From positions 6,223 to 70,222 of the forward strand of contig JAQVMW010000008.1 in the NCBI GenBank assembly GCA_028703445.1: 64,000 nucleotides of DNA. Reading direction: 5' to 3'. The position numbers were made by a program, and so were the translations under genes. Shown here in pieces: positions 1 to 64,000 of the stretch. Each line of letters starts with the position of its first letter. Positions within the stretch are counted from its first letter, which is position 1. The DNA comes from Candidatus Peribacteraceae bacterium. Its GTDB lineage: Bacteria; Patescibacteriota; Gracilibacteria; Peribacterales; Peribacteraceae. Under the pieces are notes generated by a model. It was not told the origin of the DNA. It did not search any database and saw only the letters and a program-made list of their open reading frames with translations.

Positions 1-2394
1 CAGAACATCGAAGGCTCTCAGGTGCGCCACGGACTCTCGGTCTTTCTGCACAACGTCATCGAGCAGAGCGTGATCACCGCGCACAAGTTCCGGCACGCCA
101 ATGTGGGCACGGAGCATCTGCTCCACTCGCTCGTCTCTACGGGCAAGAACGCCGCCACCGTGCTTCTCGCGGAAATGCAGGTGGATCCGGATGACTTAAA
201 GGCGCGCGTGGAGGAAATGTTCGGCCAGATCAGCCAATTCAAGCAGCAGAACCGCAACATGGAGCAATCGCTGGAAGCTTTCTTCCAGGGACTTCAGGGT
301 GCAATCGTCGGTATGCAGGGTGCTAACATGATGATGGAACCGGATGGCCTCAAGCGCAGGCGCAACGGCGAAGCCAAGAGCAAAACGCCCGTCTTGGACT
401 ACTTCACCGATGATCTCGTCGAGAAAGCCAAGCAGGGCAAGATGGATCCCATCATCGGACGCGATCTCGAGATTGAGCGCCTCATCCACATCTTGAACCG
501 CAAAACAAAGAACAATCCCGTGATCATCGGCGAGCCGGGCGTTGGCAAGACAGCTATTGTGGAGGGTTTCGCCCAGCGCATCGCAGCCGGCAAGGTACCG
601 GTGAGCCTCAGGAACAAAAAGGTCCTGCAGCTCAACATGGGCTCGATCATCGCGGGGACCAAGTACCGCGGCGAGTTCGAGCAGCGTTTCGACGACATCA
701 TCAAAGAGGCTCTCGAGAGCGAAAAGGAGGTGATCCTCTTCATCGATGAGCTCCACACCGTCGTGGGCGCGGGCAGCGCTGAAGGATCACTGGATGCTGC
801 GAATATCCTCAAGCCTGCCTTGAGTCGCGGAGCAATCCAGGTGGTGGGCGCCACGACCACCGAAGAGTACCGCACCATCGAGAAAGATGGGGCGCTTGAG
901 CGCCGCTTCCAGTCCATTTTGGTCGAGGAAACCAGCGTGGAGGATACGATCAAGATCCTGCAGGGCATCCGCCCCACCTACGAGGAATTCCATCACCTGT
1001 CGATCACCGACGAAGCCCTCGAGAAGGCAGTGGTCTTAAGCAAGCGTTACCTGGCCGACCGCTTTCTGCCCGACAAAGCTATCGACCTCTTGGATGAAAC
1101 CGCAGCCGGCAAAAGCATCCAGCAGGACATCTCGCCCGACTTGAAGAAGATCGAAGAGAAGCTCGAGAAGATCGTCGCCCGGCAGCAGCTCGCCGTGAAG
1201 GAACAGAAGTACCACCAGGCGCTCAAGTTAAAGCAGGAACAGCAGCAGCTCGCGGAGAAGCTCAAGGAGCTGCAGGGACAAGTAGATGGCGACCGTCGCA
1301 CGCCCATTCAGATCACGGGCGATGATATCGCGCACACGCTCGCCCGCATCACGGGCGTCCCCGTGACGAAGATGCTCAAATCGGAAAGCAAGCGCCTTGC
1401 CAACCTCGAGCTCATCTTGAAGAAGCACGTGATCGGGCAGGACGAAGCCATCCAGAAAGTCGCCCGCGCCATCCGCCGCAGCCGTGTGGGCATCTCGGAC
1501 TCACGCAGACCCATCGGCTCCTTCCTCTTCCTCGGCCCCACGGGTGTGGGAAAGACCGAGCTCGTGCGCACCATCGCAAGCGAAGTCTTCAACCGCGAAG
1601 ATGCACTCATCAAGATCGACATGTCCGAGTTCATGGAACGGCACAACGTCTCGCGCCTGATCGGCACGACTGCCGGATACGTGGGCTACGAGGAGGGCGG
1701 CCAGCTCACCGAAGCCGTGCGTCGCAAGCCCTATTCCGTGGTCCTCTTCGACGAGGTGGAGAAGGCACATCCCGAATTCTTCAACCTGCTCCTGCAGATT
1801 ATGGAAGACGGAACGCTGACGGACGGACAGGGAAAGCAGGTGGACTTCCGCAACACGGTTATCGTGCTCACAAGCAACATCGGCGCCGAAAAGCTCACCA
1901 AGCAGGCTGCCAAAATCGGCTTCCAACTCGAGAGTGAAGCATCGACCGAAGAGAAGAATTACGAGGCGAAGCGCGAAGAGGTCATCGCGGAGCTGAAGGA
2001 CAGGCTGCGTCCCGAGTTCCTGAACCGCCTCGACCACATCATCGTCTTCAATGCGCTGAATCAGGAACACATCCAGAAAATCGTGAAGATGCACTTGGAT
2101 CTGCTCGCAGAGCGCCTGAAAGCGCAGGGCCTCGCCCTCAAGGCGGATCAGAAATCCATCGCCGTGTTGGCCAAGCTCGGATTCGACCCGGCCTACGGGG
2201 CCAGACCCGTCCGTCGCATGATTCAGGAGAAAGTGGAGGATGAAATTGCCGAATCAATGCTCAAAGGCATCTTCCGACCAGGCGATACGATCGTCATCGC
2301 CCGCAAAGACGATGATCATGTGACCATCCTCCCTGCAAATGCGGCGAAACTGGAGGAACCCGCCAATGAAGAGCAAAAGGCGGAAGTTGCATGA
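1..2394 (+). CDS. clpC: ClpC-type AAA+ unfoldase (5' end probably outside the window)
   Basis: The ORF track starts at GTG 22, but the frame stays open to base 1. It has a Clp_N-like repeat (VGTEHLLHSLV) and two Walker A loops (GEPGVGKTA, GPTGVGKTE). It also has a short coiled-coil middle region and an IGF ClpP-docking tripeptide (KIGFQL). Confidence 0.85.
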   Translation, partial: QNIEGSQVRHGLSVFLHNVIEQSVITAHKFRHANVGTEHLLHSLVSTGKNAATVLLAEMQVDPDDLKARVEEMFGQISQFKQQNRNMEQSLEAFFQGLQGAIVGMQGANMMMEPDGLKRRRNGEAKSKTPVLDYFTDDLVEKAKQGKMDPIIGRDLEIERLIHILNRKTKNNPVIIGEPGVGKTAIVEGFAQRIAAGKVPVSLRNKKVLQLNMGSIIAGTKYRGEFEQRFDDIIKEALESEKEVILFIDELHTVVGAGSAEGSLDAANILKPALSRGAIQVVGATTTEEYRTIEKDGALERRFQSILVEETSVEDTIKILQGIRPTYEEFHHLSITDEALEKAVVLSKRYLADRFLPDKAIDLLDETAAGKSIQQDISPDLKKIEEKLEKIVARQQLAVKEQKYHQALKLKQEQQQLAEKLKELQGQVDGDRRTPIQITGDDIAHTLARITGVPVTKMLKSESKRLANLELILKKHVIGQDEAIQKVARAIRRSRVGISDSRRPIGSFLFLGPTGVGKTELVRTIASEVFNREDALIKIDMSEFMERHNVSRLIGTTAGYVGYEEGGQLTEAVRRKPYSVVLFDEVEKAHPEFFNLLLQIMEDGTLTDGQGKQVDFRNTVIVLTSNIGAEKLTKQAAKIGFQLESEASTEEKNYEAKREEVIAELKDRLRPEFLNRLDHIIVFNALNQEHIQKIVKMHLDLLAERLKAQGLALKADQKSIAVLAKLGFDPAYGARPVRRMIQEKVEDEIAESMLKGIFRPGDTIVIARKDDDHVTILPANAAKLEEPANEEQKAEVA

Positions 2395-2400
2395 TGCACG

Positions 2401-2497
2401 AATTGTTAAATGGTTACATTATTGTTATCGCTCACTGTACTGAAGGGAAAAGTGCAGTGCTCTGTAACAATTTAACCATGTAACAATTTAACAATTG
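2401..2497. terminator. Long imperfect hairpin built from TTGTTAA/TTAACAA-type words, directly after the clpC stop
   Basis: The left arm aattgttaaatggttacattattgtta pairs with the right arm taacaatttaaccatgtaacaatttaacaatt. An inner stem is cactgtac/gtgcagtg. There is no clean T-run. Confidence 0.45.
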
Positions 2498-2553
2498 CAC
2501 AAGATCCACACCCATTCAGAAAAACACCAAAACATGCTACAATAACAGGATTT

Positions 2554-3204
2554 ATGCCAATCGAACCCGTCAAGATTCCGCAGAACGTCTACATAGAAGA
2601 CCGCATTGTCGGTCCGGTGACGTTGCGACAACTCATCATCCTGATGCTCTCGGGAGGACTCAGCTACGTCTTGTGGACTTCCGTCAAGAATCAACTGGGA
2701 GTGGCGAGCATCCCCGTCACCATCGTTTGCTGGATCCCGTTCATGGTCGGCGTGGTATTCGCATTCGTGCGGATTCAGGGGATCGGCCTCATGCGGTTCA
2801 TCCTGCTGATGGCAGAGAAAATGGAAAAACCGGCGGTCAGATTATGGTCCCCGCGTCGCGGCATTTCAATCAACTTCCAGTACTTCTCCGGCGTCGAGGA
2901 AAAAAAGAAACAGATCGTCATGCAGCCGCACCGTGAAAAGCTTGAAGAGCTGAGCGCTCTCTTGGACCAGGGTCCGATCGTCACAGCGAAGAGCGCAGAA
3001 AAGGAATCAATCGCTGTTCCGCATGAGGAATCCACAACGCCACGCCCGGTGGACAAGGGACGTATCCGCGCAGAGAGATCCGCAGACGCTCTCCACTTCG
3101 ATGACATCAGAACGGAGCACGCACCCACAACGGCGGAAGATCCGCCTCAGACTATCGGAGTGACAATGCAAGATATCCTTCCCCCTTCCGGAGCCCACGC
3201 ATGA
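2554..3204 (+). CDS. PrgI-family-like membrane protein (T4SS/conjugation-type small membrane component)
   Basis: The N-terminus VKIPQNVYIEDRIVGPVTLRQLIILMLSGG is followed by two TM helices. From memory, this matches the CPR PrgI-like pattern (VPQxIdxEDKIxGPLTxxQ). It is translationally coupled to the next ORF by an ATGA overlap at 3201-3204. Confidence 0.55.
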   Translation: MPIEPVKIPQNVYIEDRIVGPVTLRQLIILMLSGGLSYVLWTSVKNQLGVASIPVTIVCWIPFMVGVVFAFVRIQGIGLMRFILLMAEKMEKPAVRLWSPRRGISINFQYFSGVEEKKKQIVMQPHREKLEELSALLDQGPIVTAKSAEKESIAVPHEESTTPRPVDKGRIRAERSADALHFDDIRTEHAPTTAEDPPQTIGVTMQDILPPSGAHA

Positions 3205-3971
3205 CACCCGATGTTTCCGAACACATGGCCACCCCCGCGGATCACGCACCCGATACCCCCCACGGCAAGAAGCCAAAGGATACCGTGCGCAACCGCAAAG
3301 GACTCTCCAAGGCCCAAACCCAGCGATTCCTCCCCATCGCAGAGATCCGCAACGACACCGTAGTCCTGAAGAACGGGGGACTGCGGGCTGTCCTGGCCGT
3401 GGAGGCGCTGAACTTCAACCTGAAGAGCGAAACAGAGCAAAAAGGCATCATTGCCGGATATCAATCGTTCGTGAATACCATCGACTTCCCCATACAGATC
3501 TCCATCCGCTCGACGAAGATCAACATCGACCCCTACATCGATCAGCTGCGTGTCCGGGCAAAGGAGCAATCGAACGAACTCCTGCGGGATCAGACCGTGG
3601 AGTACGCCAAATTCATCGAGCGCATTGTGGAGGCCGCAGACATCATGCAAAAGCGCTTCTACGTCGTGATCCCCTTAAACGATCATCCTAAACGGAAATC
3701 ACTCATCGCCACGTTCCTCGAGTGGATCGGCATCGATGATTCAACGGGAAAGGCGCTCGCTCGTCACCAAATGTTCGAGAAACGCATCATGCCCCTGCGC
3801 GACCGCATCAATTTGGTGGAGGCCGGCCTCAACAACATCGGCCTGGTCACGCGCCGGCTTTCGACCCGGGAACTCTTGGAGCTCTACTACCAAGTCTATA
3901 ACCCGGGAACCAGCCAGGAGCAGAAACTGAATAAGATCTCGGATTTGAATACGGCAGAGTTGGTACTCTGA
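3201..3971 (+). CDS. Hypothetical protein resembling the N-terminal, non-ATPase region of VirB4/TraC-type proteins
   Basis: The motif IAEIRNDTVVLKNGGLRAVLAVEALNFNLKSETEQKGIIAGYQSFVNTIDFPIQISIRS is typical of the N-termini of CPR VirB4-like proteins. No Walker motifs are present in this 256 aa ORF. Confidence 0.4.
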   Translation: MTPDVSEHMATPADHAPDTPHGKKPKDTVRNRKGLSKAQTQRFLPIAEIRNDTVVLKNGGLRAVLAVEALNFNLKSETEQKGIIAGYQSFVNTIDFPIQISIRSTKINIDPYIDQLRVRAKEQSNELLRDQTVEYAKFIERIVEAADIMQKRFYVVIPLNDHPKRKSLIATFLEWIGIDDSTGKALARHQMFEKRIMPLRDRINLVEAGLNNIGLVTRRLSTRELLELYYQVYNPGTSQEQKLNKISDLNTAELVL

Positions 3972-4159
3972 GGAAGGTGAGGGAGGTAAGGGAAACATAA
4001 AGAAAAGGAATGAGAAGAATCAAAGGAAATAAAAGAAATAAAGGAATGTCCTCTCATGCCTCTTGTTTACAATCTCCTATTTCTTCTATTTCCTTTCCAT
4101 CCTTTGTTTCTTCTCAATCATCTATTTCCTCTATTTCTTCTTTTTCCTTTATTTCCTCC
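3971..4159. repeat. ~190-nt imperfect inverted repeat with a purine-rich arm (GGAAAT/GGTAAG words) and a pyrimidine-rich arm
   Basis: The arm 3971-4048 (aggaaggtgagggaggtaaggg...ggaaataaaagaaataaaggaatg) is largely complementary to 4074-4159 (ctcctatttcttctatttcctttcc...). It generates spurious low-complexity ORFs. Confidence 0.6.
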
Positions 4160-4263
4160 GTTTCATCTGCGTTCTCTGCTTCTTCAAACAGGCCTGTTTT
4201 CTTGACTCTGTGAGTCCGGAATGGGAAGCTGACGCCGACGTCATGGCTCGTGCGGGCATGACC

Positions 4264-4292
4264 GAATGTCCTGAGCTTGTCGAAGGACATTC
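4264..4292 (+). repeat. Short hairpin repeat with a conserved loop (CCTGAGC...GTCGAAGG family)
   Basis: The stem is gaatgtcc/ggacattc and the loop is tgagcttgtcgaa. Related copies lie at 15988-16023, 15668-15688 (reverse) and 54811-54860. Confidence 0.6.
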
Positions 4293-4324
4293 CTCCTTCC
4301 TTCTCCCCGCACTCCCTCTTTTCT

Positions 4325-5830
4325 ATGGCACGCCCCGCTCCCATCGCAAATCCCCTCATGGAACAGCTCCTTGCGTCTGCTCCGCCCATCGTGCGTGTGC
4401 GTCCCGGCGAGCTCATCGAGGGTACCGTGGTCTTCAAGGCAAAGAACAAACTCCTGCTCGACATCGGAGGGTCGCAGACCGGCATCGTCTCGGGACGGGA
4501 ACTGCGGGACTCCTTCAATACCTTCCGCAGCCTGCAGATCGGGGAAGAAGTATCTGCCCTCGTGCTCGAGGAAGAGAACAACGAAGGCATGATTGTCTTA
4601 AGTCTGCGGATGGCAAGCCAGCAAAAAGCCTGGGAGCGCTTTCACAAGCTTGTGGAGGCGGATGGCACTATGGAATTCGCGGCGCAGGAGGCGAACAAAG
4701 GCGGACTCCTGGCGAACATCGACGGCATTCGCACGTTCCTGCCGGTGAGTCAGCTCGCCCCCAGTAACTACCCCCGCGTGAATAACGCCGACGCCTCCGA
4801 AATCATCTCGAAATTGAAGAAGTTCATCGGCCACACGTTCACCGTAAAGATCATCACGATGGATGAGGAGGCCGGGAAGATCGTCGTGAGCGAGCGCGAA
4901 GCCATGGCCGAGGAGCGCGCCAAGGCACTGGAGAGTCTGAAGGTCGGCGATATCAAAGAAGGCCTCGTGAGCGGCATCGTGAAGTACGGCATCTTCGTTT
5001 CCTTCGACGGAGTGGAAGGGCTCGTGCACATCTCCGAAATCGCGTGGGGCCACGTGCGCAATCCCGCGGAGCACGCGGAGCTGGGCGACAAAGTGACTGT
5101 GAAGATCATCGGCATGGACGGCGACAAGATCTCGCTGTCGATCAAGCAGCTCACCAAGGACCCGTGGGAAGAGGTGGCCGAGCGCTACCCGGTGGGCAAG
5201 CGCGTCCAGGGCACGATCGTGCGCTTCACCGAGTACGGCGCCTTCCTCAAGCTCGAACGCGACATCAACGGTCTCGTCCACCTTTCCGAGATCGCCCACC
5301 ACAAGGTGACCGATCCTTCGGAAGTGCTCACCATCGGCCAGAAGATTGACGCGCAAGTGATCAACATCGACATCGACGAGCGCCGCATCGGCCTCTCGAT
5401 CAAGGCCCTCCTGCCCATCGACAAGGAAACCATGGAGCGTATCAAGCGCGAGCGCGAGGAGGAGGCGGCGAAGGAGAAGGAAGCGGCTGTTTCCAAGAAA
5501 ACGCCGGTAGAAAATCAGCAGCAGATGGAAACACCTGCTGCCGGACCCGAAGGGTCTGCCGTGCAAGCGAGCGCGTCGCCCGCGAAAAAGGAAAAGAAGC
5601 CAAAAGCATCGAAGCAGGAAGCCCTCTTCCCTGTAGAAGAGCAATTGGAGAAACAAGCTTCGCCTGCCCGCCGTAGCTCCGAGCGGAGCGAGGAGCGAAG
5701 GTGGGTGGCCTCCAAGACCGGCAAGAAGTACTACGAGCTGGATTCCGCCGTGGGCCAGAAGATCAAAGAGGAGAACCGCGTGTACTTCAAGACGGAAGCC
5801 GAGGCGAAGAAAGCGGGGTTCAGCGCGTGA
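4325..5830 (+). CDS. rpsA: Ribosomal protein S1-like protein with four S1/OB repeats and a Lys/Glu-rich tail
   Basis: Repeated S1 motifs are present (GELIEGTVV; GDIKEGLVSGIVKYGIFVSF; GKRVQGTIVRFTEYGAFLKL). The ORF opens at TTG 4277 inside the hairpin repeat, so ATG 4325 is preferred. Confidence 0.8.
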   Translation: MARPAPIANPLMEQLLASAPPIVRVRPGELIEGTVVFKAKNKLLLDIGGSQTGIVSGRELRDSFNTFRSLQIGEEVSALVLEEENNEGMIVLSLRMASQQKAWERFHKLVEADGTMEFAAQEANKGGLLANIDGIRTFLPVSQLAPSNYPRVNNADASEIISKLKKFIGHTFTVKIITMDEEAGKIVVSEREAMAEERAKALESLKVGDIKEGLVSGIVKYGIFVSFDGVEGLVHISEIAWGHVRNPAEHAELGDKVTVKIIGMDGDKISLSIKQLTKDPWEEVAERYPVGKRVQGTIVRFTEYGAFLKLERDINGLVHLSEIAHHKVTDPSEVLTIGQKIDAQVINIDIDERRIGLSIKALLPIDKETMERIKREREEEAAKEKEAAVSKKTPVENQQQMETPAAGPEGSAVQASASPAKKEKKPKASKQEALFPVEEQLEKQASPARRSSERSEERRWVASKTGKKYYELDSAVGQKIKEENRVYFKTEAEAKKAGFSA

Positions 5831-5835
5831 TCAAC

Positions 5836-6174
5836 TCACGCGTCTTTGTCCTCGACCCTCCACCCCAGCAACTGGGCGTACTGCGCCGCTTGCAGTCGCT
5901 TTTCTTCCGAAAGAAGTTCGTCCGCATCCCCGTTGTTGCCCATCGTCCGCAGGGAAACGGCAAGTGTATACAAGCTATCAACCACTCCATTGCGGTTCGT
6001 CGACGGAACTTTGCCTCCGTTCAACACTTTCCACATCCAATCCTCCACCTGCCGGCCGATGCTGGGCAATGGAATGACGCGCTCAAGACGCAGAGAGGGT
6101 GACTCGGTCGGGACGGTGCTGAGATCAGACATGGTATGGGGGGAAAGGAAGATGCTTCCTTCTAGGATCGTCAA
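5836..6174 (-). CDS. Hypothetical protein
   Basis: This is a 112 aa ORF of non-repetitive sequence. Competing plus-strand ORFs look Arg/Pro-rich and spurious. Confidence 0.35.
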   Translation of the reverse strand: MTILEGSIFLSPHTMSDLSTVPTESPSLRLERVIPLPSIGRQVEDWMWKVLNGGKVPSTNRNGVVDSLYTLAVSLRTMGNNGDADELLSEEKRLQAAQYAQLLGWRVEDKDA

Positions 6175-6325
6175 GGGACAGTGTCAACTGCCGTAGTCGA
6201 CGCACGCGTCCGTTGTTCATTCTTGCGACAGAACGGGTACTCCCTTCCATCGGCGCTGCACGTCGCGCCGTGAACGGCAAACGAACGGACGTCGAAAAAC
6301 GTTACATCTTGCGTCACGGCTTTTT

Positions 6326-6667
6326 TTATTCATTCAGTGCTTGCCCGCTCAGAAAATGCAGATGGAGGTAGAACACCTCCTGCCCTCCGTCCCTGCCCAC
6401 GTGGAACTTGAGCTGGTAGCCGGTGATGCCATGTGCCTTTGCGAATGCTTGCGCCTTGCGGATGAGGAGGCCGGGAACGTGCGCCGTCTGCTCCGTGAGA
6501 TCGTCGATGGACGGCACGAAGTCGCTGTCCTTCTTCGCAATGAAGAGCAGGTGTGTCGGAGCCTTGGGATGAATGTCTTTGAACGCCAACACCTCGTCAT
6601 CCTCGTAGACGATCGTCGCGGGAATTTCTTTGTCGCGGATACGGTGGAAGAGGGTGCGTTCAGCCAT
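6326..6667 (-). CDS. HIT-family (histidine triad) nucleotide hydrolase
   Basis: It carries the histidine triad HLHLHFL near the C-terminus. The 113 aa length is typical. Confidence 0.9.
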   Translation of the reverse strand: MAERTLFHRIRDKEIPATIVYEDDEVLAFKDIHPKAPTHLLFIAKKDSDFVPSIDDLTEQTAHVPGLLIRKAQAFAKAHGITGYQLKFHVGRDGGQEVFYLHLHFLSGQALNE

Positions 6668-6780
6668 AGATAATGAGGGATGCCTTCAGCATATCGTGAT
6701 CCTCTACCGGAGCCAATTCGCACTGTTCCAGAAAGCAGGAATCTTTGACTTTTACGCCATTTTGAGAGATAATAGAAACG

Positions 6781-7266
6781 ATGGCTGGGAACACTCCCGA
6801 CAGACACACCGAGACCGCCCCGTTGGCACCGAAGCCCGTGCTCACGGTCACGCAACCCGAGAAGATCGGGAGCCTGCTCGATACCCTGAACCTGATCGAT
6901 CAGATGAGTGAACGCATCGGCGAAGACAGGTCGGGCGATGCGGCGGGGAGCGGCGGACAGATGCAATCCGGCTCTGCGGGGGCCCGCGCGGTCTCTCCGC
7001 GCGATCAGGCCATTGCCGCTCTGCCAAGCGAGCAAGTCATGCAGACGAAACTTGCGGAGAAAATCCGCACAGAGGTCAGTACGCTCCGCAAGCAAATTCA
7101 CTCCATCCCGGGAAGCAGCCATCCCGGAGGCGCCTTTCACCTCAACAAGCTCTACGCGCGCATCCGACTCCTGAACCGCCTGCTCGCGAACCTGTTCGAA
7201 TCTTCCGTGGACGTCATCAAGCGCCTCTTCATTCGCGTGTTCATCGACGAACAACCCATTTTATAG
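6781..7266 (+). CDS. Hypothetical protein
   Basis: This is a 161 aa ORF with a helical C-terminal half. Its TAG stop is embedded in the first TTAGGG-like unit. Confidence 0.45.
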   Translation: MAGNTPDRHTETAPLAPKPVLTVTQPEKIGSLLDTLNLIDQMSERIGEDRSGDAAGSGGQMQSGSAGARAVSPRDQAIAALPSEQVMQTKLAEKIRTEVSTLRKQIHSIPGSSHPGGAFHLNKLYARIRLLNRLLANLFESSVDVIKRLFIRVFIDEQPIL

Positions 7267-7353
7267 GGTTAGGATTAGGGCTAGGGTTAGAACAAAATAG
7301 CGGCGGAAATTTCGCAAACCTCATCCAAGTCCTAACCTTATCCCTAACCCTAT
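7264..7353. terminator. Bidirectional hairpin whose arms are telomere-like repeats (TTAGGG-type / CCCTAA-type)
   Basis: The left arm is tagggttaggattagggctagggttag (7264-7290). The right arm is cctaaccttatccctaaccctat (7331-7353). It lies between convergent ORFs, and both stop codons lie inside the repeat units. Confidence 0.55.
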
Positions 7354-7592
7354 TCCTTCTTATCGTGCTTCTTCTTGCCGCTTTCAATCGTGTCGAGCAC
7401 CCACTGCAGGATGGCATCGACCATAGAGAGCGGTTTCATGAGAACATCTTCCAGCTCCTGTGTGAGCCCTTCCACGCGGCGCATCACCTTGCGCAGATCC
7501 ACGACGATGAAAATCACGTGGTAGAGCACGATGAGAACCAGGATGGCGATGGCAAATTCCATCCCGAGCAGGAGATCACTTGCAGAAATCAT
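7350..7592 (-). CDS. Small membrane-anchored coiled-coil protein (DUF948-like)
   Basis: It has one N-terminal TM helix (FAIAILVLIVLYHVIFIVV), then a helical region and a Lys-rich tail. Confidence 0.55.
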   Translation of the reverse strand: MISASDLLLGMEFAIAILVLIVLYHVIFIVVDLRKVMRRVEGLTQELEDVLMKPLSMVDAILQWVLDTIESGKKKHDKKE

Positions 7593-7637
7593 AGGGAGAG
7601 GAGAACGTAGCGCTGAGCGTAACGCTTCTGACCACCC

Positions 7638-7928
7638 GTGCGCAATCTCATCTCAACCCTCTGGCTTCTTCCCCGCAAGACGATTGTCGCGGCAATCACG
7701 TTGTACCAGCACACCCTCTCGCCCGATCATGGGCCGCTCAAACACCTGTGGCGATACGGCTACTGCCGGCATGATCCGACGTGTTCCGAGTACGGCAGAC
7801 AGGTCATCTTGGAACGGGGCGCGATCATCGGAAGCCTGCTGGCCTTCAAAAGGATCCTCACCTGCCATCCGTGGAGAAAACCCTCGCCACAGCGGATCAT
7901 GCAGGCTTCGCACGAACGCGGAGAATGA
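7638..7928 (+). CDS. yidD: Membrane protein insertion efficiency factor YidD
   Basis: It carries YQHTLSP...CRHDPTCSEYGRQVILERGAIIGSLLAFKRILTCHPW, which is the YidD signature. Confidence 0.85.
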   Translation: MRNLISTLWLLPRKTIVAAITLYQHTLSPDHGPLKHLWRYGYCRHDPTCSEYGRQVILERGAIIGSLLAFKRILTCHPWRKPSPQRIMQASHERGE

Positions 7929-8002
7929 TGGAGCGGGTAACGGGGATCGAACCCGTGTCCTCAGCTTGGAAGGCTGATGCACTACCATTGTGCTATACCC
8001 GC
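7929..8002 (-). tRNA. tRNA-Gly (anticodon UCC), CCA encoded
   Basis: The reverse complement is GCGGGTATAGCACAATGGTAGTGCATCAGCCTTCCAAGCTGAGGACACGGGTTCGATCCCCGTTACCCGCTCCA. It folds as a cloverleaf with a 7-bp acceptor stem, the anticodon loop CTTCCAA and the T-loop TTCGATC. Confidence 0.9.
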
Positions 8003-8039
8003 AATCGTCGGAGAGAATAGCAGAAAATCTGAGGCGAGC

Positions 8040-9041
8040 ATGTCACTTTTCCACTCACGACACGCACATGTCCTTTCCGCTATCCTGCAACACAGCGTCA
8101 TGCGTACACGGGAACGCCGCCTGCTCTCGGCCTTCGTAAGTCTCCTCCTCTTCCTTATCGCCGTGTGGGCGATCCGCAAAGCATTGGGGGGACATCATCT
8201 CGGTGAAATCTTCCGGAGCATTCTGGAGGTGCCGGCCTCGCAGGTGGGATGGGCGCTTCTGCTCATCGTCGTGAATTTTCTGCTCGTCGCGGCGATGGAC
8301 ACCATCGCCGCCCGGTTCGCCGGAAAGAAGGTGCCGTACCTGCACATGATCCTTCCCTCCTTCATCGGAATCACGTTCCAGTACAACGCCGGTTTCTTCG
8401 GCGGCTCCGCCATGCGCTTCCGCCTGTTCTCATCGCTGGGACTGGATGCCAAACAAACCGGCAAGATGCTCCTCCTTTTCTCGCTCGCATTCAGCGTCGG
8501 CTTCTTCCTGCTGACGGGGCTGACGCTCGTCTTCGACCCGCTCGAAATCTCCGAGCAGGCATCCTGGTTGCCGGAGGTTACTGGCTCTCTCCTGCTCACC
8601 GGGTGCCTGCTGTACTTCTGGCTGTGTGCGCGTGGAAAACCACTTCGCTTGCTCCGCTGGCACTTCACGCTCCCCCGCCTGCGCGCCAGCCTGCTACAGA
8701 CGCTCATCGCCACCGTGGATTGGGTCGTGGAGGCCGGCATCCTCTTCGTGCTCCTGCCGCCGGAGGGGCGCGCATCCTTCCTGATCTTCTTGAGCGTTTT
8801 CATGCTGGCACATAACCTCGGTGTGCTGAGCAACACGCCGGGAGGACTGGGCGTATTTGAGGCAACGGTCTTAAGCCTGCTGCCATCCGCCGCTTCCCCA
8901 TCCAGAATGCTGGGCATCCTGCTGGCCTATCGCGGGATCTACTACGTTCTTCCCCTCCTCATCGCTACCCCCCTGCTAGGGGAGCGCATGCTCGCCGCCC
9001 GTATCGCACGGAAACCGTTGAGAAAGGAAATGATGACATGA
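8040..9041 (+). CDS. Polytopic membrane protein, lysylphosphatidylglycerol-synthase TM-domain / flippase-like (UPF0104)
   Basis: It has multiple TM helices and the motif GFFGGSAMRFRLFSSLGL. ATG 8040 is chosen because the upstream part of the ORF overlaps the tRNA. Confidence 0.55.
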   Translation: MSLFHSRHAHVLSAILQHSVMRTRERRLLSAFVSLLLFLIAVWAIRKALGGHHLGEIFRSILEVPASQVGWALLLIVVNFLLVAAMDTIAARFAGKKVPYLHMILPSFIGITFQYNAGFFGGSAMRFRLFSSLGLDAKQTGKMLLLFSLAFSVGFFLLTGLTLVFDPLEISEQASWLPEVTGSLLLTGCLLYFWLCARGKPLRLLRWHFTLPRLRASLLQTLIATVDWVVEAGILFVLLPPEGRASFLIFLSVFMLAHNLGVLSNTPGGLGVFEATVLSLLPSAASPSRMLGILLAYRGIYYVLPLLIATPLLGERMLAARIARKPLRKEMMT

Positions 9042-9097
9042 TTTCCCAAGAGTTCCATATTTTTCGCTTGGGCAGGTTTTGACACGGAGGAAAAGAC

Positions 9098-9202
9098 ATG
9101 GCAGGATTCACCCGTGAATTCTGCGTACGTCCTTTCCTGCTCCCCTGTGTCCTCCTGCTGCTCCTTAGCAGGGGATGCACGCGCATGAAAGAACGTCCGT
9201 AG
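9098..9202 (+). CDS. Candidate 34-aa hydrophobic small protein (MAGFTREFCVRPFLLPCVLLLLLSRGCTRMKERP)
   Basis: GGAGG at 9086-9090 lies 7 nt before the ATG. The ORF ends at TAG 9200-9202 and is followed by a canonical terminator at 9217-9248. It is below the ORF-track size cutoff. Confidence 0.3.
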   Translation: MAGFTREFCVRPFLLPCVLLLLLSRGCTRMKERP

Positions 9203-9216
9203 TCCACATGCACGCG

Positions 9217-9248
9217 TCACCCCCGCCGAAAAACCGGGGGTGATTTTT
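9217..9248 (+). terminator. Rho-independent terminator
   Basis: It has a perfect 9-bp stem tcacccccg/cgggggtga and the loop ccgaaaaac, followed by ttttt. Confidence 0.7.
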
Positions 9249-9269
9249 ATTTCTTTCCCTTCTCCTCCC

Positions 9270-9527
9270 ATGACATCAGCAGATCATCATGAAATCGTGG
9301 AAAAGTTCATTCCCAACGAAGACAGGAAACTCCATTCCGTCACGCCAGCGGTCATTCGTGGAGTGAGCGGCCGGCGTTACCTCGCGCTCGTTCTCGGCGG
9401 TAATCACAGAGAAGTGCAGGAGGGAGAACACTATCACATCAACTCCATCTTGCAGGAACTTCCGCCCGCAAAAACCGCCGTGCCGGATACCGCTCCAGTA
9501 ACTAAGCACGAACCCATTCTCATCTGA
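9270..9527 (+). CDS. Hypothetical protein
   Basis: This is an ATG-started portion of ORF 9240-9527, bracketed by the terminators at 9217-9248 and 9547-9573. Confidence 0.35.
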   Translation: MTSADHHEIVEKFIPNEDRKLHSVTPAVIRGVSGRRYLALVLGGNHREVQEGEHYHINSILQELPPAKTAVPDTAPVTKHEPILI

Positions 9528-9546
9528 ACTGTGCGTCCACGTCGAA

Positions 9547-9573
9547 AAAAGGGGCGGCGTGGCCGCCCCTTTT
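9547..9573. terminator. Bidirectional rho-independent terminator
   Basis: The sequence is aaaaggggcggc gtg gccgcccctttt, with an A-run on one side and a T-run on the other. It lies between convergent genes. Confidence 0.75.
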
Positions 9574-9582
9574 CGCAAAAGT

Positions 9583-12087
9583 CTAGAAAATCACTTTCCC
9601 CTCTTCCCGTACCGTCTGTTCATGAGAACTCACCACGCGGTCCTTCCCGACAGTCACGAGGGAATCCCCGATACGTACGATCCGCTCGATATCCTTGCCG
9701 TAGAGGGAGCTCCCGGACTTCAGGATGTCATCCTCGCCGTAGTGCGTGATCGTGCCTCGGAGCTTGAGGCCGCTCTGCAGATCCACATCATAGACATAGG
9801 CACCCTGGAACGTCGTCTCGCCGTACGCGGGAAAATCCCACGAACCCTGTTCCTTCTGCGCAACAGAGACCTCTGTCACCTGCACCGGGAAGGCGAGCAG
9901 ATTGCGCTCGCGATCGAAGAGCAGCGCTTTGTGGTTCTGGAGGAGCGGGCTATCGGTGCCGCGGTCTCCGATGACCACCTTGCTCATCTCGACGGGATTA
10001 TTGGGGTCCGTGACGTCGAAGAGCGCGACTTTCATGCCCTGATACCAGGCGAAATTCCCCTCTTTGGCATCCTCCGCGTCCTTGCCGAAACCAAGAATAT
10101 GATTCTCGTCGTAGGGATGCAGGTAATCGCTGTAGCCCGGGATCTTGAGCTTTCCGACGATGCGGGGATTGCGGGGGTCACTCGTATCGATGACGAAGAA
10201 AGGATCGATCTTCTTGAAGGTCACCATGTAGGTGCGGTCTCCCACGAAGCGCACGGAGTAGATCTGCTCGCCGGGAGCGATATCTTCGATCGCCCCCACG
10301 CGCTCCATGTCGAGATTCAGGACATACAGGTTATTCGTGGACGGACGAGAGGAATCCCACGACTGACCCTGCGTCGTCGAAACGCGGAAGGACTGTTCGT
10401 GCTCATCCATCGAGAACTGGTTGAGAATATGGCCGGGCACGGTTCCCTTCGCCCTGAACGAAACACCATCATCCGTGAGTGTGAAACGATAGAGGTGCGT
10501 CTGTTCTTCGGAGCTACCGATGCCCCCACGCCAGAAGTACGACCACTCGGTGGCGGCGACGTAGAGATTCTCAGTCGAGACAAACAGGTTCTGCGCGGAA
10601 CCGACGACGACCTCTTTCTTCACCTCTGCCGTTTGGCTCGCAAGCGGCACAACGGCCACGATCAGGTATTCGGGCCGTGGCGTGTGCGGCAGGATGGTCA
10701 CATCGGCGCACTTCGAAACGGGCAAATCGCTCTCGCCCCCTGCGGAATCCGTGTACGTGGGCAGCACGTTCTCCTCGCGGTACAGCGGCATCGGTCCGAC
10801 CCACGTGAATCCCTGGTTCATAACGAGATACATTTTGTCCCCGATTCTCCGGCTCGAGACCAGTGACCCGTCAAACGACAGCTCCCGCCTCAGTTTTGGA
10901 TTGGCGCGATCGGACACATCGTAGATGCGCACCTGCGTGCGCTGCCGGCCGTAGGGATAATAATCCGGTGCGATCTTCTGCATGATGCGGTAGGGTTGCT
11001 CTTTCCACGTGGATCCTGTCACCACCAGACGGTCTCCATCCAGATAGAGTTCGGAGGGCGAGAACGACGAATCATGGAGATCGATCATGCTCACAATCTG
11101 CATTTCGGAAGCAGGCGTGGCCCGGATGATGCGGACGATATCGTCCTGAACGGCATAGATATACGTCCCATCCGTCTTGACGATGTCGGATTCATCAACG
11201 CCCTCGACCTGCACGTTTGTCTGTGAGAAATTGCCTGTTCCGCCTCCTCCGCCCGTCAGCACCGTCTCGGACTTCGCCTGTGGGGCCATAGTCCCCGTCG
11301 GAGCGATCATATCGAACATCTTGCCGCGTTCACCCCACGTTCCCGTCTGCTGCGACTCCTCCGCGAATACGGCCAGATCGGCGCAACTCTTGGCCACCTG
11401 TGGCTGCTCCGAAGAAAGGTTGATCGCAAGGGATGGATATTTCACGTTCAGGAATGCCTGTGTGGGCTGGTCGGTGACCCCTTCCGTGAGGCGCCACATC
11501 ATCTCAGCCATTTCCCCGCGCGTGACGGCGTTCGTCAGCGCCCCCACGGAAGGAGGAATAGCTTTGGAACTCTCGAGTGCCCGCGCGTACCCCGCGTACC
11601 ACTCGCCACTGGACTCAACCTGCTGGTCGTACGCCAGCGAAAGGATTTTGGCCGCTTCCACGAAGTTGATGGTTTGCTCGGGCTTGAACGTGCCGTCGGG
11701 GTACCCGTCGACGATCCCCTCCTCCTTGGCCATACAGACGTACGGCGCGAACCACTCGTCCTCTACGTCGGGGAAACAGTTGCTGCCCTCTGCAGTCTTG
11801 CCGCGACTCTCGAGAATGATCTTCAAAAACTCGGCGCGGTTGACTGTTTGAGACGGCCGGAAAGTGCCGTCGCTGTACCCTTCGATAATTCCATGCGCCT
11901 TGAGAGACTCGATGGCGGCGGCGTAGGGTGTGATCCCCGGCCGCACGTCCTGAAAGACGAGCGCGAGGGAGGTGGACGGCACGCTCACAAGGAACATTGC
12001 ACCGATGAGAGTGGAAGAAAAGACAGTGCGGAGTGCGCGCATAGAAATGATGGAAAGGAATCGCAAGTTTAGCACAAAGTTGCTCAA
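9583..12087 (-). CDS. Secreted SLH-domain protein with a C-terminal beta-propeller domain (COG4880/Beta_propel type)
   Basis: It has an N-terminal signal/TM segment and two SLH-like repeats (FQDVRPG...GYSDGTFRP; FPDVEDEW...GYPDGTFKP). It also carries the hallmark IYSVRFVGDRTYMVTFKKIDPFFVIDTSDPRNPRIVGKLKIPGYSDYLHPYDENHILGFG. Confidence 0.85.
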   Translation of the reverse strand: MSNFVLNLRFLSIISMRALRTVFSSTLIGAMFLVSVPSTSLALVFQDVRPGITPYAAAIESLKAHGIIEGYSDGTFRPSQTVNRAEFLKIILESRGKTAEGSNCFPDVEDEWFAPYVCMAKEEGIVDGYPDGTFKPEQTINFVEAAKILSLAYDQQVESSGEWYAGYARALESSKAIPPSVGALTNAVTRGEMAEMMWRLTEGVTDQPTQAFLNVKYPSLAINLSSEQPQVAKSCADLAVFAEESQQTGTWGERGKMFDMIAPTGTMAPQAKSETVLTGGGGGTGNFSQTNVQVEGVDESDIVKTDGTYIYAVQDDIVRIIRATPASEMQIVSMIDLHDSSFSPSELYLDGDRLVVTGSTWKEQPYRIMQKIAPDYYPYGRQRTQVRIYDVSDRANPKLRRELSFDGSLVSSRRIGDKMYLVMNQGFTWVGPMPLYREENVLPTYTDSAGGESDLPVSKCADVTILPHTPRPEYLIVAVVPLASQTAEVKKEVVVGSAQNLFVSTENLYVAATEWSYFWRGGIGSSEEQTHLYRFTLTDDGVSFRAKGTVPGHILNQFSMDEHEQSFRVSTTQGQSWDSSRPSTNNLYVLNLDMERVGAIEDIAPGEQIYSVRFVGDRTYMVTFKKIDPFFVIDTSDPRNPRIVGKLKIPGYSDYLHPYDENHILGFGKDAEDAKEGNFAWYQGMKVALFDVTDPNNPVEMSKVVIGDRGTDSPLLQNHKALLFDRERNLLAFPVQVTEVSVAQKEQGSWDFPAYGETTFQGAYVYDVDLQSGLKLRGTITHYGEDDILKSGSSLYGKDIERIVRIGDSLVTVGKDRVVSSHEQTVREEGKVIF

Positions 12088-12102
12088 CCTTTATTGAGCG
12101 CC

Positions 12103-14403
12103 TCATTCACACGTAATCCCCAGCCACGTTTTGATGCGCCTGAGGATAATGGCACGACGGGGGGAGGACAGGGGGATCCACTTGTCCACACGGGCACAGA
12201 TGCGCTGGGTGCGTGCTGAAGACAGGGATGAGGATGTCATGCCTCCGGAAGTGACGAGCGTCGAGGGGAGGGAACCCGAACGGAAACGTTGGTGGGAGGA
12301 AGAGGATGAAGCCGAAGATGCGGAGGGACGGAGAGAAGGATTGGTGAGGAGGTGATAGGGATCGAGGGATGAGAAAGAGGAAGCAGAAGAAGCAGAGGAT
12401 GTAGAAGAAGCAGAGGATGTCGAAGATGATGGAGTAGTACCCTCCCACCACTCCACGAAATCTGCGGGGGCGAGGCCGTCTTCGTAGAGGCGGCGCCAGT
12501 AGGTGGCACCGCCACCGGCACCGGGGGTAGCAGAGGCCGTGCTGAGGGTATAGCTGAGCGCCTCGTTGGTGTCTGCATCGTCTGCATTGGTGCCGTCGGT
12601 GCAGGCGATGTATACGGTCTTGGTTCCATCACTTCCGAGGTTGGGGGTTTCGCAGGAGTGGGACTGGGTGCCTCCGCCGGAGCAGAGGGTGTCGTCACTC
12701 ATCTGGGCGTACGTTTCATCACCGTCGAGAGAGAGGCGGCAGGTAGCGTTCTCATCGGTCGTGAAGGTGATGGTCTGGGTGGAATCGGTGATGGTGGAGG
12801 CGGAGGCGGGGGAGAAGCTGGAGGGGACGGGAGGGGTGGTGTCAAACCCCCAATTAACAGTGTTTCCGCCGTCTAAAAGATCAGTATATGTGGGCGTTAA
12901 ACCGCCGGAAGCGTCTGAATCAGTCACCTCTGCATAATCAATGGCAAAAGTGCCATTGGCAGATAAAGACCACTGATTGCCTGGACTGTCAGAAACAAGA
13001 TTTACCCTGTCATCATCATCAATGCCGTTAATAGTAAGCAATCCTGCGACAGTGATAGTGCCGGCATTATCAAAAGTGAATATTGAATCTGCGGAATCAT
13101 TGGCAGCATCAGTAAAACTAAGATTATAGTAATCCATCATAGCCACGGTGATCGCGGTACCAGTGTAACTAACTGTGCCGGATGTAACACTAAACGCTCC
13201 GGTATCAACGCCATCATATTGAGAAACTGTCACTGGCGTGCCAGTAGCGCGAGACAAGGTAAGAGTATAAATTGAAGGATCAAGTGTTGCACTATATGCA
13301 TTCGTTGTCTGGCCTAAAGTTAAGCCATAAGTAACAGTAGTATCACCACCAAGAGTATAAGTGCAATTTGCGGTAGGTGTCGCGAGATAAGCAATTCTAA
13401 GCATATAATAGCTCGTTCCCGCAATCGTTGTTGCGCCATCACCCCTATAGATAACGGTAATGCTTGTTGAGGTGCTAAAAGCGCCCGTAGGATTGCCACC
13501 AAATGAATTAATCACCACAGGCTGGCCGCCTGTGCTGGCATCTGTGCCAGTTAAAGCAATAATTTTATTTGTTCCTGCAAGCGTTACAACAAATGCATTG
13601 GCTGTTTGGCCTAGAGTAAGAACATTGGTAACCGTAACATTGCCTGCAAGGGTATAGACACGGTCAGCAGTTAAGGCAGCGCCAACGCCAATACCAAGAT
13701 TATAATAGGTGGTAGCTTTAACGTTTTGGGTTAAATTCCTTCTAAAGTTTACCGTATTACCGCTCGCTGTTGCAGTCAGCGTGGGCGTTATAGAACTGGC
13801 TAAATAATTAAGTGTGGAATTCGTCCCTTGCGTCCATGCGCCGGTGCTTCCCATATTTGTAACAGTAGCCGTTCCGTTATTGGTAACAGTTTTTCCTGCG
13901 GCAATTGCGAGAGTGCCCGATAAAGCAATACTGGCTGTGCTGTCTATTGTGTGGTCATCGCTGATTGTTATGGGGGCGGAAATCGTGCCCGAGCCGTAAA
14001 TTGTCTTTGACGCACCGGAAAGTACGATGGCGGTTGCTCCGGAAATTGTGCCATCCACCGTGAGGTCGCCGGCCACGGTAATTCCATTCGTGCTCGTTGC
14101 AATTTCAATGTTTGCGGATGAATCATTTAAATCAACCACTGTCACGCTTCCGGTGTTAATTGTTACAGTGCCCGAACCCGAGTTTGAATCAAAATACACG
14201 CTTCCTGTGCCATCGGGCACGCTTGCCCCTCCGCTTCCACCCGTGCTCGTCGACCAATGCGCCGTGTCGGTCCAATCTCCGGTTCCGCCTATCCAGTAGC
14301 GGTCAGGCGACTCCGCAAAGATAAAACTGGCGTTGTTTAAAAACAACGAGCAAACCAAAACAAAAATACTAATCGATTTCACTGATTTAAAAAATAATCC
14401 CAT
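12103..14403 (-). CDS. Large secreted surface protein: beta-helix/adhesin-like Thr/Gly-rich N-terminal region plus a Ser-rich C-terminal region
   Basis: It has a signal peptide (SIFVLVCSLFLNNASFIFA) followed by DRYWIGGTGDWTDTAHWS. Internal repeats include YTLAGNVTVTNVLTLGQTANA and YTLGGDTTVTYGLTLGQTTNA. There is a poly-Ser tail and a strong GC shift inside the ORF. Confidence 0.8.
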   Translation of the reverse strand: MGLFFKSVKSISIFVLVCSLFLNNASFIFAESPDRYWIGGTGDWTDTAHWSTSTGGSGGASVPDGTGSVYFDSNSGSGTVTINTGSVTVVDLNDSSANIEIATSTNGITVAGDLTVDGTISGATAIVLSGASKTIYGSGTISAPITISDDHTIDSTASIALSGTLAIAAGKTVTNNGTATVTNMGSTGAWTQGTNSTLNYLASSITPTLTATASGNTVNFRRNLTQNVKATTYYNLGIGVGAALTADRVYTLAGNVTVTNVLTLGQTANAFVVTLAGTNKIIALTGTDASTGGQPVVINSFGGNPTGAFSTSTSITVIYRGDGATTIAGTSYYMLRIAYLATPTANCTYTLGGDTTVTYGLTLGQTTNAYSATLDPSIYTLTLSRATGTPVTVSQYDGVDTGAFSVTSGTVSYTGTAITVAMMDYYNLSFTDAANDSADSIFTFDNAGTITVAGLLTINGIDDDDRVNLVSDSPGNQWSLSANGTFAIDYAEVTDSDASGGLTPTYTDLLDGGNTVNWGFDTTPPVPSSFSPASASTITDSTQTITFTTDENATCRLSLDGDETYAQMSDDTLCSGGGTQSHSCETPNLGSDGTKTVYIACTDGTNADDADTNEALSYTLSTASATPGAGGGATYWRRLYEDGLAPADFVEWWEGTTPSSSTSSASSTSSASSASSFSSLDPYHLLTNPSLRPSASSASSSSSHQRFRSGSLPSTLVTSGGMTSSSLSSARTQRICARVDKWIPLSSPRRAIILRRIKTWLGITCE

Positions 14404-14541
14404 GCTTTAGTTACAGTATTGTATAAAAGAGAATAGGCATACCCGACGGGAGGAGTTGACTCTCGGCATTGGCGGAAGTGTAAGGAAGAAACCTGCGCGA
14501 AACGATTGACGTTAAACTTGTATGCAGGGCTGGTTTCACTC

Positions 14542-15090
14542 ATGCTGGAGCCGATGCCGAATATCCTCCTCGTCACCGAAGACGGTACTCCGATGGGCAC
14601 GGCGGAGCGGGAAGCTGCGCACGCATCGCCCGGCATGTTGCACCGCGCTTTTTCTGTGTTCGTCTTCCGCGGTGGCCGTCAGGAACTGCTGATTCAGCAA
14701 CGAAGCAAAGAGAAGACTCTCTTCCCTCTTGTATGGGCCAATACCTGCTGCAGTCACTTGCGGGAAGGCGAAGTGCTCCCCGATGCGGCTCAAACAAGGC
14801 TCCACCAGGAACTCGGCTTCACCTGCCCGCTGAAAGAAATAGCTTCCTTCGTCTACCGCGCCGAAGATCCCGCAGGACGGGGCACGGAGTACGAGTACGA
14901 CACGATCCTCATCGGGAACATCCAGGGGAACCCGCCGCTCAAGCCAGACCCACAGGAAGTAGCCGCGACGAAATGGATCGCAACCGAGGAGCTGACAAAG
15001 GACATGCATGTGCACCCTCTGCTCTACGCGCCGTGGTTCCACTTGGCTCTTCCCATGGCAATGCGATGGCCACGAAAACTACACTATTAA
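14542..15090 (+). CDS. idi: Isopentenyl-diphosphate delta-isomerase, type 1 (Nudix fold)
   Basis: It carries LHRAFSVFVF...LLIQQRSKEKTLFPLVWANTCCSH and ...EYEYDTILIG. ATG 14542 is preferred over TTG 14506. Confidence 0.85.
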   Translation: MLEPMPNILLVTEDGTPMGTAEREAAHASPGMLHRAFSVFVFRGGRQELLIQQRSKEKTLFPLVWANTCCSHLREGEVLPDAAQTRLHQELGFTCPLKEIASFVYRAEDPAGRGTEYEYDTILIGNIQGNPPLKPDPQEVAATKWIATEELTKDMHVHPLLYAPWFHLALPMAMRWPRKLHY

Positions 15091-15182
15091 AAAAAACGGA
15101 ACGAAATGATTAAATTGTTAAATGGCTCAATTGATATTGCACCGGCTCCACTCTCGCTTGCGAACAATGTAACCATAGAACA

Positions 15183-15968
15183 ATGTATCAATACTCCTCC
15201 GACGTGATTCCAGCACCATCCTCATCCTCCGGTCTTCACATCGCCATCATCCCCGACGGTAACCGCCGCTGGGCTCGGTCGCGCGCCTGGTATCCCTGGC
15301 AGGGCCACGAAAAGGCGATCAAGAACTTCCGCACGATCACCGACTGGTGCCAGGCCGATCCGCGCATCGCCGTGGTCACGGTCTGGTGCTTCTCGACTGA
15401 GAATTGGAAACGCGACCCGCAGGAAATCACGAAACTCATGAAGCTTCTGGAGAATTACCTTGAGAAAGAGCGACCCACATTCCAGAAGAAAGAGATCCGC
15501 CTGCTCCATTCGGGACGCAAAGACCGCATCCCCGCTTCCCTCTCGTCATTGATTCAGACCATTGAGGAAGAGACGAAACACTTCTCCGATTTCACCCTGC
15601 ACATTGCCCTCGATTACGGCGGCAAAGATGAAATCCTCCGAGCATGCTACCGTTCCCAACAAGCCAACCCTTCGACTTCGCTCAGGGCAGGCAAGCCAAC
15701 AACCGAACAAGCCAACAACCGAACAAGCCAACCAGCACACACGCACGATCAGGATTTCCTTCGTGCCTTCCTCGATCATCCCGAACTTCCGGACATCGAT
15801 CTCATCATCCGCACTTCCGGCGAGCAGCGGACGAGTAATTTCTTCCTCTGGCAGAGTACGTACGCCGAGTGGGTCTTTTTGGATACGTTCTTTCCGGACT
15901 TCACGACGGATGATCTAAAAAATGCCGTGGACGGCTTCGCGAAGCGTTCCCGACGATTCGGAGGATGA
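15183..15968 (+). CDS. uppS: Undecaprenyl/isoprenyl diphosphate synthase (cis-prenyltransferase) with a low-complexity insert
   Basis: It carries HIAIIPDGNRRWAR, DYGGKDEI and DLIIRTSGEQRTSNFFLWQSTYAEW. Residues encoded by 15654-15752 are repeat-derived. Confidence 0.9.
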   Translation: MYQYSSDVIPAPSSSSGLHIAIIPDGNRRWARSRAWYPWQGHEKAIKNFRTITDWCQADPRIAVVTVWCFSTENWKRDPQEITKLMKLLENYLEKERPTFQKKEIRLLHSGRKDRIPASLSSLIQTIEEETKHFSDFTLHIALDYGGKDEILRACYRSQQANPSTSLRAGKPTTEQANNRTSQPAHTHDQDFLRAFLDHPELPDIDLIIRTSGEQRTSNFFLWQSTYAEWVFLDTFFPDFTTDDLKNAVDGFAKRSRRFGG

Positions 15969-15987
15969 AAAATGTTGTCACCACTAT

Positions 15988-16023
15988 GCGTGTCATCCTG
16001 AGCCCTGTCGAAGGACGACACGC
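15988..16023 (+). repeat. Hairpin repeat of the CCTGAGC...GTCGAAGG loop family
   Basis: The stem is gcgtgtcatcc/ggacgacacgc (1 mismatch) and the loop is tgagccctgtcgaa. Confidence 0.6.
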
Positions 16024-16089
16024 ACTGATCCGGTGCCATGGTTCGACAGAGCTCACCATGACACCTCGCATGCAAAACACTCCATTCCC

Positions 16090-16260
16090 ATGAAGCACAC
16101 CGCCGTCGCACACGGCAAAATCATTCTCACCGGCGAATATGCTTTCGTGAAAGGCAAACCTACGGTTTTCCTTCCACGGACCATCCTTTCCCTCTATGGT
16201 ATCGCTCCAGCGCGGGAACCCGCGAGACCCGCGCTTCGCGATGGCTACTTTCATTTATGA
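16090..16260 (+). pseudogene. 57-codon ORF carrying only a mevalonate-kinase/GHMP N-terminal motif, followed by REP-like sequence
   Basis: MKHTAVAHGKIILTGEYAFVKGKP compares with the mvk N-terminus MKYSSVAHGKIILTGEYAVVFGHP. The nucleotides differ at many synonymous sites. A degenerate REP (ccagcgcgggaa...cccgcg) lies at 16207-16240. The stop overlaps the mvk ATG (ATGA). Confidence 0.5.
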
Positions 16261-17126
16261 AATATTCCTCCGTTGCGCATGGGAAGATCATATTGACCGG
16301 AGAGTATGCGGTTGTGTTTGGGCATCCCGGCATCGCCGTTCCCGCTCCCCTCGCCATGCAGGCAACCTTCGAGGAGAACGCTGCAAGTCGTGACCTCACG
16401 CTCAAGTGGCTGGGCATCAGCGGAGGGGAGGCATGGGAGGACTACGCGCGCAAGATCATCCTGCATGTGGAACAGGCAAAGAGCGCTTCCTTCCGCGGGA
16501 CGCTGACGATCCGTAACCAGCTGCCCTTGAAGAAAGGCATGGGTTCCAGTACCGCACTCGTGATCGCACTCACACGCTGTCTGCTCGGACAGGGAAAGCG
16601 TATCGAAGCCCTCGCGATCGAAGATGCGATGAACCCGGGACACAGCGGCATCGACTTCGCCGTGATCTGGGAGGAACGGCCGCTCTACTTTAGAAAAGGG
16701 CAGGAGCCGCAAGTCATCACCCTGTCCCCGCATCTGCTCAGGGGAGCACTTCTGGTGGATACCGGCACGCCCGACCAAACAACACCAGAGCTCGTTTCGT
16801 GGGTGAAGGAGCGGACAGACGATCCTCGTGTGAAACAAGCCCTGATTAACATTGGGAAATGCACGGAGAGGCTCCGGAAGGGCGAAGACATCCGTACGGT
16901 CTTCCGCGATCATCACCGGTCCCAAGTGGCTCTGGGAGTCGTCCCGAAGCCCGTGCAGATTCTCATCAAAGAGATCGAGCGGCTGGGCGGAGCGGCCAAA
17001 GTGCTGGGAGCGGGCGGCAGGACAGGTGGCGGAGGAACGGTGCTCGCGCTCCACAAGAATCCTGATCTCATCCTGCCGGTCATTCGGAAGAATGCGCGTG
17101 GATTTTTGCCGCTATTCCATCTCTAG
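16257..17126 (+). CDS. mvk: Mevalonate kinase (GHMP family)
   Basis: It has the N-terminal motif HGKIILTGEYAVVFGHPGIAVP and the GHMP phosphate-binding motif KGMGSSTA. The 289 aa length fits. Confidence 0.85.
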   Translation: MKYSSVAHGKIILTGEYAVVFGHPGIAVPAPLAMQATFEENAASRDLTLKWLGISGGEAWEDYARKIILHVEQAKSASFRGTLTIRNQLPLKKGMGSSTALVIALTRCLLGQGKRIEALAIEDAMNPGHSGIDFAVIWEERPLYFRKGQEPQVITLSPHLLRGALLVDTGTPDQTTPELVSWVKERTDDPRVKQALINIGKCTERLRKGEDIRTVFRDHHRSQVALGVVPKPVQILIKEIERLGGAAKVLGAGGRTGGGGTVLALHKNPDLILPVIRKNARGFLPLFHL

Positions 17127-17896
17127 GAAAACTTTGGCGCTCCCATGAGTTGCCTCAATTTTTCAATGATGATACCGCGTTTTTCTTTGTACCATGAGAC
17201 GAGATTCTCCATCTGAACTCGAGCCTTTTCCTCATCTGCCGAGACCGAAGCTTGATTACCCGTTGCCTGCGAAAGTGAATGCTGAGCGTTAGTCAAAATC
17301 CTCGCCATGCGCCATGCTTCACACTCCTCATTGAGATCGGGGCTTCCAATCGTTGCCAAAATCTTCATCGCAGTTTCATGAATGAGACGGGAAACGAAAT
17401 GCTCCCCCGCCCCACTCCTGAAAAGCTCCTCCTGCTCACGATTCAAAACAAATCTCGAATCTGTCCCAATCATCCGTTCCACCGCAACTTGGAGATCTGA
17501 ATATCGAACCTGAAGGGGATCAATGAGTCCTTCCGCATCTGAAACAATGCGAATGAGGCGCCGCTCTGTATCTGTCTGAATGAGCAACATGTGCGAACAG
17601 ATAACATCCCCGGCTCTCTCCAAGAGAACATCCATACTGATCCCTCTCGTCGCCATTGCCTTCGACATGTTCGGTTCGAGAGCTCTCTCAAGCTCCGCTG
17701 CAGGGAAACGCAGCGTTTGAGAACGAGCGAATGCAACCGCATCGAAATCCTCCTTGATTGCATTGACCCTCGCCGCCGCCTCAAGTAATTCTTTGAAATC
17801 CAGCAAAGGAGAAAATGGGAAAAGGGTCTGGCAGTATAGAAAAAAACCACTATTCTGAAAGGAGTTTCCCTCACTTTTTGTGCGCTCCAAAGCCAT
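17123..17896 (-). CDS. Hypothetical protein, lower-GC, antisense-oriented inside the mevalonate cluster
   Basis: The ORF runs 17123-18118, but its upstream third overlaps mvaD, so it was trimmed to ATG 17896. It still overlaps the mvaD start by 17 nt, so the true start is uncertain. No recognisable motifs. Confidence 0.35.
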   Translation of the reverse strand: MALERTKSEGNSFQNSGFFLYCQTLFPFSPLLDFKELLEAAARVNAIKEDFDAVAFARSQTLRFPAAELERALEPNMSKAMATRGISMDVLLERAGDVICSHMLLIQTDTERRLIRIVSDAEGLIDPLQVRYSDLQVAVERMIGTDSRFVLNREQEELFRSGAGEHFVSRLIHETAMKILATIGSPDLNEECEAWRMARILTNAQHSLSQATGNQASVSADEEKARVQMENLVSWYKEKRGIIIEKLRQLMGAPKFS

Positions 17897-18890
17897 TTCC
17901 ACGCCCAATATCGCCTTCATCAAGTACTGGGGCAACCGCAATGATGAACTCCGGCTGCCCATGGCCCCCTCCCTCTCGATGACTCTGGACCGGCCGACAG
18001 TGAAAATCACCGTGGAAGATGCGGACACATTTTCGGTGCGCTCGTTCCTCGTCGATGGATCGGAGAAAACACTCAAAGAGAAAGACATCGATCGTTTTCG
18101 GAAAGTCGTTACGCTCATGCGACGCTATTTGGGAACCATCGGCGCCGAGGATGTGCTTTCGGAATCCATCGCAATCGCCGTCCGTTCACACATTCCGCCA
18201 GCAGTCGGTCTCGCCTCCTCCGCTGCCGTCTTCAGCTGCCTCGCAAAAGCGATTGCCGGATTCATTCGTGAAAAAAAGGAGCTCACGAACAAACAGGTGA
18301 GTATCCTTGCCCGGCTCGGATCTGGTTCGGCGGCACGGAGCATCTTTGGAGGGTTCTCAACACTCGAAGAAGGGAACGGGATGGAGATAGAAAATTCCTG
18401 GAGTGAGCAAATCGCCGACGAACATCACTGGGCTCTGTACGACTTCGTGACAATTCCTGCAATGGAAGAGAAGAAAGTGGGATCCACGGAGGGCCACGCT
18501 TCGTCTCATTCAAGCCCTTTCTATACGGAGCGCGTGCAAGCTATCCGCTCGCGCCGCCAGCGGGAGTGCATCGAAGCGATCCGGACAAAAGATTTTGAAG
18601 CACTCCAGCGCGTGACGGAGGAAGACTGCCTCGACATGCACCATGTGATGCAGACGCAGATGCCTCCGCTCCAGTACCTCAATGCGGAAACGCATCGGAT
18701 CGTCGATGCCATTAAAGAATTACGCACGAAGGAGCATCTGCCAGTGCTCTTCACCATGGATGCGGGACCAACAGTCCACCTGGTATGTCCAGAAGAGGGC
18801 AGATCAGCCGTTCTCTCCTTCGCCCATGCACAGAAGGGATGCACGATCTTCGAAACGAAAGTGGGATCTGGTGCATCGCTGATCGGATAA
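17880..18890 (+). CDS. mvaD: Diphosphomevalonate (or phosphomevalonate) decarboxylase, GHMP family
   Basis: It carries NIAFIKYWGNRN, GLASSAA and GSGSAARS. It starts at GTG, with gaaaggag upstream. Confidence 0.85.
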   Translation: MRSKAISTPNIAFIKYWGNRNDELRLPMAPSLSMTLDRPTVKITVEDADTFSVRSFLVDGSEKTLKEKDIDRFRKVVTLMRRYLGTIGAEDVLSESIAIAVRSHIPPAVGLASSAAVFSCLAKAIAGFIREKKELTNKQVSILARLGSGSAARSIFGGFSTLEEGNGMEIENSWSEQIADEHHWALYDFVTIPAMEEKKVGSTEGHASSHSSPFYTERVQAIRSRRQRECIEAIRTKDFEALQRVTEEDCLDMHHVMQTQMPPLQYLNAETHRIVDAIKELRTKEHLPVLFTMDAGPTVHLVCPEEGRSAVLSFAHAQKGCTIFETKVGSGASLIG

Positions 18891-18896
18891 AAAACT

Positions 18897-18924
18897 GCAG
18901 CGGAAGATCGCGATCTTCCGCTGC
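18897..18924. repeat. 28-bp perfect palindrome gcagcggaagaTCGCGAtcttccgctgc (family also at 41702 and 49612)
   Basis: The sequence is self-complementary. It lies between the mvaD stop and the HMG-CoA reductase start. Confidence 0.8.
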
Positions 18925-18944
18925 GGAAAGATTACAATGGCCCT

Positions 18945-20216
18945 ATGGATCTCCGTTCCCTTCCTGCCGGCCTGAATCCTGAAGAGCACTGCCGCGAACG
19001 GCGGGCGCGGGTCGAGAACGAAACAGTAACGGACCTTTCGCTCCTCCACACCGATGCCGGACGAATCGGTCAGGCCGACGAGAAGAATTGCGAGCAGATG
19101 ATCGGCTCTGTTCCCCTCCCCGTCGGCATCGCCGGTCCGCTCGCGATTACCTTCAGCTCCGGCGAAAAATCCAACGTCTTCCTTCCTCTTGCCACAACCG
19201 AGGCGGCACTTGTCGCGAGCGTCAATCGCGGATGCAAAGTTCTGTCGACAAGCGGAGGCGTTTCGATAAAATCCGTCTACCATGGCATGTCCCGATCGCT
19301 AGTATTCAAGCCAAAAAACAAGAAAGGACAAACGTTCACCTCCGCAATCAAAACTCTGGAACAAGAATGGAAACGTATCGGCGAGGCGACGAGCGCACAT
19401 CTCAAAATTCTCCGTTACGATCTCGATGAGTCCGACGGCTACACCTTCCTCACGATCTTCTGCGACACCTCGGAGGCCATGGGCATGAACATGACGACGA
19501 TCGCCGCACAAGCCATCGGCAATTTCCTTGCTCAAGAGCTTGATGCCGATCTCATCACCATTGCGGCAAACGTCGACAGCGACAAGAAGCCGAGCAGCCG
19601 CACGCACGACCGCGGCCGGGGATACGAAGTCACCGCGAAAGCGGATATTCCTTCTTCGATCATCGCGAATGTGTTGAAGACGACACCGCAGCAGTTGTGC
19701 GCCGTCGCGGACGCCAAGTTGCGCGTCGGATCCGCACTCGCAGGAGCCATCGGAAGTAATTTGCATGTGGCCAACGTGATCGCGGCTCTGTACCTGGCAA
19801 CGGGACAGGACGGCGCACACGTGGTGGAAGGATCGCTGGCGGATACGAAAATCGTGCCTTTGTGGACCTCTCCCCCACCTCCATCTCCTCCCCCGGTGGG
19901 GGAGGAGCGTCCCTTGATCCCCCTTCCCCCTCCGGGGGAAGGGTTGGGGATGGGGAAGAAACTTGCAGGCATACGAATAGAAGTCCGCCTGCCCGCCCTC
20001 CTCGTCGGCGTTCGCGGCGGCGGAACGGCTCTGCCTGCCCAAAATCAGTGCCTTTCGCTCATCTTAAAACCGCAACGCGGGATGCTTCCCGCGCTGCGGC
20101 GACCGCAGCAACTCGCGGAAACGATCGGCGCGGCCGTCCTCGCCGGGGAATTGAGTCTGCTCGCGGCACAGGCGACACAAACGCTTGCGTCTTCGCACAA
20201 AAAACTGGCACGGTGA
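18945..20216 (+). CDS. hmgA: HMG-CoA reductase, class I type, with an in-frame repeat-derived insertion
   Basis: It carries ENCIG-like EKNCEQMIGSVPLPVGIAGPL, EAALVASVNRGCK, SEAMGMNM, LVGVRGGGT and AVLAGELSL. Confidence 0.9.
   Translation: MDLRSLPAGLNPEEHCRERRARVENETVTDLSLLHTDAGRIGQADEKNCEQMIGSVPLPVGIAGPLAITFSSGEKSNVFLPLATTEAALVASVNRGCKVLSTSGGVSIKSVYHGMSRSLVFKPKNKKGQTFTSAIKTLEQEWKRIGEATSAHLKILRYDLDESDGYTFLTIFCDTSEAMGMNMTTIAAQAIGNFLAQELDADLITIAANVDSDKKPSSRTHDRGRGYEVTAKADIPSSIIANVLKTTPQQLCAVADAKLRVGSALAGAIGSNLHVANVIAALYLATGQDGAHVVEGSLADTKIVPLWTSPPPPSPPPVGEERPLIPLPPPGEGLGMGKKLAGIRIEVRLPALLVGVRGGGTALPAQNQCLSLILKPQRGMLPALRRPQQLAETIGAAVLAGELSLLAAQATQTLASSHKKLAR
19885..19943 (+). repeat. Two tandem C/T-rich-stem hairpins (CCCCTTCCYC-N5-GRGGAAGGGG family) inside the hmgA coding sequence
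   Basis: The first is ctcctcccc cggtg ggggaggag (19885-19907). The second is cccttcccc ctccg ggggaaggg (19921-19943). Relatives lie at 24932-24956, 32098-32120, 32159-32183, 39496-39547 and 39942-39979. Confidence 0.75.
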
Positions 20217-20296
20217 GAGTGAGAGTGGTTCTATTGCGAGATAGAACGGGTAAAATGGCTTTTTTAAGAGCAAAAAACGTCATGAGCGCAAACATT

Positions 20297-20817
20297 CCAG
20301 CGCGGGAAGCTTCCCGCGCTGGAATAGGACAGGAATGATAGATACCCATGACCCAGCGGCACCCTATTCAGAACGGACAGATGATGCTCGTAACAACGAA
20401 CACATGTAACCGCATGCGAATCTTCGTGGATTCCGCTTGCGCACGTCAAGTCATCGAAAGCCTGTACCGTGCACAATTGCATCATCCATTCTTTCTCCAT
20501 GGATTTGTCGTCATGCCGGATCACTGCCACATACTGCTCCATATTCCGGAAAACGGTTCCATCTCAAAAATCATGTATTGCTTCAAGCGATCTGTGTGCT
20601 TTGAGGTGGGAAAACCGATCTGGCAACGACGATTCCATGTCCGTCTTGTCGACAATGCATGGGAAGCTTTGCGTTACATCCACCTGAATCCAGTACGGCA
20701 AGGCATCTGCGAAGCGCCAGCAGATTATCCATGGTCATCCGCTTCTGGACGATGGGATGTCACTGATCTTTCAGAATGGTAATACAACCCAGCGCACGAA
20801 GCTTCGTGCGCTGGGTT
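20297..20817 (+). mobile_element. REP - RAYT - REP unit (REPtron-like)
   Basis: The Y1 transposase gene is flanked by GC-rich palindromes with an AAGCTT core. These lie at 20297-20322 (ccagcgcgggaagcttcccgcgctgg) and 20786-20817 (aacccagcgcacgaagcttcgtgcgctgggtt). Confidence 0.7.
20348..20782 (+). CDS. REP-associated tyrosine transposase (RAYT; IS200/IS605 Y1 HUH family)
   Basis: It has the HUH motif in VVMPDHCHILLH and the catalytic Tyr context ALRYIHLNPVRQG. The 144 aa length fits. Confidence 0.8.
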   Translation: MTQRHPIQNGQMMLVTTNTCNRMRIFVDSACARQVIESLYRAQLHHPFFLHGFVVMPDHCHILLHIPENGSISKIMYCFKRSVCFEVGKPIWQRRFHVRLVDNAWEALRYIHLNPVRQGICEAPADYPWSSASGRWDVTDLSEW

Positions 20818-20836
20818 TCTATGGCATACTGGCTAC

Positions 20837-22540
20837 GTGCAGTCCACCTGCAGAAATCCCTGGTGCTCTCAACCCTTCGAAGTCACCAAAGATGACCTCG
20901 CGTTCTACGACAAGGTCAGTCCCATCCTCAATGGGGGAAAATACACTATCCCCCCTCCGACACAGTGTCCCACATGCAGGAGACAGAGGAGACTTGTCTG
21001 GCACAATATCATGAACTTTCATAAGAGAAATTGTGACAGAACCGGAAGAGAAATTCTTTCAAACATCTCACCGGATAAGCCGCTCACAGTGTATGACATC
21101 AACGCGTGGTGGGAGGATTCTTGGGATCAGCATGAAGCAGGTCTTCCTCTTGATTTTCAAAAGACATTTTTCGAACAATTTGCAGAATTGCTTCTGGGAG
21201 CTCCGATACCCAGTCTGCATGCGCAACCATCCACGGACGAGAACTGCACGTACACGAACTACGCGTTATTCAATAAGAACTGCTATTTGATATTCCATGC
21301 AAACGGCAATGAGGATTGCCTGTATGGCTTTGGCGTGAAGTTCAGCAAGAACGCGGTTGATGTATTGAATTCATTCGATTCGGAAATACAGTACGAATGC
21401 ATCGATTGTGAGAAATGTTACAACTTGTACTCCTGCAAGGATTGCGAGAACTGCGCCGACTCGCTGTTCCTCGATGACTGCATCGGATGCAAGAACTGCA
21501 TCGCCTGTCACAACCTCCGCAACGCGGAGTTTTGCATTTTCAATAAGAAAACCTCCAAGCAAGAATTTGAAAAGCTGCGCGCGGCAATCCTGAACGGCTC
21601 GCATGCAACACGCGAGGAATGGAGGAAAGAATTCGAAAGCTTCCTGCTCCAAATGCCCCGACGCGCCACAATGATCCGGCAATGCGAAAATTGTTCGGGC
21701 GATCACCTGTACCGTTGTCAGAACGTTCACGAAAGCTATGACATAAAGGATGTACGGGATGGAAAATTCTTAGACAGAATATTCAATGGGCCAAATAGTG
21801 ATTTGTATGATGTCTACCAATTCGGTGTTAAAGCGGAGATGTGCTACGAGTGCTCGGTGGTGGGCATCAATGCGAACAACGTGTGCTTCAGTGCACTGTG
21901 CAGGAACGAAGTGAGTGACATCCTCTACAGCTTCTTCTGTCAGACATGCAAGCACTGCTTTGGCTGCGTGGGGCTCCACAATCAGGAATACTGCATCCTC
22001 AACAAGCAGTATTCAAAGGAGGACTACGAAACACTTGTGCCGAAGATTATCGAACACATGCAGCAAACCGGCGAATGGGGCGAGTTCTTTCCTGCCGAGC
22101 TGTCACCATTCTCGTACAACGAAACGATCGCACAGGAGCACTTTCCCATGACGCAACGAGAGATTGAGATGCGGGGATGGGAGTGGCGCGACCGGACGGA
22201 TGAGATCCCCAAAGTGAAGAAAACCATCCCAGCCGAAAAACTCCCCGACAACATTGCGGATATCCCCGACGACGTCATTCACTGGGCAATTGAGTGTGAG
22301 ATAACCAAACGACCCTTCCGGGTTACCAAGCAGGAATTGGCATTCTACCGCACAATGAGGCTGCCGGTTCCGCACCTGCATCCCGATGAGCGACACAAGC
22401 GGCGCACAGCAATGAGGAATCCCCGCAGGATCTGGAAGCGCCAGTGCGCAAAGTGCAACAAGCCGATCGAAACCACCTACTCGCCCGAACGACCAGAAAT
22501 TGTGTATTGCGAGGAATGTTATCTGAGGGAAGTGTATTGA
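20837..22540 (+). CDS. Cys-rich family paralog P1 (function unknown)
   Basis: It is 567 aa with 36 Cys by my count and has no signal peptide. The N-terminus is CRNPWCSQPFEVTKDDLAFY...CPTCRRQRRL. The C-terminus is QCAKCNKPIETTYSPERPEIVYCEECYLREVY. It starts at GTG. Confidence 0.9.
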   Translation: MQSTCRNPWCSQPFEVTKDDLAFYDKVSPILNGGKYTIPPPTQCPTCRRQRRLVWHNIMNFHKRNCDRTGREILSNISPDKPLTVYDINAWWEDSWDQHEAGLPLDFQKTFFEQFAELLLGAPIPSLHAQPSTDENCTYTNYALFNKNCYLIFHANGNEDCLYGFGVKFSKNAVDVLNSFDSEIQYECIDCEKCYNLYSCKDCENCADSLFLDDCIGCKNCIACHNLRNAEFCIFNKKTSKQEFEKLRAAILNGSHATREEWRKEFESFLLQMPRRATMIRQCENCSGDHLYRCQNVHESYDIKDVRDGKFLDRIFNGPNSDLYDVYQFGVKAEMCYECSVVGINANNVCFSALCRNEVSDILYSFFCQTCKHCFGCVGLHNQEYCILNKQYSKEDYETLVPKIIEHMQQTGEWGEFFPAELSPFSYNETIAQEHFPMTQREIEMRGWEWRDRTDEIPKVKKTIPAEKLPDNIADIPDDVIHWAIECEITKRPFRVTKQELAFYRTMRLPVPHLHPDERHKRRTAMRNPRRIWKRQCAKCNKPIETTYSPERPEIVYCEECYLREVY

Positions 22541-22545
22541 ACGAT

Positions 22546-22573
22546 CCTAGCGCACGAAGCTTCGTGCGCTAGG
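22546..22573. repeat. REP palindrome cctagcgcacgaagcttcgtgcgctagg
   Basis: It has the same 22-nt core as the copy at 20786-20817. It lies 6 nt after the P1 stop. Confidence 0.8.
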
Positions 22574-22640
22574 GATGCATTCCGAATACTGCTTACTTTT
22601 CGCAACACGCGAACCTACACAGGTATACTCACTTCATCCA

Positions 22641-23711
22641 ATGCCTTCTCCTCGCTCCGCCATCGGCACGTCGATCGCGACCGACAGTGCCATCGTCGGC
22701 TTCGGCATGTACATCCCCAGTAATCGCATCACGGTCGAAGAAATCGCGAAGCATTGGGGGCGTGACCCGAAGGAAATCGTGAGCGGACTCGGCGTGAAAG
22801 AAAAAGCAGTCGCGGGAGCCGATGAAGACAGCTTCACGCTCGCGTTCGAAGCCGGAAAGCAGGCCATCGCAACGGCGGGCATCCGCTCTTCGGAAATCTC
22901 GGCGATCTTCGCCGGTTCCGAATCTCACCCCTACGCGGTCAAACCCACAAGCGGCATGCTGGCCGCCGCCCTCGACCTGCACCCGTTCTCGTTCTGCGCG
23001 GACCTGGAATTCGCCTGCAAGGCGGGTACGGCCGGACTGCAGATCGTGGATGCCTTCGTCCGCAGCGGACAGATCACCTATGGAATGGCCATCGGTACGG
23101 ACAAAGCGCAATCGAAACCCGGTGACGCACTGGAATACACCGCAGCCGCGGGAGCGGCGGCGATTGTGGTCGGATCAGACACCTCCGAACACGCCATCTG
23201 CCGCATCGAACACACCATTTCCTTCACGACCGACACTCCCGACTTCTGGCGTACCGCGGATGCTCCCTATCCCGCCCACGCGGGGCGCTTCACGGGGGAA
23301 CCGGGCTACTTCCTGCACGTGCGCCAGGCTCTCACCGGAATCCTCGACATCACGAAAACGAAATTGAGTGACGTCGATCACGTCGTGCTGCACATGCCAA
23401 ACGCCAAGTTTCCGAACAAGATCGCCAAGGAATTCAAGATCTCAAAGGAGCAGATGCAGACCGGATTCATCGTGCCTCAGATCGGCAACACCTACAGCGC
23501 CTGCTCTCTGCTCGGACTCGTGTACGTGCTGAAACAGGCGAAGAAACATCAGAAGATCCTGCTCGTTTCGTACGGATCGGGTGCGGGGGCTGACGCCTTC
23601 CTGCTCACGATGCTCCGCGATGGCCCCGTTCTGCCCGTAGATGAGCGAAAACTTCGCTACATTTCCTACGGAGAGTACCGCAGAAATACGGAGAAAACAG
23701 CGGTTTCGTGA
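22641..23711 (+). CDS. HMG-CoA synthase, archaeal-type (thiolase-fold condensing enzyme)
   Basis: It carries GFGMYIPSNRITVEEIAKHWGRD, SESHPYAVKPTSGMLAAAL and DLEFACKAGTAGLQ. ATG 22641 is preferred. Confidence 0.8.
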   Translation: MPSPRSAIGTSIATDSAIVGFGMYIPSNRITVEEIAKHWGRDPKEIVSGLGVKEKAVAGADEDSFTLAFEAGKQAIATAGIRSSEISAIFAGSESHPYAVKPTSGMLAAALDLHPFSFCADLEFACKAGTAGLQIVDAFVRSGQITYGMAIGTDKAQSKPGDALEYTAAAGAAAIVVGSDTSEHAICRIEHTISFTTDTPDFWRTADAPYPAHAGRFTGEPGYFLHVRQALTGILDITKTKLSDVDHVVLHMPNAKFPNKIAKEFKISKEQMQTGFIVPQIGNTYSACSLLGLVYVLKQAKKHQKILLVSYGSGAGADAFLLTMLRDGPVLPVDERKLRYISYGEYRRNTEKTAVS

Positions 23712-23746
23712 AGAAAGAAGAACATGTAGAATCCTTCAGACATTCC

Positions 23747-24856
23747 ATGCAAAAGAACATCTCGCTTATTGGAATCGGCCAGACCACATTCGGGGAATGG
23801 TGGGGCAAGAGCCTCTTCACCCTCATCGAGGAGGCAGTGGATAGCGCCATTACGTCCGCCCCCTGCTCAGCACTGGATATCGACTTCATCATCGTGGCCA
23901 ACATGCTCGGAGAAGTAGTGAACGGTCAGGCACATCTGGGCGCAATCGCCTCCTCCCTGCTCCCCCATCACCCTCCCGCCATCCGCGTGGAGGCAGCCTG
24001 CGCTTCGGGATCGATTGCGGTACACACTGCCTGCGCTTTACTCGAGAGCGGACGCGCCGAGACCGTGCTCGTGGTGGGAGCTGAAAAGATGACCGATGCC
24101 TCCGGCGACGAAATCCAAACCGCGCTCATGGGCGCGGCAGACAGCGAGAAAGATGCTCCTTGCGGCCTCACCTTCCCCGGCATTTTCGGGCTCGTCGCGC
24201 GCCGGTACATGCACGAGTACGGCCTCACCCGTGACCAACTCAACCTCGTAAGTGCGCGGCACCACCTCAATGCCCTTAAAAATCCCTTCGCGCAGTTCCG
24301 GCAGGAAATCAGACCGGATCAGATCGGCGCGAGCACGATCGTGGCGGATCCCCTGCGACTCCTTGATTGTTCCCCGGTGAGCGACGGAGCAGCCGCCTGC
24401 ATCCTCTCGACAAAACACCGCTCCCCTATCCGCATCGCTGCCTCTCAGACGAGCACCGATTCCGTGAGCATCACTGACCGACCCACGCTCACCTCCTTCG
24501 CCGCCACCAAGGATGCTGTTGAGCGCGCGCTGGATGAGGCAAATATCTCGACGAGCGATATCGCGCACGTTGAACTGCATGACTGTTTCTCGATTGCCGC
24601 GGTCATTGCGCTGGAGGACATGGGGTTTGCGGAACCCGGCGAGGGAATTCAATGGTATGAGAAATTGCAATCCATGACCGTGAATGCCAGCGGAGGACTG
24701 AAGGCCTGCGGACATCCGGTCGCGGCAACGGGCATTAAACAGATCATCGATGTCAGTAAGCAACTGCAGAACTCCGGTAAACGTTTCGGTCTCGCCCACA
24801 ACTTTGGCGGCGTTGGCGCCACATGCTGTATCCACATTCTGCATCACTCCCCATAA
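23747..24856 (+). CDS. Acetyl-CoA acetyltransferase (archaeal-type thiolase)
   Basis: It carries ISLIGIGQTTFGEWW, the catalytic-Cys context VEAACASGS and the C-terminal NFGGVGATC. Confidence 0.8.
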   Translation: MQKNISLIGIGQTTFGEWWGKSLFTLIEEAVDSAITSAPCSALDIDFIIVANMLGEVVNGQAHLGAIASSLLPHHPPAIRVEAACASGSIAVHTACALLESGRAETVLVVGAEKMTDASGDEIQTALMGAADSEKDAPCGLTFPGIFGLVARRYMHEYGLTRDQLNLVSARHHLNALKNPFAQFRQEIRPDQIGASTIVADPLRLLDCSPVSDGAAACILSTKHRSPIRIAASQTSTDSVSITDRPTLTSFAATKDAVERALDEANISTSDIAHVELHDCFSIAAVIALEDMGFAEPGEGIQWYEKLQSMTVNASGGLKACGHPVAATGIKQIIDVSKQLQNSGKRFGLAHNFGGVGATCCIHILHHSP

Positions 24857-25007
24857 ATAATGCGATTGAACAACACCTTCAATCTCCGGCTCCTTCGCTA
24901 TTACCAACTGCCTCTGTTCGATTCCATGTCTCCTCTCCACCCGGAGGGGGGAGAGGGTAGGGTGAGGGGGCAAAAGACAAGAAAAGCATCATCTATTCCC
25001 CAAAACC

Positions 25008-25940
25008 ATGCATACTCCTGACTCCCCCGCCGTCACTGCGCGCTCCCTGGCCCGCCAAAAAAACCGCATGCTTCCAGGCACGTTGCTCTCCTTCACCACC
25101 GTCACCCATCCGCCCAAGGGATTTCCGGATCGCCCGCGCCTGATCGGGCTTATCGAACTCATGGATGGGCAGCGTGTCCTTGGAACACTCGCAGGAGTCA
25201 TGGAACCGAAGATCGGGCAGATGGTGATTCCGCGCATGCACTTGAGCCGCGTGAACGCAGAGGGATTGCGCCTGTACGAAATCGCCTACGAACTCACGGA
25301 GCGTGTGCGCGAACCGGAATCTGAAACAAAGAAATTCCCCGGATACATCCTCGCGCTCACGGGTCCGTCGGGCGTGGGCAAGACCACGGTCTCGCTGCTC
25401 CTGACGAAAATGCTCAGCGATTTCACAACCAAAGTACCCATCGTCACGAGCCGTTCTCCGAAGGAAGGTGATGATCAGGAGTACGACTATGTCACTCCAA
25501 AAGAATTTGAGCGAATGGAGAAGGGCGGAGCACTCGTCGCATGGACACATCTGCCCTCGGACTCAGAACAACGCTCCTACGGATATCGCAAAGCAGATAT
25601 TCTGGCAATTTGGGAGCAGGGCAAGCTGCCGGTCGTGGTGACGGAAATGCATCTGCTGCAGGGACTTGCCGGGCACTATGGACGTCGCTCCATCCTCTCG
25701 TTCGGACTGCTGCCGCCGGGCGAGAGCAAGCGCGCCATGCTCAGCCACCTGCTGCACCGCATGCGTGCCCGAGGTCGCGAAACCGACGCTCAGATCGAGG
25801 AGCGGCTGCTCAATGCCCAGGCGGATTTGGACTACTTCACACGCGCCGCGCACCTGTTCGATTTTGTCCTTGTCAATGAGGATTTGGACGCCGTACTGCA
25901 GGTCATCAAGGGCCATGTTTTGGAGCTTGCGAAAGCCTAG
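25008..25940 (+). CDS. Fusion protein: DUF35-type OB-fold domain (no zinc ribbon) plus guanylate-kinase-like P-loop kinase
   Basis: The N-terminal part is GTLLSFTTVTHPPKGFPDRPRLIGLIELMDGQRVLGTL...IGQMVIP (DUF35 OB pattern). The C-terminal part is ILALTGPSGVGKTT, TSRSPKEGDDQEYDYV and SYGY (Gmk-like). Confidence 0.65.
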   Translation: MHTPDSPAVTARSLARQKNRMLPGTLLSFTTVTHPPKGFPDRPRLIGLIELMDGQRVLGTLAGVMEPKIGQMVIPRMHLSRVNAEGLRLYEIAYELTERVREPESETKKFPGYILALTGPSGVGKTTVSLLLTKMLSDFTTKVPIVTSRSPKEGDDQEYDYVTPKEFERMEKGGALVAWTHLPSDSEQRSYGYRKADILAIWEQGKLPVVVTEMHLLQGLAGHYGRRSILSFGLLPPGESKRAMLSHLLHRMRARGRETDAQIEERLLNAQADLDYFTRAAHLFDFVLVNEDLDAVLQVIKGHVLELAKA

Positions 25941-26002
25941 AAGTCCACACCATCATTTTGAGTTCATGCAACGCTCACACCATTCAGCCCGAAGGGAGAT
26001 TG

Positions 26003-26011
26003 TGGTATAAT
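26003..26011 (+). promoter_or_regulatory. Candidate extended -10 promoter element (TGgTATAAT) upstream of the GT4 gene
   Basis: tgtggtataat lies ~42 nt before ATG 26053. The -35 element is weak (ttcagc). Confidence 0.35.
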
Positions 26012-26052
26012 CATGAGATTATTCGCGTGCGTGCGCGAAGAAACAAACATCC

Positions 26053-27270
26053 ATGTCATTCCATTCACTTATGTTCGGCTGGGAATACCCCCCGCGTCAC
26101 CTGGGTGGGCTTGGCGTGGCCTGCCAGGGACTCATTCGGGGACTCGTGAACCAGAATGTGAAGGTCACACTGGTGCTGCCGTTCGCCGCCGACGGATCGG
26201 AAGATCAAATCGACATCCTCTGCCCACAGGAGCATCACATCCAGAAGATCCGGGTCGCCAGTCTCCTGCTCCCCTACGATTCCGCCGAGCTCTACGCACA
26301 GCGCATCCAGTCCATCCCGCGTGAAACGGCGCAGATCTACGGCGCAGACCTCGGCCATGCCGTCCATGTGTTCACCGAAACAAGTGTTGAAGTGACGAAG
26401 CATCTTCAGCCCGACATCGTGCATGCGCACGATTGGATGACCTACGAAGCGGGACTCCGTTCGGCGCGCCACCACGGCAAGCCCCTCGTCACACACATCC
26501 ACGCTACGGAACTGGATCGCACGCATTTCCATCCCAACGAGTGGATCTACGGACGCGAGCGGTGGGCATTTGAACAGGCGGATCACGTCATCGCCGTGAG
26601 TAATTACACAAAAAATATCCTGGTGCAGCATTACGGAATCAATCCGGATAAGATTTCCGTCGTGCACAACGGCAGTGACGAAACTTATCACGCCGATACG
26701 GCGCCGACACAGATCACACCCATGTCCGGAAAGAAAAACCCGATGGTGCTCTTCCTCGGACGCCTCACGATTCAAAAAGGCCCGATGCACTTCCTGGAAA
26801 TGGCATCCATGGTGCACCGGCACGATCCGGACGTGCAGTTCGTTATCGCGGGAGACGGCCACATGTTCCCCTCTCTCGTCCATCAGGCAGTCAAACTCGG
26901 ACTGCAGGATTGCATCGTCTTCGCAGGGAAAGTTTCGAGCGACGAGGCGCGAAAACTCTACACGCAGGCAAGTTGTTTCGTGATGCCGTCGCTCTCGGAG
27001 CCCTTCGGACTCGTGGCACTGGAAGCAATCGCCCAAGGAACTCCTGTCATCCTGAGTAAGCAATCCGGGGCGAGCGAAGTGATCGGACACGCCTTCAAGG
27101 TGGATTTCTGGGATACCGAAAAAATGGCGGACTGCGTACTCACGATCCTCCGCGAGACACCGCTTGCCTCTCAACTGACAGCCGAAGCCCCGCGCGTGCT
27201 GCAGCGTCTGACGTGGGAGAACCAGGCAGACAAAGTCGTCTCGATTTACAAAAATCTGCTCCATTCCTAA
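26053..27270 (+). CDS. Glycosyltransferase family 4 / GT-B, glycogen (alpha-glucan) synthase-like
   Basis: It carries FGWEYPPRHLGGLGVACQGL and the C-terminal EPFGLVALEA motif. The 405 aa length fits. Confidence 0.8.
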   Translation: MSFHSLMFGWEYPPRHLGGLGVACQGLIRGLVNQNVKVTLVLPFAADGSEDQIDILCPQEHHIQKIRVASLLLPYDSAELYAQRIQSIPRETAQIYGADLGHAVHVFTETSVEVTKHLQPDIVHAHDWMTYEAGLRSARHHGKPLVTHIHATELDRTHFHPNEWIYGRERWAFEQADHVIAVSNYTKNILVQHYGINPDKISVVHNGSDETYHADTAPTQITPMSGKKNPMVLFLGRLTIQKGPMHFLEMASMVHRHDPDVQFVIAGDGHMFPSLVHQAVKLGLQDCIVFAGKVSSDEARKLYTQASCFVMPSLSEPFGLVALEAIAQGTPVILSKQSGASEVIGHAFKVDFWDTEKMADCVLTILRETPLASQLTAEAPRVLQRLTWENQADKVVSIYKNLLHS

Positions 27271-27310
27271 TCCCCCTACGCCCTAATCCTAACCCTAACC
27301 CCTAACCCTC
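27266..27310 (+). repeat. Telomere-like CCCTAA-type tract between GT4 and GH57
   Basis: The sequence is cctaatccccctacgccctaatcctaaccctaacccctaaccctc. The GT4 TAA stop lies inside the first unit. Confidence 0.7.
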
Positions 27311-27316
27311 AATAAA

Positions 27317-28684
27317 ATGCCTCCCCGCATCTGCCTCTACTTCCAGATCCATCAGCCGTACCGACTCCGCGATCTTCGGATCACGGAAATCGGGAAGGGA
27401 AAAACCATGGACTACTTTGACCACGACAAGAACCGTTCGGTCTTCCGCAAGGTCGCCGAAAAGTGTTACCTGCCGGCGAACCGCCTGATGCTCTCACTGC
27501 TGCAGCAGTATCCGGATTTCCAAATCGCCTACTCGCTCTCGGGCGTCTTTTTGGATCAGTGCGAGGAGTACGGACAGGATGTCCTCGAGAGTTTTCAGCG
27601 CCTCGCCAAGACGGGCAGAGTGGAATTCCTCGCCGAAACATACTATCACTCGCTCTCATCCATTCAGGATACGGAGGAATTCTGCGAGCAGACCACGCTG
27701 CACATCCGCAAGATCGAGGATCTGTTCGGGATGACCCCGACAGTCTTCCGGAATACGGAACTCATCTACTCGAATGAGCTGGCCCAGACGGCGCGACTGA
27801 TGGGATTCAAGGGCATTCTCGCCGAAGGCACCGATCATCTCCTGCAGGGGCGAAGCGCGAATCTGCCCTATACGCCTCCGCGGTTCCGTCTTCCACGCAG
27901 GAAGGAAATGCTCATTGCCCGGCACCGCCCGCTGCCGCAGAGATCGGAAAATATTTCCGTCCTGCTCAAGAACTATCGTCTCTCCGACGATGTGGCTTTC
28001 CGCTTCTCGGACAAAAGTTGGGTGGGCTTCCCGCTCAATGCGGAAAACTTCACCGACTGGCTGCTCGGCGGCGGCGGACACAGCGTGAACTTGTTCATGG
28101 ATTACGAAACCTTCGGCGAACACCAGTGGGAAGACACCGGCATCTTCGAATTCCTCGCAACGCTCCCTCACATCTGGCAGGAACGCGGCATCACGTGCGC
28201 CACACCCTCTCAGGTGATCAATGCCTGGAAACACACCGATGCCCCTGTCTACGACGCACATAATGTCATCTCATGGGCCGACACCGAACGCGATCTCTCG
28301 GCATGGCAGGGCAATCAGATCCAAACCTCCGCGCTCAAGGCCATCCATGCTCTGGGGCCGCTGGTGAAAGCCACGGGAAATCCCGATCTCCTCCGCATAT
28401 GGCGCAAATTGCAAACATCCGACCACTTCTACTACATGTGCACCAAGTACTGGAACGACGGCGACGTGCACAAGTACTTCAGTCCCTATGACTCTCCCTA
28501 TGAAGCCTATCGTCGCTACAGTCATGCGCTCTGTGATCTGAAAATGCGCGTGGAACCCGTAAAGGCGTCCCGGCGGGACGCCTCAACCAAAAACATAAAG
28601 ACATCCCGACGGGACGTCTCAAACAAACAGCACACAGCACACAGCAACCGTCCTAAGTCCCAATCCCCAATCCCTAATCCCTAA
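27317..28684 (+). CDS. Glycoside hydrolase family 57 (alpha-amylase/branching-enzyme-like) with a repeat-derived C-terminal tail
   Basis: It has the N-terminal ICLYFQIHQPYRLR motif. The last ~45 codons (about 28555-28684) are translated hairpin and CCCTAA repeats. Confidence 0.85.
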   Translation: MPPRICLYFQIHQPYRLRDLRITEIGKGKTMDYFDHDKNRSVFRKVAEKCYLPANRLMLSLLQQYPDFQIAYSLSGVFLDQCEEYGQDVLESFQRLAKTGRVEFLAETYYHSLSSIQDTEEFCEQTTLHIRKIEDLFGMTPTVFRNTELIYSNELAQTARLMGFKGILAEGTDHLLQGRSANLPYTPPRFRLPRRKEMLIARHRPLPQRSENISVLLKNYRLSDDVAFRFSDKSWVGFPLNAENFTDWLLGGGGHSVNLFMDYETFGEHQWEDTGIFEFLATLPHIWQERGITCATPSQVINAWKHTDAPVYDAHNVISWADTERDLSAWQGNQIQTSALKAIHALGPLVKATGNPDLLRIWRKLQTSDHFYYMCTKYWNDGDVHKYFSPYDSPYEAYRRYSHALCDLKMRVEPVKASRRDASTKNIKTSRRDVSNKQHTAHSNRPKSQSPIPNP

Positions 28685-28686
28685 AA

Positions 28687-30735
28687 ATGCCCCGCTCCCT
28701 CGTCATCGGCAACGGCCAGGTGCTCGCCGCGTTCGACGATCGGCTGCAGATGCGCGACCTGTACTTCCCTCATGTGGGCATGGAGGACCACACGGGTTAC
28801 GGCAACGTGCACCGCACGGGCATCTTCGTAGAAGGCCGCGGATTTGCGTGGTTTTCGGACTCATCGTGGTCGGTCGAACCACGGTACCGCATGGATTCCC
28901 TTGTGGGCGAGTCGAGACTGAAGAACGAACATCTTGGCATCGAACTCATCGCCGAAGATTTCGTGCACCCGTTCTACAACATCCTCATAAGAAACTTCCG
29001 CATCCGGAGCCTGGATGGCATTGCGAAAAAAATCCGCGTCTACTTCCACCACAATCTGTTCATTTACGGCGATAAGCAAAAGGATACCGCCTTCTACGAA
29101 CCGTTCACGAATACCGTCATCCACTACCGCCAGACCCGCTATTTCCTGATCGGCGGCGAGACGAGCGATCCGGATGCGAGCCTCACCGGACGCGTGGGGA
29201 CGGGAGAGTATCAGTCTGTCCTCCGCAGCAAGGAACGTCTGGGGACATGCGGCATCGGCAGCTACAGCATCGGAAAAGCCAACTATCAGGGCTTCGAAGG
29301 AACATGGCGGGACGCGGAGGACGGTGCGCTCTCGAACACGACCATCGACCAGGGTTCGGTGGATTCGACCGTAGGGATCCATGCCCTCCTGCCCCCGAAC
29401 AGGGAAACGACCGTGACGCTCTGGCTCTGCATGGGCAGGAACCTCGAGGAGGTCGTGAACCTGCACCAGATCGTGGTCACGGAAGGACAGCAGCGGCTGC
29501 AATCAAACTGTCACAACTACTGGAAGAGTCTCGTCCACATGGCGCAGCAGTCCTTCGGGAGCCTGAGCGAGCGCATCGTAGACCTCTACCGCAGGAGTCT
29601 GCTTCTGATCCGTCTGCACGCGGACAGCGCCGGCGGGATCGTGGCGGCGGCCGATGCGGATATCATGGCGTTCAACCGCGACACCTACACGTACGTGTGG
29701 CCGCGGGACGGCGCCTTCATTTCGCTCGCGCTGGATCAGGCGCACCTGCACGAGGTGACGCGGCGCTTCTTCGAATTCTGCGCGCGCGTGCAGACGCCCG
29801 ACGGCTACCTGCTTCACAAATACAACCCCGACGGCTCGCTGGGATCCTCGTGGCACCCGTGGTACCGCGACGGCGAAGCGCAGATGCCCATTCAGGAAGA
29901 CGAAACGGCACTCGTGATCTATGCGCTCTGGAAACACTTCGAGCGCGTGCAGGATTTCGAATTCCTGCAGGAGATGTACGAGAAATTCGTGAAGAAAGCC
30001 GGCCAGTTTCTCACGGAATTCCGCGAGGATGCGACGGGGCTGCCCTTCCCCAGCTACGACCCGTGGGAGGAGCACCGCGGCATCTTCACCTACACGGTCG
30101 CGACCGTGGCCGCCGGCCTTCATGCGGCGGCGCAGATCTGCCAGATTCTGGGTCACCACACGCATTCCGAACGATTCCATACCGCCGCGGATGAAACGCG
30201 GCAGGCACTGCACTTCCACCTCTACGATGAAAAGGAGAAACGCTTCATGAAGATGATCCGCCGGAAGGACGGACGCACGGTCGAACGGGACCTCACCATC
30301 GACACCAGCATCGCGGCAATCTGGAAGCTCAACGTCCTCCCCGCAGGCGATCCGCGCGTCGTCTCGACCATGGAACAGATGAAGCAGGCACTCACCGTTC
30401 GCACGCCTATCGGAGGGCTCGCGCGGTTCACGCACGATATGTACCACGCCAAAGTCCCCCTCACGTCCGATATTCCGGGTAATCCCTGGATCATCACCAC
30501 GCTCTGGGAGGCGCAATGGCGCATCGCGCAGGCCAAAACTCTGGAAGATCTGAAGCCGGCGAGACAGACCCTCGAGTGGGCGGCGGACAGAGCTTCCCGC
30601 ACGGGCATCCTCCCGGAACAAATGCACCCCATAACAGGAGAGCCGCTCTCGGTCGCCCCGCTCGCATGGAGCCACGCAACATTCGTGGAAACGGTCCTGC
30701 AGTTTGTGGAAAAAGAGCGCGGATTAGCTTCTTAG
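28687..30735 (+). CDS. Glycoside hydrolase family 15 (glucoamylase/glucodextranase-like)
   Basis: It carries IGNGQVLAAFDDRLQMRDLYFPHVG and YVWPRDGAF. The 682 aa length fits. Confidence 0.85.
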   Translation: MPRSLVIGNGQVLAAFDDRLQMRDLYFPHVGMEDHTGYGNVHRTGIFVEGRGFAWFSDSSWSVEPRYRMDSLVGESRLKNEHLGIELIAEDFVHPFYNILIRNFRIRSLDGIAKKIRVYFHHNLFIYGDKQKDTAFYEPFTNTVIHYRQTRYFLIGGETSDPDASLTGRVGTGEYQSVLRSKERLGTCGIGSYSIGKANYQGFEGTWRDAEDGALSNTTIDQGSVDSTVGIHALLPPNRETTVTLWLCMGRNLEEVVNLHQIVVTEGQQRLQSNCHNYWKSLVHMAQQSFGSLSERIVDLYRRSLLLIRLHADSAGGIVAAADADIMAFNRDTYTYVWPRDGAFISLALDQAHLHEVTRRFFEFCARVQTPDGYLLHKYNPDGSLGSSWHPWYRDGEAQMPIQEDETALVIYALWKHFERVQDFEFLQEMYEKFVKKAGQFLTEFREDATGLPFPSYDPWEEHRGIFTYTVATVAAGLHAAAQICQILGHHTHSERFHTAADETRQALHFHLYDEKEKRFMKMIRRKDGRTVERDLTIDTSIAAIWKLNVLPAGDPRVVSTMEQMKQALTVRTPIGGLARFTHDMYHAKVPLTSDIPGNPWIITTLWEAQWRIAQAKTLEDLKPARQTLEWAADRASRTGILPEQMHPITGEPLSVAPLAWSHATFVETVLQFVEKERGLAS

Positions 30736-30832
30736 CTTGTTGGGTTATTGGGTTTTTGGCTTGTTGGTTTCCTTGCAAATCTTAAGCAGGCGAACAAGCT
30801 AACCAGCTAACAAGCTAACCAGCTAAGAAGCT
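30726..30832. terminator. Long imperfect hairpin built from AAGCTAACC/GGTTAGCTT-type words after GH15
   Basis: agcttcttagcttgttgggttattgg... pairs with ...caagctaaccagctaacaagctaaccagctaagaagct. The first 12 nt are perfectly complementary. Confidence 0.5.
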
Positions 30833-30856
30833 ACAACCTAAAAAGCTCCCTATGCT

Positions 30857-31747
30857 ATGATCTCCCCCATGCGCCCGTCCTCGCCTCCAGCTCCGCCGCG
30901 GCTTCGTACAATCATCCTCTCTCTTCTTGCATGCTGCTTCCTGACGCCCATGGCCAACGCACAGTCTGCCTCTTCGTTGAGCTCTGCAACAACAGGAAGT
31001 GGAAATACCGTGGATGTCTGGGCACAGCGCCGGGAACGTGCAGGTTCTTTCGGCGCACAGTGGGCGGACTTTGCTCTCGTACAGAAGAGCTGGGTGACGA
31101 AGTGGCAGAAAGCACACGGCAAACTGACGGCACACATCGATCGGTGTCACGATGAAGTGCGCAACGCGAACCGTGACACCCTGCTGCCGGTGACGCTGCA
31201 GTGCTATCGCGGCCAGCTGCTTCTGGAACGAGACGCGCTCACAAACGAACGGGAAGTGATCAACCTGTGGCCGGGCATTCCCGTCGAATCAAAGGCAACG
31301 ATGCTCCAGACAATCGACGGACTCCTCAGTGCCATCCAGCCGGTCGTTGATGCCATTGATGCCAAGGTCTTCACCACGCTGGATGCCTTTCAGGATGTAC
31401 GCACCAATCTGCGCACGCAGTACCGTGCATCCTACTGGCTGGTTTCTGCCCGCTTTCGCGCCGATGCCGCCCTCACGTGGCTGAATGCGCTGTTGATCTC
31501 CATCCACACTCTGACACAGGAAGGAACGTTTGAACCTGCTGTACAGGAAAAAATCCTCTCCGCCCTTCAGTGTTATGAAACTGCGGAGCCCCTGCTTGCA
31601 GCCGCCAGTAGCGCAGAAACATTGGAGGCATCGCGTAAGAAGTTCTCAGAAGCAGGCGCGCTTCTCTCTCCCTGCGCAGCTCTCCTCACGGAAGCACAAA
31701 CCCTTGCGCCTCAATCTTCTTCTTCCCTGTCCTCCGAAACTCAATGA
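30857..31747 (+). CDS. Secreted hypothetical protein
   Basis: It has a signal peptide (ILSLLACCFLTPMANAQS), a helical body and a Ser-rich C-terminus. Confidence 0.6.
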   Translation: MISPMRPSSPPAPPRLRTIILSLLACCFLTPMANAQSASSLSSATTGSGNTVDVWAQRRERAGSFGAQWADFALVQKSWVTKWQKAHGKLTAHIDRCHDEVRNANRDTLLPVTLQCYRGQLLLERDALTNEREVINLWPGIPVESKATMLQTIDGLLSAIQPVVDAIDAKVFTTLDAFQDVRTNLRTQYRASYWLVSARFRADAALTWLNALLISIHTLTQEGTFEPAVQEKILSALQCYETAEPLLAAASSAETLEASRKKFSEAGALLSPCAALLTEAQTLAPQSSSSLSSETQ

Positions 31748-32097
31748 GCGAAGGAGGATCTTCCCACTCATCCCTATGTTCCAAGACGACGATGACAACA
31801 ACGGTAAGAAACCGGCTCCCCCGCCCGAGCCTCCGTTCCCCGAGGAAGACGACAGCAATCTGGGAGATGACTTCACGAAAGTAGGCGAAGGCAAAGATCT
31901 CACGAATGACCAGCAATGATGGAAAGGGTACATCTGCCTGCTCATCGAAGAGGCTGGAGGCAAGTTCCGCACCGAGCTCATGGATCCCAAAAACCCCCGT
32001 GGCGGCGTGCGCTGCGTCGCTGCGACGCAACCGATCTTCGAGGAGTTGTGCCAATTTGTGTTTAAGGAATGAGTTTGAAACAAACCCCTCCCCCTTC

Positions 32098-32183
32098 CCC
32101 CCTCTCCACAAGAGAGGGGGAACGCATGTTATTTTGTCGCACTACTAAAAAAGACGCTCCCCTTCCTCTCGTGGAGGAAGGGG
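32098..32183. repeat. Two C/T-rich-stem hairpins immediately downstream of maf
   Basis: The first is ccccctctc cacaa gagaggggg (32098-32120). The second is ccccttcctc tcgtg gaggaagggg (32159-32183). The second abuts the maf stop codon. Confidence 0.7.
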
Positions 32184-32777
32184 TCAGGGGGATGGAGGAA
32201 AATCCAACCACCCCGCTTTCTTCAAGAGCTGCCCCAGCAGAAATATCGGCAATCCAACAATCGAAGACCAGTCCCCCTCGATCCGCTCGATCATCAGCTG
32301 TCCTAAGCCGTCGATCTGAAACGAGCCGGAACGCCCTTCCCAAAGCCGCGTACCGATCCACCAGTCGATCTCTGAAGGCGAGAGGTGCTTGAACATCACC
32401 GAAGACATTGACATGCTCTCCTGCACTTCGCCCTGCGGATTACTGACACAGAGCCCGGAGTAGACGAGAGATGTCCCGCCGCTCTGTAACTGAATCATGG
32501 CGCGTGCCTCATCTGCGCCTCTTGGCTTTTCGAGGAGCGTGCCGTCAGCAGCCACCACAAGCGTGTCGCAGCCGATGATCCATGCATGGGGATGCATGCT
32601 GTGTGCGCGCTCAGCTTTCAGGCGCGCGAAGAACTGCGCTCGTTCCACGGGATCGCGATGCGTCACGTCGCTCTCGTCCTCCACCCCCGTCACGCAGACT
32701 TCAAACGGCAGACCGAGCCCCTCGAGTAGCTGACGCCGCTGAGGACTGGCCGATGCAAGAACGAGTTTGCGATGCAT
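32184..32777 (-). CDS. maf: Maf-like nucleoside triphosphate pyrophosphatase
   Basis: It carries LVLASASPQRRQLLEGLGLPF and a C-terminal region GLGQLMIERIEGDWSSIVGLP. ATG 32777 is preferred over GTG 32798. Confidence 0.85.
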   Translation of the reverse strand: MHRKLVLASASPQRRQLLEGLGLPFEVCVTGVEDESDVTHRDPVERAQFFARLKAERAHSMHPHAWIIGCDTLVVAADGTLLEKPRGADEARAMIQLQSGGTSLVYSGLCVSNPQGEVQESMSMSSVMFKHLSPSEIDWWIGTRLWEGRSGSFQIDGLGQLMIERIEGDWSSIVGLPIFLLGQLLKKAGWLDFPPSP

Positions 32778-32857
32778 GCGTTCATCATAACGCAACACTC
32801 ACCAAACTTTCTTCACTTTCCTGACCTTCCTTACCTACCTTACTTCCCTTACCTTCT

Positions 32858-33541
32858 TTACCTTTCAACAGGCTTCGTCATCTCGATGCGATCCTTGAGC
32901 GTGGAGGGCTGTGACGTACGACGAGTCGTCCGGATTTGCTGCAGATCATTACCAAGTCCTGTAGGAGCCACATCTTGCAGTTGTTCTCCCACGAGCGACG
33001 TGCAGAGCAGATACATCGCCTGCGGGAGTTTCTTGGAGCAGTACCTGATGCGAACAGCGCGCCGCATGGCCATTCGTTCGCTGGGTTCCAGATCCTGAAT
33101 GGTAAGATCTCCCGCAGCAGCCGCATGGGTCGTCGAGGAAGAAGAACCTTCCTTTCCAATGGCGGGAATCGGCTGCTTCATCTCGATGGCACTCTGCACG
33201 TTTGCGATACGCGCCATGTCATTGATCGTAGGGCACCCCGTGTTCTCGTAGTACTGACTCTGTCGTGCAATGCATTCGTTCTGCACGATCGTATAGGCCT
33301 CACAGACAGCACTGGACTTCTCGATTTCCCTGACACAGCGCTCATTGAGACGCGAAAGCGCACGACGCGTCGCCTTGAGTTCTGTTTGGTTCCCGAATGC
33401 CTGATCCTGCAGCGTCTGGCTGTAATGCCCGTCACTGAGGAAGGCCGTTGCCATCGGAACGGCAATGGCAACGGTGAGGACGCCGGTCGACAGGTACACG
33501 GAGAGTCTGCTGCGCTTCATATTGGTGTGTGGAGGAATCAA
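32858..33541 (-). CDS. Membrane-anchored/secreted hypothetical protein
   Basis: It has the N-terminal signal anchor LSVYLSTGVLTVAIAVPMATAFL and several Cys in the extracytoplasmic part. Confidence 0.55.
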   Translation of the reverse strand: MIPPHTNMKRSRLSVYLSTGVLTVAIAVPMATAFLSDGHYSQTLQDQAFGNQTELKATRRALSRLNERCVREIEKSSAVCEAYTIVQNECIARQSQYYENTGCPTINDMARIANVQSAIEMKQPIPAIGKEGSSSSTTHAAAAGDLTIQDLEPSERMAMRRAVRIRYCSKKLPQAMYLLCTSLVGEQLQDVAPTGLGNDLQQIRTTRRTSQPSTLKDRIEMTKPVER

Positions 33542-33564
33542 TCCATTATAGCAAAACTCCGCTT

Positions 33565-34521
33565 TTACCGCAATCCTACGGCTTTTCGCACCTTTTGCAT
33601 GGTTTCTTCGGCGAGACTGCGTGCATGTGCATTCCCCTGCTCCAACACATGGGCAACTTCCTTGGGTTTGAGGGCAGCCCTGCGTGTGCGGAGCGGCCGG
33701 AGTGCATCCATCACCTGCTCGAACAGACGCTTCTTGGCATCAGCGTAACTCAAGCCGGAGCGGTACTCACCGGCCAGTGTCTCTGCTTCTTTCTTATCGA
33801 GGAAAAGCCGGTGAATCTGGAAGATGGGACACGTGTCGGGATCTTTGGGATCGTTCATTCCCTTCGAATCGGTCTGGATGCCCATGATCGCCTTCTTGAG
33901 AACGCTCTCCTCGGCAAAGAGCGGAATCGTATTGCCGTAGCTCTTGCTCATCTTGCGTCCGTCCGTTCCCGGAACGACCGCCGCCTCCGCGCGGATGAAA
34001 GACTCCGGAAGCGTGAAGACCTCGTCGAACGTGCGATTGAACTTGGTCGCAATGTCGCGGGCGATCTCGACGTGCTGCTTCTGATCGCGCCCGACCGGAA
34101 CGATATTTGTCTGATAGAGCAGAATATCGGCAGCCATGAGCACGGGATACGTGAAGAGACCGGCGGAAGCGGCAATCCCCTGCTGAACCTTGTCCTTGTA
34201 ACTCACAGCCCGCTCCAAGAGCCCCATGGGCGTCACGGTGGAGAGGATCCAGAGGAGCTCTGTGTGTTCGGGAATCCTGGACTGCTCGAAGATCACGGCC
34301 TTCTCGGGGTCGAATCCGCAGGCAAGGTAGTCGAGGACGATATCCTCGCGTGCTTGCTTCAATTTGGCCGCATTCTGCATGGTCGTGAGCGCGTGCAGGT
34401 CTGCAATGAAGAAAAAACTCTCATCGGATTTCTGCAGCCACTCCAGATTGGGCTTGATGGAACCGAAGTAATTGCCGAGATGGAGTGAGCCGGAGGGCTG
34501 GATACCGGAGAGGACTCTCAT
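33565..34521 (-). CDS. trpS: Tryptophan--tRNA ligase
   Basis: It has the class I motifs SGIQPSGSLHLGNYFG (HIGH-like) and KMSKS. Confidence 0.9.
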   Translation of the reverse strand: MRVLSGIQPSGSLHLGNYFGSIKPNLEWLQKSDESFFFIADLHALTTMQNAAKLKQAREDIVLDYLACGFDPEKAVIFEQSRIPEHTELLWILSTVTPMGLLERAVSYKDKVQQGIAASAGLFTYPVLMAADILLYQTNIVPVGRDQKQHVEIARDIATKFNRTFDEVFTLPESFIRAEAAVVPGTDGRKMSKSYGNTIPLFAEESVLKKAIMGIQTDSKGMNDPKDPDTCPIFQIHRLFLDKKEAETLAGEYRSGLSYADAKKRLFEQVMDALRPLRTRRAALKPKEVAHVLEQGNAHARSLAEETMQKVRKAVGLR

Positions 34522-34577
34522 GGAGGAAGTGTAGCAGAGAAGGGCAGGAAAAGACGAAGTCCTCACATGCAGTTCTC

Positions 34578-35231
34578 TTACAACTTCCGCAACTGCTTCA
34601 ACACCCCTTCAAACACCCTCGGCAGCGGCGCCTCAATCGTAAGCGTTTTTCCGGTCACCGGATGCGGGAATGAGAGTTTGGCGGCATGCAGAAAGAACCG
34701 CCGCAGGTGAAACTCGCGCGTGAAGACCCGATTGATGCCCTTATTTCCGTACTCTTCATCCAGGAGCAGAGGATGACCGATAGAGGCGAAGTGGCGACGA
34801 ATCTGGTGGTGCCGTCCCGTCTCGATATCCGCCTCAACCAGGCAGGAATTGGCGAAGACGCCGAGCACGCGGTAGGTGGTCAGAGCGGGAATCACCCCCT
34901 TTCCGCGGGCGGGCAACGGAGTACGGATGACGCCTTCCTGACGCGGCATGCGCCCGGAGACGAGTGTCAGGTACGTCTTCTTCCATCCATTGAACTTTGA
35001 AGTGACCACCGCCTCGGCGACCTGCTTCGTCCGCGCGAAGACGACAACACCGGATGTCTCGAAATCGAGGCGATGCAGAGGTTTAAGCCCCGGATACTCC
35101 TTGCGCAGAAAATCGAGGAGAGAGAGCTTTTCTGAAGTGCCAGCTCCAGCCACAACGAGCTCACCGCTCAGCTTATTCACGGCGAGCAGGGAATCGTCTT
35201 TAAAAAGTAAACGGAAAGAGGACAGTGACAT
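34578..35231 (-). CDS. RluA-family pseudouridine synthase
   Basis: It has the catalytic motif HRLDFETSGVVVFAR. The 217 aa length fits. Confidence 0.85.
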   Translation of the reverse strand: MSLSSFRLLFKDDSLLAVNKLSGELVVAGAGTSEKLSLLDFLRKEYPGLKPLHRLDFETSGVVVFARTKQVAEAVVTSKFNGWKKTYLTLVSGRMPRQEGVIRTPLPARGKGVIPALTTYRVLGVFANSCLVEADIETGRHHQIRRHFASIGHPLLLDEEYGNKGINRVFTREFHLRRFFLHAAKLSFPHPVTGKTLTIEAPLPRVFEGVLKQLRKL

Positions 35232-35254
35232 GCAGAGATCTTACATCGAGAAGA

Positions 35255-35452
35255 TCAACCTTGCCTCTGAACACGCGGAATATCCGGATCATCCGGATCA
35301 TACGGCAAACCGAACTGCAGATAGTTATCGAGACTTTCCCGTTGTATTGCAGCAACCGCCTCTGCGGGAGTCATGCCATCGGTGGCATCGCAGGATGACT
35401 GAACGCCATCGTGCTCCTCAGGAAGAACATCCATCTCGTCTTCGAACGACAT
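35255..35452 (-). CDS. Small acidic hypothetical protein
   Basis: This 65 aa ORF fills an otherwise empty same-strand gap. No motifs are recognisable. Confidence 0.3.
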   Translation of the reverse strand: MSFEDEMDVLPEEHDGVQSSCDATDGMTPAEAVAAIQRESLDNYLQFGLPYDPDDPDIPRVQRQG

Positions 35453-35522
35453 AGGGAAGAAGGGGAAGAAGATGCCGCATTATAAGAAGACCTGCACTGC
35501 AGTCAAATAGTTCACCGACAGT

Positions 35523-37052
35523 TCACAACGATCGCAGACAGTGCTCTGGCCGGCGCACCTCCGGCAGCATCTTCATGAAGATTCCGTACTCATTACTGGC
35601 GTTCCAGATGGTGAATCCGCAAGAGCCGGAATCGAATACGGCATCAATTTCGTCACGAAGATTCTTCTGGGTGATGCCGTACCCCTGAATCCACGGACGA
35701 AGCTTGTAGGCCTGATCCCCGAGAAGTTCTCGGTACCCCGTGAGCGTGCGGTACACCAGGTAGTACATGCGACTGCGCGGATGCTTTTGGGGATTGTAGT
35801 AGGCGCCCTGCGCGAACGTGGCCGGGTACGCCATGGGCGAGATGACGTCCACGAGCGGCGCGAAGCGTGCGATATCCTGGCCAAGCGGTTCGAAGTTCAC
35901 GGGAAAGTTCCAGCCGAGGATCGCGTAGGTTGAAATCCCGAGCTTGGTCTTGGACCCGTGCTCGTCAATCACGCGGCGCGCCATCGTGAGGAACGCCTCA
36001 ATGCGATCTGCTTTTTCGCTGCCCTTGAGTCCGATGGAAGCCTGCGCGTACTCCGTGGGGTAGCGGATGTAATCCAGGTTGATCTCGTCGATGCCTGCCG
36101 AAACGAGATCGGCAAGGATCTGTTCGTTGTAGCGGATCACCGTCGGATCACCGGGATCAACCCAGACATTGCCGGCACTGCGACCCGTCTTGGGATTTTT
36201 GATTTGCGTCTCGGGCAGCTCCTGCGCGAGGTTGGGATCTTTGAGCGAAACGAAGCGGGCGATCGTCGTGACGCCGCGCTCGCGCGCCTGACGGATCACC
36301 TCGGGCAGGTCATACGACGGTTGTACGAGATCGAGCTCATTGGCCATGGGCGCGGCTGCGGCGAAGTGCACGGTCCCCGCCTTCACGTTGAAGATGAGCG
36401 CGGACCCGGTCAGCGCACTGAGACGATCAAGAGTTTCGAGGAAGTACTTTTCATTCTTCACGCTCCCTTGCGTAAAGAAGACGCCGATCTCCTGCGGAGG
36501 AAGAGACAGGCCAGAAGGAGGAACGGGAACCGCCGGCACTTCTGGCAGGATCGTTTCTCCGCTCGCGGAAGGCAGTTCCTCTGCCGCCGGAGGTACAACG
36601 GGCTCCGTGGGCTCCTCGGCAGGAGGCACGGGCACCGGTTCAGCAGGAATAATTTCGAGGAGAGGCGCAGACTGCTCCTTCGGCATGCTTGATTCTGAAG
36701 AGGAAGAGACAGGAACTTCAACGGGCTGTTGCTCAGGCGGCGCGGCGTGCTGCGCCCGCTCCTCCTCCCTCTCTTCCACCTTCTGCTCCATGCGACGCGG
36801 ATTCAAGGTTTCACGATCGAAACCTTCGGGAGCCTGCCGCGCAAAAACCGGAACACTCTTCCCATGTTGAAAATAAGAAAACGAAGCTCCGAATCCGAAC
36901 ATCAGCAATCCTGTGAGTGCCAAGAGAGTGAACGAACCCCTGCCGCCTCTCTTCGGTGCGGGAACAGCCGACAATACATGCTTCAGCGCTGCATGCGTGG
37001 AGCCCTGAAGCTCCGTCAGACTGCAATCCGGCTGAAGAAAATTGTCGGGCAT
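35523..37052 (-). CDS. Membrane-anchored putative glycoside hydrolase (DUF4015-like TIM barrel) with a Pro/Glu-rich linker
   Basis: It has one TM helix (FTLLALTGLLMFGFGASF) and a C-terminal domain with GIDEINLDYIRYP. The DUF4015 pattern is recalled from memory. Confidence 0.55.
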   Translation of the reverse strand: MPDNFLQPDCSLTELQGSTHAALKHVLSAVPAPKRGGRGSFTLLALTGLLMFGFGASFSYFQHGKSVPVFARQAPEGFDRETLNPRRMEQKVEEREEERAQHAAPPEQQPVEVPVSSSSESSMPKEQSAPLLEIIPAEPVPVPPAEEPTEPVVPPAAEELPSASGETILPEVPAVPVPPSGLSLPPQEIGVFFTQGSVKNEKYFLETLDRLSALTGSALIFNVKAGTVHFAAAAPMANELDLVQPSYDLPEVIRQARERGVTTIARFVSLKDPNLAQELPETQIKNPKTGRSAGNVWVDPGDPTVIRYNEQILADLVSAGIDEINLDYIRYPTEYAQASIGLKGSEKADRIEAFLTMARRVIDEHGSKTKLGISTYAILGWNFPVNFEPLGQDIARFAPLVDVISPMAYPATFAQGAYYNPQKHPRSRMYYLVYRTLTGYRELLGDQAYKLRPWIQGYGITQKNLRDEIDAVFDSGSCGFTIWNASNEYGIFMKMLPEVRRPEHCLRSL

Positions 37053-37138
37053 GGGTGTGCGTATGTGGTGTTATGCATATTATACTATTTTTTCACAAAA
37101 AATCAATGTTCTCTCACGCGCAAGCATGACTATCACTT

Positions 37139-37183
37139 CCCTAACCCTAACCCTAATCCCTAACCCTAATCCCTAACCCTAAA
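37139..37183 (-). repeat. Telomere-like tract; on the transcribed (minus) strand it reads (TTAGGG/ATTAGGG)x7
   Basis: The plus strand reads ccctaaccctaaccctaatccctaaccctaatccctaaccctaaat. The TAG stop of the upstream gene is part of the first TTAGGG unit. Confidence 0.8.
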
Positions 37184-39422
37184 TAATCGGCTCTTCGAAC
37201 TTCTCCTCAATAGACGAAATCTCATCCTCCTCTGGAGGCGCTGCAGCCGCTTCATCCCACTTCTTGAGCATCTCCTCCACGTTCTTCTTCGGCTGGCAGT
37301 ACTTCTTGCGCGAGAGGGCGATGATCTCTTGCGTGTGGTCATCCTTGGGCTTCGGTACATCGACCGTGCGACCTGAAAAGGCCTCGCGAATCTCGCCCTT
37401 CACCGACATCTTCACGTAGAACTCGCGCACACCCAGGTTGATGATGTCACGTTCCTTGAAGATCGGCTCGTACTCCTTCTCGAGCACAACAGCATCCTCC
37501 GCGCCCACGCGGAAACTGATCATGGAACCCACGTTGCCGAAGACCGTCTGCCGGATCCGCGAAGAGAGCTGCCCCATGTACTGGTGGGCAATGGTGAGAT
37601 TGAGATGGTACTTGCGGGCCTCGGAGAGAATCTCGTAGAACGTATCGGTCGCGAAGTTCTGGAACTCATCGACGTAGAAGTAGAAGTCCGACCGCTTCTC
37701 CTCCTCTACGCTCGCCCGACTCATCGCCGCCTGATACATCTTCGTGATGATCATGGAACCGAGGAGTGACGAGTTTTCCTCTCCGAGGAGACCTTTGGAA
37801 ACCTTCATGAGCAGAATTTTCTTGTTATCCATGACATCACGGATGTCGAACCGTGTCGTGGGCTGGCCGATGATGTTGCGGATCATGTTCGTGGCCACGA
37901 ACTGGCCGACTTTGTTGAGGAGCGGCGTGATGGCCTCGGCATCGAACTTTTCGCTCCACGCGGCGAATTCCGAAACCCAGAAGCTCTTCACGACGTTATC
38001 CTGAATGCGCGCCACGATCTTCTGACGGTAGTTCTTGTCATTGAGCATCTTTAAGATAGAGAGCACCGTGGTATTTGGGCTGTCGAGGAGCGCCAACGTG
38101 GTGTAGCGGAGAACGTGCTCAAGACGATACGACCAGTTGTCCCCGAAGAGCTTTTTAAAGATATCAAGGAACCCGATGGTAAGCTGCATCTTGTAGGCCT
38201 CATCCACCTTCGCGAGCGGGTTGAAAGCGATGGGGAACTCCGTGTCCCCCGGATCGAAGAGGATTACGTCGTTGATACGGCTCTTCGGCACGTGCCGGAG
38301 CACGCAGTCGACCAGATCCCCGTGCGGATCGAGCACCGCCACTCCCCTGCCACACTCCAAATCCTCTTTAATGAGGAGCTCCAGGAGCTTTGACTTTCCC
38401 ACACCGGACTTCCCCACCACGTACAGGTGGCGCCGGCGATCCTCCAGGCGCACGCCGAACTTCACGAAATTGTTGTGGTAGTTCGTGATGCCGAACGTGC
38501 TCACCTCCTTCTCGCCGGCACGCGGCAGATCCTGCGGAGGATCTGATTTGCGCGCGAGCACGTGGACGATGTGGTGCACGTAGTCCGCATTCGGCAGATG
38601 GTAGAGCGTGGCGACCTCCGTCGCGCTCAGAATGTATGTGCTCGCATGCCATCGCTCACGGTACCGACGGAGGAATGACGCCACATTCATGTCTTTGGAG
38701 GAGACAAACCCGTTGATATCCGAATCATTGAAATGGTAGAAGCTGTTCTTCACTGCTTCGAGCTTGCGGCTGGCTTCCTCATCACTCTTGCTCAAGTACG
38801 CGCAGCGGATGGATACCCTGAAAGGCTTCGTCTGCTCCTTCTGCCTGGCCGCCTCATAGCGGACGGACTGAATACCTTTGCGACCCTCCTTGCGCAACCG
38901 GTCGCGCACGGAGAAGTACTTCTTCAGGTTCGCGAACTTGAACCGCCAGCTCCGGCGGAAGTGGTAGAGAGCATCGTCGGCATGCGGCTCCACGATGATC
39001 TGCACCCAGACCTGCTCGCCGCTGTCGATCTTCGAGAGCACCGAGAAAAGGCGCGACATCGAGTCCTCTTCGAACTTGTCATACATCTTCACGGGATACA
39101 CGTCCCGCTCTTTGAGCGTGAGCTCGCACCCGGCAAGGTGGTGCTTCTCGGGATGCATCAGTTCCGTGTAATCCTTGGTTTCGCGGATCTCGGCGTCGGG
39201 GAAACTGGCGTAGATCAAACCTTCGATCGTCTCCTTGTACTTCTCATCCATGACCACATAGAAGTACGTGTACTGCTCGTAACCGAAGTACTCGAACGAA
39301 AACCGCTCCTCCGTGACGGTATTGCGAAGGCTCACGAGCAGATCCTGGAATTTGGACTCCAGTTTCCTGTTCTCCTTCTTCCCCTGGGGGACCACGATGT
39401 GGAGGTAACGGAGATTAGCCAT
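37179..39422 (-). CDS. TraD/VirD4-like (T4SS coupling-protein-type) P-loop ATPase
   Basis: It has the Walker A motif VVGKSGVGKSKL and the Walker B-like motif FYFYVDEFQNFAT. The N-terminal domain is typical of CPR 'T4SS DNA-binding domain' proteins. Confidence 0.65.
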   Translation of the reverse strand: MANLRYLHIVVPQGKKENRKLESKFQDLLVSLRNTVTEERFSFEYFGYEQYTYFYVVMDEKYKETIEGLIYASFPDAEIRETKDYTELMHPEKHHLAGCELTLKERDVYPVKMYDKFEEDSMSRLFSVLSKIDSGEQVWVQIIVEPHADDALYHFRRSWRFKFANLKKYFSVRDRLRKEGRKGIQSVRYEAARQKEQTKPFRVSIRCAYLSKSDEEASRKLEAVKNSFYHFNDSDINGFVSSKDMNVASFLRRYRERWHASTYILSATEVATLYHLPNADYVHHIVHVLARKSDPPQDLPRAGEKEVSTFGITNYHNNFVKFGVRLEDRRRHLYVVGKSGVGKSKLLELLIKEDLECGRGVAVLDPHGDLVDCVLRHVPKSRINDVILFDPGDTEFPIAFNPLAKVDEAYKMQLTIGFLDIFKKLFGDNWSYRLEHVLRYTTLALLDSPNTTVLSILKMLNDKNYRQKIVARIQDNVVKSFWVSEFAAWSEKFDAEAITPLLNKVGQFVATNMIRNIIGQPTTRFDIRDVMDNKKILLMKVSKGLLGEENSSLLGSMIITKMYQAAMSRASVEEEKRSDFYFYVDEFQNFATDTFYEILSEARKYHLNLTIAHQYMGQLSSRIRQTVFGNVGSMISFRVGAEDAVVLEKEYEPIFKERDIINLGVREFYVKMSVKGEIREAFSGRTVDVPKPKDDHTQEIIALSRKKYCQPKKNVEEMLKKWDEAAAAPPEEDEISSIEEKFEEPII

Positions 39423-39495
39423 TTAAGCCATATTCTTCAGTATTTTTGCTCTTTTGTAAATAGTTTTCGCAGCCTGCTGGAATTGCCCCACCCCC

Positions 39496-39547
39496 CTTCC
39501 CCCCTCCCCGCTCATCCCACGATGTTTCCTCCACGGGGAGGGGGAAG
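39496..39547. repeat. C-rich/G-rich hairpin (14-bp stem, 23-nt loop)
   Basis: cttcccccctccccg ... cggggagggggaag. Confidence 0.6.
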
Positions 39548-39585
39548 ATTGATCCGAGATACAAATAATCCTATCGCTACGCGCT

Positions 39586-40221
39586 ATGCATGAAGAAACG
39601 CACCGCCAGCAAAAACGGAGAAAGCTGCTCTACGCGATGAAGCTCCGCAGTAGAATGACGAAGGCAGAATCTTTGCTCTGGAACGCGCTACGCGGAAAGA
39701 AGTGTGACAGCATGAAGTTCCGTCGCCAGGTACCAATCAGTTGGTTTGTTGTTGATTTTCTGTGCGTCGAAAAACAGCTGATCATCGAACTCGATGGTCC
39801 GATTCATGAAAGGCAAAAATCGTATGATCATGAGCGGGAGAACGAGCTTCGAAGCCGGGGATACCGAATGATACGCTTCAAGAACGATCAAGTGCTTCAT
39901 GCATTGCCAACAGTGCTCAATGAAATACGCGATGCGGCTCTCCTCTCTCCCTACGGATGTCGGGATGGGGGGAGAGGGGCTGGGGGTGAGGAAAATTTCA
40001 ATAGACTTCCTTCAAATAGCACTCCTCACAATAGACGATCTCGGGTCGGTCGGGAGCGTACGTTGTCTGTATTTCTTTCTGGCATTTCATGCACGCTCTT
40101 TTCCAGAGCTTGCGGGGATTGCGGAGTGCAAGACGACGGTCGTAGCGTTCATCGGGGTGGAGACGCGGCACAGGAATCTTCTGTCGACGGTAGAAATCGA
40201 GCTCCTGCTTCAGAATCCTGA
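39586..40221 (+). CDS. DUF559 endonuclease-domain protein; the ORF runs on through a repeat and into the antisense of P2
   Basis: It carries ESLLWNALRGKK...FRRQVPISWFVVDFLCVEKQLIIELDGPIHE...RGYRMIRFKNDQVL. The recognisable domain ends near 39930. The rest is probably read-through. Confidence 0.6.
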   Translation: MHEETHRQQKRRKLLYAMKLRSRMTKAESLLWNALRGKKCDSMKFRRQVPISWFVVDFLCVEKQLIIELDGPIHERQKSYDHERENELRSRGYRMIRFKNDQVLHALPTVLNEIRDAALLSPYGCRDGGRGAGGEENFNRLPSNSTPHNRRSRVGRERTLSVFLSGISCTLFSRACGDCGVQDDGRSVHRGGDAAQESSVDGRNRAPASES

Positions 40222-41695
40222 AGGGACGGCCTGTTCTCTCGCAGAGAATCGCCCAATCCACGACGTCATCGTGAACATCCTCAATCCGATCAGGGAGCGT
40301 ATCTGCGGAAATGGTTTTGGAAACAGTCAGCTTCTTTTCCTCGATATCTCTCCAGTAGAAGCCCCGAGCTTGCGCTCCTTCCTTCGTGAGCGGCAAATAT
40401 TCGTACGCGAGTGATTCGTTGTACCCGAACGGTGAGAGAGACGGAGGAAAGTACAGGCCCCATTCCCCCGTCCCTTTCATGTGCTCGACGATGCGGGGCA
40501 CGAGCGATTCGTATTCCTCCTTCGTATACTGCACGTTGAAAACGCAGTACTGTTTGCGTTTCAGCCCCACGCACCCGAAGCAGTCCTTGCAGAAGTAACA
40601 GTACTCGCAGTAGAGAAGATCCCGGCAATGGAAGATGAAAAGACAGTACACGCAGTGATAGACCTCCAGCGTGCCGAGCGTGTCGTAGCAGAGCTCCGGT
40701 TTGATATACATGTTGGAACAGTCGTAGCAATCCTTCACTTGTACGCCGACGATGACGTTGCGGCAGTCCTGACTCTCATTCATGTCATAGCAGTCGATGC
40801 AATCTTTGGAATTCTCAATGAAATCACCCGTGCAGCGCTCGCTCGAAACGATATTTGCAGAGCGGTGAATCATCTTCGCAAAGAGCTGCATCCAGCGTTT
40901 CCGCATTGCCTCCGTGGCTGAAGCCGACCCCCGAAACTCCGCGATGCGGCGCTCGTACTCCTCTTTTGAAAGCGGTTCGTTGAGGAAGTAGTACTGCTTC
41001 TGCCGGAGATTGCTGCAGAGGCAACAGTTGCTGCAGCCGCTTAAATTCCAAGAAAAGGAACAGTCTCTGCAGTTCTGCGCAAAGGCGACGAAATCGAGTC
41101 CGTAGGACTTGAAGACGGAGAGGCACTCGTAGCAGAGCTCGCTATTGTAAAGGTACGAGCAATCCACGCTGTCCCGGGAACTCTGGAACAGTTTGCCGTA
41201 GTAGCATCGTTCGCAGTACTCGGATGAGTTGATGAGGTAGCAATCTTTGCAGTATCCCGTGCCGGCCGTATAGTCACAGTTCTCGTTGCCCATGAGCATG
41301 GATCCCAGGCGCGGGACCGCTTTGTGGAGCGCCGCAAACTGCGGGAAGAACGGTTGTGAGAAATCGTACGGACGACCGTGCTCGATGAAATCACGTCGGT
41401 CATCATTCCACTCGTCATGCGTGTACACGGCGTCTTTGGATCCCCAAAGGGGCTTCTCGTCATAGATGGAAATCATCTCTTTGCCGGTGAGCGTTGCCGT
41501 CCTGCGGTAGAAGTGCCATTCGTTCCTGTGGCATGTGCGAATTTTCAGCCGGCAGTCGGGGCAGTAGACGGGAAGCGGCAGATGGATCTTCGTCGCACCG
41601 AACGTGAATGTCATCTTGCGAAGAAACTCCTCCTCATCGGGATGGACATCGAAGGACTGCTTGCACCAAGGATTGCGGCAGGGAAGCTGCACCAT
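39998..41695 (-). CDS. Cys-rich family paralog P2
   Basis: It is 565 aa. The N-terminus is MVQLPCRNPWCKQSFDV. The C-terminus is ACMKCQKEIQTTYAPDRPEIVYCEECYLKEVY. Confidence 0.9.
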   Translation of the reverse strand: MVQLPCRNPWCKQSFDVHPDEEEFLRKMTFTFGATKIHLPLPVYCPDCRLKIRTCHRNEWHFYRRTATLTGKEMISIYDEKPLWGSKDAVYTHDEWNDDRRDFIEHGRPYDFSQPFFPQFAALHKAVPRLGSMLMGNENCDYTAGTGYCKDCYLINSSEYCERCYYGKLFQSSRDSVDCSYLYNSELCYECLSVFKSYGLDFVAFAQNCRDCSFSWNLSGCSNCCLCSNLRQKQYYFLNEPLSKEEYERRIAEFRGSASATEAMRKRWMQLFAKMIHRSANIVSSERCTGDFIENSKDCIDCYDMNESQDCRNVIVGVQVKDCYDCSNMYIKPELCYDTLGTLEVYHCVYCLFIFHCRDLLYCEYCYFCKDCFGCVGLKRKQYCVFNVQYTKEEYESLVPRIVEHMKGTGEWGLYFPPSLSPFGYNESLAYEYLPLTKEGAQARGFYWRDIEEKKLTVSKTISADTLPDRIEDVHDDVVDWAILCERTGRPFRILKQELDFYRRQKIPVPRLHPDERYDRRLALRNPRKLWKRACMKCQKEIQTTYAPDRPEIVYCEECYLKEVY

Positions 41696-41701
41696 TTTAT
41701 C

Positions 41702-41729
41702 GTAGCGGAAGATCGCGATCTTCCGCTAC
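41702..41729. repeat. 28-bp perfect palindrome gtagcggaagaTCGCGAtcttccgctac between P3 and P2
   Basis: It is identical to the copy at 49612-49639. Confidence 0.85.
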
Positions 41730-41739
41730 AGGACATGAC

Positions 41740-43389
41740 TCAATAGACCTCTTTCAAATAACACTCCTCGCAATAGATGATCTCGGGTCGGTCGGGAGCG
41801 TACGTTGTTTGCATTTCTTTACCGCACTTCATGCATTGCCGCTTCCAGAGACGGCGAGGATTGCGGCGCTGGATCCGCTCTAAGTGGCGCTCATCGAAAC
41901 ATAGGCGAGGCAGTGGCAGACAATGCTGACGATAGAGAGTAAGCTCCTGTGGAATGATCTTGTAGGGCTTACCCGTGCGCTCGCAGGTGAGGATCTTCTC
42001 CGTAATATCATCAGGCACATCTTTGATATCCAGGGGGAGTGAGAGGCGCGGTCCCTGGTAGGCGGATGTCTGGCTCTCCGAGTCCTCACGCCACTTCCAA
42101 CCACGCTTGGCCGCATCATTTTCCGTGAGCGGGAAGTACTCCTGCGCCACGGTCTCGTTGTAACCGAAGGGACTCAATTCCGGCGACAGCGGCTGGCCCC
42201 ACTCCCCCGTTTTCTTCATGTGCTCGACAATCTTCGCTTTCAGGCGCACGTACTCCTGTTCGGAGTACTGCTTGTTGAAGATGCAGAACCGCTGCTTTTT
42301 GAGTCCCGAACAGGCGAAGCAGTCCTCGCAGTATTGGCAGTGATCCAGGTACTGGGAATTCTTGGAATAGAAACTCACGAACGTGAACTGCGTGTTGTAC
42401 TGATTGATCGTAGAGATGGTTCCGTACGTCAGTTCACAGCGATCCACGACCACGTGCCCGTCATAGCAATCTTTCGACTTGAAGCTGAAGATCAGATAGC
42501 CGCAATCCTCCAGATCCGCGCTGTCGTAGCACTCCACACAATTCCTGCAGTGCACGATGTGGTCGCCCGTCACGTTCTCGTTGCCGTTGCCGTCGATGTA
42601 CTGGTGAATCTGCTGCTGCCCGGCCTTCCTGAGGAAGACGTCGCGGGCCGCCGAGAGCGTGCGAAAGTTGCCCGTGTTGAGCTCGCTGAGCTTCTTTGCA
42701 TACTCCTCCCTGGAATGCTGTTCGTTGAAGATGCAGTACTGCTTGTTCCGGAGACCGAAGCAGCCGAAACAGCTGTGACAACCCTTGCAGTCACTGAGGA
42801 AGAAACTGTCACGACAATTGTGCGACTTCTCGGAATGGGCGAGGTTGTAGGATTCCGAGCAATCCACACACTCGATGCAGAGCTCGCACTTAAAGCAGTT
42901 CAGGCACTCGATACAACTTAAGCAACTGTCGATGCCATAGGAGTACAGGCAGTCCTCATCGTGGTCGGAGACGAAGATCATATGGCAGTTCTTGTCCTGC
43001 TGCGCGCCGTTCGTGTAGTCGCTATTCACGTTGTTGGATGTGAAGACGGAAATCTTCGGCGTGGCCTTGATCAGGGCATCGAACTGCGGAAAAAACGGCT
43101 GACTGAAATCGAAGTCACGTCCGTGCTGCATCGCATCCCATTTGTCGGTGTACCACTCGTGCTGATCGTAAACGGTGTACGGACTGTCCGGCGCATAGAC
43201 GGAAATGATCTGCTTGCCCGTAAGGTCACACTTGCGATGGTAGAGTCGGCGCTCGTTGCGCCAGGCAAAGCGCCCTTGCCGTCGGCACGTGGGACAGAGT
43301 GTCGGGTCAGGCAGTGAAACCTTTGTGAGGAAAGCATGTTCCTGCGGCAGGACAGCGAAGGACGATCGGCAATGGGAGCAGGTGGGCAT
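41740..43389 (-). CDS. Cys-rich family paralog P3
   Basis: It is 549 aa. The N-terminus is MPTCSHCRSSFAVLPQEHAFL...CPTCRRQGRF. The C-terminus is QCMKCGKEMQTTYAPDRPEIIYCEECYLKEVY. Confidence 0.9.
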   Translation of the reverse strand: MPTCSHCRSSFAVLPQEHAFLTKVSLPDPTLCPTCRRQGRFAWRNERRLYHRKCDLTGKQIISVYAPDSPYTVYDQHEWYTDKWDAMQHGRDFDFSQPFFPQFDALIKATPKISVFTSNNVNSDYTNGAQQDKNCHMIFVSDHDEDCLYSYGIDSCLSCIECLNCFKCELCIECVDCSESYNLAHSEKSHNCRDSFFLSDCKGCHSCFGCFGLRNKQYCIFNEQHSREEYAKKLSELNTGNFRTLSAARDVFLRKAGQQQIHQYIDGNGNENVTGDHIVHCRNCVECYDSADLEDCGYLIFSFKSKDCYDGHVVVDRCELTYGTISTINQYNTQFTFVSFYSKNSQYLDHCQYCEDCFACSGLKKQRFCIFNKQYSEQEYVRLKAKIVEHMKKTGEWGQPLSPELSPFGYNETVAQEYFPLTENDAAKRGWKWREDSESQTSAYQGPRLSLPLDIKDVPDDITEKILTCERTGKPYKIIPQELTLYRQHCLPLPRLCFDERHLERIQRRNPRRLWKRQCMKCGKEMQTTYAPDRPEIIYCEECYLKEVY

Positions 43390-43419
43390 GCCAGTAGAAC
43401 AGAAAAGAATTAAAAAATG

Positions 43420-43881
43420 CTAAACTATTTTGATAAACGGTAAAAGTTTCTGGAGAGCGGCGCTCATACGATCACGCTCATCTGACGTGGGTTCCGGTCC
43501 CTTTGCATAGAAACCGTGGTAGAAACAGCTCGTATCACGGCAACAAGTAGCATCGAACTGTTTCATGCCATAGCAATAAATGTGGCTGCACGGGCCTGTA
43601 ATATTTCCGGCGAGCACTTCCTGAATTTTGCGTGCAGTTTGCTGAGCATAAGAGAGTACGCGTTCCCGGTCCCTTCCGCTGAGATCTCCTTCCAGTAACG
43701 TAGCTTGCCGTTCTGCACACATATAGAGAGAAACAAGAAAAAGGCGCCGTTGTTCGTTATTCGGATCTCGAACCTTGTAATTCCACCAGTTGATACCGCT
43801 CACGTCGTAGAGCGCGCCATTGACCATCTTGAGTGGCAGCGAAGTGATGGCCATTTGATCGAATTGTTCCATTGCGCTCAT
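43420..43881 (-). CDS. Hypothetical 153-aa protein embedded in the array
   Basis: This is a non-repetitive ORF 30 nt upstream of P3 on the same strand, with a Cys-containing C-terminal half. There is an AT-rich divergent promoter region upstream. Confidence 0.55.
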   Translation of the reverse strand: MSAMEQFDQMAITSLPLKMVNGALYDVSGINWWNYKVRDPNNEQRRLFLVSLYMCAERQATLLEGDLSGRDRERVLSYAQQTARKIQEVLAGNITGPCSHIYCYGMKQFDATCCRDTSCFYHGFYAKGPEPTSDERDRMSAALQKLLPFIKIV

Positions 43882-43950
43882 CCTATGTCTTATTGTAATA
43901 TAGTCAATACAGCACTAACTCATCATCTAAATATTTTCATTCATATTCTT

Positions 43951-43964
43951 TATTGTATACAATA
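43951..43964. promoter_or_regulatory. 14-bp perfect palindrome tattgtatacaata in the divergent AT-rich spacer (candidate operator)
   Basis: It lies between the minus-strand ORF 43420-43881 and the plus-strand TrmB gene starting at 44007. Confidence 0.35.
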
Positions 43965-44006
43965 TTCTTGATTCTATTTTTGTAGTAATTTAATTACAAC
44001 ACTCGC

Positions 44007-44768
44007 ATGCAAGCATCCGATCTTCTGGACTTTGGCCTCACAAAAGATGAGGCGTGTGTGTACCTCGCGCTCTTGGAACTGGGCGGCTCATATGTGAGCG
44101 CAATTGCCAAGAAGTCCGGCATTCACCGCGTTGTCTGTTATAAAATTCTGGATGACTTGGTAGGGAAAGGACTGGTCAGCAGCTTCCTCAAGAACAAGGT
44201 GAAGCACTTCGCAGTGGAGAGTCCGCAAATCCTGGTACGCCGCCAACAGGAGAAACTCGATAAAGCCAAAAAGATCCTCCCTGAACTCCTATCCATCACT
44301 AATGCACTCGCCTACAAACCGAAGATCCAGTATTACGAAGGGCTGGAGGGTATGAAGAACATCTTTGAAGAGACACTCACCGCCCAGAGCGAGCTCCTCG
44401 GTTACACGAATCTGGAAGACATCCCCAAAGTCATTCCGGAGGAATTTTTGCGTGACTATGCCAAGCGCAAGATCGCGAAAGGCCTCAAAACACGCATGCT
44501 TTCGCCTCACACGCCACGGGCACTCAAGTACCTGGAGAAGTATTATCCGAGGGGATTTGATCCGAATCTGGTCGAAATCCTCTTCGTGAACCCACGTGAA
44601 TTCCACTTTGAGTACGAAATCACGATCTACGGCGAGAAAGTGGCGATCCTCTCCCTCAATTCGGAGGAACGCATGGGGCTGATCATCGAGAGTCCGATCT
44701 ACGCGCGCACGCAGCGTGCGGTCTTTCAGCTGGCGTGGCTCGGAGCGACGAGCTTCGTGGCAAAGTAA
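44007..44768 (+). CDS. TrmB-family winged-helix transcriptional regulator
   Basis: It carries DLLDFGLTKDEACVYLALLELGGSYVSAIAKKSGIHRVVCYKILDDLVGKGLVS. It is a paralog of 60950-61705, and both end AWLGAT(S/A)FVAK. Confidence 0.8.
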   Translation: MQASDLLDFGLTKDEACVYLALLELGGSYVSAIAKKSGIHRVVCYKILDDLVGKGLVSSFLKNKVKHFAVESPQILVRRQQEKLDKAKKILPELLSITNALAYKPKIQYYEGLEGMKNIFEETLTAQSELLGYTNLEDIPKVIPEEFLRDYAKRKIAKGLKTRMLSPHTPRALKYLEKYYPRGFDPNLVEILFVNPREFHFEYEITIYGEKVAILSLNSEERMGLIIESPIYARTQRAVFQLAWLGATSFVAK

Positions 44769-44774
44769 CACACA

Positions 44775-46457
44775 TCAATAGACCTCTTTCAAATAGCACT
44801 CCTCACAATAGACAATCTCGGGTCTATCTGAAGAGTATGTCGTCTCGATCGGCTTCCGGCACTTCATGCAATTGCGGCTCCAGAGACGACGGGGATTGCG
44901 GAGCGCCATCCTCCTGCTATGCCGCTCATCGGGATGGAAGTGTGGGACGGGCAGGTGATTGGAACGGTAGAACTCCAATTCCCTCTTTACCACTCGAAAC
45001 GGCCGACTGGTTGCAGGACAAATGATCGCCCAGTTGAGGATGTCATCCGGAATAGCATCAATCGACGAAGGAAGTTGAGAGGCAGGGATCGTCTTGCTGA
45101 CCGCAAGCTTCTCTTCCTTCTCTTCTCTCCACGGGAATCCCCGCTTTTTGGCCTCAGCGTGAGTGAGTGGGAAATAGATTTGCGCCGTGGTCTCGTTGTA
45201 CGCAAACGGCGCGATACCGGCCGGGAAAAACTCCCCCCACTCACCGTGTTTTTGCATCAGTGCAATCACCTTCGGCACGAGCTTCTCATACTCCTCTTTC
45301 GTGCACTGCTTATTGAGGACACAGTACTTTCCCGGTTTCATGCACACGCACCCGCACATGTCCGAGCCCGTCTGGATGATGTCACAGTAGAGCAGGTTCT
45401 TACTGCCCCAGGACCCGTGCGTGAAGACCGTATTGTACGAGCCATAGCCGAGGCTCAGAGAGTCATATCCGAGCTCCGCATCCGTGGTGTGGCACACATC
45501 CATAAGGTCTTTGACCTGGAAACCCGTGAAGATGTACGCGCAGTCCTCACCGTACGACAGGTCGAAGCAATGTCGAAGGTTTTTGGAGTCCTTGAGGTAA
45601 TCGCCGGTCACGTTGTCGCAGTTCACCACTTCGCGCGCACGGTGGATGCTCTTCTCTTTGAAATCGGCAAACTCCTGCAGCACCTCTGCGAGTCCTCCGT
45701 TCGCCACGCGATCCATCATCTCCTTCTTCAACCGCAGATACTCCCCTTTCGCGTACTCCCGATTCCAGATGTAGTTGCGCTTGTTTCTGAGATTCGTCGA
45801 CATCAAGCACTCGGTGCAGCCTTTGCAGTCGAAAAGGAAGGCGCCCGAGGAACAATTGGTGCAGTTCTGAGAAAAGGAGAGCGAGTGACACTTGTCGACG
45901 TCGGTCACCTCGAAGCAGTAGTGCGATTCTGTACAGTCCACCGTGTCCACGCACCCAGTGGATTTGATGACCTGGTACCCGTACAGACAATCTTCGTTGA
46001 ACTCCGCGGCGAAGATGAGGTAGCAATTCTTGTTACTGCCGGAGTGATTGATGAATTCCGAGTTCTCGTTGTTGATGACATTGAGTGCGAGACGCGGAAC
46101 CGCATTCTGGAGCTCTTTCACCTGAGCGAGGAAGGGACGATTGAAATCCACCGGCCGACCGTACGTGAGCGGATCGTTTTTGTCGGACCACCAGCATTCC
46201 GTGCAGTAGACGGGAAAGGCCGAGCCAGCGGGATACATCGAGATGATGGACTTCTTGCACAGATCGCACGTCCGCCGATAGAGGGCGCGCTCATTACGCC
46301 AGAAGAGTCGGCGCTGCTGGCGACAGTCGGGGCAGAGCAGAGGCGACGGGATCGGGAATTTCTTCCCGGCGAAGACGGGGGAAAGTTTGTCTAAAAGCGC
46401 GAGATCAGCAGGGGTGACCTCGAACGCCGATGAACACTGGCGGCAGGAATAATTCAT
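44775..46457 (-). CDS. Cys-rich family paralog P4
   Basis: It is 560 aa. The N-terminus is MNYSCRQCSSAFEVTPADLALL...CPDCRQQRRL. The C-terminus is NCMKCRKPIETTYSSDRPEIVYCEECYLKEVY. Confidence 0.9.
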   Translation of the reverse strand: MNYSCRQCSSAFEVTPADLALLDKLSPVFAGKKFPIPSPLLCPDCRQQRRLFWRNERALYRRTCDLCKKSIISMYPAGSAFPVYCTECWWSDKNDPLTYGRPVDFNRPFLAQVKELQNAVPRLALNVINNENSEFINHSGSNKNCYLIFAAEFNEDCLYGYQVIKSTGCVDTVDCTESHYCFEVTDVDKCHSLSFSQNCTNCSSGAFLFDCKGCTECLMSTNLRNKRNYIWNREYAKGEYLRLKKEMMDRVANGGLAEVLQEFADFKEKSIHRAREVVNCDNVTGDYLKDSKNLRHCFDLSYGEDCAYIFTGFQVKDLMDVCHTTDAELGYDSLSLGYGSYNTVFTHGSWGSKNLLYCDIIQTGSDMCGCVCMKPGKYCVLNKQCTKEEYEKLVPKVIALMQKHGEWGEFFPAGIAPFAYNETTAQIYFPLTHAEAKKRGFPWREEKEEKLAVSKTIPASQLPSSIDAIPDDILNWAIICPATSRPFRVVKRELEFYRSNHLPVPHFHPDERHSRRMALRNPRRLWSRNCMKCRKPIETTYSSDRPEIVYCEECYLKEVY

Positions 46458-46473
46458 GAATGGAGAAAGAATA

Positions 46474-46941
46474 TTAACACCAGCCTCTCTGGCGTACTAC
46501 ATTCATCGCTGCGGTAGTGGCGCAGTCAATGGAACCTGAAGATTGTTGAGGAGCGCCGCCTCGGATATCTTCATTAAGCAAAGCAATAATACGCTGTCGC
46601 ACTGCCCCCAGCCGCATAAAATACTCATGTGCATCCGTGTGTGTGTTCGGCGTTTGAAGAATGAAAAGGAAAGAGAGGGCAGCAACCTGTTCTGAGGATC
46701 GAAAGACCACACAACCTTCTGGGACAGAACCTTCGTCGAATATTTCACCTTCACCCACCAAATCATCCCAAGAATGAGCATCGCACTGCACAGCAATCAT
46801 CCCGTCACTTCTCCTCTTCACCTCACCCCCTTCGCCCTGAATCACAGCCGAATAATAGTGATTGCCACGTTTGATAACTACACGTGTCCCGGCTGCGATT
46901 TTTTCCGGCCGGATCGGAGACAGTGAAGGACATTCACTCAT
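46474..46941 (-). CDS. Hypothetical 155-aa protein embedded in the array
   Basis: This ORF lies 16 nt upstream of P4 on the same strand. No motifs are recognisable. Confidence 0.5.
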   Translation of the reverse strand: MSECPSLSPIRPEKIAAGTRVVIKRGNHYYSAVIQGEGGEVKRRSDGMIAVQCDAHSWDDLVGEGEIFDEGSVPEGCVVFRSSEQVAALSFLFILQTPNTHTDAHEYFMRLGAVRQRIIALLNEDIRGGAPQQSSGSIDCATTAAMNVVRQRGWC

Positions 46942-47066
46942 GACAACATCGTATGAATGTTCAGCAGGTCAGTCACATGCTGTGTACACCTTTGCGAATA
47001 CTGCGACAAATCAGCAAAGGAAACTGAAAATCGCCACCCAATGTTCACAGACTCCTGTGATCATCC

Positions 47067-47864
47067 CTACGCTCCGACACCGTTACTCCACATACGCTCG
47101 AACTGATCGCGATAGAGCGCCACAAGCTCCGGATGCCGGATAATGATCACGCGCGGATTTCCCCTGTCGCAGATGAAGTGGCGCACGTGATCTTTGGTGT
47201 ACCCCAGGTAATTCCTGGCAACGGGGATCGTGTCCACGAGACGCGTGGTACGCAGCTCCTTACTATCCCGCTTGGCAAATGTCTCGGATTCGGGTGAGTG
47301 CGTATTGAAGACGCGGCAGAACATGTTTCGACTGAAGCGTTTATGACGAAACGCCAGCTCCTCAGATGCCTCGTCGGACATGCCGGCAACATCCCAATAA
47401 TTCTGCATAGACCCCATGCACAGAAACTCGTCATCACAGAGATCGGGAATCTTGAGGTACTCCTCGCGAAACGCATCCAGGCCTTCCCTGAGTTCGACCG
47501 GCTCATGCTCCGTTTTCCCATCCGCATCGCGGGTGAGATCCGCGAACGGGAGCAAATGATCCAGATCCTGCAGGGCCAGCTGTACCTTGCGCAGCGACCG
47601 CTGCTCCTGATCGAGTTTGTGAATGAGTGCCTTGAGCGTGAGCGGCGCATACACGCTCTGCTTCTGGTTGATGCTGAACGCCTGCACCAGCCCGCGCTCG
47701 GTGAGGCGCTTGATGGTGCGGTAGGCGGTCATGATATTGAGCCCCGATTCCGCGATGAGCTCCGTCATCGAGGCACGCCGGAGCTTAAGCAAATGGAGAT
47801 ACAGGGTGACCTCCTCGTCCTTGAGACCAGCCAGACTAAGAAGATGTTGGAGCTTGCGACGCAC
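47067..47864 (-). CDS. TrmB-like transcriptional regulator (divergent member)
   Basis: It has the N-terminal wHTH LKDEEVTLYLHLLKLRRASMTELIAESGLNIMTAYRTIKRLTERGLV. It starts at GTG. Confidence 0.7.
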   Translation of the reverse strand: MRRKLQHLLSLAGLKDEEVTLYLHLLKLRRASMTELIAESGLNIMTAYRTIKRLTERGLVQAFSINQKQSVYAPLTLKALIHKLDQEQRSLRKVQLALQDLDHLLPFADLTRDADGKTEHEPVELREGLDAFREEYLKIPDLCDDEFLCMGSMQNYWDVAGMSDEASEELAFRHKRFSRNMFCRVFNTHSPESETFAKRDSKELRTTRLVDTIPVARNYLGYTKDHVRHFICDRGNPRVIIIRHPELVALYRDQFERMWSNGVGA

Positions 47865-47913
47865 CGGAGCAGTATAAACGAATGTAAAAACATGTAAAGT
47901 TTATTTGTCAATC

Positions 47914-49605
47914 TCAGTACACCTCTTTCAGGTAGCAGGCTTCGCAATAAATCATCTCAGGCCGATCGGGGGCATAAGTAGTCTCGATCCCCTCACCGCA
48001 CTTCGCGCACGTGCGCTTCCAGAGATGGCGGGGATTGCGCAGGAGGGCGCGACGCTGGAAGCGTTCATCGGGATGCAAATACGGTATGGGCAAACCGTTT
48101 GCCCGATAGAATTCCAATTCCTGTTTCACAATACGAAAAGGGCGCTTGGTTCTTGCGCACTCGATCGCCCAGTCGAGGATGTCGTCCGGGGTGTCATCAA
48201 TGGTAGTCGGCAATTGTGCGGCAGGAATAACTTTCGATACTTTGGGGCTGTCCTCTTTCTGATCCCGCCATCGCCATTTCCGCTCCCATGCCGCCTCTCT
48301 CTTGAGAGGGTAATAGCGATGCGCCGCCGTTTCGTTGTAGCCGAAGGGTGAGAGGCTGATTGGGAAGAAGTGCCCCCATTCGCCCGCCTTGCACATCGCA
48401 TCAATCACCTTGGGCACCAGTGTTTCGTACTCCTCCTTCGTATACTGTTTGTTGAAGATGCAGTATTTTTTGTTCCGGAGCCCGAAGCATCCGAAGCAAT
48501 CCGTGCAGTACCAACAGTACTGACTATAGAGCACGGATTTGCACTCGTAGCACTTGGAGCAGACGCAGAGGGAGTAGCCCAGATTACAGCCGTGGGATTC
48601 GTACTGCAGCTCCCCCCGGAGGGGCTCGAGCGTATCCAGACAATTCTTCACCATGCCTGTGTCGTAACAGTACGCGCAGTCTTCGGACTCGAAGACGTAG
48701 AAACAATTATGGCAGTTTTTGCAGTGAGCCAGGTGATCGCCCGTTACATTCTCGCAATGTTCGAGTACGAGAGCTTTATGCAGGGCTCGCTCGGCAACAT
48801 CTTTCTGGAAACGCGCGCACTGTTCCTGTGCGGCTTTCCATGTCACCGGATGCAGGACCTTGAGTTTTGCTTCATACGCATCCTTCGTCAGCTGCTCATT
48901 GTTGATGCAGTACCGTTTATGACGAAGGTTCCAACATCCGAAACAATCGGAGCATCCCTGGCAGTCGTAGCAGAAGGAACAGTTGGTGCAATTGATACAT
49001 TCGTGGAGATAGGTAGAGAACGCGCACTGCTTGCAATCCACGCACTCGTAGCAACGCTCGCACTTCTGCACGGCCAGGCAATCGGCGCAGTTGCGGCTGT
49101 CCGGCGTGAAATCGCTGGTATAGAAGCAATCCTCGCAGTACCCGGTATTGATGCACATGTAGCAGTTCTTGTTGTAGGCGGAGTGATTGGTGTAGGCGGA
49201 GTTCTCGCTGCTCATATTCACGATGCACGGCCGCGGGGCAACGAGACTCAGATCATGGAATTGTTCGAAGAAGGGACGTTTGAAATCGTAGGCCCGGCCG
49301 GTAGCAAGTTGATCCCAGTCATCGCTCCACCAGACAACCTGATCATAGACAATGCACTCCTTGTCATCCGAATAGACGGAAACCATCTCCTTCCCGGTTT
49401 TATCACACTTCCGCCGGTAGAAGCACCTCTCGTTTCGGTAACTTAAGCGCCGCTGCTGCCTGCAATCGGGACAGTGTGTGGGTGGTGGAAGCGCATACTT
49501 TGCACCGGCAAGCATCGGCGACACCCGATCGAGGAGATCGAGATCGGCATCGGTGACCTCGAATGGCTGCTTGCACCAAGGATTGCGGCAGGTCTTCTGC
49601 ACCAC
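47914..49605 (-). CDS. Cys-rich family paralog P5
   Basis: It is 563 aa. The N-terminus is MVQKTCRNPWCKQPFEVTDADLDLL. The C-terminus is TCAKCGEGIETTYAPDRPEMIYCEACYLKEVY. It starts at GTG. Confidence 0.9.
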   Translation of the reverse strand: MVQKTCRNPWCKQPFEVTDADLDLLDRVSPMLAGAKYALPPPTHCPDCRQQRRLSYRNERCFYRRKCDKTGKEMVSVYSDDKECIVYDQVVWWSDDWDQLATGRAYDFKRPFFEQFHDLSLVAPRPCIVNMSSENSAYTNHSAYNKNCYMCINTGYCEDCFYTSDFTPDSRNCADCLAVQKCERCYECVDCKQCAFSTYLHECINCTNCSFCYDCQGCSDCFGCWNLRHKRYCINNEQLTKDAYEAKLKVLHPVTWKAAQEQCARFQKDVAERALHKALVLEHCENVTGDHLAHCKNCHNCFYVFESEDCAYCYDTGMVKNCLDTLEPLRGELQYESHGCNLGYSLCVCSKCYECKSVLYSQYCWYCTDCFGCFGLRNKKYCIFNKQYTKEEYETLVPKVIDAMCKAGEWGHFFPISLSPFGYNETAAHRYYPLKREAAWERKWRWRDQKEDSPKVSKVIPAAQLPTTIDDTPDDILDWAIECARTKRPFRIVKQELEFYRANGLPIPYLHPDERFQRRALLRNPRHLWKRTCAKCGEGIETTYAPDRPEMIYCEACYLKEVY

Positions 49606-49611
49606 TCTATC

Positions 49612-49639
49612 GTAGCGGAAGATCGCGATCTTCCGCTAC
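49612..49639. repeat. 28-bp perfect palindrome gtagcggaagaTCGCGAtcttccgctac between P6 and P5
   Basis: It is identical to the copy at 41702-41729. Confidence 0.85.
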
Positions 49640-49649
49640 GGGACACGAC

Positions 49650-51302
49650 TCAATACACTTCTTTGAGATAACACGCTTCACAGAGGATTCTCCCGTCGTA
49701 CTCCTTGGGCCAGCTCGTTTGCGTTTCCGCTTTGCATTTGCCACAGATCACCGTCCGCAACGTCCCGTCGAAGGGAATCAGACGGAAATTCTCCTGCAGC
49801 CGGCGCATATAGTAGGTATACGGAAGCGGCACCTTGAGATCCTGCGCAAAAGCGACATCCTCCTTGAGAATCTGGAACGGGCGAGCGGCAACGGAATCCC
49901 AGTAGGGCGATGCGGTGACTGAATCGTCCGCCTGGTCACTGCGATCGGGAACTTCAGAGGCATCCCGTGTATCGGACTCACGCTTTTCTGCACTCTCGAG
50001 CATGCGAAATCCTCTCTTCTTCCCCTCAGTCGTCGTCATCTGCCAGACGAAACCTGCCAGACTCTCTTCGTAGGGATTTGCTGCAAAGTACGGCGGGAAA
50101 AATTGGCCGTATTCACCTGTCCTCTTCATCGTTTCGACGACTTCTGCCTTCTTTTTCTCATACGCCGCAGGTTCGAAAGCCTTATTGAAGATGTGATACT
50201 CCTTCCCCACAAGTCCGCAGCAGCCGAAGCAGTGCTTGCACTGGAAACACTGCGCGCAGTACTCCATGAACTTGCACTGGATCACGTTGTAGCCGAATTT
50301 TATGTCGTAACATTTGTCCTGCGGCTCTATCGAGCCGTACACGAGTTCCGATCCCACGGCGGCACACACGGTATCCAGACAATCCTTGCCGCCGAAGCCG
50401 CGAAATATGTTCATGCAGTCCTCCAGTTCGTCTACGAAGAAACAGTTCGTGCATCCCTTGCTGGAGTAGATGTAGTTGGACCCTCCACACTCCTGACACT
50501 GATCCATGAAAATGGCACGGTGCCAGGCGTTCTCTTTCAACATCTTCCTGAATTCCTGTTTGGCGTGCTCATACACGGTGCGCGACTGTAGATCCCATGC
50601 CGCAACACGCTGTTCATACTCCTCCTTCGTGAGTTGCTGATTGGCAAAACAGTAGGACTGGTTGCGCAGATTCGTGCAGAACATGCAGTGATTACAGTTT
50701 CGGCAGTCATAGAGGAACGCACTCTCCGTACATTGCCAGCAGTTTAAGGTGAACACGACGCGGAAACAGAGATGGCTGTTGATGAGATCAACGGAGCGCT
50801 CACTGTCGTACGAAAAGACACCGTACTGGCTGCTCTTCACGTTAAAGACCCGATAGCAGTAGCGGAGATCCTCGTCATTCAGCCCTGAGTGGCAGAGGTG
50901 GCAGTTCTTCGAGTACCACCAGTCATCGGTGTACTCGCAATTCTCGTTCCCCGCGCCCACATTGTGCGCGATGGGGCAGCGCCGGAAAAGCTCCCACATC
51001 TGTGGAAAGAGCTGCTTCGTGAGATCGATCTCGGCCGCAGGCGGATCGGCGTGCTTGATCCACTCGTCCTTGTGCCAGACGGGATAGGGACAGTCCTCGG
51101 AGAAGACGGAAACAATCGGCTTCCCCGTCTTGTCACACTTCCTCTTGTGGAGCGCCCAGTGCTGCCAGAAGGCACCGAGGATCTGCCAGCGTGCGATGGG
51201 ATGAAGATCTGGCTCGCCCTCAATGCCAAGCTTCTTGCGCAACTCCATCTCGGCAGAAGTCACGGTGAAGGTGAGGCCGGTGACGGGGCAGGTCTTGGAC
51301 AT
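49650..51302 (-). CDS. Cys-rich family paralog P6 (divergent termini)
   Basis: It is 550 aa. The N-terminal Cys pairs are lost (MSKTCPVTGLTFTVTSAEMEL). The C-terminus is ICGKCKAETQTSWPKEYDGRILCEACYLKEVY. The central region is conserved. Confidence 0.85.
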   Translation of the reverse strand: MSKTCPVTGLTFTVTSAEMELRKKLGIEGEPDLHPIARWQILGAFWQHWALHKRKCDKTGKPIVSVFSEDCPYPVWHKDEWIKHADPPAAEIDLTKQLFPQMWELFRRCPIAHNVGAGNENCEYTDDWWYSKNCHLCHSGLNDEDLRYCYRVFNVKSSQYGVFSYDSERSVDLINSHLCFRVVFTLNCWQCTESAFLYDCRNCNHCMFCTNLRNQSYCFANQQLTKEEYEQRVAAWDLQSRTVYEHAKQEFRKMLKENAWHRAIFMDQCQECGGSNYIYSSKGCTNCFFVDELEDCMNIFRGFGGKDCLDTVCAAVGSELVYGSIEPQDKCYDIKFGYNVIQCKFMEYCAQCFQCKHCFGCCGLVGKEYHIFNKAFEPAAYEKKKAEVVETMKRTGEYGQFFPPYFAANPYEESLAGFVWQMTTTEGKKRGFRMLESAEKRESDTRDASEVPDRSDQADDSVTASPYWDSVAARPFQILKEDVAFAQDLKVPLPYTYYMRRLQENFRLIPFDGTLRTVICGKCKAETQTSWPKEYDGRILCEACYLKEVY

Positions 51303-51308
51303 TGGGTG

Positions 51309-52985
51309 TCAGTATACCTCTTTGAGGTAGCACTCCTCGCACAACACGCGCTCTTTTCTCTCGGGCGCAAAGGTGGACTCCACTTCCTTCCCACACTTGG
51401 AACATGGCCGTTTCCAGAGCCGGCGCGGCGGGCGGAGTGCCGTGCGACGATCCTGACGTTCCTCCGGGTGCAGGTGCGGAATGGGCAGATTATGCGTGCG
51501 ATAGAACGCAAGTTCCTGCTTCACGATGCGGAAGGGACGCCCCGATTCCTCCGAAGTCACCGCCCAATTGAGCACATCGTCGGGAACCTCGGCGATCGTC
51601 TGCGGCAATTTGGATGCGGGAATGACCTTCTTCACGTCGGGCTTCTCGTCGTGCTCATCGCGCCACGGATAGCCACGCTTGATGGCTTCTTCTTTGGTGA
51701 GCGGAAAGTATTCCTGGGCGATTGATTCGTTGTAGGCGAAGGAGCACATGCTCTTCGGAAAAAACTCCCCGTATGCGCCGGTCTTGCGCATGTGCGCGAT
51801 CAGTTTCCTCCGCAATCGTTCGTATTCCTCCTTTGAATACTGTTTGTTCAAAATGCAGTACTGCTTCTTCTTGAGTCCCACACACCCGAAACAGTCTTTG
51901 CAGCCCGTGCAGCTGTCCAAGTACGCGCAATCGCTCAAATTCGTCGTGCACATGGTGGAAAATTTGAGGTTGAAGATGTTGTTGCCGCACGCGCCGCACT
52001 GGTACACCCGTTCCGCCTTGTCACCCCAGAAGGTGTAATCCATGGAGGATTTCACTCCCATCGAAACGCGCTGGCAGTAGCGGCAATCCTCCAGATCCTT
52101 GGCATCCATGCAGGAGAAAGCGTTCCGCGTGTTCGAGATGTGATCGCCCGTGGAGTGCTCGTTGTGCTCCCCCTGCACGTAGCGCTGCGGCTGTAATTGG
52201 AAAAACTGTGCAGCCTTTTCGCGAACCTGCGCGATCCCGGCAGACGAATCAAGCTTCAGAGCCTTCTTCTTCGCCTCGTACTCCTCTTTCGTCAGCTGCT
52301 CATTGAAGATCATATTCCTCTTCTGTCGCTGATGCATGCAACCAATGCACTCACTGCAGCCGATGCAATTCTTGAGGAAAAAACTGTTCGAACAGTTCTG
52401 GCAATCCTGCGAGAAGAAGAGACTGTGACAGTCGATGCAGTCCAGACATTCGTAGATCAGTTCGCTTTGATGGCAATTGAAGCAGTCGACTGCGTTTGTG
52501 CAGTGATAGACGCGGTTACTGTAGAGACAGTCCTCGTCGTAATCGGCTTCCGCAATCAGGTAACAGTTCTTTGAAAATCCGGCATTGTTCACGTAGTCGC
52601 TGTTCACCATCGTCCCCTGGATCACAAAGCGCGCCTGATGGGGAACTTTGTTCCGCAACTCCGCAAACTGTTCGAAGAAGGAGCGGGAAAAGTCGATCTC
52701 CTGCCCGTACGCGAGGGCATCCCACTCGTCACCCCACCATGCTTCGGGGCTGAAGACGGGGAATGGATTACCGTCGTGGAACTGCGAGAGGATGCGCTCG
52801 CCTGTGAGATCGCACTTCCTCCAATAGAGTTTGCGCGAATTGCGCTCGAGCAAGCGCCGCCTGAGCCGGCACTCCGGGCAGGATTTGGGTGCCGGGACTT
52901 CGAAATCGTCCAAAAACTTCTGATCGTCCGGAGTGATCTCGAAAGGTGTGCCACAGTCGATGCAGGTGTGCTCCATGGGATGCAT
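51309..52985 (-). CDS. Cys-rich family paralog P7
   Basis: It is 558 aa. The N-terminus is EHTCIDCGTPFEITPDDQKFL...CPECRLRRRL. The C-terminus is PCSKCGKEVESTFAPERKERVLCEECYLKEVY. Only 6 nt separate its stop from the P6 start. Confidence 0.9.
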   Translation of the reverse strand: MHPMEHTCIDCGTPFEITPDDQKFLDDFEVPAPKSCPECRLRRRLLERNSRKLYWRKCDLTGERILSQFHDGNPFPVFSPEAWWGDEWDALAYGQEIDFSRSFFEQFAELRNKVPHQARFVIQGTMVNSDYVNNAGFSKNCYLIAEADYDEDCLYSNRVYHCTNAVDCFNCHQSELIYECLDCIDCHSLFFSQDCQNCSNSFFLKNCIGCSECIGCMHQRQKRNMIFNEQLTKEEYEAKKKALKLDSSAGIAQVREKAAQFFQLQPQRYVQGEHNEHSTGDHISNTRNAFSCMDAKDLEDCRYCQRVSMGVKSSMDYTFWGDKAERVYQCGACGNNIFNLKFSTMCTTNLSDCAYLDSCTGCKDCFGCVGLKKKQYCILNKQYSKEEYERLRRKLIAHMRKTGAYGEFFPKSMCSFAYNESIAQEYFPLTKEEAIKRGYPWRDEHDEKPDVKKVIPASKLPQTIAEVPDDVLNWAVTSEESGRPFRIVKQELAFYRTHNLPIPHLHPEERQDRRTALRPPRRLWKRPCSKCGKEVESTFAPERKERVLCEECYLKEVY

Positions 52986-53030
52986 TAAGTATACCTATGT
53001 TTCTGACGGTGTTTGGGAGAATGAAGAAGT

Positions 53031-53078
53031 AAGAATTATGAATAATGCACGATAACAATACCTTTATTCATAATTCTT
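53031..53078. terminator. AT-rich hairpin between P8 and P7
   Basis: It has a 15-bp perfect stem aagaattatgaataa / ttattcataattctt and an 18-nt loop. Its function is unknown (terminator or regulatory). Confidence 0.4.
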
Positions 53079-53093
53079 CATTCTTACTTCTCG

Positions 53094-54794
53094 TTAATAC
53101 ACTTCCTTCAAATAACACTCTTCGCAATACACAATCTCCGGCCGTTCGGGCGCATACGTCGTCTGCATCTCCTTTCCGCACTTCATGCAGGGGCGGGCCC
53201 AGAGATGGCGGGGGTTTCGAAGCTGCATCCGCGCAGCATGACGCACGTCAAAGTGCCGGCGCGGGAGCGGAATATTCAACTTCCGATAGAGAGTGAGCTC
53301 GCTTGGCTGAATTCTGAATAACTTTCCCGTGACCTCACAGCGGATGGCCCACTGGAGCACATCATCCGGAACAGATTCGATGGACTCGGGAAGGAGTTTG
53401 CCATCAATCACCTTACTCACCGCGGACATTTCTTCCTGCCGATCCCGCCACTTCCACCCGCGCTGGAGCACCTCCTTCTTCGTGAGTGGAAAATAATCCT
53501 GTGCGACGGTCTCGTTGTAGGCAAAGGCGGAGACAGTGGGCGGAAAAAACTCCCCCCAGATCCCCTCTTCGCGCATCTGCCCGATAATGCGCGGCATCAA
53601 CTGCTCGTATTCTTCTTTGAAATACTGCTTGTTCAGGATGCAGTGCTGCATTTTCTTGAGACCCACGCAGCCGAAGGAATCCCTGGTGCCCTGGAGACAG
53701 TAGATGGAATAGCAGAGATTGCTGGCCCCGAATGACTGGTAGTAACAGGCAATGAGGTGGTCCACGCCCGCCCCCACGTAGGCGCAGTTGTAGACCAATG
53801 TCATGTGATCGCCCCACGCATCGATATCTTGTGCATCCGTCCCGCCCATGATGCAATTCGTGCAGTACCGACCATCCCGCATATCCATGCAATCGAAAGA
53901 ATCGTGGACATTCTTGCAGGACGTGAGGTTGTCGCCCGTCGCCTCCTCGCTCATCACATTGCGCATGGCCTTGCGCGGATGCGTAAGGAAAAATGCTTCG
54001 GCCTGTTCCCTCAACGCACGAATACCGGAGAATGTATGAAGGTTCATTGCTGTCCTCTGCTGCTCGTACTCTTCCTTGGAAAAAGGCTTATTGAAGATGT
54101 GATGGTCCTTCTGATGCAGGTTCGTGCACCCGATGCAGTTCCGGCAGCTCGAGCAATCGAGCAGGAACATGGAATCCGAACAGTTGTTGCAGAAACGTGA
54201 ATGCCGCAAGTTGAAACAACCCTGACAGTGGATACACTCGTAGCAGAGTTCGCACTGCTTGATGTAGTAGAAATCAGAACAGTCCCGAATGAGCGCGTAG
54301 ACCTCTCCATAATAGGAATCTTGCGCCTGCTCTCCATCGAAGATGAGATAACAATTCTTCAGACGGTAGCCGTCGTGGGCATAGTCGCTGTTGATATTGT
54401 CATTGAGCGCGAGGATGGAAATCTTGGGGACAGCATACCAGAGATCGCGAAACTGATCGAAGCATGGCCGTGAGAAGTCGTACGCCCGGCCAAAGGAAAG
54501 CGGATCCCAGCTGTCACCCCACCAGCACGCAGGGCAGAGAACAGTGAAAGAAGAATCAGCGGGGTAGATGGAAATGATGTGTTTCTTGCAATGATCGCAC
54601 ATGCGCGGATACAGAGTCCTTTCATTACGCATAGCCAGTCGCCGCTGCTGGCGGCAATCGGGACAGAGCAAAGGCGGCGGCAGGGGCTCTTTCTTTCCGA
54701 CGAAGATTGGAGAAATCTTCTCGAGGAACCTAAGGTCGTCATCGGTGACCTCGAAGGGCTGCTTACACCACGCATTGCGACAGGATTGCTGCAT
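53094..54794 (-). CDS. Cys-rich family paralog P8
   Basis: It is 566 aa. The N-terminus is MQQSCRNAWCKQPFEVTDDDLRFL. The C-terminus is PCMKCGKEMQTTYAPERPEIVYCEECYLKEVY. Confidence 0.9.
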   Translation of the reverse strand: MQQSCRNAWCKQPFEVTDDDLRFLEKISPIFVGKKEPLPPPLLCPDCRQQRRLAMRNERTLYPRMCDHCKKHIISIYPADSSFTVLCPACWWGDSWDPLSFGRAYDFSRPCFDQFRDLWYAVPKISILALNDNINSDYAHDGYRLKNCYLIFDGEQAQDSYYGEVYALIRDCSDFYYIKQCELCYECIHCQGCFNLRHSRFCNNCSDSMFLLDCSSCRNCIGCTNLHQKDHHIFNKPFSKEEYEQQRTAMNLHTFSGIRALREQAEAFFLTHPRKAMRNVMSEEATGDNLTSCKNVHDSFDCMDMRDGRYCTNCIMGGTDAQDIDAWGDHMTLVYNCAYVGAGVDHLIACYYQSFGASNLCYSIYCLQGTRDSFGCVGLKKMQHCILNKQYFKEEYEQLMPRIIGQMREEGIWGEFFPPTVSAFAYNETVAQDYFPLTKKEVLQRGWKWRDRQEEMSAVSKVIDGKLLPESIESVPDDVLQWAIRCEVTGKLFRIQPSELTLYRKLNIPLPRRHFDVRHAARMQLRNPRHLWARPCMKCGKEMQTTYAPERPEIVYCEECYLKEVY

Positions 54795-54810
54795 CTAGAG
54801 AAAGTATAGC

Positions 54811-54907
54811 GTGTCACCCTGAGGAATCCCGCATATGCGGGACGTCTCGAAGGGCGGTACGCATCTTATGCTGCAACGTGTATGGTTCGAGACGCTTCGT
54901 TCCTCAC
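54811..54907. repeat. Pair of CTGAGG...TCGAAGG-type elements in opposite orientation, including a 16-nt perfect palindrome
   Basis: The first is gtgtcaccctgaggaa tcccgcatatgcggga cgtctcgaaggg (54811-54860). The second is the reverse-oriented ggttcgagacgcttcgttcctcacc (54884-54907). They lie between P9 and P8. Confidence 0.5.
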
Positions 54908-54924
54908 CATGACACGTTGCTTGG

Positions 54925-56598
54925 TTAATACACCTCCTTCAAGTAACACTCCTCGCAATAGACGATTTCGGGTCTGTTGGGTGCGTACGTCGTTTCGATG
55001 GGCTTTTTGCACTTGGCACAGGTGCGCTTGAAAAGCTGACGGGGATTGCGAAGTGCGAAACGCTCTCTCTGTCTCTGCACGAAACACTTACGCGGCAAAG
55101 GTAATTTCATGTCGCGGTAGAATTGGAGCTCCTGGGGAATGATCTTGAAGAGTTTTCCCGTTACTGCGCAGCGGAGAATTCTTTCGCAAATGGAATCGTC
55201 GGCATCCCGAATATCATCGGGAACCGGCACCTGCGGTCCGAGGTAGTTCTCCTGTCTCTCTTCGACCTCCTCCTCCTCCTCCTTCCACCGCCAGCCGTGA
55301 GCAATGGCCTGCTCCTTCGTGAGAGGAAAATACTCCTGCGCAATGGTTTCGTTGTACGCAAAAGGACTCATCTCTCTCGGAAAGAACTGCCCCCACTCTT
55401 TATGCTTCTTCATGTGAGCAATGAGTTTCGAAAGGAGTGTTTCGTACTCCTCCTTCGTGTACTGCTTGTTCAAGATGCAGTACCGCTTCTGCTTCAGGCT
55501 GACGCAGCCGAAGCAATCCTGGCAACCATGGCAGGTATCGCAGTAAAAGAGGTTTGCATTGTCATTCTGACAGGCATGGCAGGCAATGAGCCGATGATTC
55601 GGTCCGATGGTGAGACAGTTGTAGCAGAGTTCGGCGCGCGCACCCGCGTTGATCCCGCAGAAATTGCAGTCGAGGGAATCGGAGAAACTGTCGAGTGTGG
55701 CGCTATAGAGCGTGTCTTCACAGTTCTTCAGATCGTACCCGTCGTAGATATTCCTGCAGTTGTACAGATAGTCTCCGGTCACATTCTCGCAGTTGAAGCC
55801 GTGATAGTTCTTCACAATCTCCTTTCCGATCAGGGTATCCACCTTCTTCTTCGCGAGGGCAATCGTGCGGATGTTCCCGGTATTCAATTCCGCGATCTTC
55901 TTTCGATAGTCTTCCTTGCTGTGCGGAACATTGAAAATATGAAACTCCTTGTTCTTGAGTCCCACGCATCCGAAACAATCATGGCATCCCACGCAGTGCA
56001 CGAGGAACATCGACGAAGAGCAATTGTCACAGGTGCGTGAGAAGCTGAGCGAATGGCATTGGACGCAATCGATGCATTCGTAACAATATTCCGATCGATA
56101 GGTGTAGAGGCAATCGTAGCAATCTTTCGATTGCCACACGATATGACCGTACATGCAGTCTTCGTTCCCGACGTTCCCGAAGACAAGGTAACAATTGCGG
56201 CTGCCGTTCGACATGTTGCAGTAATCGCAGTTCTCGCAATTAACGTTCATGAACGCGATGCGTGGAACCGTGCGATGGAGAACGGCGACTTGCTCGAAGA
56301 ACGAACGCGAAAAGTCCGGGGCGATGCCGTAGTCGAGACCGTCCCACTTGTCGCTCCACCATTCCTGCAACCCATACACGGGAAAAGCGGTCCCTTCGTC
56401 GTAGACCGACAGTATTTTCTTGCCCGTCAGATCGCAGGTGCGATGGTAGAGATGGAAGAAGTTGCGGAACATGAGACGTCGCTGGCGGCGGCAGGCAGGG
56501 CACTCCACGGGATCCGGTACATCCAATGTTTTGTAGAGCTCCTGCTCCTTTGGGAGAAGTTCGAAGACAGCCGAACAATGACGACACGTTCTACCCAT
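54925..56598 (-). CDS. Cys-rich family paralog P9
   Basis: The ORF extends to 56640, but ATG 56598 (MGRTCRHCSAVFEL) aligns with the family N-terminus. The C-terminus is TCAKCKKPIETTYAPNRPEIVYCEECYLKEVY. Confidence 0.9.
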   Translation of the reverse strand: MGRTCRHCSAVFELLPKEQELYKTLDVPDPVECPACRRQRRLMFRNFFHLYHRTCDLTGKKILSVYDEGTAFPVYGLQEWWSDKWDGLDYGIAPDFSRSFFEQVAVLHRTVPRIAFMNVNCENCDYCNMSNGSRNCYLVFGNVGNEDCMYGHIVWQSKDCYDCLYTYRSEYCYECIDCVQCHSLSFSRTCDNCSSSMFLVHCVGCHDCFGCVGLKNKEFHIFNVPHSKEDYRKKIAELNTGNIRTIALAKKKVDTLIGKEIVKNYHGFNCENVTGDYLYNCRNIYDGYDLKNCEDTLYSATLDSFSDSLDCNFCGINAGARAELCYNCLTIGPNHRLIACHACQNDNANLFYCDTCHGCQDCFGCVSLKQKRYCILNKQYTKEEYETLLSKLIAHMKKHKEWGQFFPREMSPFAYNETIAQEYFPLTKEQAIAHGWRWKEEEEEVEERQENYLGPQVPVPDDIRDADDSICERILRCAVTGKLFKIIPQELQFYRDMKLPLPRKCFVQRQRERFALRNPRQLFKRTCAKCKKPIETTYAPNRPEIVYCEECYLKEVY

Positions 56599-56705
56599 GC
56601 ATGGAACGGAGAACATGGCTCCATGAAAACAAGAAACCACTTGTCCATCCAGAATCTTTTTGGAGCGTTGCTACGGAACAAAAATCGCTGGTACGATGAC
56701 CGCCC

Positions 56706-56993
56706 ATGATCAAGAAACCAGCCCGCATCACATTGGCCATCGTTCTCGACCACATCCAGGCGATGCGCGGCGACTTTGCAACGCGGATGGACCGTATGGA
56801 ACAAAGGATGGACCGTATGGAGTCCCGCATGGATCGTATGGAGGGGAATATCGACCACCTCAAAGAAAACATGCGACGGATGGATCGGAAAGTTGACCTG
56901 ATTTCAACGCAAGTTACAAACATCGATGCTCGCCTCGACGATCTGGAGGTCGTACAAGTGCCGAAGCTGAAGAAAGCTGTGAGCATGCGCTAG
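56706..56993 (+). CDS. Small coiled-coil protein with three tandem RMDRME heptads
   Basis: The 95 aa sequence contains ...ATRMDRMEQRMDRMESRMDRMEGNIDHLKENMRRMDRKV... It has a 3 x 21-nt repeat at 56784-56846. Its stop overlaps the convergent stop of P10. Confidence 0.5.
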   Translation: MIKKPARITLAIVLDHIQAMRGDFATRMDRMEQRMDRMESRMDRMEGNIDHLKENMRRMDRKVDLISTQVTNIDARLDDLEVVQVPKLKKAVSMR

Positions 56994-58684
56994 TAGACGG
57001 AGGCGAGATAGCACTCCTCGCAATACACGATCTCCGGCCGCTCCGGTGCGTAGCTCGTAGCAATTGGCTGTTGGCATTTGGCGCATGTCCGCTTCCAGAG
57101 CTTGCGGGGGTTTCGGAGCGCCATGCGCTCCTTGTGACGCTGGTCGGGGCATTTGCGCGGAAGAGGCAGGCCCACCTCGCGGTAGAACTTGAGTTCCTGC
57201 GGGATGATTTTGAAGGGACGGCCGGTCACGGAGCACTGCAGGATTTTCTGGCAGATGGAATCATCGATATCCGTGATCTTCTTCGTGAGATCGATCGGGG
57301 GACCCAAATACTTGTCGCGCGCCTGCTCCTCATCCCGCCACTGCCATCCCCTCTCTCTGACTTCGCTCTCTGTGAGCGGAAAGTACTCCTGCGCCACCGT
57401 TTCGTTATAACCGAAAGGACTCAATGGGCTCGGAAAGAATTCGCCCCACTCCTTGGTTTTGCGCATATGCTCAATGATCTTCGGCACCAACGCCTCGTAC
57501 TCCGCCTTCGTGTACTGCTTGTTGAGGATGTAGAACTCCGCATTCTTGAGCCCAATGCACCCGAAAAGGTATTTGGAGCCGAAGCAGCTGTCACAGTAGA
57601 GCGCGTCGGAGACTCGGTTACAGAAGCGCGAGAAGAGCAGGCACTGATCCTGGTACGCGCCGAGGTAATCGCAGCACAGCTCATTCTCCTCTGTATAGTT
57701 ATTGTCGTAGCAGTCTTTCAGGTCGACGACCTGCGCGCAGTAGCGGCAGTCCTGCGAGCGGTCGGCGTAGTACGCATCGCGGACGTTGCGGCACTGGTAC
57801 ACGTAGTTCCCGCTCACCTGTTCCGTCTGGGCGCTCTGCATGTAGCGGTGCGGGATCTTGAGGGAAAGATCGGCAAGCTGGGATCGCAGGAGCTCGTGCA
57901 CTTCGGGCTGCGACAGATCCAATTCTTTCCGTCTCTTCTTGAATTCCTCCTCCGTGTATTGCGTGTTGAGGATGCAGTAGCTCTTCTGCCGCAGTCCCGC
58001 GCAGCCGATGCAGTCGTGACAGCCCTGCAGGTCGTAGCAGTAGAGAAGATCTCGGCAGTTATGGCAGTCGCGGCAGTAGAAGCAGGAGTGCAGTTTGCGA
58101 CAATCCACGCATTCGTAGCACCGCTCGCACTCGCGCACGACGAGCGTGTCGACGCAATTCCTGGAGTAGTACGGGGAACCGTAGTAGCAGTCCTGCGAGT
58201 AGACGGACCCGAAGATCAGATAGCTGTCCTTCACATGCCCCACGTAGTTGCAGTAGTCGCTGTTCTCGGAATTCCAAACAGAGAGAGCCAACTGCGGCAC
58301 ATGATCCTGCAGGTCACGGTACTGTTCGAAGAACGGCCGGGAGAAATCGAAATTCAAAGCGAAGGTCCTTCCATCCCACTTGTCGCTCCACCATTCTTCG
58401 TATGCGTAGACGGGATTTTTGGCATCGACGGAGAAATTAGAAATAATCTGCTTGCCGCTAAGATCGCACTTGCGATGGTAGAGCGTACGTTCGTTGCGGA
58501 AGGAAAACCTCCGCTGCCGGCGACAATCCGGACAGAGGGTAGGGGGAGGAACCGATTCTTTCTTGCCCGCGAAGACAGGCGATACCTTCTCGTAGAACGC
58601 CAGGTCGTCTTTGGTCACCTCGAACGCCGATGAGCATTGGCGGCAGGTTTTCCCTGTAGTGAGCGTGGTCGAACTATGCATCAT
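56990..58684 (-). CDS. Cys-rich family paralog P10
   Basis: The ORF extends to 58777, but ATG 58684 (MMHSSTTLTTGKTCRQCSSAFEVTKDDLAFY) fits the family. It overlaps the P11 stop as ATGA. The C-terminus is TCAKCQQPIATSYAPERPEIVYCEECYLASVY. Confidence 0.9.
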   Translation of the reverse strand: MMHSSTTLTTGKTCRQCSSAFEVTKDDLAFYEKVSPVFAGKKESVPPPTLCPDCRRQRRFSFRNERTLYHRKCDLSGKQIISNFSVDAKNPVYAYEEWWSDKWDGRTFALNFDFSRPFFEQYRDLQDHVPQLALSVWNSENSDYCNYVGHVKDSYLIFGSVYSQDCYYGSPYYSRNCVDTLVVRECERCYECVDCRKLHSCFYCRDCHNCRDLLYCYDLQGCHDCIGCAGLRQKSYCILNTQYTEEEFKKRRKELDLSQPEVHELLRSQLADLSLKIPHRYMQSAQTEQVSGNYVYQCRNVRDAYYADRSQDCRYCAQVVDLKDCYDNNYTEENELCCDYLGAYQDQCLLFSRFCNRVSDALYCDSCFGSKYLFGCIGLKNAEFYILNKQYTKAEYEALVPKIIEHMRKTKEWGEFFPSPLSPFGYNETVAQEYFPLTESEVRERGWQWRDEEQARDKYLGPPIDLTKKITDIDDSICQKILQCSVTGRPFKIIPQELKFYREVGLPLPRKCPDQRHKERMALRNPRKLWKRTCAKCQQPIATSYAPERPEIVYCEECYLASVY

Positions 58685-60357
58685 ACGAGCGATTGCTGAT
58701 AACACTTTTCGCAATACACTTTCTCCGGACGAGCCGGTGCGTAGCTGGTTTGAATCGGAATGCCGCATACGCCACACGTGCGTTCGTAGAGGATGCGCTT
58801 ATTACGCATCTGGAGCTGCTTGCGGTACCGCGTGAAAAAACTGGTCCGAGGCAGCGGCACATGCAACTGTCTGTGGAATGTGAGCTCCTGTGGAATAATC
58901 TTGTACTGCCTGCCGCTCTCGCCGCACGTGAGTATTTTCTTGCAGATATCGTCGGTGACATCGTCGATGTTGTCTGGAATTTCGACTTTTGGGCCAAGGT
59001 ATTGATCCTTCTTCTCCACGGCATCGAACCACCGCCAGCCTCGTGCCAGAACCTCTTTTTTCGTAAGCGGGAAATAGTCCTGGGCCAGCGTCTCGTTGTA
59101 GGCAAAACAGGATGTCTCGGTCGGAAAGAATTCACCCCATTCGTTCGTCGATCGCATGTGTTGGATGATCTTCGGTACGAGTGTTTCGTACTCCTCTTTG
59201 GTATATTGCTTATTGAGAATGCAGTACTCCTTGCGTCGCAGGCCGACACAGGCGAAGCAGTGCTTCGAGTGGTGACACAATTGGCAGTAGATCATGTCGC
59301 TCATGCTCGCGAGCGTATGGTTGCAGAAGTAACAACTGTGGATCTCATATCCCGCGACCGAGCACTCGTAGAGCCTCTCCGCTTCGCCGCACTCGTGAAT
59401 GTCCATGCAGTTTTTCAGCGGCATGAATCCCTGAAAGACGTATCTGCAATCCCACAGATCTTCGCTGTCGAAGCAGTAATAGGCATTCTTACAGTTGACC
59501 AGATAATCGCCGACTACGTCTTCGTTCTGCACGCCGTGCATATACTTTTGCGGAAACTCCAGCTTGAGTGTGTCAAAGCGTTGTCGCGCGGACTCCACGG
59601 CTGAGTAATGGCCAAGCATGGCGCGAAACTTCTCAAATTCCTCTTTCGTCACTCGCTTGTTCTCCACGAAATACTCCTTATTTTTCAGGTTACTGCACAT
59701 CAGGCATTTTTTGCAGCCCGTGCAGTTTTTGAGGAACATTGATTCCGAGCAGTTGTCGCAATCCTGCAGATACGATGAGCCATAACATTTCACGCAGTCG
59801 ATGCATTCGTAGCAGAGTTCCGATTTCCGTGCGCGAAAGCATCCGACGCAATTCACGCACTGGTTACAGCTGTAGCTGTAGTAGCAGTCCCGGTTTTCAT
59901 CGGAGTCAAAGATCAGATAGCAGTCCTTGTTCTTCCCTGCATAGTTCGTGTAGTCGCAGTTTTCATCGAACTCGTAACCCGTCATCAGATTGGGTCGGGG
60001 TACAACATCGAAGAGCTCTTTCCACTGCGCGAAGAACGGCCGGGAGAAATCGAAATCCCGCTGGTATGCATGCGGATCCCACTTGTCGCTGTACCAGTCC
60101 TCCTGGGCATAAACTTTGTAAGGGGAAGAGGGATGGATGTTGGAAATGATCTGCGCTCCCGTGAGGTCGCACTTCCGCTCGTAGAGGTTGACATGGTTGA
60201 CATGCGTTTGCCTGCGCCGGAGCCTGCAGTCAGGACAGAGCGTGGGAGGAGGAATCGGGAGCTTCTGCCCTCCGATTACCGGACTCAAGGAATCGAGCAT
60301 CGCCAGATCATCCTTCGTCACCACGAATGCCGATGAGCAGTGCTTGCAGGCGGGCAT
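58681..60357 (-). CDS. Cys-rich family paralog P11
   Basis: The ORF extends to TTG 60429. ATG 60357 (MPACKHCSSAFVVTKDDLAML) aligns with the family. The C-terminus is TCGVCGIPIQTSYAPARPEKVYCEKCYQQSLV. Confidence 0.9.
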   Translation of the reverse strand: MPACKHCSSAFVVTKDDLAMLDSLSPVIGGQKLPIPPPTLCPDCRLRRRQTHVNHVNLYERKCDLTGAQIISNIHPSSPYKVYAQEDWYSDKWDPHAYQRDFDFSRPFFAQWKELFDVVPRPNLMTGYEFDENCDYTNYAGKNKDCYLIFDSDENRDCYYSYSCNQCVNCVGCFRARKSELCYECIDCVKCYGSSYLQDCDNCSESMFLKNCTGCKKCLMCSNLKNKEYFVENKRVTKEEFEKFRAMLGHYSAVESARQRFDTLKLEFPQKYMHGVQNEDVVGDYLVNCKNAYYCFDSEDLWDCRYVFQGFMPLKNCMDIHECGEAERLYECSVAGYEIHSCYFCNHTLASMSDMIYCQLCHHSKHCFACVGLRRKEYCILNKQYTKEEYETLVPKIIQHMRSTNEWGEFFPTETSCFAYNETLAQDYFPLTKKEVLARGWRWFDAVEKKDQYLGPKVEIPDNIDDVTDDICKKILTCGESGRQYKIIPQELTFHRQLHVPLPRTSFFTRYRKQLQMRNKRILYERTCGVCGIPIQTSYAPARPEKVYCEKCYQQSLV

Positions 60358-60438
60358 AGACAAAAAATGCTGGGCATACAATCCGGCCCCAGCATCCAAA
60401 GTCTGGAACGTATAGTCATCATTGTCCAACAGTCTGAG

Positions 60439-60507
60439 GGAATATTCCTATTTTTCCGCTTTAGTAAGCCATAAAACTACATACAAATAGTGTAGAAAAT
60501 ATTCTAC
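60439..60507. promoter_or_regulatory. Palindromes in the divergent spacer upstream of P11 (candidate operators)
   Basis: These are ggaatattcc (60439-60448, perfect 10-mer) and gtagaa aata ttctac (60492-60507). The spacer is AT-rich. Confidence 0.3.
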
Positions 60508-60555
60508 AACAGTGCTATGTTAACCTGTGACTATTAACAATTGACCATTAACTTT

Positions 60556-60930
60556 ATGAAAACTTTTCGATTCCGTGACTTCCAAGTGTACCGAGACGCG
60601 CGAAAATTCAGAAAGAAGGTAGCTTCTATCCTGAAATTGTTTCCCACCACCGAACGCTACCGATTGGTCGATCAAATTCACCGCTCATGCCTCTCTGTGC
60701 TCCTCAACATCGCAGAGGGTTCAGCCAAACGATCGGATGCTGACTTTGCCCGTTTTCTTGAGATGTCCATTTGCTCACTTAATGAGTGCGTCGCGGGATT
60801 CGACACTGCGTACGACGATGCCTTGGTAACCGAAGAAATTCGATTGGACGTCGAAAAAGCAGCCGAACTCCTTGTGAAGCAACTTGGCGGCTTCATCAAA
60901 TCCCTCCGTTCAGAAAAAGTTAAATGTTAA
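60556..60930 (+). CDS. Four-helix-bundle protein (23S rRNA intervening-sequence protein family, TIGR02436-like)
   Basis: It carries FRDFQVYRDARKFRKKVASILKLFP...ERYRLVDQIHRSCLSVLLNIAEGSAKRSDADFARFLEMSICSLNE. ATG 60556 is preferred over TTG 60541. Confidence 0.8.
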   Translation: MKTFRFRDFQVYRDARKFRKKVASILKLFPTTERYRLVDQIHRSCLSVLLNIAEGSAKRSDADFARFLEMSICSLNECVAGFDTAYDDALVTEEIRLDVEKAAELLVKQLGGFIKSLRSEKVKC

Positions 60931-60949
60931 CTGTTAATTGTTATCAGTT

Positions 60950-61705
60950 ATGCTTACCGATCTCCTCAAACTCGGCCTCAGCGATGAAGAAGCCAAAGTC
61001 TACCTCGCCTGCCTCGAAGTGAACGGCGGAGCGGTTTCCGTCATCGCGCGCAAAGCCGGAGTGCACCGCGTCAGCTGCTACCACACGCTGGAGAAGCTGC
61101 TCCAGAAAAAACTCCTGAGCCAGTACAACCGAAACGGCATCAAGTGCTTCGCTCCCGAGCCGCCCGAGCGCCTGCAGGAGCTGGAGCTTGAAAAGGTGAA
61201 CATTGCGAAGTCGCTCATCCCCGATCTCAAGGCGCTCTTAAGCCCCCACGGGTTCCGTCCCAAAATCCGCTCGTACGAAGGGCGCGACGGCGTCGAGCGC
61301 GTGTTTCTGGAATCCCTTTCTGCTAAAGGGGAACTTCTCGGCTACACCAACTTAAAACAGGTCACGGAATTCTTTCCGGAATTCTTTCGCGAGTACACCA
61401 AAAAGCGCTTCGAGCGCCGTATCAAAGCGCGCTACCTCTCGCCCAACACCGTCGAGAGCGTAAAGGCAATCGAGCCGTTCCTGCCGAAGAACTACGATCC
61501 GTCCCTCATCGAAATCCTGCTCGTGAATCGCGAGCAGTTCCCCTTCGATACCGAGATCCTGCTCTTCGGCAATGCCGTTGGGGTGGTCTCGCTCAATCCC
61601 GACGAGCTCCTGGGGATCATCGTGGAAAGCGCCACGTTCACGAAGACGATGAAGGCGGTCTTCGACCTGGCGTGGCTCGGCGCGACGGCTTTCGTGGCGA
61701 AATAA
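60950..61705 (+). CDS. TrmB-family winged-helix transcriptional regulator
   Basis: It carries MLTDLLKLGLSDEEAKVYLACLEVNGGAVSVIARKAGVHRVSCYHTLEKLLQKKLLS. It is collinear with 44007-44768. Confidence 0.8.
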   Translation: MLTDLLKLGLSDEEAKVYLACLEVNGGAVSVIARKAGVHRVSCYHTLEKLLQKKLLSQYNRNGIKCFAPEPPERLQELELEKVNIAKSLIPDLKALLSPHGFRPKIRSYEGRDGVERVFLESLSAKGELLGYTNLKQVTEFFPEFFREYTKKRFERRIKARYLSPNTVESVKAIEPFLPKNYDPSLIEILLVNREQFPFDTEILLFGNAVGVVSLNPDELLGIIVESATFTKTMKAVFDLAWLGATAFVAK

Positions 61706-61819
61706 TAATTTGTCGCGAAGTTGTGGGTGCCTCCGGCGGGACCCACAACTGGAGCGACACCGCTGAAGGGAAAGGATGGCTCGTGGAAGGAAAACCGTTA
61801 GGTTTGCCTTCCACGAAGT

Positions 61820-62356
61820 TTACGCCCCCGTCGTGTTTTTGATGTACTGATTCGCCGCGAACGTCATCGAGAGGTACGGCTTGGCCGCATCGGTGTACTG
61901 CGCATGTTGATGGACATTCTGCTGCTGCCAGAGTCGCGTGACCTCGGAGCAGTCCATCGCGCCGTCGTAGCCGTTGTCCTTGTTCTGGACGACGCCGTTT
62001 TTGAGAAGTTTGAACGTCCAGTGCAGGTGCGGACCCGTGGAACTGCCCGTCTTGCCGCTCAAGGCCACCGGATCCCCCTGCGAAACCGACTGGCCGTTTT
62101 TCGCGGTGATCGTGGAACAGTGCGCGAGGGTACTTCGGCGCGTCGGTCCGTCAATAACCACGTACTTGCCGTATCCCGTCGCCCCGTCATCCTTCACTGT
62201 AGCTACTCCATCATGCGGCGCGAAGACCTTGGTCCCTTCCGGCACGCCGAAATCGAAACCGTTGTGCCCAAGCCAGCCATACTGCTGATAGAGATCTTTG
62301 TTCTGGCCGAAACCTTGAGTAACGGTGGGTGTGCCGGCGAGCGGGGAGAAGATCAT
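61820..62356 (-). CDS. M23-family metallopeptidase (no obvious signal peptide)
   Basis: It carries HNGFDFGVPEGTKVFAPHDG and GSSTGPHLHWTF (HxxxD / HxH motifs). Confidence 0.8.
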   Translation of the reverse strand: MIFSPLAGTPTVTQGFGQNKDLYQQYGWLGHNGFDFGVPEGTKVFAPHDGVATVKDDGATGYGKYVVIDGPTRRSTLAHCSTITAKNGQSVSQGDPVALSGKTGSSTGPHLHWTFKLLKNGVVQNKDNGYDGAMDCSEVTRLWQQQNVHQHAQYTDAAKPYLSMTFAANQYIKNTTGA

Positions 62357-62472
62357 CGGTGGGGTGGTAAGCGTATTGAGTGTTGATCACGCTCAAACAT
62401 CTGTCAAAGGGTAGTTGATAGCTGGTAGCCAGTAGCTTGGAAAACACATCCCTAACTACCAACTGCCAACTA

Positions 62473-63006
62473 CTATTCGATGCAGCAGTCAATAACCTTC
62501 TTCACCAGCGTCCCCAGCGCCCCCATGAACCCCTTCTTCTCCGTATCCTGCTTATTCAGCGCCCCATCATCGATCTTCTTGATGTCTCCCACGTTGAGCA
62601 GTTTCATATTGAGTCCCCAGAAGAGCGAGTAGAGGTTATAGGCCTTGCTGAAGAGATCGTAGGCCTCTTCCTTCCTGCCCATCCCAAGCTGCTTCGTCCC
62701 CACTTCCATCAGGCGCATCGAAGCGGCGAGCAGGTGCTTCGAAATACACCACACTTCCCCTTCGTACTCCTTGATGATCTTCTGCAGGAGGGTTTTGCGC
62801 ATCTCGCGCACGTCCTTGATCATGTCGTAGTACGCAGGCTTGTCGAGTTTGGCTCCAGTGAAGAAGAAATGCTCCTCGATCGAAATCAGATTCATGATCG
62901 CGATCGACAGATCCTGATCGGACGACAGATCCATTTTCTCCTGCTTCTTCATGGTGTCGACCTTGTCGATGAACGCCTTGAGTTGTTCGGGAGTGGGATC
63001 AGTCAT
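62473..63006 (-). CDS. Hypothetical helical protein
   Basis: This is a 177 aa non-repetitive ORF ending in CCIE. Confidence 0.5.
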   Translation of the reverse strand: MTDPTPEQLKAFIDKVDTMKKQEKMDLSSDQDLSIAIMNLISIEEHFFFTGAKLDKPAYYDMIKDVREMRKTLLQKIIKEYEGEVWCISKHLLAASMRLMEVGTKQLGMGRKEEAYDLFSKAYNLYSLFWGLNMKLLNVGDIKKIDDGALNKQDTEKKGFMGALGTLVKKVIDCCIE

Positions 63007-63009
63007 GGC

Positions 63010-63519
63010 TTAGAGGGTTACAAAGTAGAAGAAGACACTGAGCAGAATCAGAGGAGCAACCGGCATCGCGACTTTCTGGAACGGAAAGTGCGCATGACCG
63101 CGCTTCGCCTTGATCCTGCGGTACCAATCCGCACCGAGGAAGAACGCGATACTCCCGATCACGATGCCGAGCAGGAGCTTATCCACCCCCCAGAGCACAT
63201 GGTTGGGATTCCCAAAGATGCCTGAGAAGAAGTACGGGAGCGGCAGCACCACGAGGATGAAGTATCCGAGCGTCGTGAGGAAGTCGCGGGCGAAGAAGCG
63301 GATGTGCTTCCTCTCGAACCAGTCGTGCGTCCACATCGAGAGCGAAACGGTGAGCCCGCCGATCCAGAGCCCCGCAACGGAATCGTCGATCCCCAACCGT
63401 TCCGAGACCCCGAGGCCGACGCCCACCGCAATCGTGCAGACCGGACAAACCGCCATCGCTTTTCCGGCGACGGCGAACAGCAGGCCTGCGAATGGAAGAA
63501 GCCGAAGATATTTGGTCAT
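63010..63519 (-). CDS. Polytopic membrane protein with a CPVC motif just after a signal-peptide-like segment
   Basis: It begins MTKYLRLLPFAGLLFAVAGKAMAVCPVCTIAVGV..., followed by about 4 TM helices. Its start overlaps the stop of the upstream thioredoxin-fold gene (ATGA at 63516-63519). Confidence 0.55.
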   Translation of the reverse strand: MTKYLRLLPFAGLLFAVAGKAMAVCPVCTIAVGVGLGVSERLGIDDSVAGLWIGGLTVSLSMWTHDWFERKHIRFFARDFLTTLGYFILVVLPLPYFFSGIFGNPNHVLWGVDKLLLGIVIGSIAFFLGADWYRRIKAKRGHAHFPFQKVAMPVAPLILLSVFFYFVTL

Positions 63520-63914
63520 AGCTGCCGCTGGAAGAACGCAATGATGTCTTTGTCCCCCGTCAGGCACTGTGTGCCGGTCCAGAGGAACGGAATGCCGATG
63601 CTATCCGTCGGCAGACCGCACTTCTTGGCGAACGATGCCATCTCGCGGGCATTGCGCTTGTTGTTGTAGACCTCTTTTCGTTCGAACTTCACTTTCTCCT
63701 CCACGTTCTTCTCTTTCACGAACGTCTCGACGAGCGCGCAGTGCGGACACCCGTCACCGTAGTAGAGCACAATGCCCTGCGGCAGTGATTTCCCGGAACG
63801 GGCGACAAAAAAGACCACGACAAGGAACGCGACCACGGCAACACCGCCGATGATCGGCTTCAAGAATGATCGGGAACGAGGCAGAGAAGTATCGGGAGAA
63901 TCCATAGCCCCCAT
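63516..63914 (-). CDS. Membrane-anchored thioredoxin/glutaredoxin-fold protein (CPHC active site)
   Basis: It has an N-terminal TM helix (IIGGVAVVAFLVVVFFV). This is followed by VLYYGDGCPHCALVETF and the cis-Pro context GIPFLW. Confidence 0.7.
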   Translation of the reverse strand: MGAMDSPDTSLPRSRSFLKPIIGGVAVVAFLVVVFFVARSGKSLPQGIVLYYGDGCPHCALVETFVKEKNVEEKVKFERKEVYNNKRNAREMASFAKKCGLPTDSIGIPFLWTGTQCLTGDKDIIAFFQRQL

Positions 63915-64000
63915 AGGCTAGCGGGAAAAATGATCAAGTCTATGGACTAGAGCACCGAATTGAAGAGAAATCCTGTGCACAGGATGCCAATGCCCATCAC

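Follow-up and report, generated by a model that had tools for sequence, protein, structure and literature searches.

A palindromic hairpin doublet in frame within a class I HMG-CoA reductase gene of a Peribacteria bacterium

In the window, the whole 64-kb stretch of DNA analysed here, a class I HMG-CoA reductase (HMGR) gene carries a palindromic repeat within its reading frame, and this insert is likely a copy of a small, non-autonomous, dispersed doublet of the REPIN/MITE-like kind, lodged in a surface β-hairpin turn of a functional enzyme. The host is a Peribacteria bacterium, going by the names of the HMGR homologs.

The host gene and the size of the insert

The gene, its upstream neighbor and the inserted segment are located as follows.

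17880-18890, diphosphomevalonate decarboxylase gene, upstream of HMGR in a mevalonate-pathway cluster
18945-20216, + strand, class I HMGR gene, intact ORF of 423 aa
19857-19967, + strand, insert coding segment (P305-A341), which has no counterpart in insert-free orthologs and encodes PLWTSPPPPSPPPVGEERPLIPLPPPGEGLGMGKKLA

The product of ORF 18945-20216 matches the Pfam profile PF00368 (HMG-CoA_red) over positions 2-368 of 368 (E = 1e-86, 291.6 bits) and the PDB entry 6hr7 with E = 2e-56, and matches to 8ecg (Arabidopsis HMG1) and 1dq8 were also obtained. A Foldseek search with the HMGR model returned 6hr7 as the best match (TM ~0.7). E86, K214/K215, D289 and H418 are invariant in the HMGR alignment (A1), as is the GGGT motif (G358-T361); the catalytic residues of the human enzyme are E559, K691, D767 and H866. 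With a full-length domain and structure match, the catalytic residues and the GGGT motif, the ORF is a class I HMGR, as the initial annotation had named it. HMG-CoA synthase-like, thiolase and DUF35-type genes lie downstream (gene order from loci L001 and L003), and no second HMGR was found within the 64-kb window. Compared with the gene of the sister genome (L003), dN is 0.113 and dS is 0.534; the resulting dN/dS of 0.21 shows that the gene is under purifying selection.

When the protein is aligned with solved structures, residues 301-342 face only chain residues 344-352 of 6hr7 and residues 371-381 of 8ecg, and the nearest ortholog (P0002, 390 aa, without the insert) has 7 residues where the window HMGR has 40. 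From the structures and this 7-to-40 difference, the net gain is 33 codons (99 nt), so that an earlier estimate of an in-frame insertion of ~35 codons stands as to frame and is corrected as to size. In a second species (P0003, locus L001), an intact gene likewise bears a homologous insert in this position. The stretch between the conserved Thr and Arg has a modal length of 15 residues among 120 homologs and of 48 residues in the window HMGR; 74 of the 120 have the short modal loop and 46 differ in loop length. The statement of the initial annotation that class I HMGRs have only a short loop here is thus borne out, the solved structures being short as well, and the repeat-free relatives do not have a loop as long as that of the window. 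The AlphaFold2 model of HMGR contains a strand (300-307), a coil (308-339, pLDDT 45-58) and another strand (340-352), so that the insert would form a disordered surface loop at the tip of a β-hairpin. Putative tryptic peptides of the insert region are IVPLWTSPPPPSPPPVGEER and PLIPLPPPGEGLGMGK. No RNA sequencing run with the HMGR stretch was found.

A dispersed family of hairpin doublets

The insert is mostly made up of a repeat element with the following parts.

19869-19961, repeat element, a palindromic doublet of 93 nt, 79/93 (85%) identical to the consensus of metagenome copies
19869-19907, − strand, module 1 (reverse), with a C-rich tail at 19869-19884 and hairpin 1 at 19885-19907
19908-19920, spacer CGTCCCTTGATCC, 13 nt, the most variable part of the element
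19921-19961, + strand, module 2 (forward), with hairpin 2 at 19921-19943 and, after a TT linker, the G-rich tail GGGGATGGGGAAGAAA (19946-19961)

Both hairpins lie exactly where the initial annotation had placed them, and each has a perfect 10-bp stem (CTCCTCCCCC-GGT-GGGGGAGGAG for hairpin 1 and CCCTTCCCCC-TCC-GGGGGAAGGG for hairpin 2). They had been described as tandem copies, but they are inverted copies of one module: module 1 and the reverse complement of module 2 are identical at 30 of 39 bases, against 18 in the direct comparison, and the reverse complement of module 1 bears the family signature with 2 mismatches. The family consists of dispersed palindromic doublets of ~92-98 nt built from two inverted ~40-nt modules, each of them a polypyrimidine-loop-polypurine hairpin followed by a G-rich tail. 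This doublet architecture is common to the 17 copies that were aligned, and the ends of their consensus (TCTCCCCCACC... and ...GGGGATGGGGGAGAA) make up terminal inverted repeats (TTCTCCCCCAYCCC and its complement). The purine arm and tail of module 2 contain four G-runs, a G-quadruplex-type motif. As a single strand the element folds into one long imperfect hairpin (−62.1 kcal/mol as RNA, a stability that none of 200 shuffles reached), and the DNA-level fold gives a modest z-score of −2.2 because shuffles of such a biased sequence fold too. The evidence for the element is its family membership rather than the fold energy.

Further modules of the family lie at other places in the window.

24932-24970, + strand, singlet module in the intergenic gap next to the thiolase gene, unchanged in the sister genome
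32085-32198, doublet, intergenic, reverse module 32085-32122 and forward module 32159-32198 with 36 nt of spacer between them
39486-39991, two modules, reverse at 39486-39547 and forward at 39942-39991

The intergenic copies that had been listed at 24932, 32098, 32159, 39496 and 39942 all exist and lie between long ORFs, so that five intergenic modules accompany the HMGR copy in the window; the last two share a 575-nt gap between two minus-strand genes, and the doublet at 32085-32198 folds as RNA with −58.7 kcal/mol (z = −5.1). The family signature, a purine arm plus G-tail, matches the window 4 times, where chance would give 0.01. Copy counts of the family cover the window and metagenome stretches; a metagenome scan for the pattern of hairpin 2 plus tail gave 26 matches on 24 stretches, with up to 3 copies per contig, and most of these copies have the doublet architecture of the window element and AT-rich flanks. 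Many contigs of sequencing runs X1, X2 and X4, the first two from landfill samples, match the module stretch 19921-19955 with unrelated flanks. At least 7 of the metagenome copies are in frame within other enzymes, and the hosts supported by Pfam are a UvrD/PD-(D/E)XK helicase-nuclease, a GT4 glycosyltransferase, CarA, two restriction-modification enzymes and a 1520-aa HTH protein. Element copies were free of stop codons in 84 of 102 frame tests (a mean of 4.9 of the 6 frames), whereas random 95-mers of window composition were stop-free in 30% of trials. Arms in which a pyrimidine run is followed by a purine run leave almost no stop codons in any frame, and translation of the element would give Pro/Ser/Leu and then Gly/Glu/Arg/Lys, that is, a flexible hydrophilic loop.

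No target-site duplication, conserved target or insertion intermediate was seen in the 17 aligned copies, and no autonomous parent insertion sequence of the family was found. A tblastn search with the RAYT-like protein of the window (see below) found no homolog, and hence no cognate RAYT, in the repeat-bearing loci L059-L082 (~10 kb each). At Rfam gathering thresholds the whole window contains one tRNA and nothing else. At permissive thresholds the region 19800-20400 gave sub-threshold miRNA-precursor and similar matches (19866-19962, both strands); these reflect a generic long hairpin, and a known RNA family was rejected for the element.

A second type of repeat enters the same gene closer to its 3' end, and a transposase gene follows it.

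20076-20096, REP palindrome CGCGGGATGCTTCCCGCGCTG, in frame in loop C of HMGR, encoding part of PQRGMLPALR
20348-20782, + strand, RAYT-like Y1 (HUH) transposase gene (region 20294-20817; Pfam Y1_Tnp, E = 7.8e-9)

The RAYT-like gene is flanked by REP palindromes of the type CGCGGGAAGCTTCCCGCG at 20294-20325 and 20786-20817, and the suggestion of a REP-type palindrome in the HMGR coding sequence was confirmed, since the copy at 20076-20096 differs from the one at 20301-20321 by 1 mismatch in 21. The REP pattern has 4 matches in the window (both strands of two palindromic sites) against 0.01 expected. The loop C REP adds 4 residues to the modal loop; its peptide also occurs in P0002, P0004 and P0006, and with one or two changes in P0005 and P0009. 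A Y1_Tnp gene lies downstream at 3 of 4 checked loci with the loop C peptide (L087, L089 and L090), and HMGR is followed directly by a homolog of the RAYT-like gene in L003 (94% identity) and in L031 (57%), and by a remnant of one in L037. All tblastn matches of the window RAYT-like protein were HMGR-adjacent. The loop C REP belongs to a family different from the polypyrimidine/polypurine doublet, one tied to the adjoining RAYT-like gene.

Insertion loops, a divergent patch and silent sites

Internal insertions of at least 4 residues in the 120 homologs are concentrated at residues 126-133 (18 sequences), 304-341 (32 sequences) and 374-387 (27 sequences), hereafter loops A, B and C. These loops accept 4 to 43 extra residues, and other internal positions of HMGR have at most few insertions of at least 4 residues. 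In loop B, copies of the family of the window element occur as a forward singlet (L083 and L084), a reverse singlet (L085) and a doublet (the window and L001), while the hairpin in loop B of L086 belongs to an unrelated family; the points of entry are 2, 4, 5 and 7 codons past the conserved Thr. Most close HMGR orthologs have no insert and an intact gene. Queried with the insert and its surroundings as a 90-residue peptide, the search returned just two fragmentary HMGRs, one of them with a singlet module; it added no doublet carrier, and P0003 as query led to no closer relatives. In a neighbor-joining tree built from insert-free columns, the clade P0001-P0018 has 97% support and its inner nodes are below 50% bootstrap. 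Because insertions of several hairpin families recur in the same three loops, a selection filter is favored over a precise target site, and we infer that selection rather than targeting causes the insertion hot spots. The three loops alone would tolerate extra residues, and surviving insertions of several families would accumulate there.

The insert lies within a stretch of the gene that diverges from the sister genome.

19550-19988, divergent patch of ~440 nt and probable recombination tract, with the insert close to its 3' end

The identity to L003 is 69-79% in the patch and 92-95% in its surroundings. The third positions of codons 201-303 have an identity of 0.456, compared with 0.72-0.86 in the other codons (Fisher p = 2e-9), and over codons 201-250 the window allele is the outlier. 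This pattern of identity suggests that the patch is probably a recombination tract, and the insert-bearing stretch would differ from the sister genome as part of it. The patch shows no likeness to P0003 or to the sampled relatives (third-position identity 0.40-0.66), and therefore no donor is named.

The copies in the window and in P0003 are unusually similar at silent sites. Comparing the window with L001 gives a dS of 0.22 for the insert, ~6 times lower than the 1.29 obtained for the remainder of the gene, and 19 of 21 four-fold-type silent sites are identical in the insert versus 45% outside (Fisher p = 4e-5); the third-position identity falls to 0.42-0.49 within 50 codons on either side. 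Inside the insert, dN/dS is ~0.8 and the identity is equal across the three codon positions. The differences sit in the spacer (9 of 13 bases), the loops and the edges, and the arms and tails (~62 nt) contain one change, C to T, which keeps a G-U pair. Another element, in loop A, behaves alike: between L001 and L008 (P0003 and P0015) dS is 0.11 in the element and 1.63 in the gene, with compensatory stem changes from TCCGCC/GGCGGA to CTCCCC/GGGGAG. In two independent cases (loops A and B), then, the silent divergence is 6 to 15 times lower in the insert than in its host gene. Furthermore, the two HMGR copies in loop B share the flank CCTTTRTGGA, the private variant CACCTCCATCTCCTCCC and a spacer 6 nt shorter, and because of this variant and spacer they are not simply random members of the family, although their host genes are not mutual closest relatives (75% vs 84% core identity). 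The low silent divergence is not predicted by a simple model of an old neutral passenger, and the explanation would have to be recent spread, homogenized arms or nucleotide-level selection.

Origin of the insert and its likeness to known elements

We weighed a dispersed doublet copy in a tolerant loop against readings in which the nucleotides themselves matter. A tentative idea, which we consider unlikely, is that coding-embedded hairpins of this kind are nucleotide-conserved DNA or RNA structures or switches, or else spread in a homing-like, flank-free manner between co-resident lineages. Taken separately, it is unlikely that nucleotide-level selection has kept the palindrome in the coding sequence since an old insertion as a DNA or RNA structure, which could bind a protein, switch from hairpin to G-quadruplex, or regulate how stable the mRNA is or how fast it is translated. 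Such selection would fit the silent-site conservation, the confinement of changes to spacer, loops and edges, the retained G-U pair, the folding of both copies into a long hairpin despite their different spacers, the similar loop A element and the four G-runs; yet the insert is dispensable, since most close orthologs lack it in an intact gene, other lineages have unrelated sequences at the same place, no Rfam family matches, and recent spread or gene conversion that holds the arms near a master sequence gives the same pattern. Less probable still is that the element reached the window and P0003 lineages in separate recent, site-directed arrivals, by homing or by transfer of the element only, instead of one old insertion. 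Low silent divergence inside and saturated divergence in the flanks, host genes that are not nearest relatives, and two spacers that differ as much as those of unrelated family copies agree with it, against which the common flank, the private arm variant and the 6-nt spacer deletion indicate one origin, the varying codon and orientation of the family insertions in loop B exclude a precise target, and no homing enzyme is present.

As to the state of the gene, the initial annotation had left it between a tolerated loop and a compromised gene, and the evidence (a predicted coil, invariant catalytic residues and a dN/dS of 0.21) favors the former. A 33-residue Pro/Gly-rich segment and a strong hairpin could disturb folding, oligomer assembly or translation, but it is very unlikely that the insert crippled HMGR and that the gene is becoming a pseudogene: the ORF is intact with the catalytic Glu, Lys, Asp and His and the GGGT motif conserved, it evolves under constraint relative to the sister gene, the insert lies at a hairpin tip whose length varies in 46 of 120 homologs, the mevalonate cluster is otherwise intact with no second HMGR in the window, and the P0003 species retains the same insert in an intact gene. 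With the catalytic residues intact and this dN/dS, the enzyme is probably functional and would keep its activity with the insert. An assembly chimera joined at repeated k-mers, which had been raised as a concern, is extremely improbable. X2 contigs do break at 19876/19883 and the module stretch 19921-19955 is common to many contigs; however, a 1270-nt Logan contig of run X1 spans 19500-20167 with 0 differences, the X2 contigs on either side of the insert are identical to the window, the HMGR protein was found on two contigs, and two further MAG assemblies of another species contain a homologous insert. We give just as little credence to an intron- or intein-like intervening sequence that is removed before the enzyme matures, for which the segment would qualify as a self-contained structured unit between conserved blocks. 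Group I/II introns and inteins are far larger than its 99 nt or 33 residues, intein junction residues are absent and no Rfam intron model reaches threshold, and the kept, stop-free frame would be needless if the segment were removed.

For the favored reading, a family copy in a permissive loop, we infer that the element first arrived by transposition, which an HUH/RAYT-type single-strand DNA enzyme probably carried out because no target-site duplication was seen. Given a length that keeps the frame and a permissive loop, the copy would be nearly neutral, and gain, loss and homologous recombination together would produce the patchy distribution.

Rickettsia palindromic elements (RPEs; Ogata et al. 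2000) are described in the MITE review PMC10969869 as dispersed palindromic elements of ~100-150 bp found in frame in unrelated housekeeping genes, where the added peptide segment is judged to leave room for the host protein to fold and function. The window element resembles them in being palindromic and in frame in HMGR, the helicase-nuclease, the glycosyltransferase, CarA and the restriction-modification enzymes. It differs in its host lineage (Peribacteria, candidate phyla radiation) and its presumably unrelated sequence, in pairing short polypyrimidine/polypurine hairpins that bear G-rich tails, in being open in nearly all six frames where an RPE has one conserved ORF, and in that several families here enter the same three loops of one enzyme. 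Since the host belongs to Peribacteria and not to Rickettsia, the element is not filed as an RPE, and the likeness is one of the mode of insertion. Our search found no report of in-frame palindromic insertions of the Rickettsia kind for Peribacteria, and the HMGR element matches in kind, as a new member, the phenomenon known from RPEs.

REPINs are REP doublets that form hairpins and are associated with RAYT transposases (Bertels & Rainey 2011; PMC3116915; PMC3337134). Like them, the window element consists of inverted palindromic units with a short variable spacer that form one long hairpin, its family is multi-copy and mostly extragenic with no target-site duplication seen, and the window has a RAYT-like gene with its own REPs, one of which is in frame in HMGR. 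In contrast, REPs and REPINs are extragenic by definition and the HMGR copy is within a reading frame, the units here have an extra G-rich tail, and no RAYT flanked by the polypyrimidine/polypurine family was found in the window or in the ~10 kb of each of L059-L082. MITEs that make in-frame fusions include ERIC, BOX and Coxiella QMITE1 (PMC10969869, PMC5896051); the window element shares with MITEs its non-autonomous nature, terminal inverted repeats and occasional in-frame intragenic copies, but its repeat units are much smaller, and neither a target-site duplication nor a parent insertion sequence was found for the family. The HUH Y1 enzymes of IS200/IS605 recognize subterminal hairpins, make no target-site duplication and excise seamlessly (PMC6006769). 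Seamless excision would be in line with the patchy occurrence of the insert, a purely mechanistic analogy, with no enzyme linked to the family and no excision product observed.

These results indicate that REPIN-like elements, deemed extragenic, can sit in frame in a probably essential enzyme, and that such carriage occurs in a phylum with small, dense genomes, where the polypyrimidine/polypurine design makes the element readable in nearly every frame. The gap in silent divergence between insert and host gene, together with the fine-scale mosaic against the sister genome, provides a system for the persistence and spread of elements among co-resident uncultured lineages, and the Peribacteria HMGR family is a natural insertion scan that would help in the engineering of class I HMGRs. 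A Pro/Gly-rich stretch in a CPR protein may be a translated repeat of the intergenic type; neither a lineage-specific functional loop nor an assembly error has to be assumed when such genes are annotated. The peptides …SPLPPGEGxGxG… and …LTxALSLQRERE… can be used as quick flags for the element.

A palindromic doublet in the HMG-CoA reductase gene

The HMG-CoA reductase (HMGR) gene of the window encodes a class I enzyme with a long loop that is absent from its nearest relatives.

18945-20216, plus strand: class I HMGR ORF, 423 aa (Pfam PF00368, full profile covered, E = 1e-86)

The closest solved structures are Methanothermococcus 6hr7, Arabidopsis HMG1 (8ecg) and human HMGR. In pairwise alignments, residues 301-342 stand opposite just 344-352 in 6hr7 and 371-381 in 8ecg, so that ~33 residues remain unpaired. 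The nearest ortholog, P0002 (390 aa, 84% identity to the window HMGR with the insert left out), reads TTVAAAKDGITIQTR at the place of TKIVPLW…KKLAGIRIEVR. The initial annotation had proposed an in-frame insertion of ~35 codons; the insertion is indeed in frame, and its net gain over P0002 is 33 codons. As also anticipated, the loop is normally short: from a conserved Thr to a conserved Arg the modal length is 15 residues (74 of 120 homologs), with 45 homologs longer and one shorter.

The insert is not an artefact. A 1270-nt Logan contig (an assembly of public run X1) spans 19500-20167 with 0 differences from the window, and the HMGR of a second species (P0003, locus L001, two MAG assemblies) carries a homologous insert at the same position; both contradict an assembly chimera. 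Contigs of run X2 are identical to the window up to 19876 and again from 19883, and a low-depth relative in this run jumps from 19848 to 19989 with 41 nt between, a 99-nt-shorter allele. The public runs containing the window sequence are landfill metagenomes. All homologs bearing names belong to Candidatus Peribacter, Peribacteraceae or Peregrinibacteria, which places the window in the Peribacteria, within the candidate phyla radiation.

The hairpins annotated at 19885-19907 and 19921-19943 each form a perfect 10-bp stem. They had been described as tandem copies, which does not hold: module 1 repeats module 2 in inverted orientation (30/39 bases identical to its reverse complement, 18 in direct comparison), 13 nt away. 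Five more modules lie between window genes, in agreement with the intergenic location noted earlier, and the family is also present in other Peribacteria loci.

19869-19907: module 1, C-rich tail and hairpin 1
19921-19961: module 2, hairpin 2 and tail GGGGATGGGGAAGAAA
24932-24970: singlet module between genes
32085-32198: doublet between genes
39486-39547 and 39942-39991: two modules between genes

As RNA, the doublet folds into a single long imperfect hairpin (-62.1 kcal/mol, 0/200 shuffles equally stable; -73.9 kcal/mol, z = -5.0, for the P0003 insert). Rfam returned no family at or above threshold for the insert; sub-threshold matches to miRNA-precursor models, which cover 19866-19962 on each strand, are consistent with a long hairpin. 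A metagenome scan with hairpin 2 plus the tail as the pattern returned 24 stretches (26 matches), up to three copies per contig and usually with AT-rich flanks. Most bear the same doublet, with the consensus TcTCCCCCACCCCtggCCCCTCCCCCGGAGGGGGAGGGG – 14-18 nt spacer – CCCTTCCCCCaCCGGGGGAAGGGTTGGGGATGGGGGAGAA, to which the window copy is 85% identical. No target-site duplication is visible in the aligned copies. Judged from sequence, the element is REPIN-like or MITE-like in architecture: it pairs two small palindromes in inverted orientation and has terminal inverted repeats. The purine arm and tail (19930-19961, and likewise the consensus doublet), GGGGGAAGGGTTGGGGATGGGG, hold four G-runs with 2-nt loops, a canonical G-quadruplex motif that module 1 carries on the opposite strand; each module could therefore switch between hairpin and quadruplex.

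Recurrent in-frame insertions

The arms of the element are a pyrimidine run followed by a purine run, and its copies lack stops in 84/102 frame tests (mean 4.9/6 frames), against 30% of trials for random 95-mers of window composition. Of the 26 matches, at least 7 are embedded in long, Pfam-supported ORFs on metagenome contigs, including the following.

L072: UvrD/PD-(D/E)XK helicase-nuclease, repeat splits UvrD_C
L065: GT4 glycosyltransferase, repeat ahead of the Glycos_transf_1 domain
L080: CarA, repeat between its two domains
L060: Eco57I-like restriction-modification enzyme, two repeat copies
L071: HsdR-like enzyme, tandem modules
L064: 1520-aa HTH protein, repeat near residue 346

In the Eco57I-like gene (L060 4326-4870), a DUF559 (Vsr-like endonuclease) domain lies in frame between two direct doublet copies, and in the HsdR-like gene (L071 ~9700-10300) a DUF559 domain adjoins tandem modules of the same family; this arrangement resembles a domain cassette with the repeats as its borders.

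Within HMGR, insertions recur at three sites, all predicted coils in an AlphaFold2 model.

Insertions of at least 4 residues among 120 HMGR homologs
Loop A, residues 126-133: 18 sequences
Loop B, residues 304-341: 32 sequences
Loop C, residues 374-387: 27 sequences

Loop B holds the doublet in the window and L001, a forward singlet of the same family at L083 (TCCCCTCTCCCgccGGGAGAGGGGccGGGGGTGAGGG) and L084, a reverse singlet at L085, and an unrelated long hairpin of GGACTTMGG units at L086, which, judged from peptides, is also present in P0006, P0007, P0011, P0022 and P0024. The entry points lie 2, 4, 5 and 7 codons past the conserved Thr. On this comparison the loop B insertions are independent events with no fixed target nucleotide, and the pattern of entry points agrees better with selection for permissive loops than with targeted insertion.

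The annotated REP-type palindrome in the coding sequence was confirmed: 20076-20096 matches the REP at 20301-20321 with one mismatch in 21 (0.01 matches expected) and makes loop C four residues longer than its modal form. With the loop B doublet, two different repeat families are thus in frame in the window HMGR.

20348-20782: RAYT-like Y1 transposase gene, with REPs on either side at 20294-20325 and 20786-20817

Homologs of this gene lie immediately 3' of HMGR in the sister genome L003 (7301-7732) and in L031 (2232-2657), and also 3' of HMGR at the P0004, P0006 and P0009 loci (L087, L089, L090), where the peptide PQRGMLPxLR is common to the three HMGRs. This position directly 3' of HMGR is conserved in several Peribacteria, and presence of the transposase gene co-occurs with the in-frame loop C REP. 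The window contains two further REP-like palindrome types: GTAGCGGAAGATCGCGATCTTCCGCTAC lies between a decarboxylase gene and HMGR (18897-18924) and in a paralog array (41702-41729, 49611-49640), and CCCAGCGCACGAAGCTTCGTGCGCTGGG brackets a 567-aa gene (20786-20817 and 22546-22573). In loop A, P0003, P0006, P0014 and P0015 carry in frame a multi-hairpin element of 111 nt that encodes NLRRRLSAEDPPKADEGG…GKPTSSLKE (L001 5147-5257 and its counterpart in L008). A palindromic cluster at 30725-30833 has short repeats of the AGCTAAC/GCTTGTTGG type; a related heptamer, CAAGCTA, is present four times and translated in loop C of L001 and L086.

The initial annotation left open whether the enzyme tolerates a Pro/Gly-rich loop or the gene is compromised, and the evidence favors tolerance. 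The AlphaFold2 model (mean pLDDT 75.5) superposes on class I HMGR structures and places a coil at 308-339 (pLDDT ~45-58) between strands 300-307 and 340-352, so the insert is predicted to lengthen a beta-hairpin turn as a disordered segment. The catalytic Glu, Lys, Asp and His of class I enzymes correspond to E86, K214/K215, D289 and H418, none of which varies across the alignment. Comparison with the L003 gene gave dN = 0.113 and dS = 0.534 (ratio 0.21), and HMGR sits within an intact mevalonate cluster. The insert-bearing enzyme is probably functional. Downstream, at 22600-25940, lie an HMG-CoA synthase-like gene (ACP_syn_III_C), a thiolase and an OB-fold DUF35-type protein fused to guanylate kinase, an assignment resting on gene order common to L001 and L003; the trio of HMG-CoA synthase-like, thiolase and DUF35-type proteins is known from archaeal mevalonate pathways.

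Silent-site divergence and recombination

Together with the recurrent multi-family hot spots, an anomaly at silent sites deserves attention. Between the window and P0003, dN is 0.169 and dS 1.29 outside the insert (dN/dS 0.13), against 0.176 and 0.22 inside (about 0.8). Third-position identity is 0.85 inside and 0.49 outside, identity inside being the same at all three codon positions, and 19/21 four-fold-type silent sites are identical in the insert versus 45% elsewhere (p = 4e-5). The differences between the two inserts are located in the spacer (9/13), loops and edges, and in the regions flanking the insert identity is not elevated. Both copies have a common private arm variant and a spacer 6 nt shorter, which points to a single origin of the two inserts. 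The loop A element shows a similar contrast between P0003 and P0015 (L001 and L008), with a dS of 0.11 in the element and 1.63 in the remainder of the gene; one of its stems has changed from TCCGCC/GGCGGA to CTCCCC/GGGGAG by compensatory substitutions.

Several processes could each account for part of the low insert dS. Short-tract recombination, if frequent among co-resident lineages, could contribute. Seamless gain and loss could also contribute, as could homogenisation that keeps the arms close to a family master. Selection acting on the palindrome itself is a possible alternative.

Against L003, the window (14300-26100) is a fine mosaic in which identity per 150-nt window varies between 69% and 100%, with sharp shifts within single genes; 24840-25020 is identical.

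Identity to L003 around the insert
19400-19549: 95%
19550-19849 (5' of insert): 69-79%
20000-20149 (3' of insert): 93%

Third-position identity to L003 is 0.456 in codons 201-303 versus 0.72-0.86 in other blocks (p = 2e-9), and in codons 201-250 the window allele is an outlier against all relatives. The presence or absence of the insert relative to L003 thus belongs to a probable recombination tract of ~440 nt, whose donor is unsampled. The patchwork as a whole points to short-tract recombination being very frequent between related Peribacteria lineages in the mevalonate cluster.

Related systems and other window features

The closest known phenomenon, likened by description and not by sequence, is that of the Rickettsia palindromic elements, repeats that sit in frame within many unrelated genes and are judged compatible with host-protein folds (PMC10969869). 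The nearest architecture is that of REPINs (PMC3116915), which are likewise inverted doublets of small palindromes; the cognate RAYT flanked by the same repeat that defines a REPIN was not found by tblastn in ~10 kb per repeat-bearing locus. Full-text literature searches returned nothing on such elements in candidate-phyla-radiation bacteria.

A 20-kb stretch of the minus strand (39998-60429) is taken up by ten tandem paralogous genes, whose products of ~550-595 aa are rich in Cys-X-X-Cys-type repeats, and an eleventh lies on the plus strand directly after the RAYT-like gene (20837-22540); their sole Pfam match is a weak treble-clef zinc-finger at the C terminus. A pyrimidine-rich repeat with a 9-nt period (CTATTTCTT-like) runs through 4077-4202 in about 8 units or more, and its inverted partner lies at 4000-4046.

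Follow-up and report, generated by a model that had tools for sequence, protein, structure and literature searches.

The unit at 20228-20817 of the window (the whole 64-kb stretch of DNA that was analysed) is probably a REPtron that landed at an insertion-prone junction in the mevalonate cluster of an uncultured CPR bacterium with a very small genome (Peribacteria). It would consist of a REP-associated tyrosine transposase (RAYT) gene, a conserved leader of ~120 nt, and a REP hairpin on each side. On the same reading, the Cys-rich gene that follows (P1) is a separate resident of the junction and the palindrome behind P1 is a gene-end copy of the repeat. The HMG-CoA reductase gene (HMGR, 18945-20216) is followed by the block containing the RAYT and P1, and then by the genes encoding HMG-CoA synthase (HMGS) and thiolase. 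The features described in an earlier note on this DNA are all present, and only small corrections of their coordinates were needed.

The RAYT gene (20348-20782, plus strand) is intact and encodes a Y1/HUH protein of 144 aa. The protein matches Pfam Y1_Tnp (E=7.8e-9) and scores 98.1 bits against NCBIfam NF047646, an equivalog model for REP-associated tyrosine transposases with a cut-off of 80. The top PDB match is 4ER8, E. coli TnpA-REP (E=1.5e-16), and in this alignment PDHCH lies opposite PEHMH and RYIHLNPV lies opposite DYIYINPV. Residues H59 and H61 of the first motif and Y110 of the second are invariant in 25 homologues. By homology the 144-aa gene is a RAYT, as the earlier note had proposed.

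It is unlikely that the unit is an IS200-like insertion sequence, autonomous and still able to transpose in one piece, as opposed to a domesticated RAYT that moves its repeats alone. Such an element would account for the different contexts of the homologues between genomes, the 2-4 divergent RAYT copies found in several MAGs (the window protein and paralogues from other MAGs share 52-67% identity), and the conserved leader, GTTC-N12-GAAC followed by the REP, that travels with the gene. It would also account for the RAYT of another clade that occupies the same junction in the relative L040, which was considered as an orthologue of the window RAYT and rejected as it falls in a different clade. 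However, the score with the IS200 model NF033573 is only 22.2 bits (cut-off 55), in contrast to the RAYT model, whose cut-off is exceeded. Near-identical copies of the unit were not seen, and solitary repeats are scattered without the gene. The 64-kb window holds a single RAYT copy, and in MAGs with several divergent copies each has its own hairpins. Additionally, the RAYT proteins of the window, the sister strain L087 and L176 are 89-95% identical compared to 79-88% for the neighbouring proteins, which indicates vertical descent in step with the neighbours.

Custom scans of the window located perfect palindromes of two families. The upstream REP of family A (20294-20325, GG/CC variant) is the perfect 32-nt palindrome ATTCCAGCGCGGGAAGCTTCCCGCGCTGGAAT. 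The GC-rich palindrome reported previously is therefore real and perfect but was given as a 26-mer (20297-20322). It begins 78 nt past the HMGR stop, ends 22 nt before the RAYT ATG, and is identical in L087 and L176. The downstream REP (20786-20817, AC/GT variant) is a perfect 32-mer, as had been stated, and begins 4 nt after the RAYT stop. It is kept in L176 and also in L087, where it carries a 10-nt partial duplication. A third copy (22546-22573, AC/GT variant) is a perfect 28-nt palindrome between P1 and HMGS that begins 6 nt after the P1 stop and is present in L087 and L176. Only two sites in the window, 20791-20812 and 22549-22570, have the 22-nt core AGCGCACGAAGCTTCGTGCGCT without a mismatch, and 0.01 matches are expected in shuffled sequence even when 3 mismatches are allowed. 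The claimed recurrence of the core thus holds and P1 lies between two copies. As single-stranded DNA the three perfect copies fold with -15.4 to -18.7 kcal/mol (z of -5.4 to -6.8).

Two imperfect copies of family A had also been claimed, and both are found. One is a hairpin inside the HMGR coding sequence (20070-20099, not 20070-20097; plus strand) that is in frame and encodes QRGMLPAL. Its stem of 13 positions contains one mismatch and closes a loop of 4 nt; read directly from the sequences, the match to the first copy covers 22 of 24 core positions. The hairpin adds 4 aa to HMGR relative to homologues that are more distant, and it is kept in L087, L089 and L176. In-frame repeat insertions in housekeeping genes were seen in HMGR and in UvrC-, FolD- and RluA-like genes of relatives. 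HMGR also contains a long hairpin at 19867-19961; sub-threshold miRNA-like matches in Rfam merely reflect this hairpin and were set aside. The other imperfect copy (16207-16240) is degenerate and lies at a recombination joint, where a duplicate of the 5' end of mevalonate kinase has been left beside it. All 12 positions of its left arm CCAGCGCGGGAA match, and this arm is followed by a 9-nt insert and the right arm CCCGCGCT.

Family A occurs as GG/CC, AC/GT and AG/CT variants in which both arms change together. These compensatory variants are found in all Peribacter-like matches but one (a single mismatch at L145 5855), and chance matches in unrelated high-GC contigs are mostly not compensatory. 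The ends of family A are CCAG or CTAG and are base-paired with the opposite end. The canonical unpaired 5' GT[AG]G guide is absent from family A; family B has GTAG/GCAG, but paired. RAYT subclasses with atypical repeats have been described (PMC6006769). The 100% conservation of the palindromes between strains was dropped as a signal of selection, because all the non-coding sequence of the unit is conserved to nearly the same degree. The RAYT of L087 is a pseudogene with an in-frame TGA and the perfect palindromes are still kept there, therefore an active RAYT is not needed for the short-term upkeep of the palindromes.

Hairpins were surveyed at 76 loci of RAYT homologues across Peribacteria with random intervals as controls. 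Hairpins were present on both sides of the gene at 79% of the loci compared to 6% of the random intervals, and a matching pair was present at 46% of the loci compared to 0/780. Between the end of the upstream hairpin and the ATG there are 19-23 nt, and most downstream copies are inverted. The consensus is (A/G)GA-stem-loop-stem-GG with asymmetric flanks, forward in the upstream copy and inverted in the downstream copy. Matching hairpins flank the homologues in unrelated genomic contexts, and tandem clusters of hairpins adjoin the RAYT in some relatives. Hairpin sequence tracks the RAYT phylogeny (Mantel-type r=-0.15, equalled in 2 of 5000 permutations), and the clade of the window RAYT has ATGCTT/AAGCAT loops that resemble the AAGCTT centre of the window palindromes. 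Long palindromes (>=11 bp) are rare beside the homologues, and the pattern appeared only with short hairpins of 6-8 bp. Because hairpins flank RAYTs family-wide and matching pairs are absent from random intervals, the survey supports the assignment of the flanking palindromes as the cognate repeats of the window RAYT, which is how the earlier note had read them. It follows from the same homologue-specific pairs that the unit is a REPtron, a known kind of element that is apparently undescribed in CPR bacteria.

The left limit of the unit is probably a GTTC-N12-GAAC inverted repeat (20228-20247) ~100 nt upstream of the RAYT start. The repeat is found in the corresponding place at 47 of 79 loci, never downstream of the RAYT, and elsewhere at background frequency. 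It is a conserved leader element of the RAYT family found in the window.

The junction between HMGR and HMGS differs among relatives. In L090 it is empty and HMGR is directly followed by HMGS, so the RAYT and P1 interrupt an otherwise collinear cluster as had been claimed. The arrangement in L087 and L176 is as in the window, L040 has its RAYT of another clade alone, and L089 has P1 together with a RelB/YafQ toxin-antitoxin pair and neither a RAYT nor family-A palindromes. On this comparison the junction is an insertion hotspot.

P1 (20837-22540, plus strand) encodes a Cys-rich protein of 567 aa that belongs to a large family restricted to Peregrinibacteria. An ATG in the same place in L087 and L089 supports the GTG at 20837 as its start codon. 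Searches of Pfam and NCBIfam gave nothing beyond a weak C-terminal zinc-finger match, PDB sequence matches were discarded as LIM-like zinc-finger noise, and the confident AF2 model (pLDDT 85, pTM 0.84) has no Foldseek match in the PDB. P1 is 41-47% identical to nine array copies of the family and 30% identical to the tenth, and it is therefore not a recent copy of the array genes. The closest non-syntenic relative (81% identity) lies inside an array.

The bracketing of P1 had been taken to suggest how the family, or this copy, moved. Under this explanation the RAYT would have used the palindromes at 20786 and 22546 as ends of a composite element and moved P1 as REP-bracketed cargo. P1 is indeed bracketed exactly, and the position of its 81% relative means that P1 relocated at some point. 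About half of the extragenic palindromes stand behind genes of the P1 family, a relative with 61% identity (P0123) adjoins a Y1_Tnp gene, and in L176 the slot between the palindromes holds a gene with conserved ends that is only 52% identical to P1. The explanation is nevertheless highly improbable. L089 is a relative of the kind that the earlier note had named as a refutation, with P1 at this position and without family-A palindromes or a RAYT; this largely refutes P1 as cargo, and the palindrome at 22546-22573 is absent there. The distance of P1 from every array copy is also as large as the distances among the array copies themselves, such palindromes are absent from the array that contains the 81% relative, and a palindrome follows only 3 of the 11 window paralogs. 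The P1 genes of the window and L089 lie at the same junction and are 97.7% identical at the nucleotide level, but the near-identity is restricted to 20903-22480: 16 mismatches fall within the initial 66 nt and another 16 within the final 60 nt. The tract is internal to the gene and both gene ends have diverged, which indicates homologous recombination between alleles already in place and not transposition. P1 carries mosaic as well as internal recombination tracts. We conclude that P1 is a resident of the HMGR/HMGS junction and not cargo of the RAYT.

The palindrome after P1 needs no special link to the RAYT because other copies likewise follow stop codons, including those of two array paralogs. 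Both of these copies belong to a second family of perfect palindromes, (C)GTAGCGGAAGATCGCGATCTTCCGCTAC(G) with the core GATCGCGATC, that was absent from the earlier note and has three sites in the window. One site (18895-18926) lies a few bases past the stop of diphosphomevalonate decarboxylase and was seen in the window alone among five related strains. The second (41702-41729) is 11 nt past the stop of the array paralog at 41740-43389 (minus strand), and the third (49611-49640) is 10 nt past the stop of the paralog at 49650-51302 (minus strand). The slot of the third holds a family-A variant in the sister strain. The 64-kb window has no RAYT for family B.

The repeats are dispersed at low copy number: the 64 kb contain 8 copies when both families are taken together, relatives have ~1 per 100 kb, and in the sequence scanned the 'highly repeated' hallmark of classical REPs is not seen. 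The metagenome of the sister strain has 8 exact-pattern copies spread over 3 contigs, and 5 of these are distant from the RAYT; relatives have 5 distant copies in 570 kb compared to 0.5 for arm-shuffled controls. All copies in the window and at the metagenome loci are singlets; the REPIN-like doublets that had been suggested for checking were not found. Extragenic copies lie 4-11 nt past stop codons in the window and 3-16 nt past them in the metagenome, often between convergent genes. From this position it is most likely that the copies after stop codons act as RNA 3'-end hairpins or as insulating hairpins between genes.

A further explanation is that duplication spread the palindromes, which would be no more than RNA hairpins at gene ends (terminators or stabilisers), and that the RAYT is an unrelated neighbour. 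It agrees with the placement of copies after stops, their persistence in L087 despite the RAYT pseudogene, and the different hairpin elements that occupy the same intergenic slots in sister strains. We consider it quite unlikely, as the upstream REP is not directly behind a gene and stands at the family-typical distance from the RAYT, matching pairs flank RAYTs and not the controls, hairpins co-vary with RAYT clades, and in-frame copies occur inside genes. Additionally, no copy is followed by a T-run on the coding strand (the copy behind diphosphomevalonate decarboxylase, 18897-18924, alone has one, on the opposite strand), although the genome does have classical terminators such as that at 9547-9573. 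In a scan for promoters and terminators, sites were no commoner than in shuffled sequences.

For the REPtron landing at an insertion-prone junction, the mechanism would follow from homology with E. coli TnpA-REP. The RAYT would bind the REP hairpin in single-stranded DNA and cut and rejoin beside it through the HUH/Tyr site, and this would scatter copies of the REP in the genome. In the lineage of the window the REP has become a perfect palindrome of 28-32 nt that reads alike on both strands. The REPtron would have inserted at the HMGR/HMGS junction, which repeatedly accepts insertions; P1 would be a separate resident from a hypervariable paralog family evolving by recombination, and the palindrome behind it an ordinary gene-end copy of family A and not the end of a composite transposon. 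A more far-reaching view, which we regard as unlikely, is that peribacterial REPtrons are active, self-contained and self-regulating units. In that case the leader would make the RAYT self-regulating, with GTTC-N12-GAAC as an operator, the REP at the -35 position, and a TAGAAT-like -10 box immediately in front of the ATG. The palindromes, which have no orientation, would enter housekeeping genes in frame and would serve as recombination joints for cassette exchange and for the gain and loss of Cys-rich paralogs.

The unit resembles the E. coli REPtron (tnpA-REP/yafM with REP/BIME; 4ER8) in its HUH motif and the Tyr in a YxxxNPV motif, in the inverted hairpin repeats of its own that flank the gene on either side, and in solitary extragenic copies near gene 3' ends. 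Unlike in E. coli, the repeats lack an unpaired GTAG guide, are perfect palindromes without orientation, and are far fewer in number. The host here is a CPR bacterium of ~1.2 Mb, the RAYT has only 144 aa compared to 165, and a conserved GTTC-N12-GAAC element lies ~100 nt upstream. The REPIN-RAYT systems of Pseudomonas (Bertels and Rainey; PMC3116915, PMC5581495) also have one RAYT per repeat family, genomes in which several divergent RAYTs are each paired with repeats of their own, and mostly vertical descent within a lineage, but here there are only singlets and at most tens of copies compared to hundreds. The system is closer to the low-abundance RAYT groups 1 and 4 (12-14 flanking 16-mers) than to groups 2 and 3. 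IS200/IS605 elements share a Y1 HUH transposase of similar size and subterminal hairpins on both sides of the gene, but the window unit has no tnpB and no identical copies, its score with the IS200 model is far below the cut-off, and its repeats occur alone, away from the gene. The copies within genes are like Rickettsia palindromic elements and intragenic REPs (PMC3733652) in being in frame in housekeeping genes and tolerated in surface loops. They differ in that they are far shorter (22-30 nt, net +2-4 residues) and belong to the same family as the repeats that flank the RAYT.

The genomes of the Peribacteria group are ~1.25 Mb (PMC4736985). The literature found in our searches places no RAYT/REP system in CPR bacteria. 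To our knowledge, these systems have been studied almost exclusively in Proteobacteria and a few other phyla. A clade of ~145-aa RAYTs is widespread in Peribacteria, and the partnership of repeat and transposase is thus maintained in genomes as small as these. When the window is annotated, the palindromes and other hairpin elements account for unexpected differences in the length of the housekeeping enzymes HMGR and UPPS, for operons that look split, and for recombination mosaics between strains. The amplified Cys-rich family is reshuffled by homologous recombination and is not carried by the RAYT.

The gene identities assigned to this region in the earlier note were borne out. The gene order is NUDIX/IDI-like, UPP synthase (UPPS), mevalonate kinase, diphosphomevalonate decarboxylase, HMG-CoA reductase (HMGR), a 144-aa gene (20348-20782, + strand) and P1, which encodes a 567-aa Cys-rich protein (20837-22540, +), followed by HMG-CoA synthase (HMGS), thiolase and then an OB-fold/guanylate-kinase fusion. 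The 144-aa protein is, as had been proposed, a REP-associated tyrosine transposase (RAYT). It scored 98.1 bits against the NCBI equivalog model for these enzymes (cut-off 80) and, at 22 bits, stayed below the cut-off of 55 of the IS200 model. A search with a profile built from 25 homologues found E. coli TnpA-REP (4ER8; E=1.5e-16), the HUH and Tyr motifs coinciding in the alignment, and the catalytic residues H59, H61 and Y110 are invariant among the homologues. More than 200 homologues, each of ~145 aa, were found, with identities of 52-67% among the 120 matches listed; almost all of the named ones come from Peribacteria/Peregrinibacteria, a CPR lineage, and several MAGs hold 2-4 divergent copies. 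The 144-aa protein is present on contig JAQUKZ010000001.1 of GCA_028718825.1.

A palindrome scan confirmed the three perfect AAGCTT-centred palindromes (family A) that had been claimed for this region. They lie at 20294-20325 upstream of the RAYT (32 nt, not the 26 nt first reported), at 20786-20817 (32 nt) and at 22546-22573 behind P1 (28 nt). The imperfect copy inside the HMGR gene is also present, at the corrected coordinates 20070-20099, and retains the ATGCTT loop. All 12 left-arm bases are preserved in the degenerate copy at 16207-16240. The recurring 22-nt core occurs exactly twice (0.01 matches expected). The fold z-scores of the perfect copies as single-stranded DNA range from -5.4 to -6.8.

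The flanks of RAYT homologues were compared at 80 retrieved loci. Long palindromes are rare at these loci, most of which carry short GC hairpins on the flanks (stem 6-8 bp, loop 4-6 nt); the upstream hairpin ends 19-23 nt before the ATG, and the downstream hairpin follows 5-120 nt past the stop codon, in most cases as the reverse complement of its upstream partner. With its flanks the repeat unit has the consensus (A/G)GA-stem-loop-stem-GG. Two-sided hairpins were found at 79% of the RAYT loci and in 6% of 780 size-matched random intervals from the same loci, and a matching pair at 46% and 0%, respectively, which bears out the claim that the RAYT is flanked by its cognate REPs. Additionally, RAYT clades and hairpin sequence go together (Mantel-type test, r=-0.15, equalled in 2 of 5000 permutations), and homologues that cluster with the window's RAYT have the hairpins GCGCGATGCTTCGCGC or GCGCCATGCTTGGCGC, similar to the window's repeat GCGCGGGAAGCTTCCCGCGC. 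Judged by sequence, the flanking palindromes are the cognate repeats of the window's RAYT, and the unit is a REPtron (a RAYT with its own repeats), an established arrangement (PMC6006769). In the window's lineage the loop and flanks turned symmetric, and the repeat is a perfect, orientation-free palindrome; we speculate that hairpin-templated correction, or selection for being recognised on both strands, maintains this strict perfection.

The inverted repeat GTTC-N12-GAAC (20 nt; 20228-20247) precedes the RAYT start by ~100 nt and occurs at the same place, about -118 to -98 from the RAYT ATG, in 47 of 79 loci (L002-L081). It was never found downstream of the RAYT, and elsewhere it occurs only at background frequency. 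Between it and the RAYT ATG come, in order, a T-run, a short GGCTT-type hairpin, an A-run, the REP and a TAGAAT-like box, the last at 7-9 nt from the ATG. Because conservation ends immediately left of GTTC, the element is probably the left boundary of the inherited unit; an operator and an end-recognition site are possible roles for it. The -10-like boxes TACAAT, TATACT and GATAGAT are found 4-11 nt before the HMGR, HMGS and RAYT starts (at about 18932-18944, 22624-22640 and 20333-20347 for these genes) and are kept in relatives, which suggests that each gene has its own promoter and a leaderless mRNA.

The repeats are also dispersed. One metagenome scan with the pattern AGCGCNNGAAGCTTCNNGCGCT returned 97 stretches, from which dispersal is only partly countable. 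The NN positions of matches in unrelated high-GC contigs are mostly non-compensatory, and the Peribacter-like matches (GC 0.52-0.57, CCAGCGC flanks) are all but one perfect palindromes, with three compensatory variants (GG/CC, AC/GT and AG/CT). The metagenome of the sister strain (L087) holds 8 copies on 3 contigs (274 kb in all), 5 of them away from the RAYT, and in 570 kb from 44 relatives with a clear flanking pair there are 5 more copies >700 nt away from the RAYT (0.5 in arm-shuffled controls). Because of these counts, the repeat families are regarded as real but low-copy, with roughly ten copies of each family per genome, which likens them to low-abundance RAYT groups (PMC5581495) and sets them apart from classical high-copy REPs.

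Copies in the window start 4-11 nt past a stop codon, with the RAYT-upstream copy as the sole exception, and metagenome copies lie 3-16 nt past stops, often in the gap of a convergent gene pair or between P1-family genes in tandem. No coding-strand T-run is found behind any palindrome copy; classical terminators do occur in the window (e.g. 9547-9573). Judging from their position, the gene-end copies probably act as RNA 3' hairpins. Three family-A copies in relatives are intragenic and in frame, in a UvrC-like gene (L170 site 4162), a FolD-like gene (L127 site 1027) and an RluA-like gene (L109 site 1555), and are always read as (E/Q)RGKLPAL. The HMGR copy, common to the window, L087, L089 and L176, reads QRGMLPAL in the window and makes the protein 4 residues longer than its more distant homologues. 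Intragenic REPs are already known (PMC3733652); no literature on palindromic elements in CPR coding genes was found.

The UvrC-like gene of L170 has a large polypurine-hairpin insert as well. HMGR contains at 19849-19985 a 99-nt in-frame insert (33 aa, ...PPPPSPPPVGEERPLIPLPPPGEGLGMGKK...) consisting of two polypurine/polypyrimidine hairpins, which the HMGR of L090 shares and those of L087 and L089 lack; comparable hairpins occur at 24932-24956, 32096-32183, 39480-39550 and 39940-39985, and the same HMGR loop carries different inserts in other homologues. UPPS (261 aa, vs 242 aa in L087) has an additional in-frame segment at 15647-15769 that encodes ...STSLRAGKPTTEQANNRTSQ... (FDFAQGR in another frame) and looks like a translated intergenic repeat element. 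A residual duplicate of the mevalonate kinase 5' end occupies 16090-16256, its first 36 nt identical to the start of the L087 gene, and is followed by the degenerate REP and the real gene start at 16257. It marks a recombination joint, as identity to L087 falls from ~95% to 81% exactly there.

The window scan also identified a second family of perfect palindromes, family B (28-32 nt; (C)GTAGCGGAAGATCGCGATCTTCCGCTAC(G), core AGCGGAAGATCGCGATCTTCCGCT), each copy a few bases 3' of a stop codon. One copy (18895-18926) lies between the decarboxylase and HMGR, and of five related strains the window alone has it; two (41702-41729 and 49611-49640) lie in the array of P1 paralogs. No cognate RAYT for family B was found within the window. 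At 49611 a family-A variant occupies the same place in the sister strain, and the sister strain's counterpart of 41702 is a family-A variant (L145 5855) behind the same paralog, in rearranged surroundings, the window having an additional paralog and other inserted DNA around this site. Other intergenic slots hold wholly different hairpin elements from strain to strain. The extra window DNA spans 39471-41739, where the sister strain has only the family-A palindrome, and includes a DUF559 endonuclease-like ORF (start 39586) with poly-G/C hairpins on its flanks, one more paralog (39998-41695) and the family-B palindrome.

The earlier note had proposed that RAYT and P1 are inserted in the mevalonate operon, to be checked by synteny. 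The junction is indeed empty in L090, in which HMGR is directly followed by HMGS. L087 and L176 have the same arrangement and three palindromes as the window, with a slot gene in L176 that is 52% identical to P1 and has conserved ends. RAYT identity to the window is 95% for L087 and 89% for L176, equal to or above that of neighbouring proteins (79-88%), so vertical descent fits within this group. The distant L040 has HMGR-RAYT-HMGS without P1, and this looks like an independent insertion because its RAYT falls in another clade. In L089 the order is HMGR-P1-RelB/YafQ-HMGS, without a RAYT or family-A palindromes. The comparison demonstrates that the HMGR|HMGS junction is an insertion hotspot. 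The L087 RAYT (9301-9732) has an in-frame TGA at codon 94, is otherwise 95% identical and is uncalled as a gene; its three palindromes are still perfect. The RelB/YafQ toxin-antitoxin pair of L089 (11182-11741) lies 3' of P1, which is flanked there by short remnants like paralog 3' ends (CYLKKVYE, MKEVY*).

The proposal that REP bracketing is a clue to how P1 moved is not supported, as L089 has P1 at the same junction without either RAYT or family-A palindromes. Since a palindrome follows only 3 of the window's 11 paralogs, the one behind P1 is best read as an ordinary gene-end copy. P1 of the window and L089 are 99.2% identical over 20903-22480, with 16 differences each in the 66 nt at the start and the 60 nt at the end of the gene; compared with L087, identity is 71-83% in the N-terminal half and 99-100% in the C-terminal half. 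These blocks are recombination tracts between in-place alleles or conversions from paralogs. Transposition footprints were rejected as a reading of them; the block shared with L089 is internal to the gene and both gene ends have diverged. Identity of P1 to the array paralogs is 41-47% for nine of them and 30% for the tenth. The closest relatives at non-syntenic sites (81% and 60%) sit within arrays adjoining a VirD4/TrwB-like ATPase, and the array of the 81% relative has TrmB-type regulators, as does the window's own. The family has >7600 members, none with a functional name, and no PDB match was found for P1 with a confident AF2 model. These ~560-aa Cys-rich proteins are found only in Peregrinibacteria, with loci in the window (20837-22540 and 39998-60429), L082, L085 and L145; arrays of at least 10 adjoin the ATPase (37179-39422) and TrmB regulators, and the alleles are strongly mosaic from strain to strain.

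The Peribacter genome paper mentions neither transposases nor palindromes, and no paper on RAYTs or REPINs was found that also mentions Patescibacteria. By analogy with work in E. coli (PMC3479197, PMC6006769), the RAYT would recognise the hairpin in single-stranded DNA and then cut and rejoin beside it. The unit differs from known REPtrons in its host group, its orientation-free perfect palindromes without a GTAG guide, its low copy number and its conserved upstream element.

Follow-up and report, generated by a model that had tools for sequence, protein, structure and literature searches.

Duplicated zinc-finger modules and a predicted tandem beta-solenoid in a protein family of Peregrinibacteria/Gracilibacteria

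The locus and its gene family

The stretch of DNA analysed here, in the following called the window, comprises 64,000 nt and comes from a small-genome groundwater bacterium (Peregrinibacteria). It holds eleven paralogs of one protein family, with genes of about 1.7 kb that together span about 19 kb. P1, the protein under study, is encoded on the plus strand (20837..22540; 567 aa, GTG start, stop codon at 22538-22540) as a lone family copy within a mevalonate gene cluster. The other ten are located on the minus strand at 39998-60357. From the head of this array these are P2 (58681-60357), P3 (56990-58684), P4 (54925-56598), P5 (53094-54794), P6 (51309-52985), the divergent P7 (49650-51302), which lacks the N-terminal zinc site 1 described below, P8 (47914-49605), P9 (44775..46457), whose N-module keeps the full CxxC-x17-CxxC motif, and finally P10 (41740-43389) and P11 (39998-41695), the penultimate and the last array gene before an ATPase gene. 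The start of P3 is not firmly placed; its first candidate start codon overlaps the stop codon of P2 as ATGA.

The gene directly downstream of the array, V (37179..39422, minus strand), codes for a 747-aa soluble ATPase of the VirB4/VirD4/HerA superfamily. Three genes encode TrmB-like proteins: T1 (44007..44768, plus strand), a winged-helix protein gene transcribed divergently from the P10-P11-V block, T2 (47067..47864, minus strand), which lies within the array and codes for a second TrmB-like protein of divergent sequence, and T3 (60938..61705, plus strand), transcribed divergently from the array head. The window also contains a gene of a type IV secretion system (T4SS), PrgI/VirB3-like, at 2554-3204, and an Rfam search over the window returned a tRNA-Gly alone. 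For three small ORFs (43420-43881, 46474-46941 and 56591-56986), 77 related loci yielded no homologue, and they were therefore not counted as parts of the array. Searches with Pfam, NCBIfam and PADLOC gave nothing for two small intra-array ORFs, for the N-domain of V or for the C-domain of the TrmB-like proteins.

At 50 % identity the family falls into more than 5,600 clusters. It is found exclusively in Peregrinibacteria/Gracilibacteria, and every copy is annotated as "hypothetical". Its genes lie in co-directional arrays, which are usually long. No entry in Pfam, NCBIfam or PDB covers the 390-aa body of these proteins, and a literature search on the Pfam and TIGRFAM accessions and on cysteine-rich, zinc-ribbon or paralogous proteins of Peregrinibacteria yielded no description of the family. 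The sole published remark found is the 'transcription factor??' entered by the annotators in 2016 in the supplementary gene table of P. riflensis. The cysteine-rich proteins discussed for Peribacter in print do not belong to it; they are secreted and nearly all 1,000-3,800 aa long (two have 580 and 663 aa). The family is previously undescribed and specific to Peregrinibacteria/Gracilibacteria.

Since orthologues are 60-92 % identical and paralogs at most 47 %, the paralogs are, judged by sequence divergence, ancient. The dN/dS values of 0.05-0.08 (about 0.06) indicate purifying selection. A recent amplification or a homogenisation of the array by gene conversion was rejected, because paralog DNA is no more than 60-80 % identical and every paralog has orthologues in other genomes to which it is closer. 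An origin from phages or mobile elements was likewise discarded, as no family relatives were found in IMG/VR or among GenBank phages.

Terminal modules and their zinc sites

P1 is predicted to be a cytoplasmic protein, as neither a signal peptide nor a transmembrane (TM) segment was found. All parts given in the following are on the plus strand. The N-module consists of two fingers. The first (20837..21016, aa 1-60) carries a zf_Tbcl-like Cys4 site (C5/C10/C44/C47, N site 1) followed by an Arg-rich helix (CRRQRRL), the second (21017..21121, aa 61-95) is degenerate in P1, where C66 is retained and C69/C87/C90 are replaced by T, D and A. In the C-module, the first finger (22283..22426, aa 483-530) is degenerate and strongly basic (+6), with C487 retained and T490/H515/E518 in place of Cys. 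Its second finger (22427..22537, aa 531-567) has the sequence CAKC-x17-CEEC, is both zf_Tbcl_2/TIGR04272-like and LIM-finger-like, and leads into the conserved C-terminus CYL(K/R)EVY.

A preliminary description of this DNA had proposed that the two ends of the protein are homologous, and profile comparison bears this out. In an hhalign comparison based on a 70-sequence family alignment, the N slice (aa 1-95) matched the C slice (aa 480-567) with a probability of 99.6 % (E 3e-24, 77 columns, 34 % identity); the 11 window paralogs alone gave 99.2 % (E 1.4e-19). The score of 126 is far above that of 60 column shuffles (11.4±2.3, max 19.5) and of the reversed profile (18.5). In the AlphaFold model, furthermore, the secondary-structure elements follow each other in identical order in both modules. 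These comparisons support an ancient duplication which put one module of ~80 aa at each end of the protein.

The spacing CxxC-x17-CxxC at the C-terminus is exact, with 17 residues between the pairs C537/C540 and C558/C561. All four cysteines of this C site 2 are present in 469 of the 484 aligned family members, those of N site 1 in 430 of 484. The CxxC-x17-CxxC of N site 2 is complete in 111 of 484 members (23 %), paralogs P5 and P9 included, and its residues C69/C87/C90 are kept or lost together (phi 0.99-1.0). C site 1 (Cys4 at 487/490/515/518) is complete in 80 of 484. Judged from this distribution of cysteines, each terminal module originally held two Cys4 sites, zf_Tbcl and zf_Tbcl_2, in the order zf_Tbcl-type Cys4 site, Arg-rich helix and zf_Tbcl_2-type CxxC-x17-CxxC site; reciprocal decay then left site 1 in the N copy and site 2 in the C copy. 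Most likely, zinc structures these two caps alone.

Both modules had also been described as basic, with Arg-rich helices adjoining zinc ribbons. Such helices are indeed present, and the first half of each module is basic (net charge +2.6 in the N-module, +6.3 in the C-module), but over its full length the protein is acidic (-7). The solenoids described below are acidic as well.

The suggested likeness of the terminal motif to TIGR04272 holds as a relationship, although P1 itself stays below both curated cut-offs, with 18.6 bits for the whole protein and 23.4 bits for the isolated C-module against PF23477 (cut-off 27 bits) and 14.6 bits against TIGR04272 (cut-off 36). PF23477 is passed by relatives, among others P0027 (36.8 bits) and P0020 (35.3 bits), and a zf_Tbcl_2-type match at E<=0.01 is found in 57 of 70 members. 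The N-module of P1 gives 10.3 bits against PF13451 (cut-off 24), which is passed at aa ~4-50 by the relatives P0083 (34.7), P0104 (26.6) and P0056 (24.0). Relatives of P1 hence pass the Pfam thresholds exactly at the terminal modules. Like these modules, proteins of PF13451, PF23477 and TIGR04272 have a zf_Tbcl Cys4 finger and, after it, a CxxC-x17-CxxC finger with identical motif spacing. However, proteins of PF13451 and PF23477 lack the 390-aa body, whereas in the P1 family the finger pair occurs twice, flanking that body, and one site per pair is usually degenerate. Among the TIGR04272-type proteins likened to the terminal modules are zinc-binding small proteins of Methanosarcina mazei; for the CxxC-x17-CxxC motif of Methanosarcina small proteins bound zinc was detected by ICP-MS (PMC12704099).

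By sequence, the last finger comes closest to a LIM finger (family profile against PDB chains, E 9e-4 over 30 residues). On P1, the LIM profile PF00412 is matched at positions 28-57 alone, that is its second finger, with 20.3 bits and thus under the cut-off of 22.9. The second LIM finger of CRP1 (PDB 1ctl/1b8t) aligns with the C-terminal motif CAKCGK..E.T......IYC..CY. A LIM domain, however, consists of two contiguous zinc fingers within ~55 aa, and P1 matches half of it, lacking a first C2HC finger in LIM register. Treble-clef geometry common to both, and not descent, may account for the resemblance. LIM fingers are protein-binding modules.

The duplicated core and the conserved junction

Between the modules lies a core of two units, A (21173..21589, aa 113-251) and B (21626..22048, aa 264-404). 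Unit A was delimited by hhalign, the AlphaFold model and periodicity, its tandem duplicate B by hhalign and shuffle controls. The two align with a probability of 99.9 % (E 3.6e-34, 136 columns, 27 % identity) and a score of 202, against 13.3±3.8 for shuffles, so that hhalign recovers both repeats of the protein, terminal modules and core, with controls far lower. A unit of ~140 aa was thus, on sequence evidence, duplicated in tandem, separately from the duplication of the terminal modules. The end-blocks that the preliminary description quoted for the two halves are present as written. Unit A has the order helix, ladder solenoid (~8 coils with 12 residues each, built on (N/D)-(C/S)-x), beta-hairpin (DCIGCKNCIAC...FCIFN) and helix; in unit B the ladder is more degraded and the terminal block reads CKHCFGCVGLHNQEYCILNKQYSKEDYETL.

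The core had been thought to be built from units of ~20 residues. This repeat length has to be corrected, as the non-Cys profile shows periods of 12 and 24 residues (0.17 each) and nothing at 20. Cysteines are restricted to a strict 3-residue register (autocorrelation +0.69 at lag 3, with peaks at all multiples of 3 and negative values off-register). Positions of this register are occupied by C, S, A, T, V or L, the preceding residue is N or D and the following one is variable. The (N/D)C motif itself was found as proposed, with, for example, N in 81 % of the sequences at position 148 and D in 76 % at position 160. The AlphaFold model of P1 (pLDDT 88.4, pTM 0.88) has short beta bridges 6 or 12 residues apart; its confidence is lowest in the solenoid (pLDDT 70-79) and highest in the junction (pLDDT 93-98). 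The solenoid-like fold that had been suspected is thus backed by the 12-residue periodicity, by regular beta bridges and by beta-helix proteins as weak Foldseek matches, and each core unit is modelled as helix, beta-solenoid with 12 residues per coil, hairpin and helix.

The idea of a metal-stapled ladder was not supported, since the ladder cysteines swap freely and singly with Ser, Leu, Val or Ala across the family and hardly co-vary: phi does not exceed 0.37, and i/i+6 pairs even show anti-correlation (phi -0.30 to -0.46), in contrast to the values of 0.99-1.0 for the zinc site residues C69/C87/C90. By this pattern they behave as replaceable residues and not as obligate metal ligands. Both Cys4 metal sites and disulfides like those of the beetle antifreeze protein TmAFP were ruled out for the ladder by co-variation and substitution analysis. 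This analysis applies to positions that vary; the near-invariant core cysteines C218, C221, C377 and C386 are outside its reach and could bind a metal.

In the 12-residue helix of beetle antifreeze proteins every third residue points inward (PMC8038014), and by analogy with this pattern the ladder cysteines of P1 probably pack in the solenoid interior. TmAFP (PDB 1EZG) is a right-handed beta-helix with 12-residue coils TCTxSxNCxxAx, of which C2, S5, C8 and A11 are directed inward. It shares with the P1 core, at the level of sequence pattern, the 12-residue period, small residues at every third position and the C/S/A alphabet, and a TmAFP-like pattern would give the P1 core a very narrow solenoid. 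Yet TmAFP is secreted, whereas P1 is predicted to be cytoplasmic, lacks the TxT ice-binding face in its core and has N or D before the register residue. The i/i+6 cysteines, obligate disulfide partners in TmAFP, are anti-correlated in the P1 family. There was no sequence match of P1 to TmAFP, and 1EZG is absent from the best 50 of 72 Foldseek matches (E<=10).

Against PDB and BFVD, the P1 model had no Foldseek match at E <= 1e-3. Weak matches of the core were to beta-helix proteins alone (E >= 0.1, probability <= 0.06, TM about 0.1), and the sole solved class returned was that of the left-handed beta-helix acyltransferases and gamma-carbonic anhydrases (LpxA, LpxD, Cam). These hexapeptide-repeat proteins, however, have 18-residue coils and the motif [LIV]-G-x-x-[STAV]-x, which is absent from the P1 core with its period of 12; the Pfam family Hexapep gave no match in P1. 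In PDB profile searches with the whole protein, core, junction and N-module, the LIM finger remained the sole match and the rest was noise (E 0.03 for a urea transporter, about 1 for Rev). Pfam, NCBIfam and PADLOC, run on the whole of P1 and per module, gave sub-threshold zinc-finger matches and none for core or junction.

The junction (22049..22171, aa 405-445) carries the block EWGEFFP...SPF.YNET.AQE.FP.T and is followed by a variable acidic linker (22172..22282, aa 446-482), recognized by conservation and charge. The longer linker sequence GEWGEFFP..SPF.YNET.AQEYFPLT had been called invariant. It does belong to the best-conserved block (aa 390-445, mean entropy 1.53 bits), and apart from the cysteines no segment of the family is better conserved than the junction, but within the 11 paralogs G415, Y427, E429 and A432 alone are invariant. 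Conserved across the family is also the C-terminal region including the extreme C-terminus. Identities among orthologues and among paralogs are 0.74 and 0.54 for the junction and 0.76 and 0.65 for the C-terminal finger, 0.87 and 0.39 as well as 0.82 and 0.34 for the two solenoids, and 0.84 and 0.27 for the third position of the (N/D)-(C/S)-x triplets.

Neighbouring genes and possible function

V has the fold of TrwB, VirB4 and HerA, with VirB4/TrwK as best full-length fold match. It contains a TrwB-like P-loop ATPase domain with an all-alpha insertion, matches Pfam T4SS-DNA_transf and TrwB_AAD_bind above cut-offs, and in Foldseek gives E 1.5e-8 and a target-normalised TM of 0.52-0.60 with TrwB. 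The NCBIfam TraD/VirD4 models score 39-50 bits, with cut-offs of 250-650. Type IV coupling proteins have an N-terminal TM anchor. No hydrophobic segment and hence no such anchor was found in V, which instead has a soluble N-domain of 320 aa (PF26449 in precomputed annotations). The usual context of coupling proteins, virB4 and a relaxase, is absent near V, and PrgI, the T4SS-like gene closest to it, lies at a distance of 34 kb. There is a parallel to TrwB/VirD4, to DotL with IcmSW and to XVIPCD effectors, in that an ATPase of VirD4/VirB4 fold is encoded beside a set of family proteins with a common, conserved C-terminal region and differences elsewhere; this comparison concerns a possible working mode, not family membership.

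V is conserved and single-copy (68-93 % identity among the best 120 matches listed). Of the 18 loci with a V-type ATPase, 15 have a co-oriented family gene as its direct upstream neighbour, although the other flanks differ. The arrangement of array and ATPase is also found in the complete genome of Ca. Peribacter riflensis, and synteny of the locus is stably maintained from one genus to another. Among the 74 arrays with a resolved downstream gene, 14 (about a fifth) end in the ATPase; a divergent TrmB-like gene is found upstream in 22 of 68 arrays with a resolved upstream gene (about a third).

As a whole, these data are best explained, albeit tentatively, by a zinc-capped, duplicated solenoid rod that acts as a binding adaptor. 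P1 would be a rigid rod of acidic character, capped at both ends by a basic zinc module. Because all paralogs share a conserved junction and a conserved C-terminal finger, the junction (aa ~390-445) together with this finger could form a constant face which docks on a shared partner; since the solenoid surface is divergent between paralogs and tightly conserved within orthologue lineages, it might provide a separate target for each of the at least 11 paralogs. Our best guess, held with low confidence and drawn entirely from patterns of conservation, is hence a rigid adaptor whose docking end is constant and whose solenoid surface differs from paralog to paralog. The most likely shared partner would be the single-copy soluble VirB4/VirD4-like ATPase at the array end; against this partnership, no more than 14 of 74 arrays end in the ATPase, and lone copies such as P1 are located elsewhere. 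The interspersed TrmB-like regulators would control expression of the array.

Zinc ribbons and treble clefs are frequent among proteins that bind nucleic acids, and P1 could, as the preliminary description had speculated for its Arg-rich helices, bind nucleic acid too, for example as a transcription factor, with these helices gripping DNA or RNA at both ends and the solenoid serving as spacer. The basic first fingers (+2.6 and +6.3), the membership of the neighbouring ATPase in a superfamily of DNA translocases (TrwB, HerA, FtsK) and the same guess in the P. riflensis gene table speak for this, yet the whole protein (-7) and its solenoids are acidic, the intact finger is closest to the protein-binding LIM finger, the arrays already hold dedicated HTH regulators, and the surface that is paralog-specific and orthologue-conserved is the solenoid and not the basic helices. 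We therefore regard nucleic-acid binding as unlikely. With 6-9 % Cys and a CxxCxxCxxC at aa 215-224 that is 82-94 % conserved, P1 might also be a protein of metal clusters, redox reactions or metal buffering, whose Cys ladder binds many Zn ions or Fe-S clusters. This we consider highly improbable, given the single replacement of ladder cysteines with their low phi and anti-correlated i/i+6 pairs, the unequal conservation of equivalent cysteines (0.82/0.94/0.94/0.87 in unit A, 0.73/0.37/0.55/0.99 in unit B) and the lack of a match to any Fe-S or metallothionein family in Pfam and NCBIfam searches.

Two further readings start from the ATPase. T4SS effectors of Xanthomonas carry an XVIPCD domain as C-terminal recognition signal. 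By analogy, the VirD4-like ATPase could recruit the family proteins as effectors for export into a host cell by way of a patescibacterial T4SS, with the conserved C-terminal ~180 aa as the signal; we judge this, signal included, to be quite unlikely. It would agree with the conserved order of family gene and ATPase, the conserved C-terminal region and extreme C-terminus, and the lack of a Sec signal on P1. It is however at odds with an ATPase that has no TM anchor and does not adjoin virB4, and with paralog lineages that are old and under strong purifying selection, unlike many effector repertoires. In addition, rigid solenoid proteins stabilised by zinc would be hard to unfold for passage through a T4SS. 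The genome does hold T4SS genes (the PrgI/VirB3-like gene at 2554-3204), and Patescibacteria depend in an important way on the T4SS for living as epibionts, but orphan T4CP homologues in this group may be exapted (PMC12102498). Alternatively, the paralogs could be sensors or decoys for different invaders in a defence or counter-defence module, with the HerA-like ATPase as motor, comparable to SIR2-HerA and DUF4297-HerA systems. Arrays of many paralogs are typical of conflict systems. The ATPase shows weak PADLOC matches to mad8 (E 1.6e-12) and HerA models and is placed by Foldseek near HerA defence complexes (E 1e-5 to 1e-4), whereas P1 and P7 have 0 matches in PADLOC-DB 2.0, the array shows neither a nuclease nor any other effector domain, the locus is syntenic between genera and not island-like, the paralogs are ancient and conserved, and no relatives were found on phages or viral contigs. 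Such a conflict module appears very doubtful.

Returning to the adaptor, its most far-reaching form would be that arrays, ATPase and TrmB-like regulators constitute an unrecognised system of Peregrinibacteria/Gracilibacteria, in which at least 10 ancient zinc-capped solenoid adaptors, differing in specificity, would each bring a different client to an exapted motor. The clients would be host-derived protein or nucleic acid, and the motor of the soluble VirB4/VirD4 type. We rate this extension of the adaptor reading as rather improbable; if true, its solenoid would also represent a new class of beta-helix, cytoplasmic and with a Cys/Ser ladder of 12-residue coils.

The reciprocal decay of the zinc sites and a cytoplasmic solenoid with a 12-residue Cys/Ser ladder are relevant to protein evolution and design. 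With the domain map, the distinction of a constant from a paralog-specific surface and a candidate partner ATPase, the family is now experimentally approachable. Peregrinibacteria/Gracilibacteria are uncultivated and host-dependent, and the Peregrinibacteria genomes examined have 1.0-1.4 Mb. In so small a genome at least 10 old paralogs of 1.7 kb under strong purifying selection are costly, which argues that the family does something central. Should the arrays, the ATPase and the regulators indeed form one system, this would be a major and lineage-defining part of the machinery on which the host-dependent lifestyle of the small-genome Peregrinibacteria/Gracilibacteria is based.

Terminal modules and their zinc sites

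The ORF of P1 was verified at 20837..22540 (+); it starts with GTG and encodes 567 aa. By tblastn of its product ten further full-length copies (P2 to P11, here called the array) were found in the window, each with 29–47 % identity to P1; all are encoded on the minus strand, at 39998–60357. From 34 to 52 cysteines occur per protein in the eleven copies (6–9 %), and the pI is 5.8–7.4. None of the eleven has a signal peptide or hydrophobic segment, and on this sequence criterion the proteins are likely cytoplasmic. We rate P1, on its predicted structure, as a zinc-finger-capped beta-solenoid repeat protein, and we are highly confident of the domain map and its two duplications.

Both duplications had been proposed in the preliminary description and are borne out by profile–profile comparison. 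The N-terminal module (aa 1–95) matches the C-terminal one (aa 480–567) at 99.6 % and E 3e-24 in a 70-sequence alignment (77 columns, 34 % identity), and with the eleven window paralogs alone the probability is still 99.2 % (E 1.4e-19). The score of 126 compares with 11.4±2.3 for column-shuffled controls (maximum 19.5, n=60) and 18.5 for a reversed profile. Core unit A (aa 113–251) matches unit B (aa 264–404) at 99.9 % and E 3.6e-34 over 136 columns with 27 % identity, scoring 202 against 13.3±3.8 in shuffles. Comparing the N-module with unit A and the C-module with unit B yielded scores of only 12–13, therefore Cys-richness alone is not the source of the match between the ends. The AlphaFold2 model, built with the 70-sequence alignment (mean pLDDT 88.4, pTM 0.88, no segment below 50), predicts the same order of beta, beta, helix, helix, beta, beta, beta, helix for both modules, while every helix and hairpin of unit A has its counterpart in unit B.

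There are two Cys4 zinc sites in each terminal module rather than one. In site 1, a CxxC...CxxC pair flanks 'F.V...DL.FY...P.P' and an Arg-rich helix comes next; site 2 consists of the CxxC-x17-CxxC motif, which had been described at the end of P1 and is spaced there exactly so (C537, C540, C558, C561). Such a motif was measured to bind zinc by ICP-MS in small proteins of Methanosarcina (PMC12704099). A profile search of PDB sequences with the C-terminal motif matched only the second finger of the LIM domain (E 9e-4), which it resembles. In members above the Pfam curated thresholds, PF13451 (zf_Tbcl) maps to aa ~4–50 and PF23477 (zf_Tbcl_2) to aa ~59–92 and ~528–562; at E <= 0.01, PF23477 is matched by 57 out of 70 members and PF13451 by 9. 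P1 itself misses every curated zinc-finger cut-off in Pfam and NCBIfam. The fingers are known Pfam types, themselves functionally uncharacterised.

Judged by the Cys occupancy of 484 aligned members, the decay of these putative zinc sites is reciprocal between the two copies. The N-module keeps site 1 (complete in 430 members) and has lost site 2 in 77 % (complete in 111, within the window in P5 and P9). The C-module keeps site 2, all four positions being Cys in 469 members, and its site 1 is complete in just 80. Cys 69, 87 and 90 of the N-module are present or absent all-or-none (phi 0.99–1.0), the behaviour that should be expected of a genuine metal site. A separate case is P7 (49650-51302, -), in which Cys is missing at the positions of C10, C44 and C47, leaving an N-module without site 1 (N-terminus MSKTCPVTGLTF…DLHPIARW). 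P7 is only 29–31 % identical to the other copies. Since its orthologues in five other genomes share 62–89 % identity, it represents a conserved sub-lineage rather than a copy in decay.

A predicted solenoid core with a 12-residue period

Both end-blocks quoted earlier for the core are present in P1. The preceding unit of about 20 residues is not: the non-Cys part of the core profile repeats at 12 and 24 residues and gives no signal at 20. Core Cys are confined to a 3-residue register, with an autocorrelation of +0.69 at lag 3 and negative values at all lags off the register. The residues found on the register are C, S, A, T, V, L or I, Ser being the commonest substitute, and the residue before them is N or D. 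Whether one ladder position is Cys says little about the others (phi <= 0.37); the strongest positive pairs are separated by 12 residues, and pairs at i/i+6 show anti-correlation (−0.30 to −0.46). Equivalent positions of unit A and unit B differ in conservation. The model shows the ladder as isolated bridges 6 or 12 residues apart, and the end of unit B as five 4-residue strands with a 6-residue period. Its least confident parts are the ladder regions (pLDDT 70–79), its most confident ones the unit B hairpin and the junction (96–98). This junction (aa 405–445), formerly called an invariant linker, lies in the best-conserved block (mean entropy 1.53 bits, aa 390–445) but is not invariant: only four residues are so among the 11 paralogs.

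The substitutions speak against a metal-stapled core, as ladder Cys are replaceable by other small residues with hardly any co-variation, the near-invariant Cys 218, 221, 377 and 386 lying outside the reach of the co-variation test. The pattern is at odds with a series of Cys4 metal sites and with obligate disulfides. That the family consists of metal or redox proteins, a reading for which the high Cys content would speak, is largely excluded. The pattern fits small residues packing the interior of a narrow solenoid, with an inward orientation suggested by analogy to the beetle antifreeze beta-helix, the closest described geometry. In that helix the side chains follow an out-in-out order, with inward-facing residues at every third position (C2, S5, C8, A11; PMC8038014). 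Period (12), register and residue alphabet agree with the P1 family, whereas disulfide pairing, TxT face and secretion differ, and there is no match in sequence or fold. Foldseek of the P1 model against PDB and BFVD gave no match at E <= 1e-3, the best in PDB being left-handed beta-helix enzymes (E 0.1–1, TM about 0.1); profile searches of PDB sequences with the core or the junction found none.

Family range, paralog age and genomic context

A word-indexed search returned >7,600 matches, the listed ones all named 'hypothetical' or 'zinc-ribbon domain containing'. Among 1.84 billion representatives, searched exhaustively with a profile, 5,611 clusters reached E <= 1e-3 and 2,451 of them E <= 1e-30; almost all are full length (540–580 aa). 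The best 77 loci of GTDB species representatives all belong to Peregrinibacteria, Peribacteria, Gracilibacteria, Abawacabacteria or unclassified Patescibacteria MAGs, and in 56 of them at least two copies point the same way within ±10 kb, the maximum being 11 in 21 kb.

Every window copy has relatives of 60–92 % identity elsewhere and of at most 47 % within its own genome; the paralogs are therefore old. Their DNA identity is only 60–80 %. Orthologue pairs have dN/dS values of 0.05–0.08, with dS near saturation in several pairs; the least saturated one has dS 0.82 and omega 0.059. The solenoids are the best-conserved modules within a lineage and the most divergent between lineages (identity among orthologues vs paralogs 0.87 vs 0.39 for solenoid A, 0.84 vs 0.27 at its third triplet position, 0.82 vs 0.34 for solenoid B). 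The junction (0.74 vs 0.54) and the C-terminal finger (0.76 vs 0.65) are common to all paralogs. Within the array, the stop codon of P2 overlaps the first ATG of P3 as ATGA (58681-58684, -), which suggests translational coupling. A 141-nt stretch that runs from the 3' end of one paralog across the spacer into the 5' end of its neighbour occurs at the P10/P11 and P7/P8 junctions (41645-41785 and 49555-49695); the two versions are 83 % identical, well above the DNA identity elsewhere between paralogs.

P1 is a displaced lone copy within a mevalonate cluster, directly after an IS200-like Y1 transposase gene (20348-20782, +; PF01797, E 8e-9) that separates it from HMG-CoA reductase (HMGR; 18945-20216, +). 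The cluster is otherwise contiguous (GHMP kinase, MDD, HMGR, transposase, P1, HMGS-like, thiolase), and P1 may have been carried or inserted into it. An 81 % identical orthologue in another genome lies within an array adjoining the ATPase gene described below. The HMGR ORF has a proline-rich insert (…PLWTSPPPPSPPPVGEERPLIPLPPPGEGLG…) around aa 290–325, within the catalytic domain. Directly after the HMGS-like and thiolase genes, a 310-aa ORF (25008-25940, +) combines an OB-fold ChsH2_C/DUF35-like domain with a guanylate-kinase-like one in a single protein, an unusual fusion partner since the archaeal thiolase/HMGS complex is scaffolded by a DUF35 protein. An 834-aa SLH and beta-propeller surface protein and a 766-aa protein without Pfam match, both probably of the cell envelope and without relation to the P1 family, are encoded at 9583-14403 (-).

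Clustering of all ORFs from the 77 loci and the window revealed two recurrent neighbours of family arrays. One is a TrmB-like winged-helix protein of ~253 aa (56 copies in 37 sources), found in the window at 44007-44768 (+), 47067-47864 (-) and 60938-61705 (+); its gene is upstream and divergent in 22 of 68 arrays with a resolved upstream gene. The other is a 747-aa VirB4/VirD4-like ATPase (37179-39422, -; 18 sources), which terminates 14 of the 74 arrays whose downstream gene is resolved. In 15 out of 18 sources the gene immediately upstream of it on the same strand belongs to the family, and the opposite flank of the ATPase gene varies from genome to genome. The locus recurs in the complete genome of Ca. 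Peribacter riflensis, bordered as here by DUF4015 and an M23 peptidase; between them come, in order, a 748-aa COG0433 ATPase and seven genes for 550–570 aa with two TrmB-like genes. The sole remark of its authors begins 'C-rich' (PMC4736985 Table S2); the Cys-rich proteins treated in that paper are different, large and secreted, and not this family.

Two small genes lie at the array borders. A DUF559 endonuclease-like ORF (39586-39945, +; PF04480, E 6.5e-35) fills the 575-bp gap between P11 and the ATPase, where other genomes have about 50 bp, and resembles a small selfish element inserted into the operon. Between the array head and the TrmB-like gene at 60938, a four-helix-bundle gene of the 23S rRNA-intervening-sequence type (60541-60930, +; PF05635, E 6e-24) has a 91 % copy in the equivalent position of another locus.

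The ATPase and a possible adaptor role

The best 120 homologues of the ATPase are 68–93 % identical. No hydrophobic segment was found in it, and its scores on TraD/VirD4 models are far under the equivalog cut-offs. Its model (pLDDT 79) matched VirB4/TrwK over the whole length (Foldseek, E 3e-12), and its ATPase domain TrwB, Cag-beta, DotL and HerA (E 1e-8 to 1e-7). Amino acids 1–320 (37179-38140 region) had no match in the Pfam copy searched and are labelled PF26449 in the precomputed annotations of all homologues; this part is predicted to be a soluble alpha/beta domain (pLDDT 84–95) and aligned by Foldseek with the VirB4 N-domain. In a survey that does not mention the P1 family, most patescibacterial VirD4 homologues were not close to virB4 and may be exapted (PMC12102498). 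At 34 kb from this orphan ATPase lie T4SS-type genes: a PrgI/VirB3-like gene (PF12666) and a 256-aa ORF without Pfam match (2554-3971, +), between ClpB and ribosomal protein S1. Ca. P. riflensis has the same order, its second gene giving a weak TraC/VirB4-N-like match.

We give even chances to a functional link between the family and the ATPase. Binding of nucleic acid, including a role as transcription factors, had been considered for the basic ends. Basic charge is confined to the first half of each module (+2.6 in the N-module, +6.3 in the C-module); the remaining parts, from the solenoids to the junction and the linker, are acidic, and the net charge of the protein averages −7. We regard this role as unlikely. 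Export as T4SS substrates, which the kinship of the ATPase might bring to mind, appears quite improbable. Slightly less probable still is a conflict module formed by array and ATPase: multi-paralog arrays would suit it, but no relatives were found in IMG/VR or GenBank phages. The remaining window is ordinary chromosome.

Our literature searches found no earlier description of the 390-aa body, of the layout with its two duplications, of how large and old the paralog arrays are, or of their link to an orphan VirB4/VirD4-like ATPase. Our best overall explanation, which we put at somewhat under even odds, is that these proteins serve as adaptors; the adaptor picture taken as a whole, with all its parts, is more tentative again. 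Zinc would hold the two caps and the ladder would pack the interior, giving a rigid acidic rod with basic caps. Junction and C-terminal finger would form a constant face for a shared partner, for which the single-copy ATPase is the obvious candidate, and the solenoid surface may provide each paralog lineage with a target of its own.
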